This document shows positions 1 to 38,815 of a DNA stretch of 38,815 bases, in pieces. The translations under genes were made by a program, and so were the position numbers. Position 1 is the first letter of the stretch, and every line of letters begins with the position of its first letter. Source of the DNA: a virus; the UHGV virus genome UHGV-0040013; one strand, given 5' to 3'. The notes beneath the pieces are model-generated. The model was not told the origin of the DNA, did not search any database, and saw nothing but the letters and a program-made list of their open reading frames with translations.

Positions 1-150
1 GAGGGCAGCATCGACCTCAACCGGCTCTACAATGCCGCGAGAACGCAGGTGGACGGAAAGAAGATCCCACTGACCATTCCGGTCATTGGGGAGCTGCGGT
101 TTGATGCCAACGACGTCGACCGGCTTTACAAATACATTCAGGAGGCGTGA
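1..150 (+). CDS. 3-prime end of an upstream gene (last 49 codons, hypothetical)
   Basis: Open frame 1 running into the window and ending at TGA 148-150; followed 1 nt later by next gene with AGGAGG RBS. No recognisable motif. Confidence 0.4.
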   Translation, partial: EGSIDLNRLYNAARTQVDGKKIPLTIPVIGELRFDANDVDRLYKYIQEA

Positions 151-151
151 T

Positions 152-631
152 ATGGGAAAAGAACATTACATTGAGCAACTGAAAGAGCAGCTGCATGAGA
201 TCATGGAGCGCCCGGTGACGCTTGGGCGCGCGGAAGAAGTCATGGTGTACGCGGACGCCATCTGTGCGCTGCACAAACTGGACGATGACCATTTTCGTGA
301 GTCCACGAAAATGATGGAATTCACCCGCGAGGATGCTGAAAAGTGGGTATCGCACATGGAAAACGAGGACGGTACGACCGGCGCACACTGGACGATGGAG
401 CAGACGGATGCTGTGGCCAATATCACAGGTGTTCATGCGAAGTCCTGCATCTGGTGGGCGGCAATGAACATGATGTACTCGGATTATTATTCCGTGGCAG
501 CGAAATACGGCCTGGACCGGCCAGAATTCTATGCTGATCTCGCCAAAGCCTTCCTCATGGATAAGGATGCCGGAAGAGCGGAGGCGAAGATGGCCGGGTA
601 TTATCATGGGATTGTGCTCCGTCACAGCTAA
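152..631 (+). CDS. hypothetical protein (159 aa)
   Basis: ATG at 152 preceded by AGGAGG (140-145) at ideal spacing; 6-frame ORF 86..631 in same frame. No motif recognised. Lies outside the integrase-proximal att core, so likely belongs to a neighbouring element or host. Confidence 0.55.
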   Translation: MGKEHYIEQLKEQLHEIMERPVTLGRAEEVMVYADAICALHKLDDDHFRESTKMMEFTREDAEKWVSHMENEDGTTGAHWTMEQTDAVANITGVHAKSCIWWAAMNMMYSDYYSVAAKYGLDRPEFYADLAKAFLMDKDAGRAEAKMAGYYHGIVLRHS

Positions 632-700
632 CGCCTATTGCACATCTATTGCAGATACAGCAAAATTTCTATTGTAAAATCAACACATCCTGAATGAATG

Positions 701-742
701 GGGTTCAAGAGGCCGCTAGTTCGAATCTAGTCACTCGGACCA
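701..742 (+). tRNA. 3-prime fragment of a tRNA gene (T-arm GCTAG-TTCGAAT-CTAGT, acceptor 3-prime strand, discriminator, CCA); no matching 5-prime half upstream. Putative attachment-site core carried by the element.
   Basis: Canonical T-loop TTCGAAT flanked by 5-bp stem, then CACTCGG-A-CCA at 732-742; complement CCGAGTG not present in the 80 nt upstream, so not a complete tRNA. Confidence 0.55.
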
Positions 743-747
743 GAAAA

Positions 748-784
748 TACCGCAAAACGTATGTTTTGCGGTATTTTTCTTTTG
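748..784 (+). terminator. Rho-independent terminator (12-bp stem ATACCGCAAAAC/GTTTTGCGGTAT, loop GTAT, then TTTTCTTTT)
   Basis: Perfect inverted repeat followed by T-run directly after the tRNA fragment; typical tRNA-gene terminator retained in attP-derived sequence. Confidence 0.7.
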
Positions 785-840
785 TTCCTTTGCGAAATTA
801 TACTGGTATGAATCAGACTAAACTGGTCTGTTTTGTTCTA

Positions 841-860
841 TTGCATACGCTGTTGCATAC
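841..860. repeat. Two direct copies of TTGCATAC (841-848, 853-860) between att core and integrase stop; candidate arm-type integrase binding sites
   Basis: Exact 8-bp direct repeat with 4-bp spacer, located about 20 bp beyond the integrase stop codon, near the att core. Confidence 0.3.
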
Positions 861-877
861 AATATCAAGAGGGCAAA

Positions 878-1990
878 TTAGAGCTGTGTGGCGATATTTA
901 CGGCAGATTTCAGGTCGGTATGGGTGTAATGTGTGGTCATTTCCATCGAAGTGTGCCCGATCATGGCCATTTTGTCAGCGTCCGGCGCGTCAATTTTTTT
1001 CATGAGGGTTGCAAAAGTATGGCGACAGGAGTGCGGCACCAGGCGGCGCACTCCTGCCTGCTCCAGCGCCGGATAATACCATTTCTCTCGGAATTTTTTC
1101 TGCTGCACTTTCTTCCCGTCCTCGGAAAAGATGAATCCTGGCTTTTCCCATTGCAGCACGTAGTCAATGATTTTAGGGCTGATGGCCACAATGCGGTGCA
1201 TACCGGCCTCGGTCTTTTCGCCGCCGACAAAATAATAGCTCTGGTTGACCTCGTCATAATGGAGATCTGTGTCTTGAAGCTGGAGCAGCTCCTCAAGCCG
1301 GAAACCGGTGTAACACAGGATGAGCACAAGCTCGATCCTTGGCACTGTGCCGACGGCTTTTTTCATTTTTTCGAGTTCCTCATCGGTAAACGGTTCGCGG
1401 CCAGCCTGCGTCTCGCCGCCCACGCGGAGAAGCTCTGCATAATTCTTGCCGACGACGTCGTCGCGCATTGCAAAGCGAAACAGCATCGTCCCCAGTGCCT
1501 TCATGTTTTCCTGCGTCCGGCGCCCCATCGGACAGGCATCCAGGCAGGCCTGCAATGCTGCCGTCTTTAAATCGGCCATCTTCGCAAACCAGATCGGTTC
1601 ATAGTATTTGTAGGCGGCCTTGTAGCAATTCATTGTGCTGGCCTTTACGTCCTTTTCGTGCTCGGCCTCCCATTTTTCATAGATCTGCCGGAATGTGATG
1701 TTCGCTGACAAGGCAGACAGCTGGACGCGGAGCTGCGGGATATACTCCTGCGCTTCGCGCTTTGTTTTAAAGCCGCTCTTCGTTCGCGTCCGGCGCATAG
1801 GCTTCCCGCCCGGGCCTGGAATATAGCCCAGCGTGGCAACAGCGCGCCATGTGCCATTCGGCAGCTTGTAGACACTGCCGGTGCCATTCCCCCGTGCTTT
1901 TGGTCTTCGTTCCGGCCTCTCCTGCTTCGCGCCGCACTGGGCGCAGAATGGGCCGTCCGGAACGTCTTGTTTACATTTGCGGCAGATCAT
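878..1990 (-). CDS. int: site-specific tyrosine integrase (phage integrase family) with N-terminal zinc-ribbon
   Basis: 370 aa ORF; N-terminal CxxC...CxxC; C-terminal catalytic signature ...HSCRHTFATLM... and ...MIGHTSMEMTTHYTHT (R-H-R-Y tetrad region). Adjacent to att core. Confidence 0.95.
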   Translation of the reverse strand: MICRKCKQDVPDGPFCAQCGAKQERPERRPKARGNGTGSVYKLPNGTWRAVATLGYIPGPGGKPMRRTRTKSGFKTKREAQEYIPQLRVQLSALSANITFRQIYEKWEAEHEKDVKASTMNCYKAAYKYYEPIWFAKMADLKTAALQACLDACPMGRRTQENMKALGTMLFRFAMRDDVVGKNYAELLRVGGETQAGREPFTDEELEKMKKAVGTVPRIELVLILCYTGFRLEELLQLQDTDLHYDEVNQSYYFVGGEKTEAGMHRIVAISPKIIDYVLQWEKPGFIFSEDGKKVQQKKFREKWYYPALEQAGVRRLVPHSCRHTFATLMKKIDAPDADKMAMIGHTSMEMTTHYTHTDLKSAVNIATQL

Positions 1991-1994
1991 AGCG

Positions 1995-2399
1995 TCACCC
2001 CCAATAGCGGAGACAGATCGCAGCCGTCAGATGGTCGCGCACCCAGCCGATCTTTGGACTGAGCAGATCGACGAGCAGGAGTATCCCGGCCAGAAAGACA
2101 ATGCCGAGCAGCGCGGCGATGATCTTTCGCTTTAACTTCATGGATTGCTGGCAGAACGCGACTGTTTGACGTAGGTGCTCAATTTCCTTCCGTGCGTCGT
2201 GAAGCTCCTGCGGGATATCAGATTCCGGTGGAACATCATCCGGATGGATGTCGCAAAAGCGGTCGAGCGAGATATGCAGGAGGCGACAGACAGGGCCTAC
2301 AGTGTCGATTCCGGGATTTAATATTTCCCCACGCATGAATTGACCAATGTTCTTCAGAGACTTTCCGGAGGCGTTAGCCAAATCTTGATAGGTCATGTT
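1995..2399 (-). CDS. membrane-anchored XRE-family HTH protein (HTH N-terminus, coiled region, C-terminal TM helix)
   Basis: Start chosen at ATG 2399 (GGAAAG SD 8 nt upstream) rather than the longest ORF start 2480; HTH segment MTYQDLANASGKSLKNIGQFMRGE; hydrophobic stretch IIAALLGIVFLAGILLLVDLL near C-terminus. Stop 5 nt before integrase start: same leftward operon. Confidence 0.6.
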   Translation of the reverse strand, partial: NMTYQDLANASGKSLKNIGQFMRGEILNPGIDTVGPVCRLLHISLDRFCDIHPDDVPPESDIPQELHDARKEIEHLRQTVAFCQQSMKLKRKIIAALLGIVFLAGILLLVDLLSPKIGWVRDHLTAAICLRYWG

Positions 2400-2624
2400 C
2401 GGATAGCGGCTTTCCTTCTTGTTTCGACAAATTTCAGACAAATCTTGTTTCAAAAAACGACTTCCTTTCAAAAAAAGCACTTATATGGGAACAAAAAAGG
2501 AACTTACGGTTCTCGACAAATCACCTTCCCGGGGTGTAATCTGTACTTGCAAGCAGCTCCCACACGCTTGCAGCGGCCAAAAAGCCCCGCCGTCGATGGG
2601 ATGATCGACGACGGGGTGATCCCA

Positions 2625-3503
2625 TCACAACTGTATGCTCCATTCGCCAACAGCCTTAACTACCAAAAGTGTTGGTGTCCCAGAAATCAAGACAGTTCCG
2701 TTGTAAACCTCAGTTGTATTAACCAGCAAATCGCCACCAACGCCATACGTCCACACCGCGAAGTGATGCTCTCCAGCATTGCCGGAGATATGTGCTGTTG
2801 TCCCGTAACTTTTGATCAAGAGAACAGCGTCTCCATAACCGGAATAGTTGGTGTCCGCACTGATGCTGCCTGTATCGTAAATAGATCGCAGTTCGATTTT
2901 CCATGCTCCGCTGGCTTTTACCTCTATCGACGCTACATCGTAGCTCGGGTCTATTGTAAACCCGCTATACGCTTCTGTGGTGTTGACCAGCAACTCTCCA
3001 TATTCCCCCGCTGAATTGTATGTAGTCACTGAAAAGTGTTTCGCATCACTATTCCCTGTAATGTAAAATGCAAACGGATAATCAGGGGTAACGATGGATA
3101 GCACATCGTCTCCATAACCTTCAAGGATTCGCGGCTTTGGTATATCTACTGGAATCTGCATATCATTTTGCACGTTCTGTGACTGCTGCTGATATTCGCC
3201 CTGTATGGTCGGCGTAGTCATCGCTGTATCTGGCTCATTCGTTTTTGCGTTTAATCGTATTGCCCCAATTATACTGCCACCGATTGGAACTGCGGCAAGC
3301 ACTGCCACAACCAAAAACAACGGTATTTGATACAGTTTTCGAGCCGACACGACTTTGCAGTATTTTGCAGTCCGCACAACGCCAATCAGCGGAAGGACGA
3401 TACCGAGCAGATACACATGCCACACAAGCATGAAAAGGCCCAAAATGATTAGTATTACATACAGATACACGTTTTTCCCATTGCCATTATCTTTTGCGCT
3501 CAT
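2625..3503 (-). CDS. membrane protein with N-terminal TM helices and two tandem ~50-aa beta-rich repeats (hypothetical; lysogeny-module cargo)
   Basis: Start ATG 3503 preceded by GGAGGAG SD (longest ORF to 3545 lacks SD). Internal repeat: ...EHFSVTTYNSAGEYGELLVNTTEAYSGFTIDP... vs ...EHHFAVWTYGVGGDLLVNTTEVYNGTVLISG...; visibly lower GC than flanks. Confidence 0.6.
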   Translation of the reverse strand: MSAKDNGNGKNVYLYVILIILGLFMLVWHVYLLGIVLPLIGVVRTAKYCKVVSARKLYQIPLFLVVAVLAAVPIGGSIIGAIRLNAKTNEPDTAMTTPTIQGEYQQQSQNVQNDMQIPVDIPKPRILEGYGDDVLSIVTPDYPFAFYITGNSDAKHFSVTTYNSAGEYGELLVNTTEAYSGFTIDPSYDVASIEVKASGAWKIELRSIYDTGSISADTNYSGYGDAVLLIKSYGTTAHISGNAGEHHFAVWTYGVGGDLLVNTTEVYNGTVLISGTPTLLVVKAVGEWSIQL

Positions 3504-3661
3504 CCGTTTCTCCTCCAGTTGAAAACTATTGTGTGCAAAGTTCAAAACCTTGCGATATAATTTTTATACGACCATCAAATTATGAGGGATTGAGAAAGAA
3601 AGGAAGTGCTCAGGAATGACCGACCTGCTCCAAGAATTGATGTCGCTCACACCGGAAGGAC

Positions 3662-3994
3662 TTAGTCGTTTTGCCGGGTATATCGCTGCCTTAAAAACGC
3701 GAGATAAGAGCGAGCCTCAGCCTGAGCATCCGGCGGAAGCTCCATAAATTCTTTTGCTACTTTGTAGACCTCATCGGGTACTCCGGTGAGGTTTTCTTTT
3801 TTGTCGTCGCTGTCATCGATCAAGTAATCGACGGATACGCCAAAAAAGTCGGCAATCATTTTCCAGATTTTCATTCCTGGATCGTACTTCCCTGTCTCGT
3901 ATCCGGAGATTGCTGCCTGTGATAAATTCAGCGCCTCCGCCAGTTCTTTTTGATTCAGCCCCTTGCTCAAACGGACTTGCTTCAGACGATTCAT
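3662..3994 (-). CDS. CI-like phage repressor, XRE-family HTH
   Basis: ATG 3994 with GAGGTGAGGG SD; HTH LSKGLNQKELAEALNLSQAAISGYETGK; divergent from Cro-like gene across operator region. Confidence 0.85.
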   Translation of the reverse strand: MNRLKQVRLSKGLNQKELAEALNLSQAAISGYETGKYDPGMKIWKMIADFFGVSVDYLIDDSDDKKENLTGVPDEVYKVAKEFMELPPDAQAEARSYLAFLRQRYTRQND

Positions 3995-4029
3995 GGCCCT
4001 CACCTCGTTTATATTATATCAGCCTTTTT

Positions 4030-4060
4030 TATTTTTCCTACAAAAAATAAAGAAAATTTA
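4030..4060 (-). promoter_or_regulatory. approximate leftward (repressor) promoter region in AT-rich spacer
   Basis: On minus strand a TATAAT (complement of 4011-4016 region) about 20 nt upstream of the cI SD; -35 poorly defined. Position approximate. Confidence 0.3.
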
Positions 4061-4079
4061 TAAAATTTGATTTTTGCTA

Positions 4080-4132
4080 TTGACATATCAAGTTTCTTGA
4101 TATATAATCCAGAATATCAAGAAACCTTATAT
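4080..4132 (+). promoter_or_regulatory. Rightward early promoter TTGACA(4080-4085)-17bp-TATAAT(4103-4108) with operator O1 = perfect 19-bp palindrome ATATCAAG-TTT-CTTGATAT (4085-4103) filling the spacer, and imperfect second operator ATATCAAG-AAA-CCTTATAT (4114-4132)
   Basis: Read directly: consensus -35 and -10 with 17-bp spacer; 8-3-8 palindrome; second copy shares left half-site exactly. Confidence 0.65.
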
Positions 4133-4148
4133 TTAATCAAGACAGAAG

Positions 4149-4361
4149 GTGATTAACATTAACGGTATCAAATCCAAGCGTGTCGAAGCGGGCCTGTCGC
4201 AAAAGCAGCTCGCAGAGATCATGGGCGTCACACAGGCGGCCATTGCGAATTGGGAGACCGGCGGCGTGTATCCGCGCGCCTCGCAGCTCCCGGCGCTGGC
4301 CGAGGCGCTGAACTGCACCATCGATGATCTTTACAACGGCGGAAAGGAGGCGGGCGGATGA
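4149..4361 (+). CDS. Cro-like XRE-family HTH regulator
   Basis: HTH KRVEAGLSQKQLAEIMGVTQAAIANWETG; first in-frame start is GTG 4149 directly abutting AGAAGG, so exact start uncertain (non-canonical start possible). Confidence 0.7.
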   Translation: MININGIKSKRVEAGLSQKQLAEIMGVTQAAIANWETGGVYPRASQLPALAEALNCTIDDLYNGGKEAGG

Positions 4362-4540
4362 CGGACGCAAGATTGCGGCGCAAGGTCATGAGCCTAGAGC
4401 GGCGGCTCTCTGAGGCCGAGGAAAAAATCCGCGCATTGGGCTCGGTTGCCGAAGCTGCAATAGAACTCTCCGCAGAACCCGCGGAAGATTTTATTGATCA
4501 GTATCTGGCTGGCTACTATGATCGGAGGTCATGCGTATGA
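4358..4540 (+). CDS. hypothetical small protein (60 aa), coiled-coil-like
   Basis: ATGA overlap with cro stop; no motif. Confidence 0.5.
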   Translation: MTDARLRRKVMSLERRLSEAEEKIRALGSVAEAAIELSAEPAEDFIDQYLAGYYDRRSCV

Positions 4541-4656
4541 ACGATCGAGAGAACGAGGAACGCCGATACCGTATCGGTATGTGGATCAAGCTGACCCTGA
4601 CAGCGCTTGCGCTGCTGGGGTGGATCATTGAGCTGAAAAAGCTCGGCGCATTTTGA
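4537..4656 (+). CDS. small membrane protein (39 aa, one TM helix)
   Basis: Not in ORF track (<60 aa). ATG 4537 overlaps preceding TGA (ATGA) and is preceded by GGAGGT at 7-nt spacing; hydrophobic core LTLTALALLGWII. Confidence 0.4.
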   Translation: MNDRENEERRYRIGMWIKLTLTALALLGWIIELKKLGAF

Positions 4657-4672
4657 GAAAGGAGCGAAAGGA

Positions 4673-4876
4673 ATGTCTACGATGGATGAACTGCGGAGCT
4701 GCCAGAAGTTCTTTATCACGCCTTGCGAGGCCGCGCCGTATATCGGCGTCAATCCGCACTGGATCAGGCTGATGGCTCGTGAGCATCCGGAGCGGCTCGG
4801 ATTTGACACGCTGTGTGTCAATAACAGAGTCAAGATCAACCGTGCGTCATTTATCCGTTTTTTGGAGGGCACATGA
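4673..4876 (+). CDS. small HTH DNA-binding protein, excisionase/Xis-like (HTH_17-like)
   Basis: GAAAGGAGCGAAAGGA SD; 67 aa; segment FITPCEAAPYIGVNPHWIRLMARE resembles excisionase-type HTH. Family assignment by eye only. Confidence 0.55.
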   Translation: MSTMDELRSCQKFFITPCEAAPYIGVNPHWIRLMAREHPERLGFDTLCVNNRVKINRASFIRFLEGT

Positions 4877-4918
4877 TCTCCACCACTGATATTATCCCAC
4901 CAAAGGAGTGAGAAATCC

Positions 4919-5365
4919 ATGCAGGAAGCATACATCAATATCTGCGCGGGGTGTCGAAAAAAGGCACATAAGACGCAGGAGCAGTGGGCAGAAGTGCTGC
5001 GCGTGTCGGTCGAAACAGTCAAGGCCTGGGAAGGCAATCACCGTATCCCGGACAACTATCATGTCTGCCTGATGGTCAATGCCTGCGGCGATACCTGGTT
5101 CGCGTACAAGCACCTTTTGCAGATCTCAGATAGCCTGAACGTGCTGCCGGATATGAAGCGTCAGCCGCTTCCGTTGGCCGTGATCCAGCTGGTCAACCGC
5201 ATCATCGGCTTTGCCGACCGGAACCGCGACAAGGAGCTGCTGCGCATCGCCGAGGACGGAGTGATCGACACCGCCGAGCGGCCAGCCTACGACCAGATTG
5301 TGAACGAGCTGAACGACATCATCGCGGCGGCCTACACGCTGCGCTATGCGGAGGATTCGGAATGA
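4919..5365 (+). CDS. HTH-domain protein (XRE-like N-terminus), hypothetical early regulator
   Basis: AAAGGAGTGAGAAA SD; HTH-like AHKTQEQWAEVLRVSVETVKAWEG. Confidence 0.6.
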   Translation: MQEAYINICAGCRKKAHKTQEQWAEVLRVSVETVKAWEGNHRIPDNYHVCLMVNACGDTWFAYKHLLQISDSLNVLPDMKRQPLPLAVIQLVNRIIGFADRNRDKELLRIAEDGVIDTAERPAYDQIVNELNDIIAAAYTLRYAEDSE

Positions 5366-5495
5366 AAAGGGCAGAAAAAAAGAGCCGCCCGGCTGCTGCG
5401 AACAACCGAGCGACTGCGTATCCCGTGAACGAGACACCTGTAAGCATCTTCAGTATATCATCAGAATGTTTGTTTTGCAAGGGGGTGAATCGATT

Positions 5496-6269
5496 TTGAG
5501 CGAAGATTTTCGCGCCTTTTGGTCGGTCATCCCGGCCACGGTGCTGGATGATATGTCCATCCCGGCCAATGCGAAGATCCTCTATGGGGTGCTGTCGTCG
5601 CTGATGCGGCGCGAGGGTTATTGCTGGCCCAGCAATGCGCAGCTTGCCGAGGCGATGCACTGCTCCGAGGACGTGGTCAAACGATGGGTGTCGGCGCTGG
5701 CCGAGGCCGGACACATCCGCGTCCGCATCGAGCCAAACCGCAAGGTCGGCGGAAAGATCCGCTACATCTCGCCAGTGCTGGCAGAGCCGTCCATCACGCC
5801 CTCGCAGGATGGGTACGGGGACGAATGTCCCGGTACGTACGGGGATAAACTTCCCCGGGTAGGGGGACAAACTTCCCCGTCTATATATAAGGATGGATAT
5901 AAAAAAGAGAATAAAAAGAAAAAGGAAAAAGAAAAGCCGCAATCGGCTGACGCCGTTGCGTCCGCGCTTCTGTACAAATGCGAGCTGCACGGTCAGCCGC
6001 TGGTGGATGCCATGCAGCGGTTTTTGCAGATGCGCGTTGAGATCAAAAAGCCGGTCAAGTCCATGCAGGCTGCTGCCATGCTTTGGAACAAGCTCGTCAA
6101 GCTGTCTGCCGGAGACCCGGATTACATGGTCGCCCTGCTGGATAAGGCGACCGAGCGGCAATGGCTGAGTTTGTTCCCGCTGAAGGACGACGAGCTGCCG
6201 CAGAACCGGCAGGCTGTCCCGGCTGATAATGCCGGGCGCGTGGATCTCAGCGGCGTGGAGTTCGTGTGA
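5496..6269 (+). CDS. replisome organizer / DnaD-like replication initiator (N-terminal winged-helix, Lys-rich linker, C-terminal DnaD-like domain)
   Basis: Start assigned to TTG 5496 preceded by AAGGGGGTGA (longest ORF from 5346 has no SD); N-terminal ...AKILYGVLSSLMRREGYCWPSNAQLAEAMHCSEDVVKRWVSALAEAGHI...; 1-nt overlap (TGATG) with DnaB gene. Confidence 0.7.
   Translation: MSEDFRAFWSVIPATVLDDMSIPANAKILYGVLSSLMRREGYCWPSNAQLAEAMHCSEDVVKRWVSALAEAGHIRVRIEPNRKVGGKIRYISPVLAEPSITPSQDGYGDECPGTYGDKLPRVGGQTSPSIYKDGYKKENKKKKEKEKPQSADAVASALLYKCELHGQPLVDAMQRFLQMRVEIKKPVKSMQAAAMLWNKLVKLSAGDPDYMVALLDKATERQWLSLFPLKDDELPQNRQAVPADNAGRVDLSGVEFV
5811..5938. promoter_or_regulatory. Candidate origin of replication inside the initiator gene: three GTA(C/G)GGGGA iterons (5813, 5837, 5859; 22-24 bp spacing), two GGGGA(T/C)AAACTTCCCC mini-palindromes (5841-5856, 5863-5878), then an A-rich tract (5881-5938)
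   Basis: Read directly from sequence; iterons plus adjacent AT/A-rich region within the initiator ORF is the lambda-O-type ori architecture. Confidence 0.45.
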
Positions 6270-7636
6270 TGGCCAGCAAGCAAGACGCGCTGATCAGCGC
6301 ACAGACTTCCGTCCTCGGCTCGATGATCATCGATTCGCGCTGCGTCCCCGTCGTGATGGAGACGATCAAGGAGGACTATTTTACGGTCGGCCAGTATCGG
6401 ACGATCTTCAATGCGATCCGTGCGCTGGCTGGCGAGGGACGTCCGATCGATGCCGTGACGGTGCTCGACCGGGCCGGAAAAGCCTACGCCGACCTGATCG
6501 GCCAGATCATCACGGTTACACCGACCGCCGCCAATGTCCGCGAGTATTGCCGTATCCTGCGGAGCGAGGCCCGCTTGCAGCTGCTCAAGGACGCAGCCGG
6601 CGCAATGCTCGACGCGGAGGACGAAGACGAGATCCGCACGGCGCTGGATCAGGTCAACCGCATCATGGTCGACAAGCCTGGCATCCGAGCCATGAATATG
6701 GCGCAGGCCCTGGAAGATTTCTACCGGCGGCACGATCCATCCGTCAAGCCGGACTTCCTGCCGTGGAAGTTTGCCAAGCTCAACAAGTACCTTCGGACGG
6801 AGCCGGGAGACCTCATCTACATCGGCGGCTATCCCTCGGACGGCAAGACCACGCTGGCTCTGCACACGGCCCGAGAGCAGGCAAAAACCAAAAAGGTCGG
6901 GTTCTTCAGCTATGAAACAAACTGTGGGAAGCTGGCAGACGCGATGGTCTGCGCTGCCGCGCAGATCGGCCTGCCAACCATCCAACTCAACAAACTCGGC
7001 GAAAACGAGTGGGACGAACTGGCCTACATTTCTTCGGATTTCACGGGGCGCAACCTCGACATCATTGAGGCCGCGGGCATGACGGTCACGGACATCCGTC
7101 TCTACACCATGGCGCACCACTACGACGTGATCTACATCGACTATGTCCAGCTCATCCCGGCCAGCGGGAAAAGCCGCTGGGAACAGGAGGATTTCCAGCG
7201 GGTCAGCGCCAACAGCCGCGCGCTCAAACTCTTCGGCCTCCAGTGCGGTGTAACGATCGTGGCACTCAGTCAGATGGCGAGGCCGCAGCGCAACAAGGAC
7301 GGCATGATCCCGCCTCCGACAATGTCCAGCCTCCGCAGCACCGGCCAGATTGAGCAGGATGCGGACGCCGTCTTGCTGATGTTCCGCGAGGATCAAAAGG
7401 CAAAGGATGCCGACCGCATCATCACCTTCGGCAAGATCAAGACCGGCGCGGCCGGCGGCTCTTTCAAGCTCCACTTTGACGGTGAGATGCAGACGTTCAG
7501 CGACAAGCCGAACGAGCGCAAGACGCGCCGCGAAGAGGTGCAGCAACAGACAAAAATGCAGGAATTCCGGGAACTTCCCAAAAGCGAACCGCTCCCGGAT
7601 GATTTCCCGTTTGAACGAAAGGAAGATAACACATGA
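6266..7636 (+). CDS. dnaB: replicative DNA helicase, DnaB family
   Basis: 456 aa; N-terminal DnaB-type domain, Walker A GGYPSDGKTTLAL, conserved IDYVQLI and RecA-like C-terminus; ATG at 6269 (GTG 6266 in track). Confidence 0.9.
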   Translation: MMASKQDALISAQTSVLGSMIIDSRCVPVVMETIKEDYFTVGQYRTIFNAIRALAGEGRPIDAVTVLDRAGKAYADLIGQIITVTPTAANVREYCRILRSEARLQLLKDAAGAMLDAEDEDEIRTALDQVNRIMVDKPGIRAMNMAQALEDFYRRHDPSVKPDFLPWKFAKLNKYLRTEPGDLIYIGGYPSDGKTTLALHTAREQAKTKKVGFFSYETNCGKLADAMVCAAAQIGLPTIQLNKLGENEWDELAYISSDFTGRNLDIIEAAGMTVTDIRLYTMAHHYDVIYIDYVQLIPASGKSRWEQEDFQRVSANSRALKLFGLQCGVTIVALSQMARPQRNKDGMIPPPTMSSLRSTGQIEQDADAVLLMFREDQKAKDADRIITFGKIKTGAAGGSFKLHFDGEMQTFSDKPNERKTRREEVQQQTKMQEFRELPKSEPLPDDFPFERKEDNT

Positions 7637-8448
7637 AAGCAATCGCAATTCTAAATTTGAAAGGCGGTGTCGGAAAGACCGTCACTGCCGTCAACATGGC
7701 CCACATCCTGGCCGCCGATCACAAACAGCGTGTGCTCCTGGCTGACTGCGACAGCCAGTGCAACGCGACGGAGTTCTTCGGTGTGCGGCCCGGAATTGGA
7801 ACGGTCACGCTGGCCGACATTCTGCGCGGCGACTTCGAACCGTACGTCTCGGAGCTGGTCACCGGAACGGATTATCCTGGCGTCGATGTGATCCCCGGCT
7901 CCGATGAGCTAATGGACATGGATATGTCCCAAATCACCAGCCAGCGCGTCAACGGCCGTGTCCTTGCGGATCTGTGCTGCACAATCGGTGAGGATGACGA
8001 GTACGACTACGTCCTGTTTGACTGCCCGCCAGCCTTTAATGCAGCGAGCGCCGCGGCGCTGCTGGCTGCGGATGAGGTCATCATCCCGATCAAGCTCGAC
8101 GCCTTTTCCATCCGAGGGCTGGCCAATGTCAGCCGCCAGATCGACAACATGCAGCGTATCAACCCAAAGATCCGCGTTGCCGGGGCGCTCATCACCATGT
8201 GGCGCAACGTACCCGTCGTGCTGGAGGCCGAGGGCAGTCTCCGCGACTGCGGCCTGCTGCCGGTATTTCAGACGGTCATTCGCCGCACCGACAAGGTCGA
8301 CGAGATGACCTTCGAGCGCAAGCCCATCGCCATCTATTCCCCGCGCAGCGCCGCTGGCTATGATTACCGTAGCTTTGTGCAGGAGTACTTGGAGCCGCCC
8401 GTCACAATGGACGATATGCTGAGAGGAGGCGTTGACCGTGCCGTTTGA
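7633..8448 (+). CDS. parA: ParA/Soj-family partition ATPase
   Basis: Deviant Walker A KGGVGKT at N-terminus (MKAIAILNLKGGVGKTVTAVN), typical ParA length 271 aa. Confidence 0.9.
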   Translation: MKAIAILNLKGGVGKTVTAVNMAHILAADHKQRVLLADCDSQCNATEFFGVRPGIGTVTLADILRGDFEPYVSELVTGTDYPGVDVIPGSDELMDMDMSQITSQRVNGRVLADLCCTIGEDDEYDYVLFDCPPAFNAASAAALLAADEVIIPIKLDAFSIRGLANVSRQIDNMQRINPKIRVAGALITMWRNVPVVLEAEGSLRDCGLLPVFQTVIRRTDKVDEMTFERKPIAIYSPRSAAGYDYRSFVQEYLEPPVTMDDMLRGGVDRAV

Positions 8449-9520
8449 TGTGAGCCGTATTTTGCAGGACGCCGCACCTGCACCGAAAGATATGACGCTG
8501 CCGGAAACAGGGCCGCGGACGGCAGAGACCATCGGCAGCGAGATCCGCTATCTGTCCCATCAGGCCAAGTGCATGACGGTCTGGTTCGGAGTGGAGATCG
8601 GCAAGCGCCTTGCCGAGGCAAAGGCTATGGTCGGACACGGCGGATGGCTCGATTTTCTGAAAAACGAAACGGAGTTTTCAAAATCTTCCGCTGCGAGATT
8701 TATGCAGATTGCCAAGGAATATGGCAATAATTCAAATTTCCCAACGTTGGGAAATTTGAGCGTGTCGAACGCTTTACAGCTGCTCGCGGTGCCCGCCGAA
8801 GAGCGCGAAGAGTTCGCCGAGGCGGTCGATGCGGAGAATCTTTCCGCCCGCGAGCTGGAACAGGCTATCCGGGAGCGCGACGAGGCACGGAAGCAGCTGG
8901 AGGCCGAGCGCGCGGCCAGTGAGGGCACGGCGCTGAAACTGGCCAACATCACCTCCGCCCTCGATGCGGAGAAGGAAAAGACAGCAGCACTTCGGGAGCG
9001 CACCGACGCGCAGGCCGCGAAGATCACGGAACTGGAAAACCGACCGGTCGAGGTCGCCGTGCAGGCGGCAGACCCGGCGGAGATCGAAAAGGCTGTTGCG
9101 GATGCGCTGGCCGAGGCGGAGAAAAAGCACAAGGCCGACGTCGCTGCGCTGGAAAAGCGCCGCAAGGAGGCCGAGAAGAAGCAGGCGGAGCTTCAGGCCG
9201 AAGCTGCGAAGGCCATGGCCGACCTGAAAAACAGCACAGGCCGCGCCGATGAGCTGAAGCACCGCGTCGAGACGCTTCAGTCCGAACTTGAAGCCGCAAA
9301 GGCAAACGCCGAGAAGCTTCAGAAGGTAGGGGTGATCCAGTCGGACGCGGACATTGCCGTCTTTCAGAGCTTCTTTCAGGCGGTGCAGGAAAACTTCAAC
9401 CGCGCCTGCGGCCTGATGCAGAAGGTCAAGACTCGCGACGCGGAGAAGGCCGCGAAGCTGGCCCGGTTCAGCCGGGACGCGCTGGCCAAGATGGCGGCGC
9501 TGGTCGAAAAGGAGGCGTGA
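8438..9520 (+). CDS. DUF3102-like N-terminal domain plus long Ala/Glu/Lys-rich coiled coil; probable ParB-like partner of ParA
   Basis: Start at GTG 8438 (GAGAGGAGG SD 8 nt upstream); N-terminal ...EIRYLSHQAKCMTVWFGVEIGKRLAEAKAMVGHGGWLDFLKNE... then about 200 aa of heptad-like AEKK repeats. Position immediately after parA. Confidence 0.65.
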   Translation: MPFDVSRILQDAAPAPKDMTLPETGPRTAETIGSEIRYLSHQAKCMTVWFGVEIGKRLAEAKAMVGHGGWLDFLKNETEFSKSSAARFMQIAKEYGNNSNFPTLGNLSVSNALQLLAVPAEEREEFAEAVDAENLSARELEQAIRERDEARKQLEAERAASEGTALKLANITSALDAEKEKTAALRERTDAQAAKITELENRPVEVAVQAADPAEIEKAVADALAEAEKKHKADVAALEKRRKEAEKKQAELQAEAAKAMADLKNSTGRADELKHRVETLQSELEAAKANAEKLQKVGVIQSDADIAVFQSFFQAVQENFNRACGLMQKVKTRDAEKAAKLARFSRDALAKMAALVEKEA

Positions 9521-9523
9521 CGG

Positions 9524-9847
9524 ATGGATGTGTTTGATAAGATCCGCGCGCAGCAGCCGGAGCAGCGCACGCCGGTCTGGATGGTCGGCGAACAGCTGGC
9601 CGACATCATCCGGCACGACCCCGCCGCGCAGGAGATCGTCAGCCGTGACCTCGATGCTGCGGGCATGAGCCTCGCTGACTGCGAGAAGAAGATCAAGGCA
9701 TTCGCCGATGCGCACAAAACCAGAAACTTTGCGTGCGTCATTCCGGCCGAAGCGGAAAAGATCATCCGCGAGTTTTACGGCATCGCCGAGCTTGGCGCGG
9801 CGTCCTCCGAGGAGGGCGTCGTGCTGAACCTCGAAGATTACTTCTGA
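9524..9847 (+). CDS. hypothetical protein, possibly PcfK-like (tentative)
   Basis: 107 aa, directly upstream of a large HCV-motif protein; pairing PcfK/PcfJ recalled from plasmid/phage annotations; assignment from memory only. Confidence 0.55.
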   Translation: MDVFDKIRAQQPEQRTPVWMVGEQLADIIRHDPAAQEIVSRDLDAAGMSLADCEKKIKAFADAHKTRNFACVIPAEAEKIIREFYGIAELGAASSEEGVVLNLEDYF

Positions 9848-9858
9848 GGAGGCGCGGC

Positions 9859-11682
9859 ATGGATATTTTAGAGGATCTGGTGAGCCGGCTTCCCACAAAA
9901 CCACGCGACGGGATGCTTCAGGCTGTGGCATCTGACTACATCGACAGTGACCTTGGCGGCGAGCTGCTGATTTACGCCCGCGAATCGTATTACCCGGATG
10001 AGGATGCTCCTCAATGGTGGTCCGACGAACCCGCGCGAGGCCGCTGGGGTGCAAGATGCACTTGCACGGCCTGCTGCGAGGACTTCTGGGCCGGATGGAT
10101 CAAGGGCGGCGGCGTGGCGATGGTCGTCGGAGACGACGGAAGTGCGTGGCCGGGCATCCCGGACAAAGAAAGCGCGGATGTGGTTGGCTGGACGGACGAA
10201 CACGACAATCTCTACTGCCCGATGTGCGGCGCCTCCGTGCATCCGGTGCATCGGAAGAAACTGCGCAACGGACGCACCTATCAGCTGATGACCGGCAGCA
10301 TCGAGCGCGTCGGAGATCTCGCAGTCGCCATGAGCTGGATCGTGTCCCGGCGCGTTGATGAGTTCGGGCTGTGGGACATGGACGTCCGGCCATTTGGCGC
10401 GATGGTGCTGCTGCCCAATGGCCACATGAAGCGGTACATGCACGAAACGGTCAACGCCTCCGGCGGCATGAACAGCCTGCCGGACTGGCGGCCGGTCAAC
10501 AGCCGGGATGACCCGTATCAGATCAAGTATTACAGTCACGAGGCTACAAACTCGCGCAAATTTGGTGTTGTGATGTGGCGCGACCTGCCGGAGCTGACTG
10601 GATCGACCGCCGAAAAAACGGGGTTGGCCGAATACATCCGCGCAGGCGGTGATTGGCCTGTCGTGTATCTGGAACTCTGGAAGAAGCGCCCGGCTGTCGA
10701 GAATCTGATGAAATGCGGCATGGCCCGCATGATCGTCGGGCGGATCGACGACTGCGTCAACTGGGCCGCGAACTACGGGTTCCGCAAGACGACCGTGGAG
10801 GTCGGAGACCTTGCGGACTGGAACTTCAAAAAGCCGCGGGAGATGCTGCATTTCACAAAAGAAGAGGTCGCCGCCTGCGGCGGATGGCGCTGGACGGCAG
10901 ACATCGCCGCGCTCTGGATGGAGGGCGTCAACTTCGGCCTTTGGGGCACCGGGTGTGCGGGCGAGTTTGACCGGCTGCTCAAGAAGTTCGGGAAGGAGAA
11001 CATCAGCCGCTATGTGGGCGAGGACACGGACGGATACGACTTCGAACCGCTGCCGAAGTGGGAGGCATACCTCGAAAAGCAGCTTGAAAAGCACGGCCTT
11101 CCGCTCCGGAATGGTTTCGGCCTACTGATCGACTATCGCAAGGAGCTTGCCGAGCAGGTGGACGCTCCGGGGGCGGAGGAACTGTGGCCGCGCGACCTGC
11201 GCGCCGCGCATGACCGGATCTTCGCCGCGAAAAAACAGCGGGAGGACAAAGACAGCATCGCGAACTTCCTCGCGGTCGCAAAGAAGTGGGCGGCGCTGGA
11301 ATGGTCGGACGGAGAGATCTGCATCCGGCTTCCGCGCTGCAACGGCGATCTGGTGCGCGAGGGACACTTCCTGCACCACTGCGTCGGCGGCTACGGCAAG
11401 CAGCACCTGACCGGCAATCTGATTTTGTTTGTGCGCCATGCACGCCGGCCGGAACGGAGCTGGTTCACCCTCAACATCAGTGTCACAAAAGACAAGCCGA
11501 CGCGAATTCAGCTCCACGGTTACGGCAACGAGTGGGCGCACGGCGAGCGTCTGACCATCCCACAGCGGGTGCTGGACTTCGTCGACCGCTGGGAGACGGA
11601 GATCCTGCTCCCGGCCTTCCGGCAGGTCAAGGCTGCAGAGCTGGCCGCGAAGCCGGTTGGACGGAAGCGGGGTGCGGCATGA
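9859..11682 (+). CDS. large hypothetical protein, probably PcfJ-like (C-terminal HCV motif: HFLHHCVGGYGKQH)
   Basis: ATG 9859 with GAGGAGG SD (longest ORF from 9733 lacks SD); 607 aa; conserved-looking HCV motif near C-terminus as in PcfJ-like family (recalled, not searched). Confidence 0.65.
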   Translation: MDILEDLVSRLPTKPRDGMLQAVASDYIDSDLGGELLIYARESYYPDEDAPQWWSDEPARGRWGARCTCTACCEDFWAGWIKGGGVAMVVGDDGSAWPGIPDKESADVVGWTDEHDNLYCPMCGASVHPVHRKKLRNGRTYQLMTGSIERVGDLAVAMSWIVSRRVDEFGLWDMDVRPFGAMVLLPNGHMKRYMHETVNASGGMNSLPDWRPVNSRDDPYQIKYYSHEATNSRKFGVVMWRDLPELTGSTAEKTGLAEYIRAGGDWPVVYLELWKKRPAVENLMKCGMARMIVGRIDDCVNWAANYGFRKTTVEVGDLADWNFKKPREMLHFTKEEVAACGGWRWTADIAALWMEGVNFGLWGTGCAGEFDRLLKKFGKENISRYVGEDTDGYDFEPLPKWEAYLEKQLEKHGLPLRNGFGLLIDYRKELAEQVDAPGAEELWPRDLRAAHDRIFAAKKQREDKDSIANFLAVAKKWAALEWSDGEICIRLPRCNGDLVREGHFLHHCVGGYGKQHLTGNLILFVRHARRPERSWFTLNISVTKDKPTRIQLHGYGNEWAHGERLTIPQRVLDFVDRWETEILLPAFRQVKAAELAAKPVGRKRGAA

Positions 11683-11855
11683 TGGCAAAAAAGAAGCGGC
11701 GGACTCTCCCGCCGCCATCTCCTGGGACGGAATGTTATAACCTTCTGTGCCCGTATCGGCACAACAGCACACAGGCGGTTTACAGCTGCGCGATGGTTCG
11801 CCTCTGCGCGGCACGGAAACTGGAAAGGAGCAGAAAGCATGGAGATGAACCCTAA
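11679..11855 (+). CDS. small Cys-rich protein (58 aa)
   Basis: ATGA overlap with preceding stop; CYNLLCPYRH...CAMVRLCAAR; low confidence, very high GC region. Confidence 0.35.
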   Translation: MMAKKKRRTLPPPSPGTECYNLLCPYRHNSTQAVYSCAMVRLCAARKLERSRKHGDEP

Positions 11856-12057
11856 CAAACTGGTCAAGGCGCTGCGGCGGTGCGCAAACGGTGAATCTGA
11901 GGATTGCCCGTTTGCTGGGTATGGTGTATGCGGATGCCCGGAAATGAGCGCCGACCAGATCGAGCGCGACCAGAAGGAGATTGCCGAGCTGAAAGCGAAG
12001 GTGGAGCAGTATCGGGCGCTCGTTCCGTCGTGGGTGATTCCGAAGGAGGATGTATGA
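11839..12057 (+). CDS. hypothetical small protein (72 aa)
   Basis: GGAAAGGAGCAGAAAGC SD then ATG 11839; Cys cluster CANGESEDCPFAGYGVCGCPE. Confidence 0.5.
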   Translation: MEMNPNKLVKALRRCANGESEDCPFAGYGVCGCPEMSADQIERDQKEIAELKAKVEQYRALVPSWVIPKEDV

Positions 12058-12380
12058 AAATCTACATAGCCGGGAAGATCACAGGCGATCCGGATTACCG
12101 GGCGAAATTTGCAGATGCACAGCGTCAGATCGAGGCGCAGGGGCACATCGTGCTCAATCCGGCCACGCTGCCGGAGGGCATGGAACCGAAGGACTATATG
12201 CGCATCTGCTTCGCCATGATCGATGTGGCGGACAGGGTTCTGTTTTTGCGGGATTGGTTCCTCAGCACTGGTGCTCAGATAGAAATGAGCTACTGCGACT
12301 ACATCGGGAAAAAGTACATTCTGGCGTCAATTGCGGAATGGATTCAACGTCGGAAGAAGGAGGATAATCATGAAAATTGA
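12054..12380 (+). CDS. DUF4406-like / nucleoside 2-deoxyribosyltransferase-like small protein
   Basis: GAAGGAGGA SD; N-terminus MKIYIAGKITGDPDY typical of the DUF4406 (deoxyribosyltransferase-like fold) family as I recall it. Confidence 0.5.
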   Translation: MKIYIAGKITGDPDYRAKFADAQRQIEAQGHIVLNPATLPEGMEPKDYMRICFAMIDVADRVLFLRDWFLSTGAQIEMSYCDYIGKKYILASIAEWIQRRKKEDNHEN

Positions 12381-12681
12381 ATTTTATATTCCAAGCGACG
12401 AGTTCATCCCATCCACGCTGCGGCTCAAGGTTGATGACGAAATTGATGTTTACTACGAAAAGTTGCAAACTGATTTCGGCTATAGATTCAGCTTTTTCAA
12501 GTTTCAGCAAGGCGTATCAAGGGAAACGGCAACGGAAATCGTGAACCAGATCGTTGCTCGTATGGTATCGCAATCTTATGACCACGGTTCGCAGTGGCGG
12601 GAAAACGGTGTCCGGCACATCGTTGAGAACGACTACGAACTGAACATCACGGTTTTCTTCCGCGTGCGCGACGCAGGATAA
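12370..12681 (+). CDS. hypothetical protein (103 aa)
   Basis: GAAGAAGGAGGA SD, ATG 12370; no motif. Confidence 0.55.
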   Translation: MKIEFYIPSDEFIPSTLRLKVDDEIDVYYEKLQTDFGYRFSFFKFQQGVSRETATEIVNQIVARMVSQSYDHGSQWRENGVRHIVENDYELNITVFFRVRDAG

Positions 12682-12693
12682 GGAGGACTAAGG

Positions 12694-13155
12694 ATGGAAC
12701 GACTGACCTTTGAGGGAAACTTCTGCGATATTGCGCGGTGCGGGTATCCAACGTGCCCATACAAGGATGGTTGCAGCCAAAAGCAGGTCTGGGAGCGGCT
12801 CAAACAGTATGAGGACACCAAACGGACACCGGAGCAGATCGAGGCATTGGAAGCGGCACTCATGGGCAAGGCAGTCGCACAGATTATGGAGTTCGAGGGC
12901 CTGCCGATTGCCCGCCTGCGGGAGCTGGCCGTGGCCGACAAGGACGGGCGGTGCGTCGTGCTGCCGTGCAAGGAGGGGACGACGGTGTACTGCATCAGCC
13001 TCCCGATTGCGACGTACCCAGATAAAAGTAAACCGGAAGTTGTGCCAATCGCCTTTACTCGAAACGATTTACTCAAGTTCGGGTCAAGAGTTTTCCTGAC
13101 GCGCGAAGAAGCTGAAAAGGCGCTGGCGGAAATGGAGGGCAAGAAGGATGAATAG
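12694..13155 (+). CDS. hypothetical protein (153 aa), Cys-rich N-terminus
   Basis: GGAGGACTAAGG SD; no motif recognised. Confidence 0.6.
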   Translation: MERLTFEGNFCDIARCGYPTCPYKDGCSQKQVWERLKQYEDTKRTPEQIEALEAALMGKAVAQIMEFEGLPIARLRELAVADKDGRCVVLPCKEGTTVYCISLPIATYPDKSKPEVVPIAFTRNDLLKFGSRVFLTREEAEKALAEMEGKKDE

Positions 13156-13372
13156 GAGCATAACCAAAGCCCAACGGGCGGAACTCGAAGAAGCCTGCAC
13201 GTTTGGCGTTGAAGATGCACACGACCTGCTCCGGAAATACACCGGAATTGAGGCTAGGCCATACACCGCATACTTGTACTACGACGAGAACGGGGACTTT
13301 GTCGGTTCCAGTGACAATAATGGACTGAACGATCTTCTGGAAGAAGCAAATGTGGAGGTGCGGGATGGATAA
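13148..13372 (+). CDS. hypothetical protein (74 aa)
   Basis: Overlaps previous stop; SD GGAGGGCAAGAAGG. Confidence 0.5.
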   Translation: MNRSITKAQRAELEEACTFGVEDAHDLLRKYTGIEARPYTAYLYYDENGDFVGSSDNNGLNDLLEEANVEVRDG

Positions 13373-13805
13373 GTTAAAGCCGTGCCCGTTTTGCGGCGGC
13401 ACAAAACTCAAAATAGAACGAAAGTCGCGGCTTGCCGGGTGGAATGGTCTTGATATGCGCGTAGAAATGCACACCTATTCTGTCCGATGCAACACCTGCC
13501 ACGCGCGTGGAGGCGCTATTGGTGGTCGTGTTATGAATGATCCGTGGACACGCTGCTCTCAGCTTCCAGACTGGGCTACGACGGACAAAACTCTAGAAGC
13601 AAAAGCCGCCGATGCATGGAACAGGAGGGTAAATGATGCGCCGGTGCGGCATGGACACTGGATTAAAGATGACTTTTTCTCTGATGAGGTAAACAACGGT
13701 GAAAAATGCAGTCAGTGCGGCGAACTGATTGGATGGTTCGGAAATCTACCGAAATATTGCCCCGGATGCGGCGCTCTGATGGATGGAGGGAAAGAAAATG
13801 GATGA
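13365..13805 (+). CDS. Lar-family restriction-alleviation-like zinc-ribbon protein (extended, second C-terminal Zn-ribbon)
   Basis: GGAGGTG SD; N-terminus MDKLKPCPFCGG...C..C matches the Lar-family KPCPFCG signature; C-terminal CSQCG...CPGCG. Confidence 0.55.
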   Translation: MDKLKPCPFCGGTKLKIERKSRLAGWNGLDMRVEMHTYSVRCNTCHARGGAIGGRVMNDPWTRCSQLPDWATTDKTLEAKAADAWNRRVNDAPVRHGHWIKDDFFSDEVNNGEKCSQCGELIGWFGNLPKYCPGCGALMDGGKENG

Positions 13806-14082
13806 CGAATATATCCGGCGCGAGGATGCGCTGCGCGCCGTGCAAAGGCAAAGAGGCGCGAACAGAAGCCCTGCGCAAAATGAAATGCTCAACAGAATTA
13901 AGACTGATATAATTCGTGCGCCAGCCGCCGACGTTGCGCCGGTGGTGCGCTGCAAGGACTGCGAGCATGCGCGTGATCTCGGTTTTCAATTCGGCAGTCT
14001 GGTGCATGAGTCGTGGTTTTGCATATACAATGGGCCTCACACCACAGGCGCAAATGATTTTTGCAGCCACGGGCAAAAATGA
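13798..14082 (+). CDS. hypothetical protein (94 aa) with CxxC...C..H cluster
   Basis: GGAGGGAAAGAAA SD; VVRCKDCEHARD...FCSHG. Confidence 0.5.
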   Translation: MDDEYIRREDALRAVQRQRGANRSPAQNEMLNRIKTDIIRAPAADVAPVVRCKDCEHARDLGFQFGSLVHESWFCIYNGPHTTGANDFCSHGQK

Positions 14083-14101
14083 GAGGAAGGAGAAATTGAA
14101 G

Positions 14102-14269
14102 ATGATCCTTGATATTTTGAATCTGCTGGCGCTGATCGAATGGATCGCGCTGGGCATTGTTGTTTGGCTCAAGGCGCGGAGCCTGTATCGCCGCTCGAAA
14201 GCGGTGCTGGACGCGCTGCAATCGGAAGAAACGGAGGTTTATGAAAATGACGCGGAAACGCTGCTGTAA
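14102..14269 (+). CDS. small membrane protein (55 aa)
   Basis: GAGGAAGGAGAAA SD; TM helix LNLLALIEWIALGIVVWL. Confidence 0.4.
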   Translation: MILDILNLLALIEWIALGIVVWLKARSLYRRSKAVLDALQSEETEVYENDAETLL

Positions 14270-14468
14270 ATTGCTGATGGCCTGCGGAGCCACCAGGAAC
14301 GAAGCAAACCAAGCTATGCGCTTTGCACACAAAGTGTACAATTGCACAAACTACGAATGTCTCTACCTCGCATTGAAGCCGCTGCTGTACTTGCAAACCC
14401 TTCGCAACCGACCTGGCGTTCCCAACACAGTTCTTAAAGCATTTGGTATCAATCCGGACGAATTATAA
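14241..14468 (+). CDS. hypothetical protein (75 aa)
   Basis: ACGGAGG SD, ATG 14241. Confidence 0.45.
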   Translation: MKMTRKRCCKLLMACGATRNEANQAMRFAHKVYNCTNYECLYLALKPLLYLQTLRNRPGVPNTVLKAFGINPDEL

Positions 14469-14589
14469 ATGATTTGGACTTTTGCCCGCGCGGGATGCCA
14501 TTGCCGTGGCGGGGAGGATCAGCCGGATGATATAGCCAGCCCGGATCTCCGGGCTGGCACACAAAGAAAGGGATGATAACATCAGTCGA

Positions 14590-15300
14590 GTGATAGAGCT
14601 TCAGGCCGGGACGCGGTTCCGAGCCATTGAGCTGGCCGCGGCTCCGCAGCAAAAGCGGACGCGGGCGTCGCGGCAATTTGAGACGAGCCTTGTACGGGAA
14701 GCCGTGAACATTAAGACCGCCTGCATGCGGTTGGAATTTCTGCTTTATGCAAACTTTGCACTGGATGATTGGTTCGTGACACTGACCTATGACGAGGATT
14801 TTCTTCCACCGAACTATGAGACGGCCCGGAAGAATCAGCCGGCCTACTTCCGCAGGCTGCGGCAGGCGCGCCGGGCAGAAGATCTTCCATTTGATTATGT
14901 GTACGTTATGGAGGGCCTGCACGGCGACCATCGCATTCATCACCATTTCGTTACCAAGCGTGCACCGGGCAACGACATCGCCCTATTCCGTGAACTGTGG
15001 GGCAAGGGCTTTGTCGATGTGCAGACCATTGAGGAGTTCGGCGGCTATCGCGCCGTCGCGCAGTACATGACCAAGGAGCCGCGCAAAACCGGCAAACTCC
15101 GGGTCGGCGCTCGGATGTGGACACCAAGTATCGGGCTGGTACAGCCGGAGCGGCACGACATCGAGCTTGCACCGGGCGAGCACTACTCGCCGCCGCCGGG
15201 CGCTTCGGCCTTCGAGGGTGGAAAGTTCCCGGAACGTATCGAAAACTGTTACGGAACCTTTGTGACCTACGATTTCGAAATCCCGGCTTTACAAACTTAA
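14590..15300 (+). CDS. rep: HUH-superfamily rolling-circle replication initiator, Rep_1 (pC194/pUB110)-like
   Basis: All three RCR motifs in order: motif I FVTLTYDEDF, motif II (HUH) HGDHRIHHHFVT, motif III AQYMTKEPRK (catalytic Tyr-x-x-Lys); 236 aa matches Rep_1 size. Start GTG 14590 uncertain. Confidence 0.6.
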   Translation: MIELQAGTRFRAIELAAAPQQKRTRASRQFETSLVREAVNIKTACMRLEFLLYANFALDDWFVTLTYDEDFLPPNYETARKNQPAYFRRLRQARRAEDLPFDYVYVMEGLHGDHRIHHHFVTKRAPGNDIALFRELWGKGFVDVQTIEEFGGYRAVAQYMTKEPRKTGKLRVGARMWTPSIGLVQPERHDIELAPGEHYSPPPGASAFEGGKFPERIENCYGTFVTYDFEIPALQT

Positions 15301-15315
15301 TATCTATATTTTGAC

Positions 15316-15564
15316 TTGAAACAATATATAAATACTGGGAAGGAGCGACAAAAGGACTTGCAATCTGAGAAACGGCGTGATATACTGTTAGTGTCAGCAG
15401 ACGGGAAGTTGATTTGCCCGTTGTGCGGGCGGCCGACGCAGCAGCGTGTGCGGCCGACGACCGTGCTGACAGACTTCCCGCTGTACTGCAAGCTGTGCAA
15501 GCGAGAGTCGATCGTTAATATGAGCCAGAGCCAAAACCATCGAGTTAGTGCCAGCGCCAAATGA
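15316..15564 (+). CDS. small zinc-ribbon protein (start uncertain; may begin at internal TTG about 15406)
   Basis: C-terminal LICPLCGRP...YCKLCKRES; a strong internal promoter-like TTGCAA-17-TG-TATACT (15356-15387) lies inside the longest ORF, suggesting the real gene is the C-terminal about 50 aa. Confidence 0.35.
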   Translation: MKQYINTGKERQKDLQSEKRRDILLVSADGKLICPLCGRPTQQRVRPTTVLTDFPLYCKLCKRESIVNMSQSQNHRVSASAK

Positions 15565-15606
15565 TTTGACCGTGAAAACGGAGAATCGTTTGGCGCTTTT
15601 GTTTTG
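15553..15606 (+). terminator. Rho-independent terminator 1 (stem AGCGCCAAA/TTTGGCGCT with structured loop, then TTTTGTTTTG)
   Basis: Inverted repeat read from sequence followed by T-run. Confidence 0.45.
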
Positions 15607-15632
15607 CACCCGAGGTGATAGCCGGATGGCAC

Positions 15633-15676
15633 GAGCGCCATGATCTCCGTCGTGAGGTCATGGCGCTTTTTGTTTG
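15633..15676 (+). terminator. Rho-independent terminator 2 (13-bp stem GCGCCATGATCTC/GAGGTCATGGCGC, loop CGTCGT, then TTTTTGTTTG)
   Basis: Near-perfect 13-bp inverted repeat plus T-run; shares the motif TGGCGCTTTT(T)GTTT with terminator 1 (direct repeat 15590-15606 / 15660-15676). Confidence 0.7.
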
Positions 15677-15679
15677 TCC

Positions 15680-15973
15680 ATGGATTACAAAAGCAAACGC
15701 TGGTTGCACCTGCGCGACGCGGTGCTCCGGCGTGACAAGTACCGATGCCGAGAGGCCGCAAGGTTCGGCAGGAACGAGCTGGCGACCGTTGCCCACCACG
15801 TCTACCCGGTGGAAGATTTCCCAGGCTGGCAATGGTGCGGCTGGAATCTGATCGCGGTGAGTCAGGCAGCGCACAACAGCTTCCATGACCGCGCGACCGG
15901 CAAGCTGACCGATCGCGGCCTCGCGTGGCAGCGGCGAGTGATCCCCCCTCCCGATGCGCCGCCACCATTCTGA
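15680..15973 (+). CDS. HNH endonuclease (phage packaging-associated)
   Basis: CREAARFGRNELATVAHHVYPVEDF...NLIAVSQAAHNSFH: HNH motif with flanking Cys/His; positioned immediately upstream of terminase as in cos-type HK97-like phages. Confidence 0.8.
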   Translation: MDYKSKRWLHLRDAVLRRDKYRCREAARFGRNELATVAHHVYPVEDFPGWQWCGWNLIAVSQAAHNSFHDRATGKLTDRGLAWQRRVIPPPDAPPPF

Positions 15974-16079
15974 CAAAAGCACCGGAGTGGGCCCCCTTTT
16001 CCGACGGCGGGAAAACGGGCGGAGGGGGTAAGCGAGGAGGCCCGAGGCGCGCGGGTGCGCGCGAAAAAAGAATCATGCG

Positions 16080-18365
16080 GTGCGGGCGCAAACGACGCGC
16101 CTGCGCGAAGTGCCGGAGGCTGTGCCAGGCGACAGCGACATTGGGAACGCCGCCATTGCCTTCTCAGATCCTCCTAACTGGGCCCGGAGCCGCCGGGCCT
16201 GGCAGAGTCTCCGGCATGTGGGAGGTGAGCACTTGGCCAGAGAGGACATGATCCGAAAGGACATGGAACTGGTCGGAACCTACAACGAGATATTCGAGCC
16301 GACGATCAAGCAGCTGGCCAAGACGGAACGCGAACTCTCCCGCGCAGAGAAAGAGTGGAAGAAGCAGGGCGGACAACGGATCTGCACCATGGTCAACAAG
16401 ACCGGTGCAGAGTACACGGCCAAAAGCCCATACTGGACGGCGGTCGAAGATCTGCGCGCGACGGTGCAGTCGCTCCGCAATCAGCTCGGTCTGACACCGA
16501 CGGGCCTGAATAAGGCCAGGTCGAAGCTCCAGCCGGCCGCGGCCGGAAACAGCAAGATCGAGCAGCTGCTCGCGGCGGCACACGACCACGCCGTTCAGCA
16601 GGGCGCACAGTATCAGCGAGACGTTGACACCTTTGTCGAGTCGGTGCTCTCTGGGGAGTCCGGGCTGTGCGAAGACGTTGTCCTGTCCTGCAAACGGTAT
16701 GTCGCGGATCTTGGTTCCGGCAAGTGGGATTTCCGCGCGGAGCCGGCCAACGACATCATCGCAATCATCGAGACGATGTTCTGCCACCAGCAGGGGGAAT
16801 TCCTCGATGCGACGCCGCTGCGCGGTACTCCCTTCCTGCTTCTCCCCTATCACAAGTTTATTGTCTACAACCTGATGGGTTTTTATCTACCGGATACAAA
16901 GATCCGGCGCTTCAAGGAAGCTGTGGACTTTATCCCCCGCAAAAACGTCAAGACGACCTTCGCGGCCTCTCTGGCCGGAGCGCTAGCCATGTATGAGCGT
17001 GCCTCCGGCTCTAAAGTCTATGAGGTTGGCGGCGCCTTGAAACAGGCGCTCGAAGGTTTTGACTTTCTCAAATACAACTTCAACCGCCTCGGCGTAACAG
17101 TCCGGGACGATCCAAACCAGGGGCTGCGTATCATCGACAACAACATGGAGCGGTCCATTTCCGGTGACATTGGTGACGGCATGATCTCGATCAACGCCCT
17201 TGCCGCGAACCCCGACAAGCAGGACTCCTTCAACTGCAACATCGTCATCGCCGACGAAGCTCACACCTACAAGAGTCCACAACAGTACCAGATTCTGAAG
17301 GACGCGACCAAGGCTTACACCAACAAATTGGTCATCATCATCTCCTCCAACGGCCCCAATGCCCGCGGCTTTTTGCTCGGCCACTTGGACTATTGCCGGA
17401 AGATCTTGCGCGGGACCGTCACCGGCAACGCGGCAGACAGCATCTTCTGCTTCCTCTGCTCCGCGCCGACACTGGAAAACGGCGACGTTGACCTGCATGA
17501 TCCGGCTGTGCTGAAAGCAGCCTCGCCGGGCTGGGGCTACTCCATCCGCCCGCAGGACATGATCAACGACGCAGCCATGGCCGCCGAAAACCCGGCGCTC
17601 CGGCCAGAGTTCCTCAATAAATCGCTGAACGTCACAACGAACGCGATCAAGGCATGGTTTGACATTCAAGAGTTCCGCAAGAGCGACGAACGATACAGTT
17701 GGAGCTATCGGCAGCTTGCGAAACTGCCCATCCGCTGGTACGGCGGCACGGACCTTTCGAAGCTGCATGACCTGACGGCCGGCTGCCTCTTCGGCCACTA
17801 CAAAGGCGTAGACATCATCATTCCGCACGCATGGTTTCCACGGCCGGCCGCCATCGTCAAGGCGCAGCAGGATCAAATTCCACTGTTCGGCTGGCAAGAG
17901 GATGGCTGGCTGGACATGACCAACGACAAGGTCACAAATCACCATGATGTGGTGCAATGGTACAAAAAACTGCGCGCCGATGGGTTTAAGATCCGCCGCA
18001 TCGGCCACGACCGGAAATTCTGCCGCGAGTATTTCGTGGAGATGCAGAAGGAACGCTTCCCAATCAAGGATCAGCCGCAGCTGTTCACACGGAAGTCCGA
18101 GGGTTTTCGCTATCTGGAGGCCAGCGCCAAGAAAGGAACGCTCTACTACATGCACGCGGAGCCGTACGAATACTGCGTACAGAACGTTGCCGGCATTGAG
18201 AAGGCTGACGACATGGTCATGTATCAAAAAATCGAGCCAAACCTCCGCATCGACCTTTTTGATGCCTCGGTGTTCGCGGTTTGCGCTTATCTCGAAGATC
18301 TGACCGCCAGCAATAAGGCGGCAGGCTGGTATGACAAGAAAGACAAGGACGGTGATGCAGATTGA
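16080..18365 (+). CDS. terminase: P27-family small-subunit-like N-terminal region (about 175 aa) fused in frame to terminase large subunit (ATPase + nuclease)
   Basis: N-terminal region ends with P27-TerS-like ...KSPYWTAVEDLRATVQSLRNQLGLTPTGLNKARSKL; continues without stop into TerL-like region (VLSCKRYVADL..., Walker-like, ...VIADEAHTY..., C-terminal nuclease ...FDASVF). Start (GTG 16080 or downstream ATG 16248) uncertain. Confidence 0.75.
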   Translation: MRAQTTRLREVPEAVPGDSDIGNAAIAFSDPPNWARSRRAWQSLRHVGGEHLAREDMIRKDMELVGTYNEIFEPTIKQLAKTERELSRAEKEWKKQGGQRICTMVNKTGAEYTAKSPYWTAVEDLRATVQSLRNQLGLTPTGLNKARSKLQPAAAGNSKIEQLLAAAHDHAVQQGAQYQRDVDTFVESVLSGESGLCEDVVLSCKRYVADLGSGKWDFRAEPANDIIAIIETMFCHQQGEFLDATPLRGTPFLLLPYHKFIVYNLMGFYLPDTKIRRFKEAVDFIPRKNVKTTFAASLAGALAMYERASGSKVYEVGGALKQALEGFDFLKYNFNRLGVTVRDDPNQGLRIIDNNMERSISGDIGDGMISINALAANPDKQDSFNCNIVIADEAHTYKSPQQYQILKDATKAYTNKLVIIISSNGPNARGFLLGHLDYCRKILRGTVTGNAADSIFCFLCSAPTLENGDVDLHDPAVLKAASPGWGYSIRPQDMINDAAMAAENPALRPEFLNKSLNVTTNAIKAWFDIQEFRKSDERYSWSYRQLAKLPIRWYGGTDLSKLHDLTAGCLFGHYKGVDIIIPHAWFPRPAAIVKAQQDQIPLFGWQEDGWLDMTNDKVTNHHDVVQWYKKLRADGFKIRRIGHDRKFCREYFVEMQKERFPIKDQPQLFTRKSEGFRYLEASAKKGTLYYMHAEPYEYCVQNVAGIEKADDMVMYQKIEPNLRIDLFDASVFAVCAYLEDLTASNKAAGWYDKKDKDGDAD

Positions 18366-19543
18366 GAGTGAAACCGCAGCGCAGAGGCGTGGACCCAGCG
18401 CTGCAAAAATGGATGATCGGCGCGATCGACGCTGATACGTTGGCCGTTCCCGGTTATACCCGGTTAATTGACAGTCCGGATGTGCTTGCCGCCATCGGCG
18501 GCCTCGCTGATATTATCTCAAACGCTACGATCCAGCTCATGCGGAACACCGATGACGGCGACGTCCGCGTTCGCAATCAGCTGGCGCGCTTCATGGACAT
18601 TTCCCCGTGGCGGCACGGGACGCGCAAGGATCTGATCTCCTGGATCGTCTGGACGATGCTGACGACCTCGACCGGAAGTGCCTTTCTCCTGCCGCACACG
18701 GAGCGTGGCCTCCTGAGCGAGCTGGAGCCGATGCCAGGCGCGTATGCGCTGAGCGACGATAACGGCCTGACCTACTATGTCATGTGGCAGGGACGGCGCT
18801 ATGCGGCCGACAGCGTACTCCATTTCAAACGCTGGCCCGACCCGGCACAGCCCTGGCAGGGAATCGGCCTGCGGATCAGTCTCCGGGATGTGACCGCGAA
18901 TCTCCGGCAGGCGGCCGCCACGAAAAAGGGCTTTATGTCCGACAAGTGGAAGCCGAGCGTGATCGTCAAGGTGGATGCGCTGGCCGATGAATTTGCCGAT
19001 GAGGCGGGACGCAAGCGGCTGGTCGATCAGTATATGTCCGGTAGCTCCGCGGGCGAGCCGTGGGTGATCCCGGCAGAGCTGATGGAGGTGCAGCAGGTCA
19101 AGCCCCTGAGCTTGACGGATCTCGCCATCAAGGACAGCGTGGAACTGGACAAACGCGAGGTTGCTTCCTTGGTCGGTGTGACGCCGTATATGGTTGGCGT
19201 CGGCAGTTATTCCGATGCGGAGCACAACCACATGATCCGCACCACGGCAGTCACGATCTCCAACATCATCTGCCAGGAACTGACGCGAAAACTGCTGATC
19301 TCCGAGGAGATGTATTTCCAGATGTCCACACGCCGGCTTTACAGCTACACGCTGCAGGAGCTGGCCAACGTGGCCGACGATCAGTACATCCGCGGCCTGA
19401 TGGACGGCAACGAGGCCCGCGATTGGCTCGGCCTCAGCCCGCGCAAGGGCCTGAACGAGCTGGTCATTCTCGAAAACTACATCCCTCGCGGTATGATCGG
19501 CAACCAGAAAAAACTAGAAGGAGGCGACGGCAATGCCGAATGA
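18362..19543 (+). CDS. portal protein, HK97 family
   Basis: 393 aa immediately after terminase; overall HK97-portal-like composition; TTG 18362 or GTG 18368 start. Confidence 0.85.
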   Translation: MRVKPQRRGVDPALQKWMIGAIDADTLAVPGYTRLIDSPDVLAAIGGLADIISNATIQLMRNTDDGDVRVRNQLARFMDISPWRHGTRKDLISWIVWTMLTTSTGSAFLLPHTERGLLSELEPMPGAYALSDDNGLTYYVMWQGRRYAADSVLHFKRWPDPAQPWQGIGLRISLRDVTANLRQAAATKKGFMSDKWKPSVIVKVDALADEFADEAGRKRLVDQYMSGSSAGEPWVIPAELMEVQQVKPLSLTDLAIKDSVELDKREVASLVGVTPYMVGVGSYSDAEHNHMIRTTAVTISNIICQELTRKLLISEEMYFQMSTRRLYSYTLQELANVADDQYIRGLMDGNEARDWLGLSPRKGLNELVILENYIPRGMIGNQKKLEGGDGNAE

Positions 19544-20117
19544 ACGCCAGCAGCGGCAGGTGCGCTGCGTAGCCCAGCAGTTCCAGACGCGCTCGGCCAA
19601 CGATGACTTGTTCATCGAAGGTTATTTCTCCGTCTTCAACAGCGAATACCCGCTTTGGGAAGGCGCGAGCGAGATCGTAAAGCCGGGCGCTTTTACCAAT
19701 TCCGTCTCCGGAGATGTCCGGGCACTCATCAACCACGATTCCAGTCTTGTGCTCGGCCGGACGAAGGCCGGCACGCTGACGCTGCGGCAGGATGAGCGGG
19801 GCCTCTGGGGCAGCATCAGAATCAATCGAGACGACGTTGACGCCATGAACCTCTACGCCCGCGTCCAGCGGGGTGACGTTGACCAGTGCTCGTTTGGATT
19901 TGACATCAAACGCGAAACCTTTGTGGATCTCGGCGACGGAAAATGCCGCTGGGAAATCGAAGAGGTCGATCCTCTCTACGAGGTGTCTGTCTGTACGTTT
20001 CCGGCCTACACGGAAACGTCCGTCAGCGCCCGCAAGCAGGATCTGGCCGAAATTGAAAAACGCCGCGCCGAGGCCTGGCGCAGCAACATGAAAAAGAAAC
20101 TGGGAGGTACACAGTAA
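19533..20117 (+). CDS. prohead (head maturation) protease, HK97 family
   Basis: GAAGGAGG SD; 194 aa; position portal-protease-capsid; conserved ...GYFSVFNSE...LINHD...GRT... region. Confidence 0.85.
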   Translation: MPNERQQRQVRCVAQQFQTRSANDDLFIEGYFSVFNSEYPLWEGASEIVKPGAFTNSVSGDVRALINHDSSLVLGRTKAGTLTLRQDERGLWGSIRINRDDVDAMNLYARVQRGDVDQCSFGFDIKRETFVDLGDGKCRWEIEEVDPLYEVSVCTFPAYTETSVSARKQDLAEIEKRRAEAWRSNMKKKLGGTQ

Positions 20118-21806
20118 ATGGCATTAAAAGTTTTGCTGCTGCGGAGCCGTCTTGCACCGCTGCAGACTGAGCTTCAGACGCTCGAAACCACGCGCGATGG
20201 CTTCGCGGCCCGCGAAGCGGAGCTGGAGCATGACATCGCCGAGGCGCAGACCGATGAGGAGCGCAGCGTCGTTGAGGCCGCTGTGAATGCTTTTGAGCAG
20301 GAGCGCAGCGCGAACGCAGCGGACATCACCCGTGTGCAGGAACGGATCAACGAGATCAACGAAGAGATCCGCAGTCTGGAAGAAGCGCAGACGCCGCCCG
20401 CATCTGATCCCCCGGCGGCAGAGCCGACCGGAACCACCAACACCGAAAGGAGTAATCATTCCATGCCTATCAACAACCCGGAGCGCCGTTGGTTCGGCCT
20501 CACCTATCAGGAGCGCGACGCGCTGCTGGCGCAGCCCGCCGTCAAAGAATTCCTGCAGCGCGTCCGCGAGGCGCGCAGTCAGCAGCGCAGCGTAAACGGC
20601 GGCGAACTCGGCATTCCTGATGGTTTCCTGCCGATCCTGCGCGATCTGACCTATCAGGAATCCAAGTTCCTGCGCTACTGCTTCACCACGAGCTTCCGCG
20701 GCACCACGCGCCAGAACGTTGCCGGTGTTGCGCCGGAGGCCATCTGGACCGAAATGACCGACGCGCTCAATGAGCTCGACATTGACTTCTGGCAGCTGAC
20801 GATGGACGGCTACATGGTCGGCGGCTATATGGCTGTCCCGAACTCCCTGCTGATGGATGACAGCGACCTGCAGCTCGCCTCGACCATCCTTCAGGCACTC
20901 GCATCCTCGCTCGCAAAAGCGATCGATAAGTCCATCTGGTTCGGCACCGGCGAAAAGATGCCCGTTGGCATCCTGACCCGTCTGGCCGCAACCGCGAAGC
21001 CCGCATGGTGGGGCGCGCAGCAGGGCGATTTTACCGACCTGCATACCAGCCACATTCTGAAACTCGACCTCTCCGCCAAGACCGGCGTCGAGTTCTTCCA
21101 GCCGCTGGTCTTGGCGCTGGCTGTGGCCAAGCCGGACTACTCCAACGGAACGGTCGTCTGGACGATGAACCGCAAAACCCATCTTGATCTGATGTCCCGT
21201 GCGCTGGCCTACAACTCCGCAGCGGCCATGGTTGCAGGCGTCAACAACACTATGCCTGTCGTCGGTGGTGAGATTGTTGAATGGGAAGTCATGCCGGACA
21301 ACGAGATCGCAGGCGGCTTTATGAGCCTTTATCGCTCGGTCGAGCGCGAGGGCACGCTGATCGAATCCAACACCAATGTACGGTGGCTTCAGAATCAGAC
21401 CTGTTTTAAGGGTCTCCAGCGCCGCGACGGCAAGCCTGCCATCGGCGAAGCGTTTGTGGTTGTAAACTACGGTAACGCAACCCCGGCCACGACTACGACT
21501 TTCGGCAAGGACCTTGCTAACACTGCAATCGGCACTCTAATCGTGACGACGGCAGCCGGCACCGGCGCGTCCGGCGACAGCACCGTGACGGTGGCCGGCA
21601 ACGGCTCCGGCACGCTGAAGTATCAGGTCGGCGGTCAGGCCGTGCCTGTAGCGAACGGCGAGACCGTCGATAAGAGCTGGACAGATCTGCCCGCAAATAA
21701 GACCATCAAGAGCGCCACGACCGGCGCGACCATCACCGTCGTTGAGGTCAACGCGGACGGCAAGGCCGTGGCCGTTGGCTCCGGCAGCGTGACCGCCAAG
21801 GCGTAA
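20118..21806 (+). CDS. major capsid protein, HK97 fold, with N-terminal coiled-coil scaffolding (delta) domain and C-terminal Thr/Gly-rich extension
   Basis: 562 aa; N-terminal about 110 aa coiled coil (ELEHDIAEAQTDEERS...), central HK97-like core, C-terminal TT/GT-rich Ig-like tail. Confidence 0.85.
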   Translation: MALKVLLLRSRLAPLQTELQTLETTRDGFAAREAELEHDIAEAQTDEERSVVEAAVNAFEQERSANAADITRVQERINEINEEIRSLEEAQTPPASDPPAAEPTGTTNTERSNHSMPINNPERRWFGLTYQERDALLAQPAVKEFLQRVREARSQQRSVNGGELGIPDGFLPILRDLTYQESKFLRYCFTTSFRGTTRQNVAGVAPEAIWTEMTDALNELDIDFWQLTMDGYMVGGYMAVPNSLLMDDSDLQLASTILQALASSLAKAIDKSIWFGTGEKMPVGILTRLAATAKPAWWGAQQGDFTDLHTSHILKLDLSAKTGVEFFQPLVLALAVAKPDYSNGTVVWTMNRKTHLDLMSRALAYNSAAAMVAGVNNTMPVVGGEIVEWEVMPDNEIAGGFMSLYRSVEREGTLIESNTNVRWLQNQTCFKGLQRRDGKPAIGEAFVVVNYGNATPATTTTFGKDLANTAIGTLIVTTAAGTGASGDSTVTVAGNGSGTLKYQVGGQAVPVANGETVDKSWTDLPANKTIKSATTGATITVVEVNADGKAVAVGSGSVTAKA

Positions 21807-21822
21807 GAGAGGGGGCTGTGGA

Positions 21823-22113
21823 ATGTCAGCAGACCTGCGTCTAACTTACATGAAGGTTGATCTTGGCATTTTGTCGTGCGCTGATCAACAGGAGCTTTAT
21901 ATGCGCGGTCTGCTGACCACAGCCGAATCCTTTGTCCGCCGGCGCGGCATCACGCTGGCGGACGACAGCGACGAGGATGACATGCTGGTCGGCTCCGTGG
22001 CCGCGTGGATGTATCGTGCCCGCGGCAACACCGAGCGAGCGGCACTCCCCCGGAATCTTGACATCATGATCAAGGACCGGCTGTGCCACGAGAAAATGAG
22101 GGACGGCGGATGA
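21823..22113 (+). CDS. head-tail connector (gp6-like) protein
   Basis: 96 aa directly after capsid gene; synteny. Confidence 0.6.
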   Translation: MSADLRLTYMKVDLGILSCADQQELYMRGLLTTAESFVRRRGITLADDSDEDDMLVGSVAAWMYRARGNTERAALPRNLDIMIKDRLCHEKMRDGG

Positions 22114-22451
22114 TCTACGACAAGATTTTGACGATCTATACGCTGCTCCCTGGTCGGTCTCCTGCCGTGCGCAAGCTCAAGGCCGTCAGACAGCACTTTT
22201 ACTGCGAGCGCACGGTGTACGCCTCCCGGTTTTACGCCGGGAAGCAGGCCGGGCAGAAGCTCGTGCGGATGGTGTCCATGCCGCGCAGCGTCTTTGATGC
22301 ACCGATCGAAGCAGACCAATACTGCACGCTGGAGGATGGACACGTCTATCGCATCGACCAGGCGCAGCGCGAACAGGACGCCGACGGCCTCGACATCAAC
22401 ACGTTAAGCCTTGCAGAACCGGAGGGAAAGTATGAGCTGTACAAAGATTGA
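22110..22451 (+). CDS. head closure / head-tail adaptor protein
   Basis: ATGA overlap; 113 aa; synteny. Confidence 0.55.
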   Translation: MIYDKILTIYTLLPGRSPAVRKLKAVRQHFYCERTVYASRFYAGKQAGQKLVRMVSMPRSVFDAPIEADQYCTLEDGHVYRIDQAQREQDADGLDINTLSLAEPEGKYELYKD

Positions 22452-22767
22452 AAACGCGCTCAAGACCGTACTGCCGGACGCGGTCTACAAGGTGCAAGCC
22501 CCGGAGACAACGGACGACGGTGAGCCGCTGCTCCGCTATCTTGTCTGGACGCCGACCGGCGACCGCTACGCCTACGCCAACAGCCGCCCCTTTGCCACGA
22601 TCTATCAGGCCGTTGTGACCGTGGCCACGCAAACCGAAGATGATACGCTCCCCGCCGAAGTCGTCAAGGCTTTGGCGGATGCGCATATCGCGATGCAGAT
22701 GCCGGAGCACTCCTACGACGTCGAGACAGCCACCTACTATACGGACATTCCCTGTGAGGTGATCTGA
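22432..22767 (+). CDS. hypothetical structural protein (tail completion-like)
   Basis: GGAGGGAAAG SD; synteny only. Confidence 0.5.
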   Translation: MSCTKIENALKTVLPDAVYKVQAPETTDDGEPLLRYLVWTPTGDRYAYANSRPFATIYQAVVTVATQTEDDTLPAEVVKALADAHIAMQMPEHSYDVETATYYTDIPCEVI

Positions 22768-23207
22768 TGGCGCAGATGGAGACCGACGGCATTGAAGAGG
22801 CCATCCGGCAGCTGAATAAGGCCGATCTATTTACCGACGAGAACGTGAAGCGGATGCTGACAGCCGGCTCCGAGGTCATGCTGTCCTCTGTAAAATCCGC
22901 CTTCGTGGAGTCCGGACATAACAGCCCCGGCCGACAGCGGCGCACCGGCGAGACGCTGCGGCATATCACAAAAGCCCGCGTCGTCCGGAAGGACAAAAAC
23001 GGCGTCCCGTATATGTTCGTCACGATCCACGGGAAGGACAAACGTGGGCAGCGGTACGGCACAAAGGGTTTTGTGCTGAACTACGGCCGGCGAACCGGCG
23101 GCAAGATCCCGGCAGACTATTACTGGTCGACCGCGGTACACAACACCTGGCAGCAGGCCAACGACAAAATGTCCGACGTCGCTGCCGACATTCTGAAAGG
23201 AGAATGA
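22767..23207 (+). CDS. HK97 gp10-family neck/tail-terminator protein
   Basis: 146 aa; position before major tail gene; family call from memory. Confidence 0.55.
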   Translation: MAQMETDGIEEAIRQLNKADLFTDENVKRMLTAGSEVMLSSVKSAFVESGHNSPGRQRRTGETLRHITKARVVRKDKNGVPYMFVTIHGKDKRGQRYGTKGFVLNYGRRTGGKIPADYYWSTAVHNTWQQANDKMSDVAADILKGE

Positions 23208-23208
23208 C

Positions 23209-23820
23209 ATGCCTGAATTTGATCTTCGCGGCATGAAGGTCGCGAAATACAATTACGACAAAACGCAGAAGAAAATCAGCTATGACACGCCGATGTCCAT
23301 GGGCGACGCAATGACGGCCAACCTCGAACTCAAGTTCGCGGAGGGGCGTCTCTATGCCGAGTCCGCGCTGGCCGAGTACATGAAGAAGGTCACGGGCCTG
23401 ACGGTCAGCCAGGGCGTGAAGTACATCCCGGATGAGACGCAGAAGCTGCTCTTCAAGGCGTATGAGCTGAGCCGTTCGGTCGGTTCCGGCTCGCCCAAGA
23501 CCGTGAAGAGCATGGCCTACGGCAAGACCTCGACCGGTCAGTACGTCGGCAGCGGATTCTATGCGCCGGATATGATCGACGGCGTGGAGAAGTTCACGGC
23601 CATCTTCGTCCACAAGACGCTGTTCGGCCCGCCCAGCAAGACGCTCCAGACCATGGGCGAGCAGATCAACTTCCAGACGCCGACGACCTCCGGCGAAGCG
23701 CTGGTCGATGATACAGGCCACTTGATGGAGTGGAAATCGTTTGACACCGAGGCCGAGGCCATTGCATGGCTCGACGCCTGCTTCACGACGGAACCGACCG
23801 TCGTCACGGAGGGAGGATAA
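23209..23820 (+). CDS. major tail protein
   Basis: 203 aa directly upstream of chaperone-frameshift pair and tape measure; AAAGGAGAATGACATG context. Confidence 0.7.
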   Translation: MPEFDLRGMKVAKYNYDKTQKKISYDTPMSMGDAMTANLELKFAEGRLYAESALAEYMKKVTGLTVSQGVKYIPDETQKLLFKAYELSRSVGSGSPKTVKSMAYGKTSTGQYVGSGFYAPDMIDGVEKFTAIFVHKTLFGPPSKTLQTMGEQINFQTPTTSGEALVDDTGHLMEWKSFDTEAEAIAWLDACFTTEPTVVTEGG

Positions 23821-23823
23821 ACC

Positions 23824-24201
23824 ATGGATCTCCGTTTGAAAACGCTGCCGTTTGAGTATGGCGGCCACACGCTCCAGCTCTGCTGCAATTTCAACGTGCT
23901 GGCAGATCTTCAGGCGGCCGGCGAACTGGATGAGATGCTTGATGAGAAGCGTTCCTTCCGGAATTTCGCGCGGCTGCTCGCGGCGCTGGTCAACGAGGCC
24001 GCGAACGCTGCCGGGCTGGATCTCTCCGTCACGGATCGCGAGATCGGCCGTGCGGTGAGCTGGAAGGAGTTCCGCCGCATCCAGGGCGATGTGTTCGGCC
24101 TGCTGTTCGCAGCGGTCTTGGCTCCGGACGATGACGAGGCGGAGCCGACCGAAGAAGAAACAAAAAACGTGGCGACCAAGGAAGCGGCAGCGACGGCCTG
24201 A
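23824..24201 (+). CDS. tail assembly chaperone (gpG-like, zero-frame product)
   Basis: 125 aa acidic C-terminus; contains slippery heptamer A_AAA_AAC at 24162-24168 near its end. Confidence 0.75.
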   Translation: MDLRLKTLPFEYGGHTLQLCCNFNVLADLQAAGELDEMLDEKRSFRNFARLLAALVNEAANAAGLDLSVTDREIGRAVSWKEFRRIQGDVFGLLFAAVLAPDDDEAEPTEEETKNVATKEAAATA

Positions 24202-24419
24202 ACTTTGCTTGGTACCTGAATATCTGGATCAATGTCCTGCATAACGACGAGGCCGTTTTCTGGCGGACAATGACGCCGGCGCGGTGCGTAGCGCTTTACC
24301 GTGAGTTTTTTAGGCTCATGGGCGCACCGGGCCGGCGTGTCGCTTCTGAGTCTCCTGCGGAGCCGGAGAAGCCCGCCCGCTTGTCGTTGTCGGCATATCT
24401 GATGGGAGGTGGCGGTTGA
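23824..24419 (+). CDS. tail assembly chaperone -1 frameshift product (gpGT-like); slip at A_AAA_AAC 24162-24168, extension in -1 frame ending TGA 24417-24419
   Basis: -1 frame after the heptamer is open for 83 codons (KKRGDQGSGSDGLNFAWYLNIWINVLHNDEAVFWRTMTPARCVALYREFF...) and stops exactly at the tape-measure start. Confidence 0.55.
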
Positions 24420-26356
24420 TGGCTGCCCCGAGTATCAACTCAAAAATCAAACTGGACGGCGAGCGGGAATACAAGGCTGCGCTGGCCGAGATCAAGAGCG
24501 GCCTGAACGTTCTGAAATCCGAGCTGAATCTCGCGTCCGAGCAGTTTCGGGATAACGCGGACAGCGTCGAAGCGCTGACCAAGAAAAATGACATCCTCGA
24601 CCGCACGATCCTGACGCAGAAGGAAAAAATCGAACAGATCGAAAAGGCGCTCCAGTCCTCGGCTTCCGCCTACGGCGAAGCCGATGAGCGCACCAATCGC
24701 TGGAAAACGCAGCTCAACAACGCACAGGCCGAATTGGTCAAAATGGAGCGTGCATTGAAGGACAACGAGGACGCGCTCCAAAAAGCCCAGAGAGAAGCAG
24801 ACGGCACGACGAACGCTTTTGGCAAGCTGAAAAAAGCCCTTTCCGACACCAAGGAACAGGGCGGCGGCCTCAAGAGTCTGTTTGCCAATCTCAAGGAGGA
24901 GTTCACCGGAAACGACGAGGTCATGCGCGGCCTTGGCGACGCACTGACGGATGTGGCCGGGAAATTTGGCATCCAGCTTCCGGAGGGCGCACAGAAGGCC
25001 GTGGAATCTCTCAACGGCATCCATGCAGGCGCAGCTTTGGCTGTGACCGGCCTTGGCCTTGTGGTCGCTGCGGTGGTCAAGACCGAAAAGGCGCTGATCT
25101 CCATGACGAAGGAGTCTGCCGCCTATGTTGACAACATTCTTACAATGTCGCAGACGACGGGCCAGTCCGCAGAACAGCTGCAGGAGTTTTCCTACGCAAC
25201 GGAGCTTATGGACGTCTCCATGGACACGCTGCAAGGCTCGCTGACCAAGCTGACCAACAATATGCAAAATGCCATCAACGGAACCGGGGATGCAAAATCC
25301 GCCTTTGAGCAGCTCGGCATTTCTCTGACAAACGCCGACGGCAGTATGCGCAGCGCAAACGACGTATTTTACGACACGATTGATGCGCTCGGCGAGGTGC
25401 AGAACGCGACGGAACGTGACGCGCTCTCCATGGACATCTTCGGACGGTCTGCGCAGGATCTCAACCCGCTGATCATCCAGGGCAGCGATACGCTGCGGGA
25501 CTATGCGAAGGAGGCGCATGACGTTGGTTATGTGCTCGACAATGAGACGTTGGACGCGCTGGGCGCTGTTGACGACGGATTCCAGCGGCTGCAAAAGACA
25601 CAGGAATCCGTCAAGAACCAAATGGCTGCGGAGTTCGCCCCGTATCTGACCAAGGCGCTGGAGGACATCCGAGAGCTGATCCAGAAGGTCGGCAAGGCAC
25701 TGGTCGAGTCCGGCGCGGTCGATGCTTTTGGCAGTATCCTCGAATCGTCCGTTGCGCTTCTGGAGCCGCTCGGCTCGCTGATCTCTGCGGTGCTCCCGGC
25801 CCTGACCGCGGCCCTGAAGCCGATCGCGCAGACAGTCGCTCTGATCGCAGATACGGCCAACGTTATTGTCGGCCTGTTTACGTTCAACGGCGATAAGATC
25901 AGAACTGCACTCGGCCTGAACGCCAGCTCCGGTCAGCTCAGCAACATGCAGCGTGCCAGCGGTGCCTATAACGGCTACCGCTATTCGCAATCTGCGGGCT
26001 GGATTACCGAGGGCACCTACACGGACGCGGAGCTGCGGTCGATGTACAACAGCGAGGTTTCCGCTGGGACTGCGCAAGGGACCTTTGAGGCGTGGAAAAA
26101 TGCCGGGTCGTGGCGCAGGAACGCCAGCGGCACAGACTGGTTTCCCGGTGGGCGGACGCTGCTGAGCGAGCACGGCGCAGAGACCGCGATCCTGCCGCAG
26201 GGCACGCGCATCCTGACCGCGCAGGAGACGCGCCAGACCGGCGGCGATACTTACAACATCACGATCGACGCCCACACGGTGCGGGAGTTTGAGGACATTC
26301 TCCGCATTGTGCAGGAGCGCCGCAGAGTGGTTCGAATGGGAGGTGCAACGGGATGA
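24416..26356 (+). CDS. tail tape measure protein
   Basis: 646 aa, coiled-coil/Ala-rich, position after chaperone pair; ATG 24419 (TTG 24416). Confidence 0.9.
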   Translation: MMAAPSINSKIKLDGEREYKAALAEIKSGLNVLKSELNLASEQFRDNADSVEALTKKNDILDRTILTQKEKIEQIEKALQSSASAYGEADERTNRWKTQLNNAQAELVKMERALKDNEDALQKAQREADGTTNAFGKLKKALSDTKEQGGGLKSLFANLKEEFTGNDEVMRGLGDALTDVAGKFGIQLPEGAQKAVESLNGIHAGAALAVTGLGLVVAAVVKTEKALISMTKESAAYVDNILTMSQTTGQSAEQLQEFSYATELMDVSMDTLQGSLTKLTNNMQNAINGTGDAKSAFEQLGISLTNADGSMRSANDVFYDTIDALGEVQNATERDALSMDIFGRSAQDLNPLIIQGSDTLRDYAKEAHDVGYVLDNETLDALGAVDDGFQRLQKTQESVKNQMAAEFAPYLTKALEDIRELIQKVGKALVESGAVDAFGSILESSVALLEPLGSLISAVLPALTAALKPIAQTVALIADTANVIVGLFTFNGDKIRTALGLNASSGQLSNMQRASGAYNGYRYSQSAGWITEGTYTDAELRSMYNSEVSAGTAQGTFEAWKNAGSWRRNASGTDWFPGGRTLLSEHGAETAILPQGTRILTAQETRQTGGDTYNITIDAHTVREFEDILRIVQERRRVVRMGGATG

Positions 26357-28332
26357 GTACAACGCTAACGCTCCAAGCGGTGCAGTCTGCGGCAACACTG
26401 TATTCTCAACCAACGACTACCTTTAACACAGAGACAGAATATTCATCTGATGCGCTTAATAACAGAGCATTTTACAAAATGTATGTCTCATTTCAGCCAA
26501 TTCCTGCCGCATATCAATTTCAGAAGGTTGAAACAATCATATCGTATCTGTACTATCGCTCGCTGTATTCTCCCGCTCACACCGAGACCGTCGGAAGCGT
26601 TGATCCGATAAGCAAATCATTCGATGCTAGCACATTAAATTACCAAAATGCACCTGGTCGTATAGGCGGCAGTAGTTATTCCCTGTATTTGTATAAAACC
26701 GGATATGATTCAAAATCATGGGTTGATGCATTTAATAGTTTTTCTAAAATTTTGAGATGTGGTTTGATGACCGATGTCTCATCATGGTATGCAGTGCAAT
26801 CATCGAGAAGCGCGAACCCTCCTTACTTGGAGGTCAGTATTGGCGATGAAATTATTGGACTAACAATATCTAATGCTGCACCATCGAACGGGTCAATTGT
26901 TGCTGCAAACAGCAATGTATTTTCATGGAAAGAAGCCGCAAGCGGAACCTGCTATGCGGAGATTTCTCGCACGTCTGCAAAATTCCGCTGGCGCAAATCT
27001 GCATCCGACACAGTCAAGGAGATCGCCGTGCCCGGCACGGCTACCTCCATCACCATCCAGGCAAATACTTTTTCCGGAGACAGCATCCAGTGGCAGATCA
27101 GCGTGGTCGCGAACAGCGGCGTCACCACGACCTCCGATTGGATGACGCTCTCGCTGACCGACGTGGAATCCACAGCCGTTGCGGTTGCTCCTGACCGGGC
27201 AGTCCTTGACGGATCGTCCGACAACGTATTCAAATGGGAACATGTCATTTCGACCGGCACGGCCCAAACGAAGGCCGAATTGCAGCAGAGCACGGACGGC
27301 AGCACATGGACGGCGCTGGCAACCGTCACCGGTGCAGCCAACACATGGACAGCTCCTGCCGGGACGTTTACCTCCGGCACAAAATACTGGCGCGTGCGGA
27401 CGTACAATTCCAAGGGTGCTGCGGGCGCATGGAGCGCTGCCACACAGTTTATTGTGCTGGCCGCCCCTGCAACACCGCCCGTGTCTATCGTGTCCACAGA
27501 GCCGCGCCCGGAGATCCGCTGGCAGTCGGATGAACAGCAAGCCTACCAAGTCGAGATTGACGGCGTCTATGCCTCCGGTACGCGCTTCGGAACCAGGAAG
27601 ACGTGGAAGGCGCCGTTCTATCTGGCTGACGGCAACTACACCGTTCGCGTCCGTGTGCAGAACGAATACGGCTTCTGGTCGCCGTGGGGCACGGCGGCGC
27701 TCCCGGTCACGAACGTACCGGGCGGTGCGATCACGCTGACCGCCGAGGGCGGCATCGAGGCGGCACTCAGCTGGACGCCGGGCAGCTTTGACTACTATCT
27801 GGTCTACCGGGACGGCGTGGCCATTGCAAAGGTCACGGAACCGAGCTACACCGATGCAGCCAGCATTGGTGGTGTGCGCTATCAGGTGCGCGGCTGCTAT
27901 GACAACAGCGACAATTACAGTCTGTCCGAAGCCGTGGAGGTCACGGCCCGCACAGACAAAGTCCGACTCTACGACATGGAGCGCGGCGAGTGGCTGCATT
28001 TCCTCTATGATTCTTCGGCACACCGCAGCACGGGTCTGAGCCTGTCCCAGGACATCCAATATATCCAGCTCTCCGGGCACACCTACCCGGTCGCCGAGCG
28101 GAGCGAATTTAAGTCCCGCGCGCTGCGGATCACCTGCGTCTGCGCAGACGATGCGGAGCGGCAGGCTCTGCGGGCGCTGCTCGGCCACCTGACCTGCTGC
28201 AAGACGCCGGAGGGCAACATGACCATTGGCTACCCGTCCAGCATCTCGGAAAGCTCCGATGATTTCTTCAGCACCTATTCTTTCACCATCGAGCAGATCG
28301 ACCGAAAGGAGGAAATCGACCTTGATTCGTGA
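26353..28332 (+). CDS. distal tail protein (Dit)-like with AT-rich N-terminal domain and fibronectin-III-like repeats
   Basis: 659 aa after TMP; repeated FN3-like units (...GTKYWRVRTYNSKGAAGAWS..., ...YQVEIDGVYASG..., ...YLVYRDGVAIAKV...) and C-terminal tail-component-like region; N-terminal about 170 codons visibly lower GC. Confidence 0.65.
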   Translation: MSTTLTLQAVQSAATLYSQPTTTFNTETEYSSDALNNRAFYKMYVSFQPIPAAYQFQKVETIISYLYYRSLYSPAHTETVGSVDPISKSFDASTLNYQNAPGRIGGSSYSLYLYKTGYDSKSWVDAFNSFSKILRCGLMTDVSSWYAVQSSRSANPPYLEVSIGDEIIGLTISNAAPSNGSIVAANSNVFSWKEAASGTCYAEISRTSAKFRWRKSASDTVKEIAVPGTATSITIQANTFSGDSIQWQISVVANSGVTTTSDWMTLSLTDVESTAVAVAPDRAVLDGSSDNVFKWEHVISTGTAQTKAELQQSTDGSTWTALATVTGAANTWTAPAGTFTSGTKYWRVRTYNSKGAAGAWSAATQFIVLAAPATPPVSIVSTEPRPEIRWQSDEQQAYQVEIDGVYASGTRFGTRKTWKAPFYLADGNYTVRVRVQNEYGFWSPWGTAALPVTNVPGGAITLTAEGGIEAALSWTPGSFDYYLVYRDGVAIAKVTEPSYTDAASIGGVRYQVRGCYDNSDNYSLSEAVEVTARTDKVRLYDMERGEWLHFLYDSSAHRSTGLSLSQDIQYIQLSGHTYPVAERSEFKSRALRITCVCADDAERQALRALLGHLTCCKTPEGNMTIGYPSSISESSDDFFSTYSFTIEQIDRKEEIDLDS

Positions 28333-29365
28333 CATCTCCTACCACGTCAACGTCCTGCGCAACGGAGCCGAGTTTGCCCGGCTCCATTGGCGCAGCGGCG
28401 ACAATCCCAATATCATGGTCAACAAGGACGCCGAGATCAAAGGCAGCTTCTCCGGGCGGTTCTACGTGCCCGACACAGTCGACCTGCTGTCAGACGAGCT
28501 GCAGCCCGTCATGCGGCTGAACGGCGTGGAAACGCCGCTGGGCGTCTTCCAGACGGCCACTCCGAGCCGCGCGACCGACCGCTACAACACGGTCGTCCAG
28601 ATCGAGGCATACGACCGCTGCTGGCGGCTGCAAAACCAGCGCACGGAGAACATCCTGCACATCGCCGCCGGCACGTCCTACATTACGAAGATCCGCCAGA
28701 TGCTTACGGAGGCCGGGATCGGGCTGGTCATTGCGGCTCCGTCCACAGCCACGCTCCAGACAGACCGCGAGGATTGGGAGATTGGTACGACCTATCTGGC
28801 CATCATCAATCAGCTTCTGGCCGAGATCAATTACAGCGATGTGTGGTTCGACGGCAGCGGCATCGCGCATTTGGAGCCGTATGAACAGCCCAGCGCCGAC
28901 CGCATCGATCATGCCTATTCCGATACCGACGTTGTCCACGCGCAGCCGATCGGACCAGATCACAACGACGAGACGGACATTTTCAATGCGCCGAACGTCT
29001 TTGTCCGAATCTGCAGCAACCCGGATCTCGACGCCGACATGGTGGCCACGGCGGTCAATGAATCCCCGACGTCCAGCACGTCCACGTTCAAACGCAAAAT
29101 GCGCATCGTGGATGTGCAGCGTGTGGACAACATTGCGAGCCAAGATGAGCTTCAGGCCGCTGCCGACCGCGCCCGGAATGAATCGATGTTAGCGGCGCGA
29201 ACCATCACATTTCAGACACTCAACGAGCCGGGCCACGGCGTCGGGGACATCATCTCCATCGACGACCCGGAACTGGCTGGAATCTACGAGGAGACCGGCT
29301 GGTCGCTGACCATGGCCGCCGGCCAGATGATGCAGCACACAGCAAAAAGGACGGTGATTGCATGA
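28322..29365 (+). CDS. tail-associated (Tal / baseplate hub N-terminal-like) protein, short form
   Basis: TTG 28322 with AAGGAGGAAA SD; 347 aa; synteny after Dit. Confidence 0.6.
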   Translation: MIRDISYHVNVLRNGAEFARLHWRSGDNPNIMVNKDAEIKGSFSGRFYVPDTVDLLSDELQPVMRLNGVETPLGVFQTATPSRATDRYNTVVQIEAYDRCWRLQNQRTENILHIAAGTSYITKIRQMLTEAGIGLVIAAPSTATLQTDREDWEIGTTYLAIINQLLAEINYSDVWFDGSGIAHLEPYEQPSADRIDHAYSDTDVVHAQPIGPDHNDETDIFNAPNVFVRICSNPDLDADMVATAVNESPTSSTSTFKRKMRIVDVQRVDNIASQDELQAAADRARNESMLAARTITFQTLNEPGHGVGDIISIDDPELAGIYEETGWSLTMAAGQMMQHTAKRTVIA

Positions 29366-29601
29366 TGGATCTGTTTACGGCCACGCTGGAAAGCCCGCAG
29401 GAATCGCCGCTGCTCTCGCTGGCGACCATCGGCGCGAAGTACACGGACGGCGTCTCGCTGATCTTCCCCGGCCAGCCCGAGGCAACTGCGAAGCACTACC
29501 GCTGCAATCCGGATGTCACCTTTGCCGCCGGCAACCGCGTCCTGATCGCCCGCGTCAGCGGCAGCTATGTGGTGCTGTGCAAGGTCGGCAAGCCAAAGTA
29601 A
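29362..29601 (+). CDS. hypothetical tail-region protein (79 aa)
   Basis: ATGA overlap, compact operon. Confidence 0.5.
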   Translation: MMDLFTATLESPQESPLLSLATIGAKYTDGVSLIFPGQPEATAKHYRCNPDVTFAAGNRVLIARVSGSYVVLCKVGKPK

Positions 29602-29611
29602 GGAGGTAGCT

Positions 29612-29932
29612 ATGAGCCTAAAAATCATGCAGGGCGACCAGTACGCCATTGTATTTACTGGGACGCAGGACGGCGCGCCGCTCGACCTATCCAAGATTGA
29701 GATGATCGAGTTCATTGTCGGCAAGCTGCGCAAGGTGTATCCCGGCGAGGTCACGACGGATACAGACGGAAACTTCCTGTTCCCTCTGACGCAGGAGGAA
29801 ACCTTCCAGTTCAAAAGTGCCTCTCAGGCCGTCCAGATCCGCGTCAAATTCGCCGGCGCGGAGCCGGTGGTCATCGGCACCAGCATTGAGGGCATCCGCG
29901 TGAGCGATTCCATCAGTAAGGTGGTGTTGTGA
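29612..29932 (+). CDS. hypothetical tail-region protein (106 aa)
   Basis: AAGGAGGTAGCT SD. Confidence 0.55.
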   Translation: MSLKIMQGDQYAIVFTGTQDGAPLDLSKIEMIEFIVGKLRKVYPGEVTTDTDGNFLFPLTQEETFQFKSASQAVQIRVKFAGAEPVVIGTSIEGIRVSDSISKVVL

Positions 29933-30123
29933 TGATCCACTTTGACATCGGCGGGAAGCCGAGCATCCAATTCAGCCTGCCGCCCTTGCGGGTGTCACCC
30001 GGCGGCAGTGGCGGCGGAAACGTCTCATCCGCGCAGATCAACACCATTGTAGTCCTCGACCGGGCGGAATATGACGCGCTGGCCGTCAAGGACGCGAAGA
30101 CACTGTATCTGATTCGGGGGTGA
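29929..30123 (+). CDS. hypothetical small protein (64 aa)
   Basis: ATGA overlap. Confidence 0.45.
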   Translation: MMIHFDIGGKPSIQFSLPPLRVSPGGSGGGNVSSAQINTIVVLDRAEYDALAVKDAKTLYLIRG

Positions 30124-30127
30124 CGGA

Positions 30128-30271
30128 ATGATCACAGTCGGAGAAGAGCAGCTCAAGGAGTTGTTTGTCGGTGAGATGGGCATTAAGAAGGCCTGCATCG
30201 GCGAAGAACCCATCTATACCCGCCCGGGCGGATATTTATACATCGAACTGAGCGAAAAGAAAGGGGCATAA
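30128..30271 (+). CDS. hypothetical small protein (47 aa)
   Basis: Not in ORF track; GGGGTGA SD, ATG 30128, TAA 30269-30271, fills gap before next gene. Confidence 0.35.
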   Translation: MITVGEEQLKELFVGEMGIKKACIGEEPIYTRPGGYLYIELSEKKGA

Positions 30272-30274
30272 CCT

Positions 30275-30937
30275 ATGGCAAGTTTTTTCAATCTAATTCT
30301 TGATACGCTTGCACCATCTGGGCTGACACTGAAGCTCAACAGCGGCGCGACGTATGCAACCAGCAACACCGTCACCGCAACGATTACGCTGACGGATGAA
30401 ACCAAGACCGGCTACCAGATGAAGCTCTGGGGCATCAAGGCGGCTGCAACGGAAGAGGACGCATCGTGGGAAACCTTTGCGGCCAGCAAGTCTATCGTCC
30501 TGACGGAAGGCGATGGCCTGAAAACCGTGCATATCAAGGTGCGGGATGACGTCGGCAACGAAACGGCTGCGGTCACAGCGTCTATCACGGTCAACACGGC
30601 AGTTCCGGTGGTCACAATCACTGGTCCCGATAAGACCAGGATTTCCAAAGTCTCCGGCTTCGACACCTGTGCGTTCTCCTTCACCTGCGACGTGGACTTC
30701 GAGGAATACACGGTGCGTGTTGTGCCGAGCACCAGCAGCCTCCACGACGCCGGCACGCAGATCCCGACCACTGGCGGTTCCACAAACACCTCCGGCAGCA
30801 AGGGCGGCTACAAGAAGGCCACGGCGATTGATGTCACCATCAAGGGCGTCGACCTTGCGACGGCATCCTCCGGCGACGGCACGAAGATCATCAAGGTCTT
30901 TGTGAAGAACGCCGCCGGGACTTGGAGTGTGGCATAA
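30275..30937 (+). CDS. bacterial Ig-like domain tail/fibre protein
   Basis: 220 aa, Thr/Ser/Val-rich beta pattern typical of BIG/Ig-like folds (…TVTATITLTDETKTG…VTASITVNTAVPVVTITGP…). Confidence 0.6.
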   Translation: MASFFNLILDTLAPSGLTLKLNSGATYATSNTVTATITLTDETKTGYQMKLWGIKAAATEEDASWETFAASKSIVLTEGDGLKTVHIKVRDDVGNETAAVTASITVNTAVPVVTITGPDKTRISKVSGFDTCAFSFTCDVDFEEYTVRVVPSTSSLHDAGTQIPTTGGSTNTSGSKGGYKKATAIDVTIKGVDLATASSGDGTKIIKVFVKNAAGTWSVA

Positions 30938-31314
30938 TGGCCGCGCCGGGACTGACGTTCACCATCACGGGGAATAAGATTTCGGCAGTCTCCGGTTTCG
31001 ATTCCATCACCGTTAAATTCTCGTCGGACATCGCCTACACGGCCTTTGAATGCCGCGCGACGAAAACCGGCGAGGACTGGGGGCGAGGGAAAGGGGCGCT
31101 CATTGCGTCCTTTTCCCAGACCCCGGCGGGGACGGAGCGAACCTTTGAGGTCTACGACGATTTCCTCCTGAATGGTGATGGAGAATATCGAATCTCCCTC
31201 TACGCACAGGGGGTGGACGGGAGCTGGAATGATAACTATGGTTTTGTGCCGTCCGGCACGACCAAGACCATGCTGACGGCAGACGGCAAGGAATTTCTCT
31301 GCATGAAGGAGTGA
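30937..31314 (+). CDS. hypothetical tail-fibre-associated protein sharing VSGFD motif with preceding gene
   Basis: ATG 30937 overlaps TAA; ISAVSGFDSITVKFS echoes ISKVSGFDTCAFSFT of upstream protein. Confidence 0.55.
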   Translation: MAAPGLTFTITGNKISAVSGFDSITVKFSSDIAYTAFECRATKTGEDWGRGKGALIASFSQTPAGTERTFEVYDDFLLNGDGEYRISLYAQGVDGSWNDNYGFVPSGTTKTMLTADGKEFLCMKE

Positions 31315-31318
31315 TTTT

Positions 31319-31516
31319 ATGGCAGACCAGTACAATAGCGCGCACACTGGCGCAGAGATCGATCAGGCGGTGTCTGACGTCCAGAACAACAAGGTCGCAT
31401 GGGGCACGAAGGAGCTGCCCGCGGTCACTACTGCTGACAATGGGAAATTCCTGCGTGTTGTTTCCGGGGCATGGGCGGCTGTAGAGATCGCAAACGCGAA
31501 TGGAGGTAGCTTCTGA
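31319..31516 (+). CDS. hypothetical small protein (65 aa)
   Basis: Compact spacing; no motif. Confidence 0.45.
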   Translation: MADQYNSAHTGAEIDQAVSDVQNNKVAWGTKELPAVTTADNGKFLRVVSGAWAAVEIANANGGSF

Positions 31517-32658
31517 TGGCTGAGCTTTTGACAAACACAACCGACCTTACAAAGGTTGCATCAGCTATTCGGGAGAAGGGCGGCACATCTGACCCACTGG
31601 TCTACCCGGACGGATTTGTGACAGCGATTCAGGCGATTCAGACCGGGACAGAACTGCAAATCATCGTGTCTGTGACGTCTGGCGCAACTGTTACCGCGAC
31701 GAAAGGAAGCAAGGTCGTGAGTGGCACATCTGTCAACAATTCTTGTGCTCTTACTGTGCCTGAAGAAGGAGAATGGACGGTTAGTGCAACATTGGGTGGG
31801 GAAACGAGCACTAGTAATATCGTGAACGTTACATCTTCGTATGATACAACTCTGGTATTTGCATCAACCACATTGAATGATAATTCATGGGAAACCATTC
31901 GTGGCATTTCTGATGCTGGAAGAGGCGCGAACTTTTGGAGCATCGGCGACCGAAAGGCGGTCACGCTGAACGGCACAGTTGGTGCGTTGACACTTTCTAA
32001 CTTCACGACGTATGCGTTTATCATCGGCTTCAACCATAATTCCAGCCTTGAGGGTGCAAATCGAATCCATTTTCAACTTGCAAAAACGGCGATTTCCGGC
32101 GGCAAAACTATTGGACTATGTGATCCGGGCTATAACACTCAGAACTATGAAAGTGGGTTTATCATGAATCCCGGCTCATCAAATAGTGCGGGATGGAGAG
32201 ACTCACACATGCGTAATGACATTTGTGGCACAAGTCTTATGAGCTATGCAGGGACAATGATTGCTGTTATCCCAGAGGAACTTCGCGCCGCCATTAAATC
32301 AGTTACAAAGTATACAGATAATGCCAGTAACGGTAGCACTTCCTCGGAGAGCAACATCACAGCAACAAATGATTATTTTTTCCTGCTAGGCGAATTTGAA
32401 GTGCGCGGGACTATTGACACTAGTACCACTAACCAGTACGAAGCAATAAAACAAGCCCAGTATGCGTACTATACCGCTGGAAATAATCCGTCTGCCTATA
32501 GGCATGATAAAACGACTGAGTATGCGGCTTGGTGGCTTCGCTCTCGAGATGGAAATTCGTTTCGCGCTGTTATTAACATGAATCAGGCAAGTTATGTGAC
32601 TTATAGTAGTCTATACCATGCAACCGATCTCGCCTTAGTAGTGGGCTTTTGCGTATGA
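31516..32658 (+). CDS. putative receptor-binding protein / tail fibre (low-GC cassette)
   Basis: 380 aa, Ser/Thr/Asn-rich, clearly lower GC than flanking tail genes; position at distal end of tail module. Confidence 0.6.
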   Translation: MAELLTNTTDLTKVASAIREKGGTSDPLVYPDGFVTAIQAIQTGTELQIIVSVTSGATVTATKGSKVVSGTSVNNSCALTVPEEGEWTVSATLGGETSTSNIVNVTSSYDTTLVFASTTLNDNSWETIRGISDAGRGANFWSIGDRKAVTLNGTVGALTLSNFTTYAFIIGFNHNSSLEGANRIHFQLAKTAISGGKTIGLCDPGYNTQNYESGFIMNPGSSNSAGWRDSHMRNDICGTSLMSYAGTMIAVIPEELRAAIKSVTKYTDNASNGSTSSESNITATNDYFFLLGEFEVRGTIDTSTTNQYEAIKQAQYAYYTAGNNPSAYRHDKTTEYAAWWLRSRDGNSFRAVINMNQASYVTYSSLYHATDLALVVGFCV

Positions 32659-32667
32659 GGTACGGAT

Positions 32668-33036
32668 ATGGACTACATCACATACAAACGCTTCAAGGGA
32701 AAATCCATCTCTGGGGAGGTCAACATCCCGTTCGGCACAGTTTTACGAGAACGAGGTGGGTTCCTCTATCTCGGAGAAAAGCCGATCTGCTGTGTGACGA
32801 GCGAAAACGGCTGGGAGCACTTTCGGCCAGACACCGACGAGGGACAGAGGCGGCAAGCGATACTGGAAAAGCTCTATTGCTGGTACAACAAGCACGGCTG
32901 CGGCGAGGACTTTGTAGATGAGCTGTGGCCGGGACAGGAAAACGGCTACTGGAAGAACCGGTTGAGAACGGCCAGCACGGAACGGTTGAAACAGATCTAT
33001 TTTGAGAAATTCGGGGTGATACCATGTATGCAGTAA
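32668..33036 (+). CDS. hypothetical protein (122 aa)
   Basis: GAGGTACGGAT SD. Confidence 0.5.
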   Translation: MDYITYKRFKGKSISGEVNIPFGTVLRERGGFLYLGEKPICCVTSENGWEHFRPDTDEGQRRQAILEKLYCWYNKHGCGEDFVDELWPGQENGYWKNRLRTASTERLKQIYFEKFGVIPCMQ

Positions 33037-33335
33037 AAAAAGACGGCGCATTTGCCGGGTATGCGGACAGTATTGTGCTCATCAAACTGCACGGCAACGG
33101 CTGCTATGTACCATGCGAGGAAGCCGAGTCCGAGGGCTTTTGTGCGAAGATGGCCGTGACGCTGACCGACAAGGACGGGAAGGAATATCAGGCACTGTCT
33201 GATACGGTGTTCCGGCTGGCGGGCAAGCTGCTGAAAGGCACAGAACCAGAGGGCAGCTATGAGGAAATGGGCGCGGCAATGCCGCTGACGGATGCAGAAA
33301 CAGCGGCGAAAATTTTACTTGGGGAGGCAGAATGA
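33024..33335 (+). CDS. hypothetical protein (103 aa)
   Basis: Operon context. Confidence 0.5.
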   Translation: MYAVKKDGAFAGYADSIVLIKLHGNGCYVPCEEAESEGFCAKMAVTLTDKDGKEYQALSDTVFRLAGKLLKGTEPEGSYEEMGAAMPLTDAETAAKILLGEAE

Positions 33336-33736
33336 TGATGACCTATACAGAAAGGGCCAGAGCACTACGTCCCTATATTGAAAAAGCGTCTGTGAGCCTA
33401 GCTGATGAAGATGCGCTGCAAGCAGTAGAGTTGTTTCCCCAGTGGGTGACAGGCCATGCTTATGCGGTCGATGAGCGGCTGCAATATAATGGCGTATTAT
33501 ATCGCGTGGTTCAGGCGCATACCTCACAGGCAGACTGGACACCGGACATTACACCGGCGCTGTTTGTGGTTGTTTCACTGGACGAATGGCCGGAATTCGT
33601 ACAGCCTACTGGTGCGCATGATGCCTACAAAAAGGGCGACAAGGTTACGTTTGAGGGCAAGCACTATATCAGCCTGATCGACGCGAACGTGTATTCGCCC
33701 ACAGCATATCCGGCAGGCTGGCAGGAACAGACATAA
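33332..33736 (+). CDS. carbohydrate-binding-module (CBM5/12-like) protein
   Basis: Two W-x-G-x-Y...Y-x-G/H...W-x-P aromatic repeats (…WVTGHAYAVDERLQYNGVLYRVVQAHTSQADWTP… and …YKKGDKVTFEGKHYISLIDANVYSPTAYPAGW…). Confidence 0.55.
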   Translation: MMMTYTERARALRPYIEKASVSLADEDALQAVELFPQWVTGHAYAVDERLQYNGVLYRVVQAHTSQADWTPDITPALFVVVSLDEWPEFVQPTGAHDAYKKGDKVTFEGKHYISLIDANVYSPTAYPAGWQEQT

Positions 33737-33760
33737 AAATACCGGGAAAGGAAGTAAGAG

Positions 33761-34057
33761 ATGGATGATGGAATTCAGGCAAAGATCGCCGAAATCGAGG
33801 CCCGCAGCAAGAGCAACACGCATCGGATTGACGACCTAGAGGAGGACAACCGGGCGCTGCACACGCTGGCGACATCGGTCGAAGTCCTCGCCACGAAGCA
33901 GGAGACGATCGAGGCCAATATCAGCGAGATCAAGGATGATGTTAAGAGCCTCAAGGCCATTCCGGGCGGGAAATGGGAGGCGCTGGTCAAGGCGGTCGTG
34001 ACGGCCATTGTGGGGGCGCTGGTCGGCTTCGCGCTGGCTCATGCGGGGATCGTGTGA
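33761..34057 (+). CDS. xhlA: XhlA-family lysis-associated (haemolysin-like) membrane protein
   Basis: 98 aa: N-terminal coiled coil, C-terminal TM WEALVKAVVTAIVGALVGFALAHAGIV; layout as in Bacillus XhlA. Confidence 0.65.
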   Translation: MDDGIQAKIAEIEARSKSNTHRIDDLEEDNRALHTLATSVEVLATKQETIEANISEIKDDVKSLKAIPGGKWEALVKAVVTAIVGALVGFALAHAGIV

Positions 34058-34314
34058 TGGAGACTTCGAAGAAGCTGCTGATTGGCAGCGCGGCGGCAAG
34101 CGTCGCTTGCATTATCCTGAATGTGCTCGGCGTGCTGAGTGTAGAGGTCACCTTGGCAGTCATCGGATTTGCGACGGCGATTGGGATGTTTTACCTCTGG
34201 AAGGCCAAGAACGAGAACAGAAGTAAATACGCAATCAAGTACATCAAGAGCCTGCCGGAAACGTATACGGCAGAGGAAAAGGCACGGTTTTTGGAGATCG
34301 TGCTGAAGGATTGA
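34057..34314 (+). CDS. holin-like small membrane protein (2 TM)
   Basis: ATGA overlap with xhlA; two hydrophobic helices then basic C-terminus. Confidence 0.5.
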   Translation: METSKKLLIGSAAASVACIILNVLGVLSVEVTLAVIGFATAIGMFYLWKAKNENRSKYAIKYIKSLPETYTAEEKARFLEIVLKD

Positions 34315-34326
34315 AAGGAGAAAACT

Positions 34327-34644
34327 ATGGACTACACAGAAATCATTTCGGCGATGATTGCGCTGATCTCGGCGCTGGTATCGGCATTTTTGATCCCGTG
34401 GATCAAGGAGCGCGTCGGCGCGGACAAGCTCAAAAAGTGGCAGGCCTATGTGGAGATCGCGGTCAAGGCGGCGGAGCAGCTCTACAATGCCAACGAGGGC
34501 GCGGAGAAAAAGGCGTATGTGCTGCACTACCTCGCCGAGAGAGGCATCAAGTTTGATTCTGATACCGTGGATAAAATGATCGAGTCTGCGGTGCTGACGC
34601 TCCACCATGAGCTTTATGGAGGCAGCAATGGCACTGAAAATTAA
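34327..34644 (+). CDS. holin, LL-H family-like
   Basis: 105 aa, N-terminal TM then ...WQAYVEIAVKAAEQLYNANEG... resembling LL-H holins. Confidence 0.6.
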   Translation: MDYTEIISAMIALISALVSAFLIPWIKERVGADKLKKWQAYVEIAVKAAEQLYNANEGAEKKAYVLHYLAERGIKFDSDTVDKMIESAVLTLHHELYGGSNGTEN

Positions 34645-35305
34645 CGATACCATCCGGGCAACGAGAGTGGGCGGCAAGCGTCCGCTCTCGGCCATCCGGG
34701 CAATCGTGTTCCACTACACGGCCAATACCGGTCTGCATGCAACGGCGCTCGGGAACGCGCGGTATTTTGCAAACGGCTCCGAGGGGCGCGCTGCGTCGGC
34801 ACATTTCGTGGTAGATGAGGGCGATACCGTTTATCAGTGTGTGCCGCTGGACGTGGTTGCGTGGGCGGTTGGCGACGGCAGAAGCGGCAAATTCGGCAAG
34901 GTGTACGGCAACTACAACACCGTCAGTATCGAGATGGTGAGCCACACGGACGCTTCTGGCAAGTACTACATCCCGGAGGCGACGATGCGCAACGCCGCGC
35001 GGCTTTATCAAATGCTGCTGAAACAGCTTCCGAACGTGCAGGCCGCGATCCGGCACTATGACATTTCGATGAAGCTGTGTCCGCTGCCGCTGATTGACGA
35101 AAAGAAATGGGCGGGCTTTAAGAAACTCTTGGAGGAGGTGGACGAAGTGGTCACAAAGGCAAAGATGGTCGTTGACGGCAAGGAGATCGAGGTCGAGCGG
35201 ATTTTGAAGGACGGCACGAATTACGTCAAGGTGCGCGACCTCGCCGCCGCCCTCGGGCTCGATGTGAGCAATCAGGGCAATATCGCCGTGCTGACGCATA
35301 AGTAA
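34628..35305 (+). CDS. endolysin: N-acetylmuramoyl-L-alanine amidase (Amidase_2/PGRP) with C-terminal Cu-amine-oxidase-N-like wall-binding domain
   Basis: GGAGGCAGCA SD; ...AIVFHYTAN...HFVVDEGDTVYQCVPLDVVAWAVGDG... amidase_2 signature; C-terminal ...VDGKEIEVERILKDGTNYVKVRDLAAALGL.... Confidence 0.85.
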   Translation: MALKINDTIRATRVGGKRPLSAIRAIVFHYTANTGLHATALGNARYFANGSEGRAASAHFVVDEGDTVYQCVPLDVVAWAVGDGRSGKFGKVYGNYNTVSIEMVSHTDASGKYYIPEATMRNAARLYQMLLKQLPNVQAAIRHYDISMKLCPLPLIDEKKWAGFKKLLEEVDEVVTKAKMVVDGKEIEVERILKDGTNYVKVRDLAAALGLDVSNQGNIAVLTHK

Positions 35306-35341
35306 GCTGTCCGCCGCGCCCTTCCGGAAGGAGGGACGCCA

Positions 35342-35590
35342 TTGGCAAGCGCAAGAGTCCATATCCCAAAAGATCTATCCGGTTTGCTGCAAAGCGAGTG
35401 GGAGCGCGTCATATGCGAGGCCGGGTACAGCAGGCAGGACGCTGAGATCGTGCGCCGCTACATCGTGGGCAAGTCCCCACAGATCGACGTCGCCGTCGAG
35501 CTCTGCATGGAACGCAGCACGTTATCCAGGCGACTGCCCGGAATTTACACGAGGGCGCGGCAGACAGCTGAAAAGCTCAATATGATATGA
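35342..35590 (+). CDS. sigma-70 region-4-like HTH small regulator (putative late/accessory regulator)
   Basis: TTG 35342 after GGAGGGA; 82 aa; ...RQDAEIVRRYIVGKSPQIDVAVELCMERSTLSRRL... is a textbook region-4 HTH. Confidence 0.55.
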   Translation: MASARVHIPKDLSGLLQSEWERVICEAGYSRQDAEIVRRYIVGKSPQIDVAVELCMERSTLSRRLPGIYTRARQTAEKLNMI

Positions 35591-35729
35591 TAAAACCCCG
35601 GCGTCCAATGGACGTCGGGGGTTTTGCTTTGCGGCGTGACACGACGAGCGGTGCATCTGACAGCATAGACAGCGGGACATTTTTAGGCGCGTCACGCTCT
35701 AGCTTGTCGATATATTCGGCTACTGTCAT
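35577..35729 (-). CDS. questionable small ORF (50 aa) translationally coupled to upstream RHH gene; overlaps the bidirectional terminator
   Basis: ATG 35729 with GGAGGTGG SD and ATGA overlap to RHH stop, but hairpin lies inside it, so may be truncated/non-functional. Confidence 0.25.
   Translation of the reverse strand: MTVAEYIDKLERDAPKNVPLSMLSDAPLVVSRRKAKPPTSIGRRGFIISY
35591..35630. terminator. bidirectional Rho-independent terminator (GC-rich hairpin CCCCGGCGTCC...GGACGTCGGGGG flanked by AAAA and TTTTGCTTTG)
   Basis: Inverted repeat with A-run 5-prime and T-run 3-prime. Confidence 0.7.
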
Positions 35730-35908
35730 TTCCCCACCTCCAAATATGCGGCGATCCATCCACGGATCAGCTCGTTCGGTGTGGTGCCGCGGGACTTCGC
35801 GGCGGTCTTGAAGTTTTCCGCGATCTCCCGCTTGAGCTTGCAGGAGATCACGGACATATTTTCTGCATCCCACTTGTTGCGAGTGCGCTTTTGTGCATCA
35901 GTTGGCAT
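35726..35908 (-). CDS. ribbon-helix-helix (CopG/antitoxin-like) small DNA-binding protein
   Basis: ATG 35908 with AAAGGAGG SD (longest ORF to 35935 lacks SD); 60 aa, N-terminal beta-strand then two helices (…MSVISCKLKREIAENFKTAAKSRGTTPNELIRGWIAAYLE). Confidence 0.5.
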   Translation of the reverse strand: MPTDAQKRTRNKWDAENMSVISCKLKREIAENFKTAAKSRGTTPNELIRGWIAAYLEVGK

Positions 35909-35931
35909 TCCTTGCAGCCTCCTTTTCTGAA

Positions 35932-36714
35932 TCATAAAAAATGAATATGGATTTCTCCGTTTCTGATTTTTGTGTTGAGAAACGCGGCCTCTGGATTCGG
36001 GGCGTTTTCAATGCTTTTCTTGCATAAATAAAGTACGATCTGCAAAGCCTGTCTGTGCGCGGCAAGCTCGGCGTTTCTCCGCTCCAAAGTTGTGATCATG
36101 GCTCTGCGGATATCTGGATTATCATCCGATAGATTTTTCAGCGCTTCGTTTACCGTATGAGAGAAGCTCGAACGAACCGTTTTTTCTCCAAGATGGATTG
36201 GGATGCCGATGGTTTTGCCGGTTTCTTTTAGATACAGCAGCCGCAGCTCGTGATCGCCGCTATTTACATCATCCTCAAGATGCACAAACACACCATGGCA
36301 CGGAGAATCGATATACCGAAAGCCGTCGGCGAATTGCACATAAAAAGATCGGTACGGGATATGGTACAGCGCCTTGCTATCGATCTCAAACTCCTCATCT
36401 TCTTGTGCAAACAATCGTTCCTGCAAAGAACGGCCGACAATAAACACATCCTTGTTTTCAATCCATGGTGCAAGGGCGGCGATCTCTTGCGTTGCCTTTA
36501 TGGCGGCAGAAATGTTTTCGTATGTGCCAGGAGAATCGCCCATCACAATCGCCATTGCCGCGGACATTGGTGCATAGCACCATTGATTCCATCTCGGAAG
36601 CCCGTTCTTGCCGTTCATTTCATGGAACAGTTTCATTTTCTCCCAGGCATCAGGGTATTCTTCTGTTACTCTCTGCAACAGAGCAAGCGGTGGATATGAT
36701 GGATCAATTCGCAT
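35932..36714 (-). CDS. hypothetical protein B of accessory operon (260 aa), no recognisable domain
   Basis: Long minus-strand ORF, 11-nt overlap with upstream gene A (coupled), lower GC. Confidence 0.65.
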   Translation of the reverse strand: MRIDPSYPPLALLQRVTEEYPDAWEKMKLFHEMNGKNGLPRWNQWCYAPMSAAMAIVMGDSPGTYENISAAIKATQEIAALAPWIENKDVFIVGRSLQERLFAQEDEEFEIDSKALYHIPYRSFYVQFADGFRYIDSPCHGVFVHLEDDVNSGDHELRLLYLKETGKTIGIPIHLGEKTVRSSFSHTVNEALKNLSDDNPDIRRAMITTLERRNAELAAHRQALQIVLYLCKKSIENAPNPEAAFLNTKIRNGEIHIHFL

Positions 36715-37468
36715 TCTTGATCTCCTCCACCTTTTCCTTGTACGCTGCCAGCGCGGACTTGTAGTTTTTTATGGATGAAACATCTTCATCGGAAATACTT
36801 GTTTCCGTATTATCCAGGTAAATGCGCCAGTTTCCGGGCCTTCCATAGAATTTCCCGTTCCAGCGTCCTGCCGGGTAGCATACAGGGCGTTCCGGCTTTT
36901 CGAGCGCTGCTATTGCGCTCGCAACAGCGGCGTCGTCTTCTGCGAGGTGCTTTGCCATATCGCAGAAGAGCATATGATCAATCTGCGTGAAAGAGTTCCT
37001 GGATTCGAGTTCAGGGATAATCTCTTTCAGCGAGCGGATCGCATCGGAAACAGCAGAGGAAACGGCTTCTGAAAATTCTTTTGCAGTGGTATATTTGGGC
37101 GCCGGAAGTTCCTTGCTCCAACACGCGTTGAATCGAGTTCCCATATCCAGGATGCCGGACAATCCTGTTTCAAACGGAACATCCCAGCGATAGCCGCGAG
37201 ATTTGAGCGCATCCTTCACGGACCGGGTGTTCCCGGTAATGGAGATCACGATCTGCGCATTGAGAACATCAAGCCCAACGAGCGCCGTGATCGGGTTCTT
37301 CGGTTCTTCGGAACGCATACGCTTTGCGTAGCAGGCGGGGCATTCCGTATAGTGGTCTGCCGCCCACAGAGCCCAGCTATCAGCTTCGGCGCGAAGCCCT
37401 TTGTTGGCCGTTCTCGTAAATTCTGTTCCGCATGTTTCACATTTGCAGTAAGCTGTTGCTTTTGCCAT
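36704..37468 (-). CDS. hypothetical protein A of accessory operon (254 aa) with N-terminal C4 zinc ribbon
   Basis: MAKATAYCKCETCGTEF...TECPACYAKR; G-rich SD (GAGGGGGG) and TATAAT (complement of 37492-37497) immediately upstream. Confidence 0.65.
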   Translation of the reverse strand: MAKATAYCKCETCGTEFTRTANKGLRAEADSWALWAADHYTECPACYAKRMRSEEPKNPITALVGLDVLNAQIVISITGNTRSVKDALKSRGYRWDVPFETGLSGILDMGTRFNACWSKELPAPKYTTAKEFSEAVSSAVSDAIRSLKEIIPELESRNSFTQIDHMLFCDMAKHLAEDDAAVASAIAALEKPERPVCYPAGRWNGKFYGRPGNWRIYLDNTETSISDEDVSSIKNYKSALAAYKEKVEEIKNAN

Positions 37469-37491
37469 GATATTTGCCCCCCCTCTTTTTT

Positions 37492-37525
37492 ATTATACTG
37501 CTCCAATGCGGTTGCACCGGAGCAG
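37492..37525 (-). promoter_or_regulatory. promoter/operator for gene A: -10 TATAAT plus 7-bp inverted repeat CTGCTCC(37498-37504)/GGAGCAG(37519-37525) over the -35 region
   Basis: Read from sequence; -35 element weak, inverted repeat may be an operator (or a plus-strand terminator-like hairpin followed by ATTTTGTT). Confidence 0.35.
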
Positions 37526-37559
37526 ATTTTGTTGGAATGGAATGTGGTGGATCTCAAAC

Positions 37560-37775
37560 TCAGATCTTCTCGCCGCAGTATACGCGATACTGGATCTCTA
37601 CGGGAATATTGTGCTCAGTCCGCCCGCAATACCAACGGGAGAGGATTTCGCCGCTATCATCGTAGCTGGATTTTTTGGCCAGCTTAAGAAGCCGGCTTGC
37701 AGAGTTCGAGCGGTGGGAGAAAAACAACTGGCCGTTCTCGTCATATGCCTTAAAGAAGTATTTATACTGTTTCAT
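37560..37775 (-). CDS. hypothetical small basic protein (71 aa), first gene of accessory operon
   Basis: ATG 37775 with AGGAGGAA SD; Tyr/Lys-rich. Confidence 0.55.
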   Translation of the reverse strand: MKQYKYFFKAYDENGQLFFSHRSNSASRLLKLAKKSSYDDSGEILSRWYCGRTEHNIPVEIQYRVYCGEKI

Positions 37776-37838
37776 TTTGTGTTCCTCCTGCATTCATTTT
37801 TGATCTCCGAATCTCGCCTTGTTTTATCTTATGGCTAT

Positions 37839-37867
37839 ATTATATACTGTAATACCGTATATGTCAA
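37839..37867 (-). promoter_or_regulatory. consensus sigma70 promoter on minus strand: TTGACA (comp. 37862-37867) - 17 bp - TATAAT (comp. 37839-37844)
   Basis: Perfect hexamers and spacing, about 60 nt upstream of the 37775 start, in AT-rich intergenic region. Confidence 0.55.
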
Positions 37868-38006
37868 GGGGTTTTGCAAAAAAATCAAAATTATTTTACA
37901 CGCAACTTCACACTCCCTCACACTCACGCCCCCCTTGAAAAGCTGATCTCCGGTACAATGAGCATAGGAGCTGGCCAGTTCACTACATTTTTTGGAGGGA
38001 AACTCT

Positions 38007-38576
38007 ATGGAATACGCAAGCAACGGCAAGGCAAATGCGGCGCTGACCACTGGTATCATCGGCACGGCGGGTGTCGGTCTTGGACTGCTGGGCAATCTGC
38101 TCGGCGGCGGCTGGGGTGTAAATCCGGCTGCGGCTGTAGCGGCGGGCACGTGCAGCGAGAATATGCCGGTCACGCGCTATGAGCTTGATCGTGAGCAGCA
38201 GCTCGCGCAGAAGGACAGCGAGATCGCGATGCTCAAGGCCAACACCTACAACGATCAGAAGTCGCTGGAGATGTACGCCTACCTCGACGGACAGCTCAAG
38301 GACATCCGCAAGTCGATCTGCGATCAGGCCGTACACAACCAGCGCACCGAGGACAGCTTCGTCCTTGCCCGGCAGGACATCGCGTCCGTAAAGGACGAGC
38401 TGCACCGCGAAATCGAGATGGAGGCCGAGCGGCGCTGCTGCGGCGACAACTCGATTGTCACCTACGCGAACGCGACCTTTTACCCCAAGCAGGTTGCCGA
38501 CGTCACCACCGGCACCGCAACCACGGCGCAGACGCTCTACAATCCACTCCCGAAGTGCGGCTGCTGCAACAAGTAA
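38007..38576 (+). CDS. hypothetical protein with Gly-rich hydrophobic N-terminal segment, central coiled coil and C-terminal Cys pairs (CC...CGCC)
   Basis: GGAGGG SD, ATG 38007; GIIGTAGVGLGLLGNLLGGGWG glycine-zipper-like; ends PKCGCCNK. Confidence 0.55.
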   Translation: MEYASNGKANAALTTGIIGTAGVGLGLLGNLLGGGWGVNPAAAVAAGTCSENMPVTRYELDREQQLAQKDSEIAMLKANTYNDQKSLEMYAYLDGQLKDIRKSICDQAVHNQRTEDSFVLARQDIASVKDELHREIEMEAERRCCGDNSIVTYANATFYPKQVADVTTGTATTAQTLYNPLPKCGCCNK

Positions 38577-38627
38577 ATGCAAGGGGCGGCAATAGCCGCC
38601 CCACCTTAAAATGGAGGTAAACCAATA

Positions 38628-38815
38628 TGGTGACAATAGATCAGGCCATGCGCGGCTTGGCGCAGTATGCCGACAATGAGATCATCCCGCACCTGCCAAC
38701 CGGCAAGGGAATTGGAGCCGGGATCGCGCTGGCGCTCATCATGGACGGCGGGAAAAGCCGTATCCTCGCGCTGAAGGATCACCCAGCGGTGCAGATGATG
38801 GGCATTATGGATGAG
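38628..38815 (+). CDS. hypothetical protein, 5-prime partial (continues beyond window), likely membrane-associated
   Basis: AATGGAGGTAAACC SD, ATG 38628; GKGIGAGIALALIMDGG hydrophobic/Gly segment. Confidence 0.45.

Follow-up and report, generated by a model that had tools for sequence, protein, structure and literature searches.

HUH endonucleases are the textbook replication initiators of single-stranded DNA (ssDNA) phages, small plasmids, and P2-like myophages. In P2, the HUH protein gpA serves rolling-circle replication, and gpB and DnaB supply helicase loading. The gpA protein of phiX174 has two active-site tyrosines and a 30-bp origin; pC194, whose Rep bears Tyr214 and Glu210, is nicked at CTTG|ATA. 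Rolling-circle plasmids also carry structured rep leaders and interchangeable single-strand origin (sso) cassettes, and origins of the ssoA type combine extensive strand-specific folding with conserved RSB and CS-6 loop sequences. The Ff phages exert control through the gene II leader. A definition of the Rep_1 family has been published (PMC5714925), and a survey of HUH replicons places the HUH Reps of dsDNA viruses in the Myoviridae, Corticoviridae, Rudiviridae, and Sphaerolipoviridae; siphophages are not among them (PMC6668415).

Here, we describe a rep gene in a 38,815-nt stretch of viral DNA, UHGV virus genome UHGV-0040013 (the window, meaning the whole stretch that was analyzed). It holds a 35-kb temperate tailed phage with integrase, portal, capsid, tail, and terminase genes. 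From sequence comparisons, we lean modestly toward an explanation in which the HUH Rep would nick an AT-rich sequence just 3' of its gene, motif A, for sigma replication, and in which a structured element upstream of rep would be a separate cis element. The relevant features are as follows.

5346..7636, + strand: second replication module, an initiator-like protein plus a DnaB-type helicase
14446..14558, + strand: four-helix structured element upstream of rep, ~113 nt
14566..14578, + strand: Shine-Dalgarno (SD)-like stretch of rep, GAAAGGGATGATA, holding the second copy of the octamer GGATGATA
14590..15300, + strand: rep, 236 aa, GTG start; HUH endonuclease with a single catalytic Tyr
15307..15343, + strand: motif A, AT-rich, directly 3' of the rep stop codon, with CTTG at 15315-15318, N10, and TAAATAC at 15329-15335
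15358..15386, + strand: sigma-70-type promoter before KTR, TTGCAA-17-TGaTATACT
15391..15564, + strand: KTR, a small Cys-rich zinc-ribbon protein (PF14205)
15554..15678, + strand: two terminator-like hairpins between KTR and HNH, T1 (15554-15596 plus T-tract) and T2 (15633-15668 plus T-tract), with a perfect SD, GAGGTGAT (15612-15619), and a 5-codon mini-ORF (15626-15643) between them
15680..15973, + strand: HNH endonuclease (PHROG HNH families)
About 15975-16079: probable cos region, between HNH and terminase
16080-18365: terminase ORF, a TerS-TerL fusion (Pfam Terminase_4 plus TerL ATPase and nuclease domains)

The rep gene and its phage

The original prediction placed three rolling-circle replication motifs, in order, in ORF 14590-15300, and all three are indeed present and invariant in homologs of this HUH Rep. 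Motif I is FVTLTY (residues 62-67, within FVTLTYDE at 62-69), the HUH motif is H117-x-H119 (within HGDHRIHHHFV at 111-121), and motif III is YMTKE (159-163), with Y159, K162, and E163. Across 23 sequences, F56, Y67, H119, Y159, and K162 are invariant; L65 and T66 of motif I are each kept in at least 90%, as is H117 of motif II, which reads H117-H118-H119-F-V in the window and H-I-H in phage Cormatin. The predicted catalytic tyrosine withstood a check of its conservation, Y159 and K162 being invariant in both A1 and A3 and E163 in A3. The residue at +4 from Y159 is an invariant Glu, not a Tyr.

The assignment to a Rep_1, pC194-like family did not survive the profile searches. Rep matches Pfam PF23343 (REP_ORF2-G2P) at 5.8e-15 (55.8 bits; gathering score, 27.8) and PHROG 3584 at 1.6e-43 over residues 7-189, and PF23343 is matched by 21/21 Rep homologs. 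Rep_1 (PF01446) and Rep_trans gave no match to the window protein at E<=10 or to the 21 homologs at E<=1; given the lack of any PF01446 match, Rep is not a member of Rep_1. A search of NCBIfam with Rep returned no match, and Phage_GPA (PF05840) matched 2/21 homologs at E 0.07 and not the window Rep. The AF2 model of Rep (pLDDT, 83.9; pTM, 0.82) has HUH Reps prominent among its top Foldseek matches in the PDB (SIRV1 ORF119, WDV Rep, PCV2 Rep, and pMV158 RepB), at weak E values (0.035 to 0.1) and low TM-scores and with unrelated proteins interspersed among them; a sequence search of the PDB found no relative of Rep. By its sequence, the protein is a single-tyrosine HUH nickase of the PF23343/PHROG 3584 family.

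This family is already large and annotated, with 2,340 clusters at E<=1e-10 (plasmid and microvirus relatives counted in), and the window gene adds a member. Weaker similarity extends to numerous gokushovirus VP4 proteins (tblastn E values between 5e-7 and 8e-4) and to the proteins that serve as the sole Rep on a few small plasmids of Bacillus and Brevibacillus. Our search of the literature on PF23343 or PHROG 3584 in siphophages found nothing, and no experimentally characterized member was found.

The phage context and the second replication module of the original prediction are likewise confirmed. ORF 5346-6269 matches Pfam HTH_36 and RP-C and the PHROG annotations "replication initiation O-like" and "DnaD-like helicase loader," and ORF 6266-7636 matches Pfam DnaB and DnaB_C. 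The rep gene is under very strong purifying selection, with pN/pS of 0.00-0.06 at pS of 0.13-0.31. The gene order Rep-KTR-(HNH)-terminase is kept in ~40 diverged loci, unrelated terminases included, and is also present in the induced phage Cormatin. We conclude that rep belongs to the core gene set of a temperate cos siphophage lineage found in Oscillospiraceae, with KTR as its constant partner gene. Of 79 related viral contigs, 27 terminate 550-870 nt 3' of rep, close to the 3' end of HNH or slightly beyond it; on the virion genome, the Rep-KTR pair occupies the right end, with HNH, cos, and terminase coming next. A search for att repeats marking the prophage ends yielded none that convinced.

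Searches with tblastn place KTR (Pfam Cys_rich_KTR, 5e-15) immediately 3' of rep in most loci, and inspection by eye does so in several others; a search of the literature on KTR function found nothing. The KTR promoter scores 9/12 matches plus an extended -10 in a promoter scan and keeps its position in almost every Rep-KTR locus, and translation probably starts at GTG 15391 on a leaderless or near-leaderless mRNA. Downstream of KTR, T1 and the SD that follows it are kept in all Rep-KTR loci; T2, which a terminator scan picks up, is kept in closer clades only. We considered the T1 tail with GAGGTGATAGCC as a second nick site and rejected it, GGAGGTGAT being a perfect Shine-Dalgarno sequence.

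The conserved motif 3' of rep

Motif A is a better candidate for the double-strand origin than the hairpins upstream of rep. By analogy with phiX174 and pC194, we infer a nick between G15318 and A15319. An nhmmer profile built from 13 instances returned 22 matches at E<0.1 over 450 kb and both strands, and all 22 lie on the rep strand, 0-400 nt 3' of rep, with 0 elsewhere. The exact pattern CTTG-N10-TAACTTA occurs eight times in 2.17 Mb, 8/8 between -300 and +500 nt from a rep homolog and on its strand. In phage Arawn and a Latilactobacillus phage the exact pattern stands 5' of rep, as do looser versions in PhiS63, Toutatis, and three small plasmids. Whether 3' or 5', motif A is locked to rep in strand and position down to ~30% Rep identity, and only one site in 15300-15359 is polymorphic among close relatives. 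Beyond these genomes, nhmmer links motif A weakly to the motif of distant phages and plasmids (L051 and L052, at E 4-5 and in the right place); it is absent from two more distant small plasmids, and pRGI01306 has TTTGATATTA after rep.

The window reads CTTGAAA at 15315-15321, and the relatives L051 and Arawn read CTTGATA. The predicted CTTGATA-like origin may hold at this end of the gene, where a CTTG motif tracks rep, and not in the upstream spacer for which it was proposed. The start of motif A, CTTGA, is also found in the annotated phiX174 origin, CAACTTG|ATATTAATAAC, and nhmmer did not return a link between the two. The motif A region is not stably folded (z = 0.07) and has no stable hairpin; a short stem around CTTGAAA (3-6 bp) was set aside as inconsistent in register in an unstable region. 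Among Oscillospiraceae phages, a sigma-70 promoter invariably follows motif A at a distance of ~25-40 nt, and motif A could be a promoter-regulatory site instead of an origin.

The structured element 5' of rep

The element comprises these helices and unpaired blocks.

Helix P0a: 14446-14451 with 14528-14533
Helix P0b: 14453-14457 with 14523-14527
Helix P1: 14485-14493 with 14504-14513, its loop carrying an invariant TGCCAT
Helix P2: 14535-14544 with 14549-14558
Invariant unpaired blocks: TGGAC (14475-14479) and GGGGA (14511-14515)

As RNA, the element has an MFE of -66 kcal/mol (z = -4.55), and separate folding of three diverged clades gives the same architecture. In a covariance-model alignment, 92.8% of cells are paired, compared with 25-47% when partners are slid, and both sides have changed in 24/30 pairs. 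On the + strand, G.T occurs in 12 cells and A.C in 2, a wobble-pair bias that favors folding of that strand. The element accumulates 0-3 differences per 122 nt, compared with 13-31% at rep synonymous sites. A search of Rfam 15 over 13800-16300 at E<=10 gave two chance-level matches, neither inside the element.

Several pieces of this architecture had been noticed in the original prediction and now read differently. The 10-bp palindrome CCCGCGCGGG at 14485-14494 is present but makes better sense as the 5' arm of P1, pairing with 14504-14513. The hairpin at 14536-14557 is real and covaries in three diverged clades, but it extends by one pair, to 14535-14558 (a repeat search gives arms at 14535-14545 and 14548-14558, 100% complementary). 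The octamer GGATGATA does form direct repeats; the copy at 14571-14578 is as described, but the first copy sits one base off, at 14525-14532. The first copy is the P0 3' arm, pairing with 14446-14457, and the second lies in the SD region of rep. The window holds 4 copies of GGATGATA, against 0.77 expected from shuffles, and 4 copies were reached in 0/100 shuffles.

The two clades nearest in Rep sequence (78% and 71% identity) lack the element and keep an intact Rep, which makes the element an improbable double-strand origin. Among 56-63 diverse loci, covariance models R1 and R2 found no diverged copy in other clades; a loose DNA pattern scan of viral contigs returned 120 stretches, mostly chance, with true copies only in the same three Rep clades; and a "GATAT plus hairpin" descriptor found no equivalent in loci that lack the element. 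Other clades have AAGGAGG or GGAGGTGAT at the position of the rep SD. In L054-type loci, an ORF is inserted before rep, and the element and SD stay together ahead of the inserted ORF; that the element keeps the SD and the first start codon despite this insertion suggests a 5' untranslated region (UTR) role. An RNA leader or a lagging-strand origin is the better fit; we take the element to be dispensable and a cis element in its own right, most likely an RNA leader that controls expression of rep. Two other features sought in the spacer were discarded. A sigma-70 promoter, TTGGAC-16-TGCCAT, has constant spacing, but its match to the consensus is poor and its start would halve P1 (a promoter scan of the spacer found no promoter); an antisense RNA would have - strand hairpins that lack a following U-tract, with no antisense promoter or terminator visible.

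A somewhat unlikely alternative to the leader is that the element is an sso, or a helicase-loading signal, on the displaced + strand and primes the lagging strand there. Its strand-specific folding on the + strand, the conserved bases in its unpaired loops, its modular presence in some clades and absence from close relatives, and its position upstream of the candidate double-strand origin, from which it would be displaced last, all agree with such a function, which is also compatible with nicking at motif A. The attachment of the element to the SD and first start codon points to a 5' UTR, however, and lagging-strand priming can draw on the DnaB and loader that the phage itself encodes.

Role of Rep and comparison with known systems

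The most likely role of Rep, by analogy with P2, is late rolling-circle (sigma) replication beside the module of O-like initiator and DnaB. In the explanation we favor, Rep would nick the + strand in motif A at CTTG|A (~15318/15319), a site like those of phiX174 and pC194, and become covalently linked to the DNA through Y159. The free 3'-OH would prime rolling-circle synthesis rightward through cos, and this sigma synthesis would yield concatemers to be cut and packaged by HNH and terminase. The O-like initiator and DnaB would serve early theta replication, helicase loading for the lagging strand in the manner of P2 gpB and DnaB, or both, and the element at 14446-14558 would act as a leader RNA for rep expression or, less likely, as a single-strand (lagging-strand) origin. 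A hint of late timing is that the Rep-KTR pair adjoins the packaging genes. A consensus promoter stands directly ahead of rep in L051, L215, and L218, and the next genes in L051 are KTR, TerS, and TerL.

It is quite unlikely that Rep is a nickase with a job other than initiation, such as processing DNA for packaging, triggering recombination-dependent replication, or attacking rolling-circle plasmids or microviruses. Synteny with the packaging genes is strict even across terminase types, and the phage already has a complete initiator and DnaB module, both of which speak for such a job. In phages PhiS63 and Latilactobacillus TMW 1.1381 P1 and in plasmids of 4.8-7 kb, however, a homolog is the only recognizable replication gene, and so the sole candidate initiator; in PhiS63 and the Latilactobacillus phages it lies in the early region, away from packaging genes, with neither KTR nor DnaB. 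GBSV1, R. gnavus phages, and Javan phages, whose HNH and terminase genes are related to those here, are absent among the Rep matches listed, so that this type of packaging in general probably needs no Rep. A conserved cognate DNA motif, moreover, travels with rep.

The proposal that the 120-bp spacer upstream of rep contains the double-strand origin, with Rep nicking TG|ATA (14527-14532) beside the P2 hairpin, now appears very doubtful. GATAT is invariant in all three element-bearing clades and resembles the TTGATAT of phiX174 and pRGI01306 (L047 reads TTTGATATAG, plasmid pRGI01306 reads TTTGATATTA right after rep, and phiX174 reads CTTGATATTA), and the hairpins fold on the side of the nicked strand. 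Yet the 78% and 71% clades keep a constrained Rep while lacking the element, and more distant Rep loci show no trace of it; the TGATA core lies inside a helix arm, GATAT being the 3' arm of P0a, paired with GUAUC at 14446-14451; the base 5' of the G varies among T, C, G, and A; and an extra gene may separate the element from rep, with the element retaining the SD. The suggestion that Rep-KTR is a selfish rolling-circle cassette (IS91- or Helitron-like, a satellite, or an integrated plasmid hitchhiking in the phage) is extremely improbable: its own upstream element, internal promoter, and terminator after KTR, a synonymous divergence of rep exceeding that of its flanks, and relatives on small plasmids speak for it, but related phages show rep fixed, syntenic, and strongly constrained across the lineage, in a single copy at one position and orientation in ~40 diverged phages, with Rep-KTR diverging together with its neighbors, no terminal repeats or target duplications found, one catalytic Tyr rather than the Y2 of IS91 or Helitron transposases, and no Oscillospiraceae locus outside a phage context.

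These gut Clostridia phages have a Rep at a fixed place beside the packaging genes and, in addition, a complete initiator and DnaB set. If Rep drives late rolling-circle synthesis, such phages would have a simple and testable mechanism of concatemer formation; if it is an ordinary early initiator, the result is routine annotation only. Cormatin, whose host is cultivable, offers an experimental handle, and both the conserved CTTG-N10-TAACTTA and the four-helix element give nicking assays and RNA probing something definite and inexpensive to aim at. A bolder version of these ideas, which we regard as unlikely, would make 14446-14558 a structured, cis-acting RNA of a new class, or else an sso of a new type, gating an HUH nickase that heads the packaging operon; the nickase, acting at the CTTG immediately 3' of its gene, would be the long-sought dedicated theta-to-sigma trigger in a lambda-style cos siphophage, and KTR would be a cofactor or late regulator.

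Like P2 and 186 with their gpA, the window phage is a temperate tailed cos phage with an HUH nickase and a DnaB-type helicase and loader. Its Rep, however, belongs to a Pfam family other than the Phage_GPA of P2 gpA, is, at 236 aa, far smaller, and bears a single Tyr; the phage resides in Gram-positive Clostridia and has siphophage-type structural genes; and, unlike P2, it encodes an O-like initiator apart from Rep, a KTR partner, and a Rep adjoining terminase. The Microviridae initiators (gokushovirus VP4 and phiX174 gpA) share the motif order of Rep, with direct sequence similarity in the case of VP4, and the annotated phiX174 origin (position 4306) resembles motif A in being AT-rich and unstructured and in carrying CTTGA, a similarity without statistical support. 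The Microviridae are ssDNA viruses of 4-6 kb, whereas the window phage is a 35-kb dsDNA tailed phage, and the two tyrosines of phiX174 gpA contrast with the single Tyr and invariant +4 Glu of Rep. The Rep_1 proteins of pC194 and pUB110 are, as here, small HUH Reps whose one catalytic Tyr has a conserved Glu close by, and they share a nick motif of the CTTG type, here a candidate. The element may be likened to plasmid rep leaders and ssos and to the Ff gene II leader, in which a strand-specific fold likewise stands directly upstream of rep; for its four-helix architecture with invariant TGGAC, TGCCAT, and GGGGA, we know of no described counterpart. Closest in family are the PHROG 3584/PF23343 phages, namely, Flavonifractor phage Cormatin, Clostridium PhiS63/phiSM101, Butyrivibrio Arawn, Faecalibacterium Toutatis, and Latilactobacillus phages, at identities of only 26-37%. 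Cormatin shares the order of the window, with initiator, DnaB, and ParA followed further along by Rep, a small zinc-ribbon gene, HNH, TerS, and TerL.

Rep and its phage

The window is the genome of a temperate tailed phage whose nearest genomic relatives are Oscillospiraceae MAGs. Its principal features are as follows.

Gene layout of the phage genome
878-1990, minus strand, integrase
3662-4003, minus strand, repressor
5346-6269, HTH_36/RP-C "O-like/DnaD-like" initiator
6266-7636, DnaB helicase
7633-11682, ParA, DUF3102 and PcfJ
13350-13805, Lar
14590-15300, plus strand, rep (HUH endonuclease)
15391-15564, Cys_rich_KTR gene (KTR)
15680-15973, HNH endonuclease
16080-18365, terminase (TerS-TerL fusion)
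18362 onward, portal, capsid and tail genes
34607-35305, amidase

The theta-type module that the original prediction saw in the same prophage is present as the initiator and DnaB genes. The ParA, DUF3102 and PcfJ-like genes are of kinds usually met on Firmicute conjugative plasmids and ICEs, yet the phage has an integrase; such early genes are common to Flavonifractor phage Cormatin and many relatives. The terminase is one 761-aa frame in which a Terminase_4 small-subunit domain (residues 60-143) is joined to TerL ATPase and nuclease domains; TerS and TerL are separate genes in related R. gnavus phages.

The rep frame runs from GTG 14590 to 15300 (236 aa) and carries the three predicted rolling-circle motifs (FVTLTYDE, HGDHRIHHHFV, and YMTKE) in the predicted order. 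Profile searches likewise bear out an HUH-type initiator, matching Pfam PF23343 (REP_ORF2-G2P; 5.8e-15, 55.8 bits, cut-off 27.8) and PHROG 3584, "replication initiation protein" (1.6e-43). The proposed pC194-like Rep_1 assignment does not hold: neither Rep_1 nor Rep_trans profiles matched Rep, and PF23343 was matched by all 21 aligned homologues and Rep_1 by none. An NCBIfam search with Rep gave no match. Residues F56, Y67, H119, Y159, and K162 are invariant in a 23-sequence alignment extending down to 24% identity, as are H118 and E163 in a 21-sequence set, and the catalytic apparatus is therefore conserved. One outcome named as counting against the prediction, a catalytic tyrosine not conserved in homologues, is not what is seen, Y159 being invariant. 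In an AlphaFold model (pLDDT 83.9), HUH Rep domains are prominent among the best PDB fold matches, with weak scores (SIRV1 ORF119, geminivirus and circovirus Reps, pMV158 RepB); we found no solved structure related to Rep in sequence. Judged from pN/pS among close phage variants (0.00 to 0.06 at pS 0.13 to 0.31), rep is under very strong purifying selection.

Rep belongs, as an ordinary member, to a large and already annotated family: when 1.84 billion representative proteins were searched with a profile, 7,384 clusters scored E<=1e-3, of which 2,340 reached E<=1e-10 and 229 reached E<=1e-30. By tblastn, the family occurs in 90 phage records, including the tailed phages Cormatin, Clostridium PhiS63 and phiSM101, Butyrivibrio Arawn and Idris, Faecalibacterium Toutatis and Lelie, Latilactobacillus phages, and phages of Terrisporobacter and C. 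scindens; most of these phage matches are already annotated "replication initiation protein," and weaker matches come from many gokushovirus VP4 genes. A homologue is the sole replication gene of three small Bacillus or Brevibacillus plasmids (4.8 to 7.1 kb). In PhiS63 and one Latilactobacillus phage, Rep lies in the early region as the only visible replication protein, which supports the view that the family genuinely acts in replication. HUH Reps are listed for Myoviridae, Corticoviridae, Rudiviridae, and Sphaerolipoviridae, siphophages being absent from that list (PMC6668415); our literature search found no experimental paper on the PF23343/PHROG 3584 Rep family.

Irregular rep loci were also seen. 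In the clade with 44% Rep identity to the window (L037, L047, about 5990-6000), rep apparently begins at ATC, 7 to 8 nt past a perfect GGAGGTGAT; a public annotation instead runs ~100 codons further upstream, through the structured element described below. Locus L079 has a partial second rep copy directly upstream of the full gene (5507-5914 and 6001-6642), a tandem duplication.

A gene beside the packaging genes

Among 79 viral and 20 genomic loci collected by Rep, the order Rep, KTR (a small Cys-rich zinc-ribbon gene, PF14205), (HNH), terminase is kept down to ~35% Rep identity, even with a different terminase type (21 to 26% identity). Several loci without a tblastn KTR match still show, by eye, a Cys-rich zinc-ribbon ORF after rep, and rep and KTR form a fixed pair, a by-product that merits attention. 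Cormatin shares the overall order of the window: initiator, DnaB, ParA ... Rep, small ORF, HNH, TerS, TerL. The comparison with related phages that was proposed originally finds rep present in the same order, and since rep is also single copy in the window and no flanking repeats were found around it, the suggested hitchhiking plasmid or satellite, like a transposon, does not fit. GBSV1, R. gnavus phages, and Javan phages, whose terminases are related, are absent among the Rep matches listed; packaging of this type therefore probably does not require Rep in general.

Upstream of KTR stands a consensus promoter (TTGCAA-17-TGaTATACT, 15358-15386), and only a few bases separate its -10 box from the likely start, GTG 15391, a spacing suggestive of a leaderless mRNA; distant relatives (L001, L074, L211, L213) keep this arrangement. 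The following elements lie between KTR and HNH.

Elements between KTR and HNH
15554-15596, terminator-like hairpin T1, after KTR
between T1 and T2, perfect Shine-Dalgarno (SD) GAGGTGAT
between SD and HNH, 5-codon mini-ORF ATG GCA CGA GCG CCA TGA, its stop codon inside the T2 5' arm
15633-15668, terminator T2, then the HNH start codon

The HNH ATG comes right after the T2 U-tract, without its own SD; distant loci retain T1, the SD, and the HNH ATG only. The interval (15554-15680) looks like a site of regulated read-through into the late genes. Of the 79 viral contigs, 27 (IMG/VR, about 36 to 38 kb; e.g., L003, L008, L010, L011, L015, L022, L025, L053) stop 550 to 870 nt beyond rep on its 3' side, close to the HNH 3' end or just past it (window about 15850-16080). 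This probably puts cos, the physical end of the genome, between HNH and terminase, and Rep-KTR-HNH would probably be the right end of virion DNA. Three loci (L051, L215, L218) have a strong promoter directly before rep, and in L051 rep is followed by KTR, TerS, TerL, and portal; thus, Rep appears to open, or to gate, the packaging/late unit.

Candidate origins on either side of rep

An AT-rich stretch, motif A (TTTTGACTTGAAACAATATATAAATACTGGGAAGG, 15307-15343), directly adjoins the rep stop codon on its 3' side; its pattern (CTTG, ten bases, TAAC/TAAA-T-T/A) recurs 3' of rep in nearly all Oscillospiraceae loci. A profile built from 13 instances and run over 450 kb, both strands, gave 22 matches at E<0.1, all on the rep strand and 0 to 400 nt 3' of rep. 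The exact CTTG-N10-TAACTTA occurs eight times in 2.17 Mb, always adjoining rep on its strand and nowhere else, against a calculated chance expectation of about one overall and about 0.03 near rep. In two of the eight (Arawn and one Latilactobacillus phage) it is just 5' of rep, as are looser versions in PhiS63, Toutatis, and the three small plasmids; the motif is absent from two more distant plasmids. This family-wide motif is a second by-product meriting attention. The region is unstructured, and its opening resembles that of the phiX174 origin (CAACTTG/ATATTAATAACACTATAGACCAC, annotated at 4306, checked in NC_001422); nhmmer found no link between the motifs and phiX174. We give even chances that motif A is the double-strand origin (dso). 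A promoter-regulatory site is a live alternative, made possible by the constant position of motif A in Oscillospiraceae phages, always 25 to 40 nt upstream of a conserved sigma-70 promoter.

In L213 (4930-5100), L211 (4930-5060), and L074 (5200-5370), motif A lies after KTR and T1 and is followed by a second promoter and a short repeat of the AGAGCC-rich 3' end of KTR; this stretch may be a small RNA or attenuator. Plasmid pRGI01306 (1789 bp), which encodes a distant Rep homologue, carries CACATTTGATATTATAGC directly 3' of the rep stop (1612-1640) and has the 9-mer TTGATATTA in common with the phiX174 origin.

The original prediction had tentatively put a dso in the spacer before rep. Its palindrome, CCCGCGCGGG, is at 14485-14494 as described; its hairpin exists but extends over 14535-14558 rather than 14536-14557; and both octamers GGATGATA exist, the second at 14571-14578 and the first at 14525-14532, one base from the predicted position (four copies in the window versus 0.77 expected). 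A larger conserved structure, 14446-14558, contains the hairpin.

Helices of the upstream element
14446-14451 with 14528-14533, P0a, GUAUCA / UGAUAU
14453-14457 with 14523-14527, P0b
14485-14493 with 14504-14513, P1, invariant TGCCAT in loop
14535-14544 with 14549-14558, P2, the predicted hairpin

The RNA fold has z = -4.55, and a common architecture with different stem sequences folds independently in three clades (Reps 100%, 44%, and 36% identical to the window's). A covariance-model alignment has 92.8% of cells paired versus 25 to 47% with slid partners, and both sides changed in 24 of 30 pairs, in an alignment fitted to the model and hence biased towards structure. The 12 G.T versus 2 A.C cells indicate that the plus strand folds. 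Among near-identical phages, the element differs at 0 to 3 of 122 positions, and rep synonymous sites there at 13 to 31%. This four-helix element matches nothing in Rfam, has no known described counterpart, and is the third by-product meriting attention. The two closest Rep clades (78% and 71% identity), in which rep directly follows the upstream gene, lack the element, as do all more distant clades examined; in L054-type phages, an extra ORF separates it from rep and it retains its own SD and start codon; and of the two spacer copies of GGATGATA, the first forms a helix arm and the second lies within the SD region. Together, these observations argue against an essential dso and favor a dispensable, strand-specific cis element. 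A leader RNA is a roughly even bet, a single-strand origin is unlikely, and the predicted dso is improbable.

Across loci L003-L024 (phages with Reps 97 to 100% identical), rep (14590-15300) differs at 13 to 31% of synonymous sites and its flanks (14468-14589 and 15300-15680: element, KTR gene, T1/T2 region) at <=2.5%; this would reflect either mosaicism of the region or constraint on the nucleotide sequence of the flanks. Before rep in L215 (about 3800-4000; Butyricicoccus pullicaecorum DSM 23266 prophage) and L224 stand, in this order, a consensus promoter, hairpin, intrinsic terminator, palindrome GTGTCCAAATTGGACAC, and SD, a layout resembling lambda pR'-tR'; TTGGAC is common to this palindrome and the invariant block in the element of the window.

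Proposed replication scheme

Apart from Rep family membership and conservation, we infer the mechanism. Rep would nick the plus strand at motif A, starting rolling-circle synthesis that would head rightward through cos and supply HNH and terminase with concatemers. Early theta replication, helicase loading for the lagging strand, or both would fall to the O-like initiator and DnaB. We somewhat favor this overall picture of Rep-driven rolling-circle synthesis beside an O-like initiator/DnaB module; the features originally observed are confirmed, and their interpretation is partly supported. In phage P2, the HUH protein gpA acts together with gpB and DnaB. P2 is the known parallel for the scheme proposed here, and it already established the general principle that a tailed temperate phage can carry an HUH Rep.

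Follow-up and report, generated by a model that had tools for sequence, protein, structure and literature searches.

To our knowledge, no described bacterial protein other than AcrVA2 has been reported to recognise a nascent polypeptide and then destroy the specific mRNA that encodes it. AcrVA2 is an anti-CRISPR protein of a Moraxella bovoculi prophage (structures 7CI1/7CI2) that down-regulates Cas12a mRNA in a translation-dependent manner (Marino et al.). Its residues H286, R288 and H291 are required for this down-regulation, and mutants at these positions still bind Cas12a (Marino et al.). [quoted passage not shown] Binding by itself did not inhibit Cas12a, so a mechanism of action by binding only is not established for the AcrVA2/FinQ family. 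FinQ, a fertility inhibitor of IncI/F-like plasmids, is an AcrVA2 homologue in which the HxR motif is conserved and which lowers the mRNA of F transfer genes (Marino et al.), a precedent for the family acting on rival elements as well as on CRISPR. With respect to gene organization, the closest described systems are the acr-aca or acr-rhh operons of the Aca14 type (PMC13551039), found on phages, in which variable small cargo genes lie between a strong promoter with an overlapping inverted repeat and a terminal DNA-binding gene. The regulator Aca14 is an RHH protein whose binding site is an inverted repeat lying over the -10 element (PMC13551039). The phage morons, or lysogenic-conversion cassettes, offer a broader comparison, 'moron' being a label for an architecture that carries no functional meaning.

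The locus described here is a minus-strand cluster at positions 35577-37880 of the virus genome UHGV-0040013, all 38,815 nt of which form the window analysed. It comprises a promoter, a 71-aa gene, gene A, gene B, an RHH gene and a bidirectional terminator, and its GC content is 0.485-0.51, versus approximately 0.57-0.62 for most of the phage backbone. Further low-GC islands are present in the same genome. As in morons, a promoter-to-terminator unit of lower GC content lies on the opposite strand between the lysis genes and the integrase and is exchanged among relatives. The original prediction had described these parts from the letters of the DNA (an AT-richer minus-strand cluster with a consensus sigma-70 promoter, a basic 71-aa protein encoded first, gene A with an N-terminal zinc ribbon, gene B overlapping it, an RHH protein after B and a bidirectional terminator), and each was recovered in our analysis with the features given below. 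It had also placed the cluster at a prophage end, between the lysis genes and an att site. The accessory site between the lysis genes and the integrase is confirmed, but the window is a complete, circularly permuted phage genome without host flanks, and the 'prophage end' is therefore the accessory region between these genes. In a search for an att site no direct repeats longer than 12 nt were found between the ends of the window, nor were any tRNA genes, and an Rfam scan of 35200-38200 matched no RNA family.

Comparison with related loci (numbered with the prefix L) had been proposed as a check on whether the cassette is a variable island, and the relatives show that it is. A 2.1-kb block (35741-37881) is approximately 96% identical in 15 phage contigs, while its flanks either cannot be aligned or have an identity of 68-86%. 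The three cassette genes adjoin terminase genes in L055, and in L161-166 the small gene leads a different gene set. The cargo neighbours in related cassettes are all small uncharacterised proteins. The cassette is thus a mosaic unit, variable and mobile; it is discrete, has its own promoter and is not part of the phage core. The operon is accessory and mobile, and its carrier is a temperate Oscillospiraceae phage of the gut. Nothing that had been named in advance as counting against an accessory role was found, such as clear homology of A or B to phage structural or host housekeeping proteins, or conservation of the cluster as core in all relatives. Among isolated phage genomes, blastn with the cassette and tblastn with A gave no match, and B gave seven weak matches, all to hypothetical or unannotated proteins.

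The sigma-70 promoter (TTGACA-17-TATAAT, 37839-37867, minus strand) scores 12/12 in a consensus scan and is unchanged in eight aligned relatives, and homology to the relatives starts just upstream of its -35 hexamer. The spacer is spanned by a palindromic candidate operator, ATATACTGTA-A-TACCGTATAT (37842-37862), an inverted repeat with 10-nt arms of 90% complementarity that also overlaps the -10 hexamer. The pattern TATACNGTANTACNGTATA is found once in the window, where 0.02 occurrences are expected by chance. The last gene of the operon, in the 'aca' position (35726-35935, minus strand), encodes a CopG/Arc-type RHH DNA-binding protein of 69 aa, if translation starts at the ATG overlapping the stop codon of B, or 60 aa, if it starts at the ATG at 35908 that is preceded by a Shine-Dalgarno sequence. 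It matches phrog_7325, a CopG-like repressor, at 1.2e-5 and Pfam RHH_10 weakly (0.014), and its pN/pS against close relatives is 0.19. RHH proteins are also common as antitoxins and as generic phage regulators. Across loci, the promoter, operator and RHH gene co-occur. All 14 loci that have a homologue of this RHH carry the operator motif, and L062 has it twice, duplicated together with an inserted promoter. In L055 the motif is absent and there is a different RHH with a different inverted repeat in the promoter spacer; L161 likewise has another RHH and another palindrome. Two hallmarks of acr-aca operons, a repeat over the core promoter and a co-encoded regulator that co-varies with it, are therefore both present. 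The likeness is one of layout only, the RHH of the cassette being recognised by generic CopG/RHH matches and its role as a repressor being predicted, and with respect to cargo, B belongs to the AcrVA2 family but is without an essential domain, and A and the small gene are uncharacterised.

Gene B (35932-36714, minus strand) encodes 260 aa and is a member of the AcrVA2/FinQ family (Pfam PF26125, 'AcrVA2-like'). PF26125.1 is recorded for P0009, a protein of equal length and 98% identity to B, and for all 26 homologues. AcrVA2 was reached from sequence by the family profile only; a single-sequence phmmer search of the PDB gave nothing for A or B. The profile matches 7ci1_A at E=1.1e-15, with most of the score contributed by the C-domain in long family members; the N-terminal part, which B does have, aligns only weakly (i-E 0.55). 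A fold search had been suggested for B. An AF2 model (pLDDT 89.5, pTM 0.89) matched 7ci2_A, 7ci1_A and 7ci1_B in Foldseek at E 3e-7 to 2e-6 with probability 1.00 and TM 0.50-0.55. AcrVA2 (7CI1/7CI2) was the only PDB match below 1e-3, and the next had E=0.37. In PHROGs, B matched only phrog_6160, whose function is unlabelled. B and AcrVA2 have the same N-terminal and middle-domain fold and a family profile in common, and both are encoded in an accessory operon on a temperate phage. The tryptophan W79 of AcrVA2 corresponds to W84 of B, invariant in 27 sequences. However, the identity is only about 10-12%, and the family alignment shows that approximately 90 C-terminal residues, including the HxRRGHWH motif (H286/R288/H291), are missing from B. 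The position of D89 is occupied by G94 in B and by S or N in other short forms, and by D in the long forms. No ORF anywhere in the window matched a C-domain HMM. B is thus a member of a known family in a rare short form without the C-terminal HxRRGHWH domain. The claim that A, B and the small protein match no recognisable family accordingly does not hold for B; A belongs to an uncharacterised family and the small gene is an orphan. FinQ belongs to the same family as B and is also borne on a mobile element, a likeness drawn from the description by Marino et al.; it differs in that it keeps the HxR motif and is plasmid-borne in Enterobacteria. FinQ targets a rival plasmid, not host immunity, an observation that goes against the reading we favour below.

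B keeps the N-terminal and middle domains and the W79 equivalent but has neither HxRRGHWH nor D89, and we therefore propose that it acts by binding only. A family member without the mRNA-destroying tail domain also makes the locus look like a counter-defence or phage-versus-rival cassette and not like a new defence system. We lean, with modest confidence, towards an RHH-autoregulated counter-defence or inter-element conflict operon of acr-aca-like build, with B acting by binding. The consensus promoter would fire strongly on entry or in the lysogen, and the terminal RHH protein would then bind the palindrome in the spacer and over the -10 and throttle the operon. The cargo would be three proteins, the 71-aa orphan, A and B. 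B would recognise one specific polypeptide, belonging either to a host immunity protein or to a rival mobile element, and may neutralise it by binding alone, without mRNA decay. A, drawn from the same pool of island genes, would be a second cargo gene that acts separately.

The conflict may instead be directed outwards, a possibility that we consider rather doubtful but that survives best among the alternatives. The cassette would be exclusion or defence cargo that the lysogen expresses; B, either alone or with A, would recognise proteins of incoming phages or plasmids and block them, as FinQ of IncI plasmids inhibits F transfer. The lowering of F transfer-gene mRNA by FinQ, an AcrVA2 homologue, is in keeping with this, as are the consensus-strength promoter and the moron position on the opposite strand between lysis genes and integrase. 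In L013-17, moreover, a ThsA-like SIR2 gene is found in tight coupling with full-length members of the family, an association suggestive of uses of the fold on the defence side. However, B is without the domain on which mRNA down-regulation by AcrVA2 depends and which is also conserved in FinQ, and a terminal autoregulator with a promoter palindrome is the layout described for anti-defence operons (PMC13551039). The shuffled gene pool, which includes a J-domain protein and small orphans, has no recognisable effector, for example a nuclease or an NADase. A PADLOC screen had been proposed for the region; in PADLOC-DB v2 neither the five cassette ORFs nor two neighbours (W_82 and W_194) had a match at E<=0.1, so that no cassette gene matches a defence model, and in Pfam, NCBIfam and PADLOC there was no significant match to A, to B or to the small gene. 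The original suggestion of a novel accessory or defence system is therefore borne out as regards a discrete, regulated accessory cassette, but as regards novel defence it is weakened by the PADLOC result, the known family of B and the acr-aca-like layout.

Gene A (36704-37468, minus strand) encodes 254 aa and overlaps B by 11 nt. Its N-terminal four-cysteine zinc ribbon (pattern CxC-x2-C...CxxC at C8/C10/C13/C43/C46) is followed by an alpha/beta middle domain with the motif GxTxxxKDxLKxxGyRW, a coiled-coil linker and a C-terminal beta domain with RWNGKxYG. The middle domain weakly resembles the ribosome-binding fold of SUI1/eIF1/YciH. A belongs to a large, uncharacterised phage family of zinc-ribbon proteins, which exceeds 1,100 clusters when grouped at 50% identity and has no known fold match. 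In PHROGs, A matches an HNH-labelled family marginally (E=9.5e-4), with no nuclease motif present. The C-terminal 'RPxxxxGRWNGKxYG' of A was considered as the lost 'RPHxRRGHWHxxWxG' domain of AcrVA2 and rejected, as hhalign found no relation (probability 0.6%). Genes of 213 aa and 207 aa that lie between or after A in relatives were likewise tested as diverged AcrVA2 or A domains and are not.

The 11-nt overlap between A and B could mean that the two form a two-component silencer, in which the zinc-ribbon protein would supply in trans the effector or ribosome-docking role of the lost HxR domain; this we think unlikely. In four independent arrangements, a zinc-ribbon gene of the A family or of A type does have an AcrVA2-like gene within 5 kb. 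However, in three of these four the AcrVA2-like protein exceeds the short form in length, with a clear C-domain in two of them, and no A gene is present in the vicinity in the other short-form lineage (L007-9 and L183). The majority of loci of either family are without the other gene, and profile-profile comparison did not relate A to the C-domain of AcrVA2. We are more sceptical again of the fuller version, a new translation-coupled silencer in which B would recognise the nascent peptide and A would replace the HxR effector and take the complex to the translating ribosome. If a two-part silencer did prove true, the A family would constitute a new class of phage conflict proteins directed at the ribosome.

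B is without residues that are essential in AcrVA2, and the adjacent 124-aa gene is clearly truncated in this genome, as might be expected if B were a non-functional relic of a full-length AcrVA2-like gene in a drifting operon. This is very improbable given that B, A and the small gene are under purifying selection (pN/pS 0.28 for each against close relatives), that the model of B is confidently folded, and that clusters of near-identical proteins contain 383 and 470 member sequences. The short form is also kept in two lineages that are 59% identical, both with all 22 family-invariant residues intact. From these comparisons the short form appears to be maintained and not decaying. As a clade kept by selection, with the recognition domains and without HxR, it is a natural separation-of-function variant and can reveal what the AcrVA2 recognition module does alone. 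L183, a short-form locus, has flanking genes in common with the long-form locus L010, giving a short and long pair in one gene neighbourhood that is suited to domain swaps. Screens for anti-defence activity could take as candidates the gene A zinc-ribbon family and the shuffled small genes predicted to be controlled by RHH proteins, which are carried by abundant Oscillospiraceae phages of the human gut.

Downstream from the RHH gene, a 50-aa ORF (35577-35729, minus strand) starts within an ATGA that also contains the stop codon of the RHH gene and crosses the terminator hairpin. It had been noted as a coupled tiny ORF, and the overlap is real, but comparison with L064, which has the intact gene of 124 aa, shows it to be a remnant; only the first approximately 35 aa are homologous and the homology ends at 35674. 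The ATGA overlap, the frequency of RHH proteins among antitoxins and a weak BrnA-type match (E=0.077) led us to consider a toxin-antitoxin or addiction module in which the RHH protein would be the antitoxin, a reading that we reject, because the RHH gene is last and not first in the operon and co-varies with the promoter palindrome, the downstream gene is truncated here and matches no toxin family when intact, and neither do A and B. The terminator (35592-35625) is intrinsic, with a hairpin at 35596-35620 whose 11-bp stem has nine GC pairs. An A-run borders this GC-rich hairpin on one side and a T-run on the other, so that it can work in both directions, and it is common to the cassette and the convergent plus-strand gene at 35342-35590.

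At the other end of the operon, the first gene (37560-37775, minus strand) encodes the basic 71-aa orphan. Its ORF extends to 37793, with the Shine-Dalgarno sequence AGGAGG 8 nt upstream of the second ATG, at 37775. It has only five homologous clusters, all at least 86% identical. Between this gene and A, a TATAAT and a 7-bp operator-like inverted repeat had been predicted. Both the TATAAT and an inverted repeat exist, but the repeat is a hairpin with a 12-bp stem (37498-37525, minus strand), found by inverted-repeat search and folding, and the TATAAT that follows it has no -35 partner in a promoter scan. The 97-nt intergenic sequence (37466-37562) has a folding energy of -27.4 kcal/mol (z = -2.78), its main helix being the 12-bp stem, and the hairpin is nearly invariant among relatives.

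The minus-strand cluster at 35577-37880 proved to be a real gene cassette, in which the ORF list and the sequence place, in order, a promoter, a small gene, gene A, gene B, a gene for a ribbon-helix-helix (RHH) DNA-binding protein and a 50-aa ORF. The consensus promoter proposed upstream of the cluster is present at 37867..37839 on the minus strand (TTGACA-17-TATAAT) and is the sole 12/12 match in a 3-kb scan. The small gene (37560-37775, minus strand; six-frame ORF list and minus-strand sequence) encodes 71 aa when counted from the ATG preceded by a Shine-Dalgarno sequence, and a 92-nt spacer containing a conserved hairpin with a 12-bp stem separates it from gene A. The six-frame ORF list places A (254 aa) at 36704-37468, B (260 aa) at 35932-36714, with the expected 11-nt overlap with A, and the RHH gene at 35726-35935, all on the minus strand. 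An Rfam scan gave no match. A GC-rich hairpin with A and T runs on its flanks (35596-35620) is common to the cassette and the convergent plus-strand gene at 35342-35590, in agreement with the bidirectional terminator that had been predicted. The cassette is also more AT-rich than the backbone, as anticipated, with a GC content of 0.485-0.51 compared with roughly 0.57-0.62 in most of the genome. Measured against 9-12 distinct alleles from close relatives, the RHH gene has a pN/pS of 0.19 and the small gene, A and B each have 0.28, which indicates that all four are real, constrained genes. The minus-strand 50-aa ORF had been described as a tiny coupled ORF; the coupling stands, as an ATGA overlap with the RHH gene, but the related locus L064 has an intact gene of 124 aa, of which only this stump is left here. 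Homology ends at 35674 and the stump reads through the terminator hairpin.

The palindrome TATACNGTANTACNGTATA covers the spacer and the -10 hexamer of the cassette promoter. It occurs once in the window, against 0.02 occurrences expected by chance, and is found in exactly the 14 loci that encode the window-type RHH protein. In recent experiments (PMC13551039) the RHH regulator Aca14, an autoregulator of anti-CRISPR (acr) operons, bound an inverted repeat that extends over the -10 element of acr-rhh operons. The cassette resembles these Aca14-type operons in layout, and its architecture is that of anti-defence operons. Comparison of relatives also shows the cassette to be mobile. Across 15 contigs a 2.1-kb block (35741-37881) keeps about 96% identity, against flanks that are either 68-86% identical or unalignable, and homology to relatives begins just upstream of the -35 hexamer. 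The parts of the cassette are reshuffled as well. In L055 the small gene, A and B adjoin terminase genes, and the RHH and promoter differ. In L161-166 (for example L161 6637-8817) the small gene (86% identical) heads a different gene set, whose products are a protein of 121 aa, a J-domain protein ending in a DUF5710-like region, a 62-aa protein rich in Cys and one of 150 aa; the promoter spacer there holds the palindrome ACGTTGCGCAACGT, which recurs further upstream once in full and once in part, and next to the cassette lies a divergent RHH gene of 59 aa. The J-domain and 150-aa genes also occur with A and an AcrVA2-like gene in L003, so that this is a shuffled gene pool. Cassette neighbours in relatives are all small proteins without families. 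A 0.85-kb insertion between B and the RHH gene in L062 (6540-7400), in which a duplicate of the promoter and palindrome precedes two additional small genes without a family (108 and 125 aa), shows growth of the cassette by accretion.

The original prediction recognised no known family for A or B, and for B this did not hold. A word-indexed protein search found 26 clusters of B homologues, all 26 with a precomputed match to PF26125, which is named 'AcrVA2-like' in context tables. The B-family profile matches the AcrVA2 crystal structure 7CI1 (E=1.1e-15). When the AlphaFold model of B (pLDDT 89.5, pTM 0.89) was compared with the PDB, only AcrVA2 chains fell below E=1e-3 (E 3e-7 to 1.7e-6, TM 0.50-0.55), the next-best match having E=0.37. 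B is thus a member of the AcrVA2/FinQ family at the structural and profile level, but it lacks two function-defining features, the C-terminal HxR domain (H286/R288/H291 in AcrVA2) and the equivalent of D89. Most relatives of B are about 350 aa long with a C-terminal domain bearing the motif RPHxRRGHWHxFWxG; in the alignment B and four other clusters end at 256-260 aa without this domain, and an HMM of it matched none of the window ORFs. The equivalent of AcrVA2 W79 is invariant in the family (W84 in B), and that of D89 is G94 in B and S or N in other short forms. B should be filed as a short variant within the AcrVA2/FinQ family and not as an orthologue of AcrVA2. Marino et al. (bioRxiv 10.1101/2022.11.29.518452) showed that recognition of the nascent Cas12a N-terminus by AcrVA2 leads to loss of Cas12a mRNA and that H286, R288 and H291 are needed for this; mutants in these residues retain Cas12a binding, and binding by itself does not inhibit. 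The short B may be regarded as a natural separation-of-function form of this unusual anti-CRISPR family.

With moderate confidence we favour a reading in which the promoter would give a burst of expression that the RHH protein then represses via the palindrome. The AcrVA2-type recognition domains that B retains would let it bind one specific polypeptide, belonging either to a host immunity protein or to a competing element, and B, without the HxR domain, would act through binding alone, with no mRNA decay, while A and the 71-aa protein would be independent cargo. We do not read the cassette as the novel defence system proposed earlier; against this stand the failure of any cassette gene to match the PADLOC defence models, the anti-defence-type layout and the membership of B in a known family. 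A FinQ-like role in exclusion or defence, which is the earlier idea, seems doubtful to us; in its favour, FinQ and the SIR2-AcrVA2-like pairs of L013-L017 indicate that the fold is used against rival elements too. In these loci (for example L013 5088-5996 and 6001-7059) a 302-aa SIR2_2 protein, matching the PADLOC ThsA SIR2 model (E=1.5e-12), is followed after a 4-nt gap by the full-length AcrVA2-like protein P0022 (352 aa). The pair may be a two-gene SIR2 + AcrVA2-like module and hints that the AcrVA2 fold is in use on the defence side too. Full-length AcrVA2-like genes also lie 1-3 kb from the contig ends in L185-L219, IMG/VR contigs of large gut phages (mostly 77-150 kb, several shorter); directly upstream in several of these loci is a 316-aa gene, part of which is similar to the N-terminal half of a 213-aa L003 protein.

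For A the earlier description as a protein of no known family stands. A first search gave only 8 relatives; exhaustive HMMER searching with a 7-sequence profile gave 1112 representative clusters at E<=1e-3 and 486 at E<=1e-10, mostly full-length (230-270 aa). Four modules emerge when 61 members are aligned: a 4-Cys zinc ribbon (C10, C13, C43 and C46 invariant), a G(D/N)TxxxK(D/E)xLKxxGyxW alpha/beta domain, which also forms the end of the J-domain protein in related cassettes, a variable coiled coil and a small C-terminal RWNGKxYG beta domain. Scanned against Pfam, the same 61 proteins yielded nothing beyond weak zinc-ribbon, DUF5710 and Pepsin-I3 matches. The AF2 model (pLDDT 92.2) has no convincing structural relative, BFVD giving only unannotated gut-phage zinc-ribbon proteins and one DUF5710 protein. 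The cassette is also useful as a way into this large phage family of uncharacterised zinc-ribbon proteins. Profile-profile comparison ruled out the C-terminus of A as the missing AcrVA2 domain.

Four independent arrangements were found in which an AcrVA2-like gene has, no more than 5 kb away, a gene of the A family or one with the A-type zinc-ribbon module. The window type, present in 16 IMG/VR contigs and in the MAG contig L018, has an 11-nt overlap between A and a short B; in the L003 type (L003 and relatives) A is followed by the 213-aa protein, which is an HTH protein, and then by a full-length AcrVA2-like gene, A and B there sharing 34% and 24% identity, respectively, with their window counterparts. 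L126/128/129 (the same contigs as L220-222) have a zinc-ribbon protein with the AcrVA2-like gene on the opposite strand, and in L136 the AcrVA2-like gene is 1.3 kb downstream of the zinc-ribbon gene. About a dozen other full-length A-family lineages, and most loci with the zinc-ribbon module only, have no AcrVA2-like partner; conversely, no A-type partner accompanies the 34 further AcrVA2-like loci from genomes (L019-L052) or some 45 from viral contigs, and the second short-form lineage has no A gene. A and B thus belong to the same island gene pool and are no obligate pair, and we consider it improbable that they form a two-component silencer.

It is still less likely, and indeed very unlikely, that the cassette is a decaying remnant. 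The short form comprises two lineages, 59% identical, both of which keep 22/22 family-invariant residues. In L183 its neighbours are the same two genes, of 196 aa and 75 aa, between which L010 has a long form; the short form therefore arose when the C-domain was lost from a neighbourhood that otherwise stayed conserved. Together with the purifying selection, these observations argue that the short form is not a product of decay. The clusters near-identical to B and A have 383 and 470 member sequences, respectively. A toxin-antitoxin module is the least credible explanation of the cassette.

A 112-aa gene is split between the two window ends (38630-38815 and 4-147; homologue at L018 2666-3004). 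This makes the window a complete phage genome (38,815 bp) in circularly permuted form and no prophage with host flanks, which corrects the earlier placing of the cluster at a prophage end; neither an att-like direct repeat longer than 12 nt nor a tRNA gene was found. The phage encodes an integrase, a cI-like repressor, DnaB, ParA and an amidase endolysin, its host is an uncultured Oscillospiraceae bacterium of the human gut (L018, 97% identity), and the cassette lies in the accessory region bounded by the lysis genes on one side and the integrase on the other. Further lower-GC islands (0.45-0.52, against a backbone of 0.57-0.62) lie at 26000-27500, 31500-33000 and 2500-4500, the last being the integrase-proximal and cI region with 306-aa and 161-aa ORFs that have no Pfam match. 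Divergent to the cassette, a plus-strand gene of about 190 aa (37992-38576; about 80% nucleotide identity in relatives) encodes a product with a Gly-rich hydrophobic N-terminus, a coiled-coil middle and a C-terminal ...PKCGCCNK motif, and with no match in Pfam, PHROG, NCBIfam or PADLOC. Just past the endolysin and convergent to the cassette, the plus-strand gene at 35342-35590 encodes an 82-aa protein that has no family match and looks like a sigma-70 region-4 / HTH regulator (…STLSRRLPGIYTRARQ…); it is strongly variable among relatives (E 1e-7 to 1e-48).
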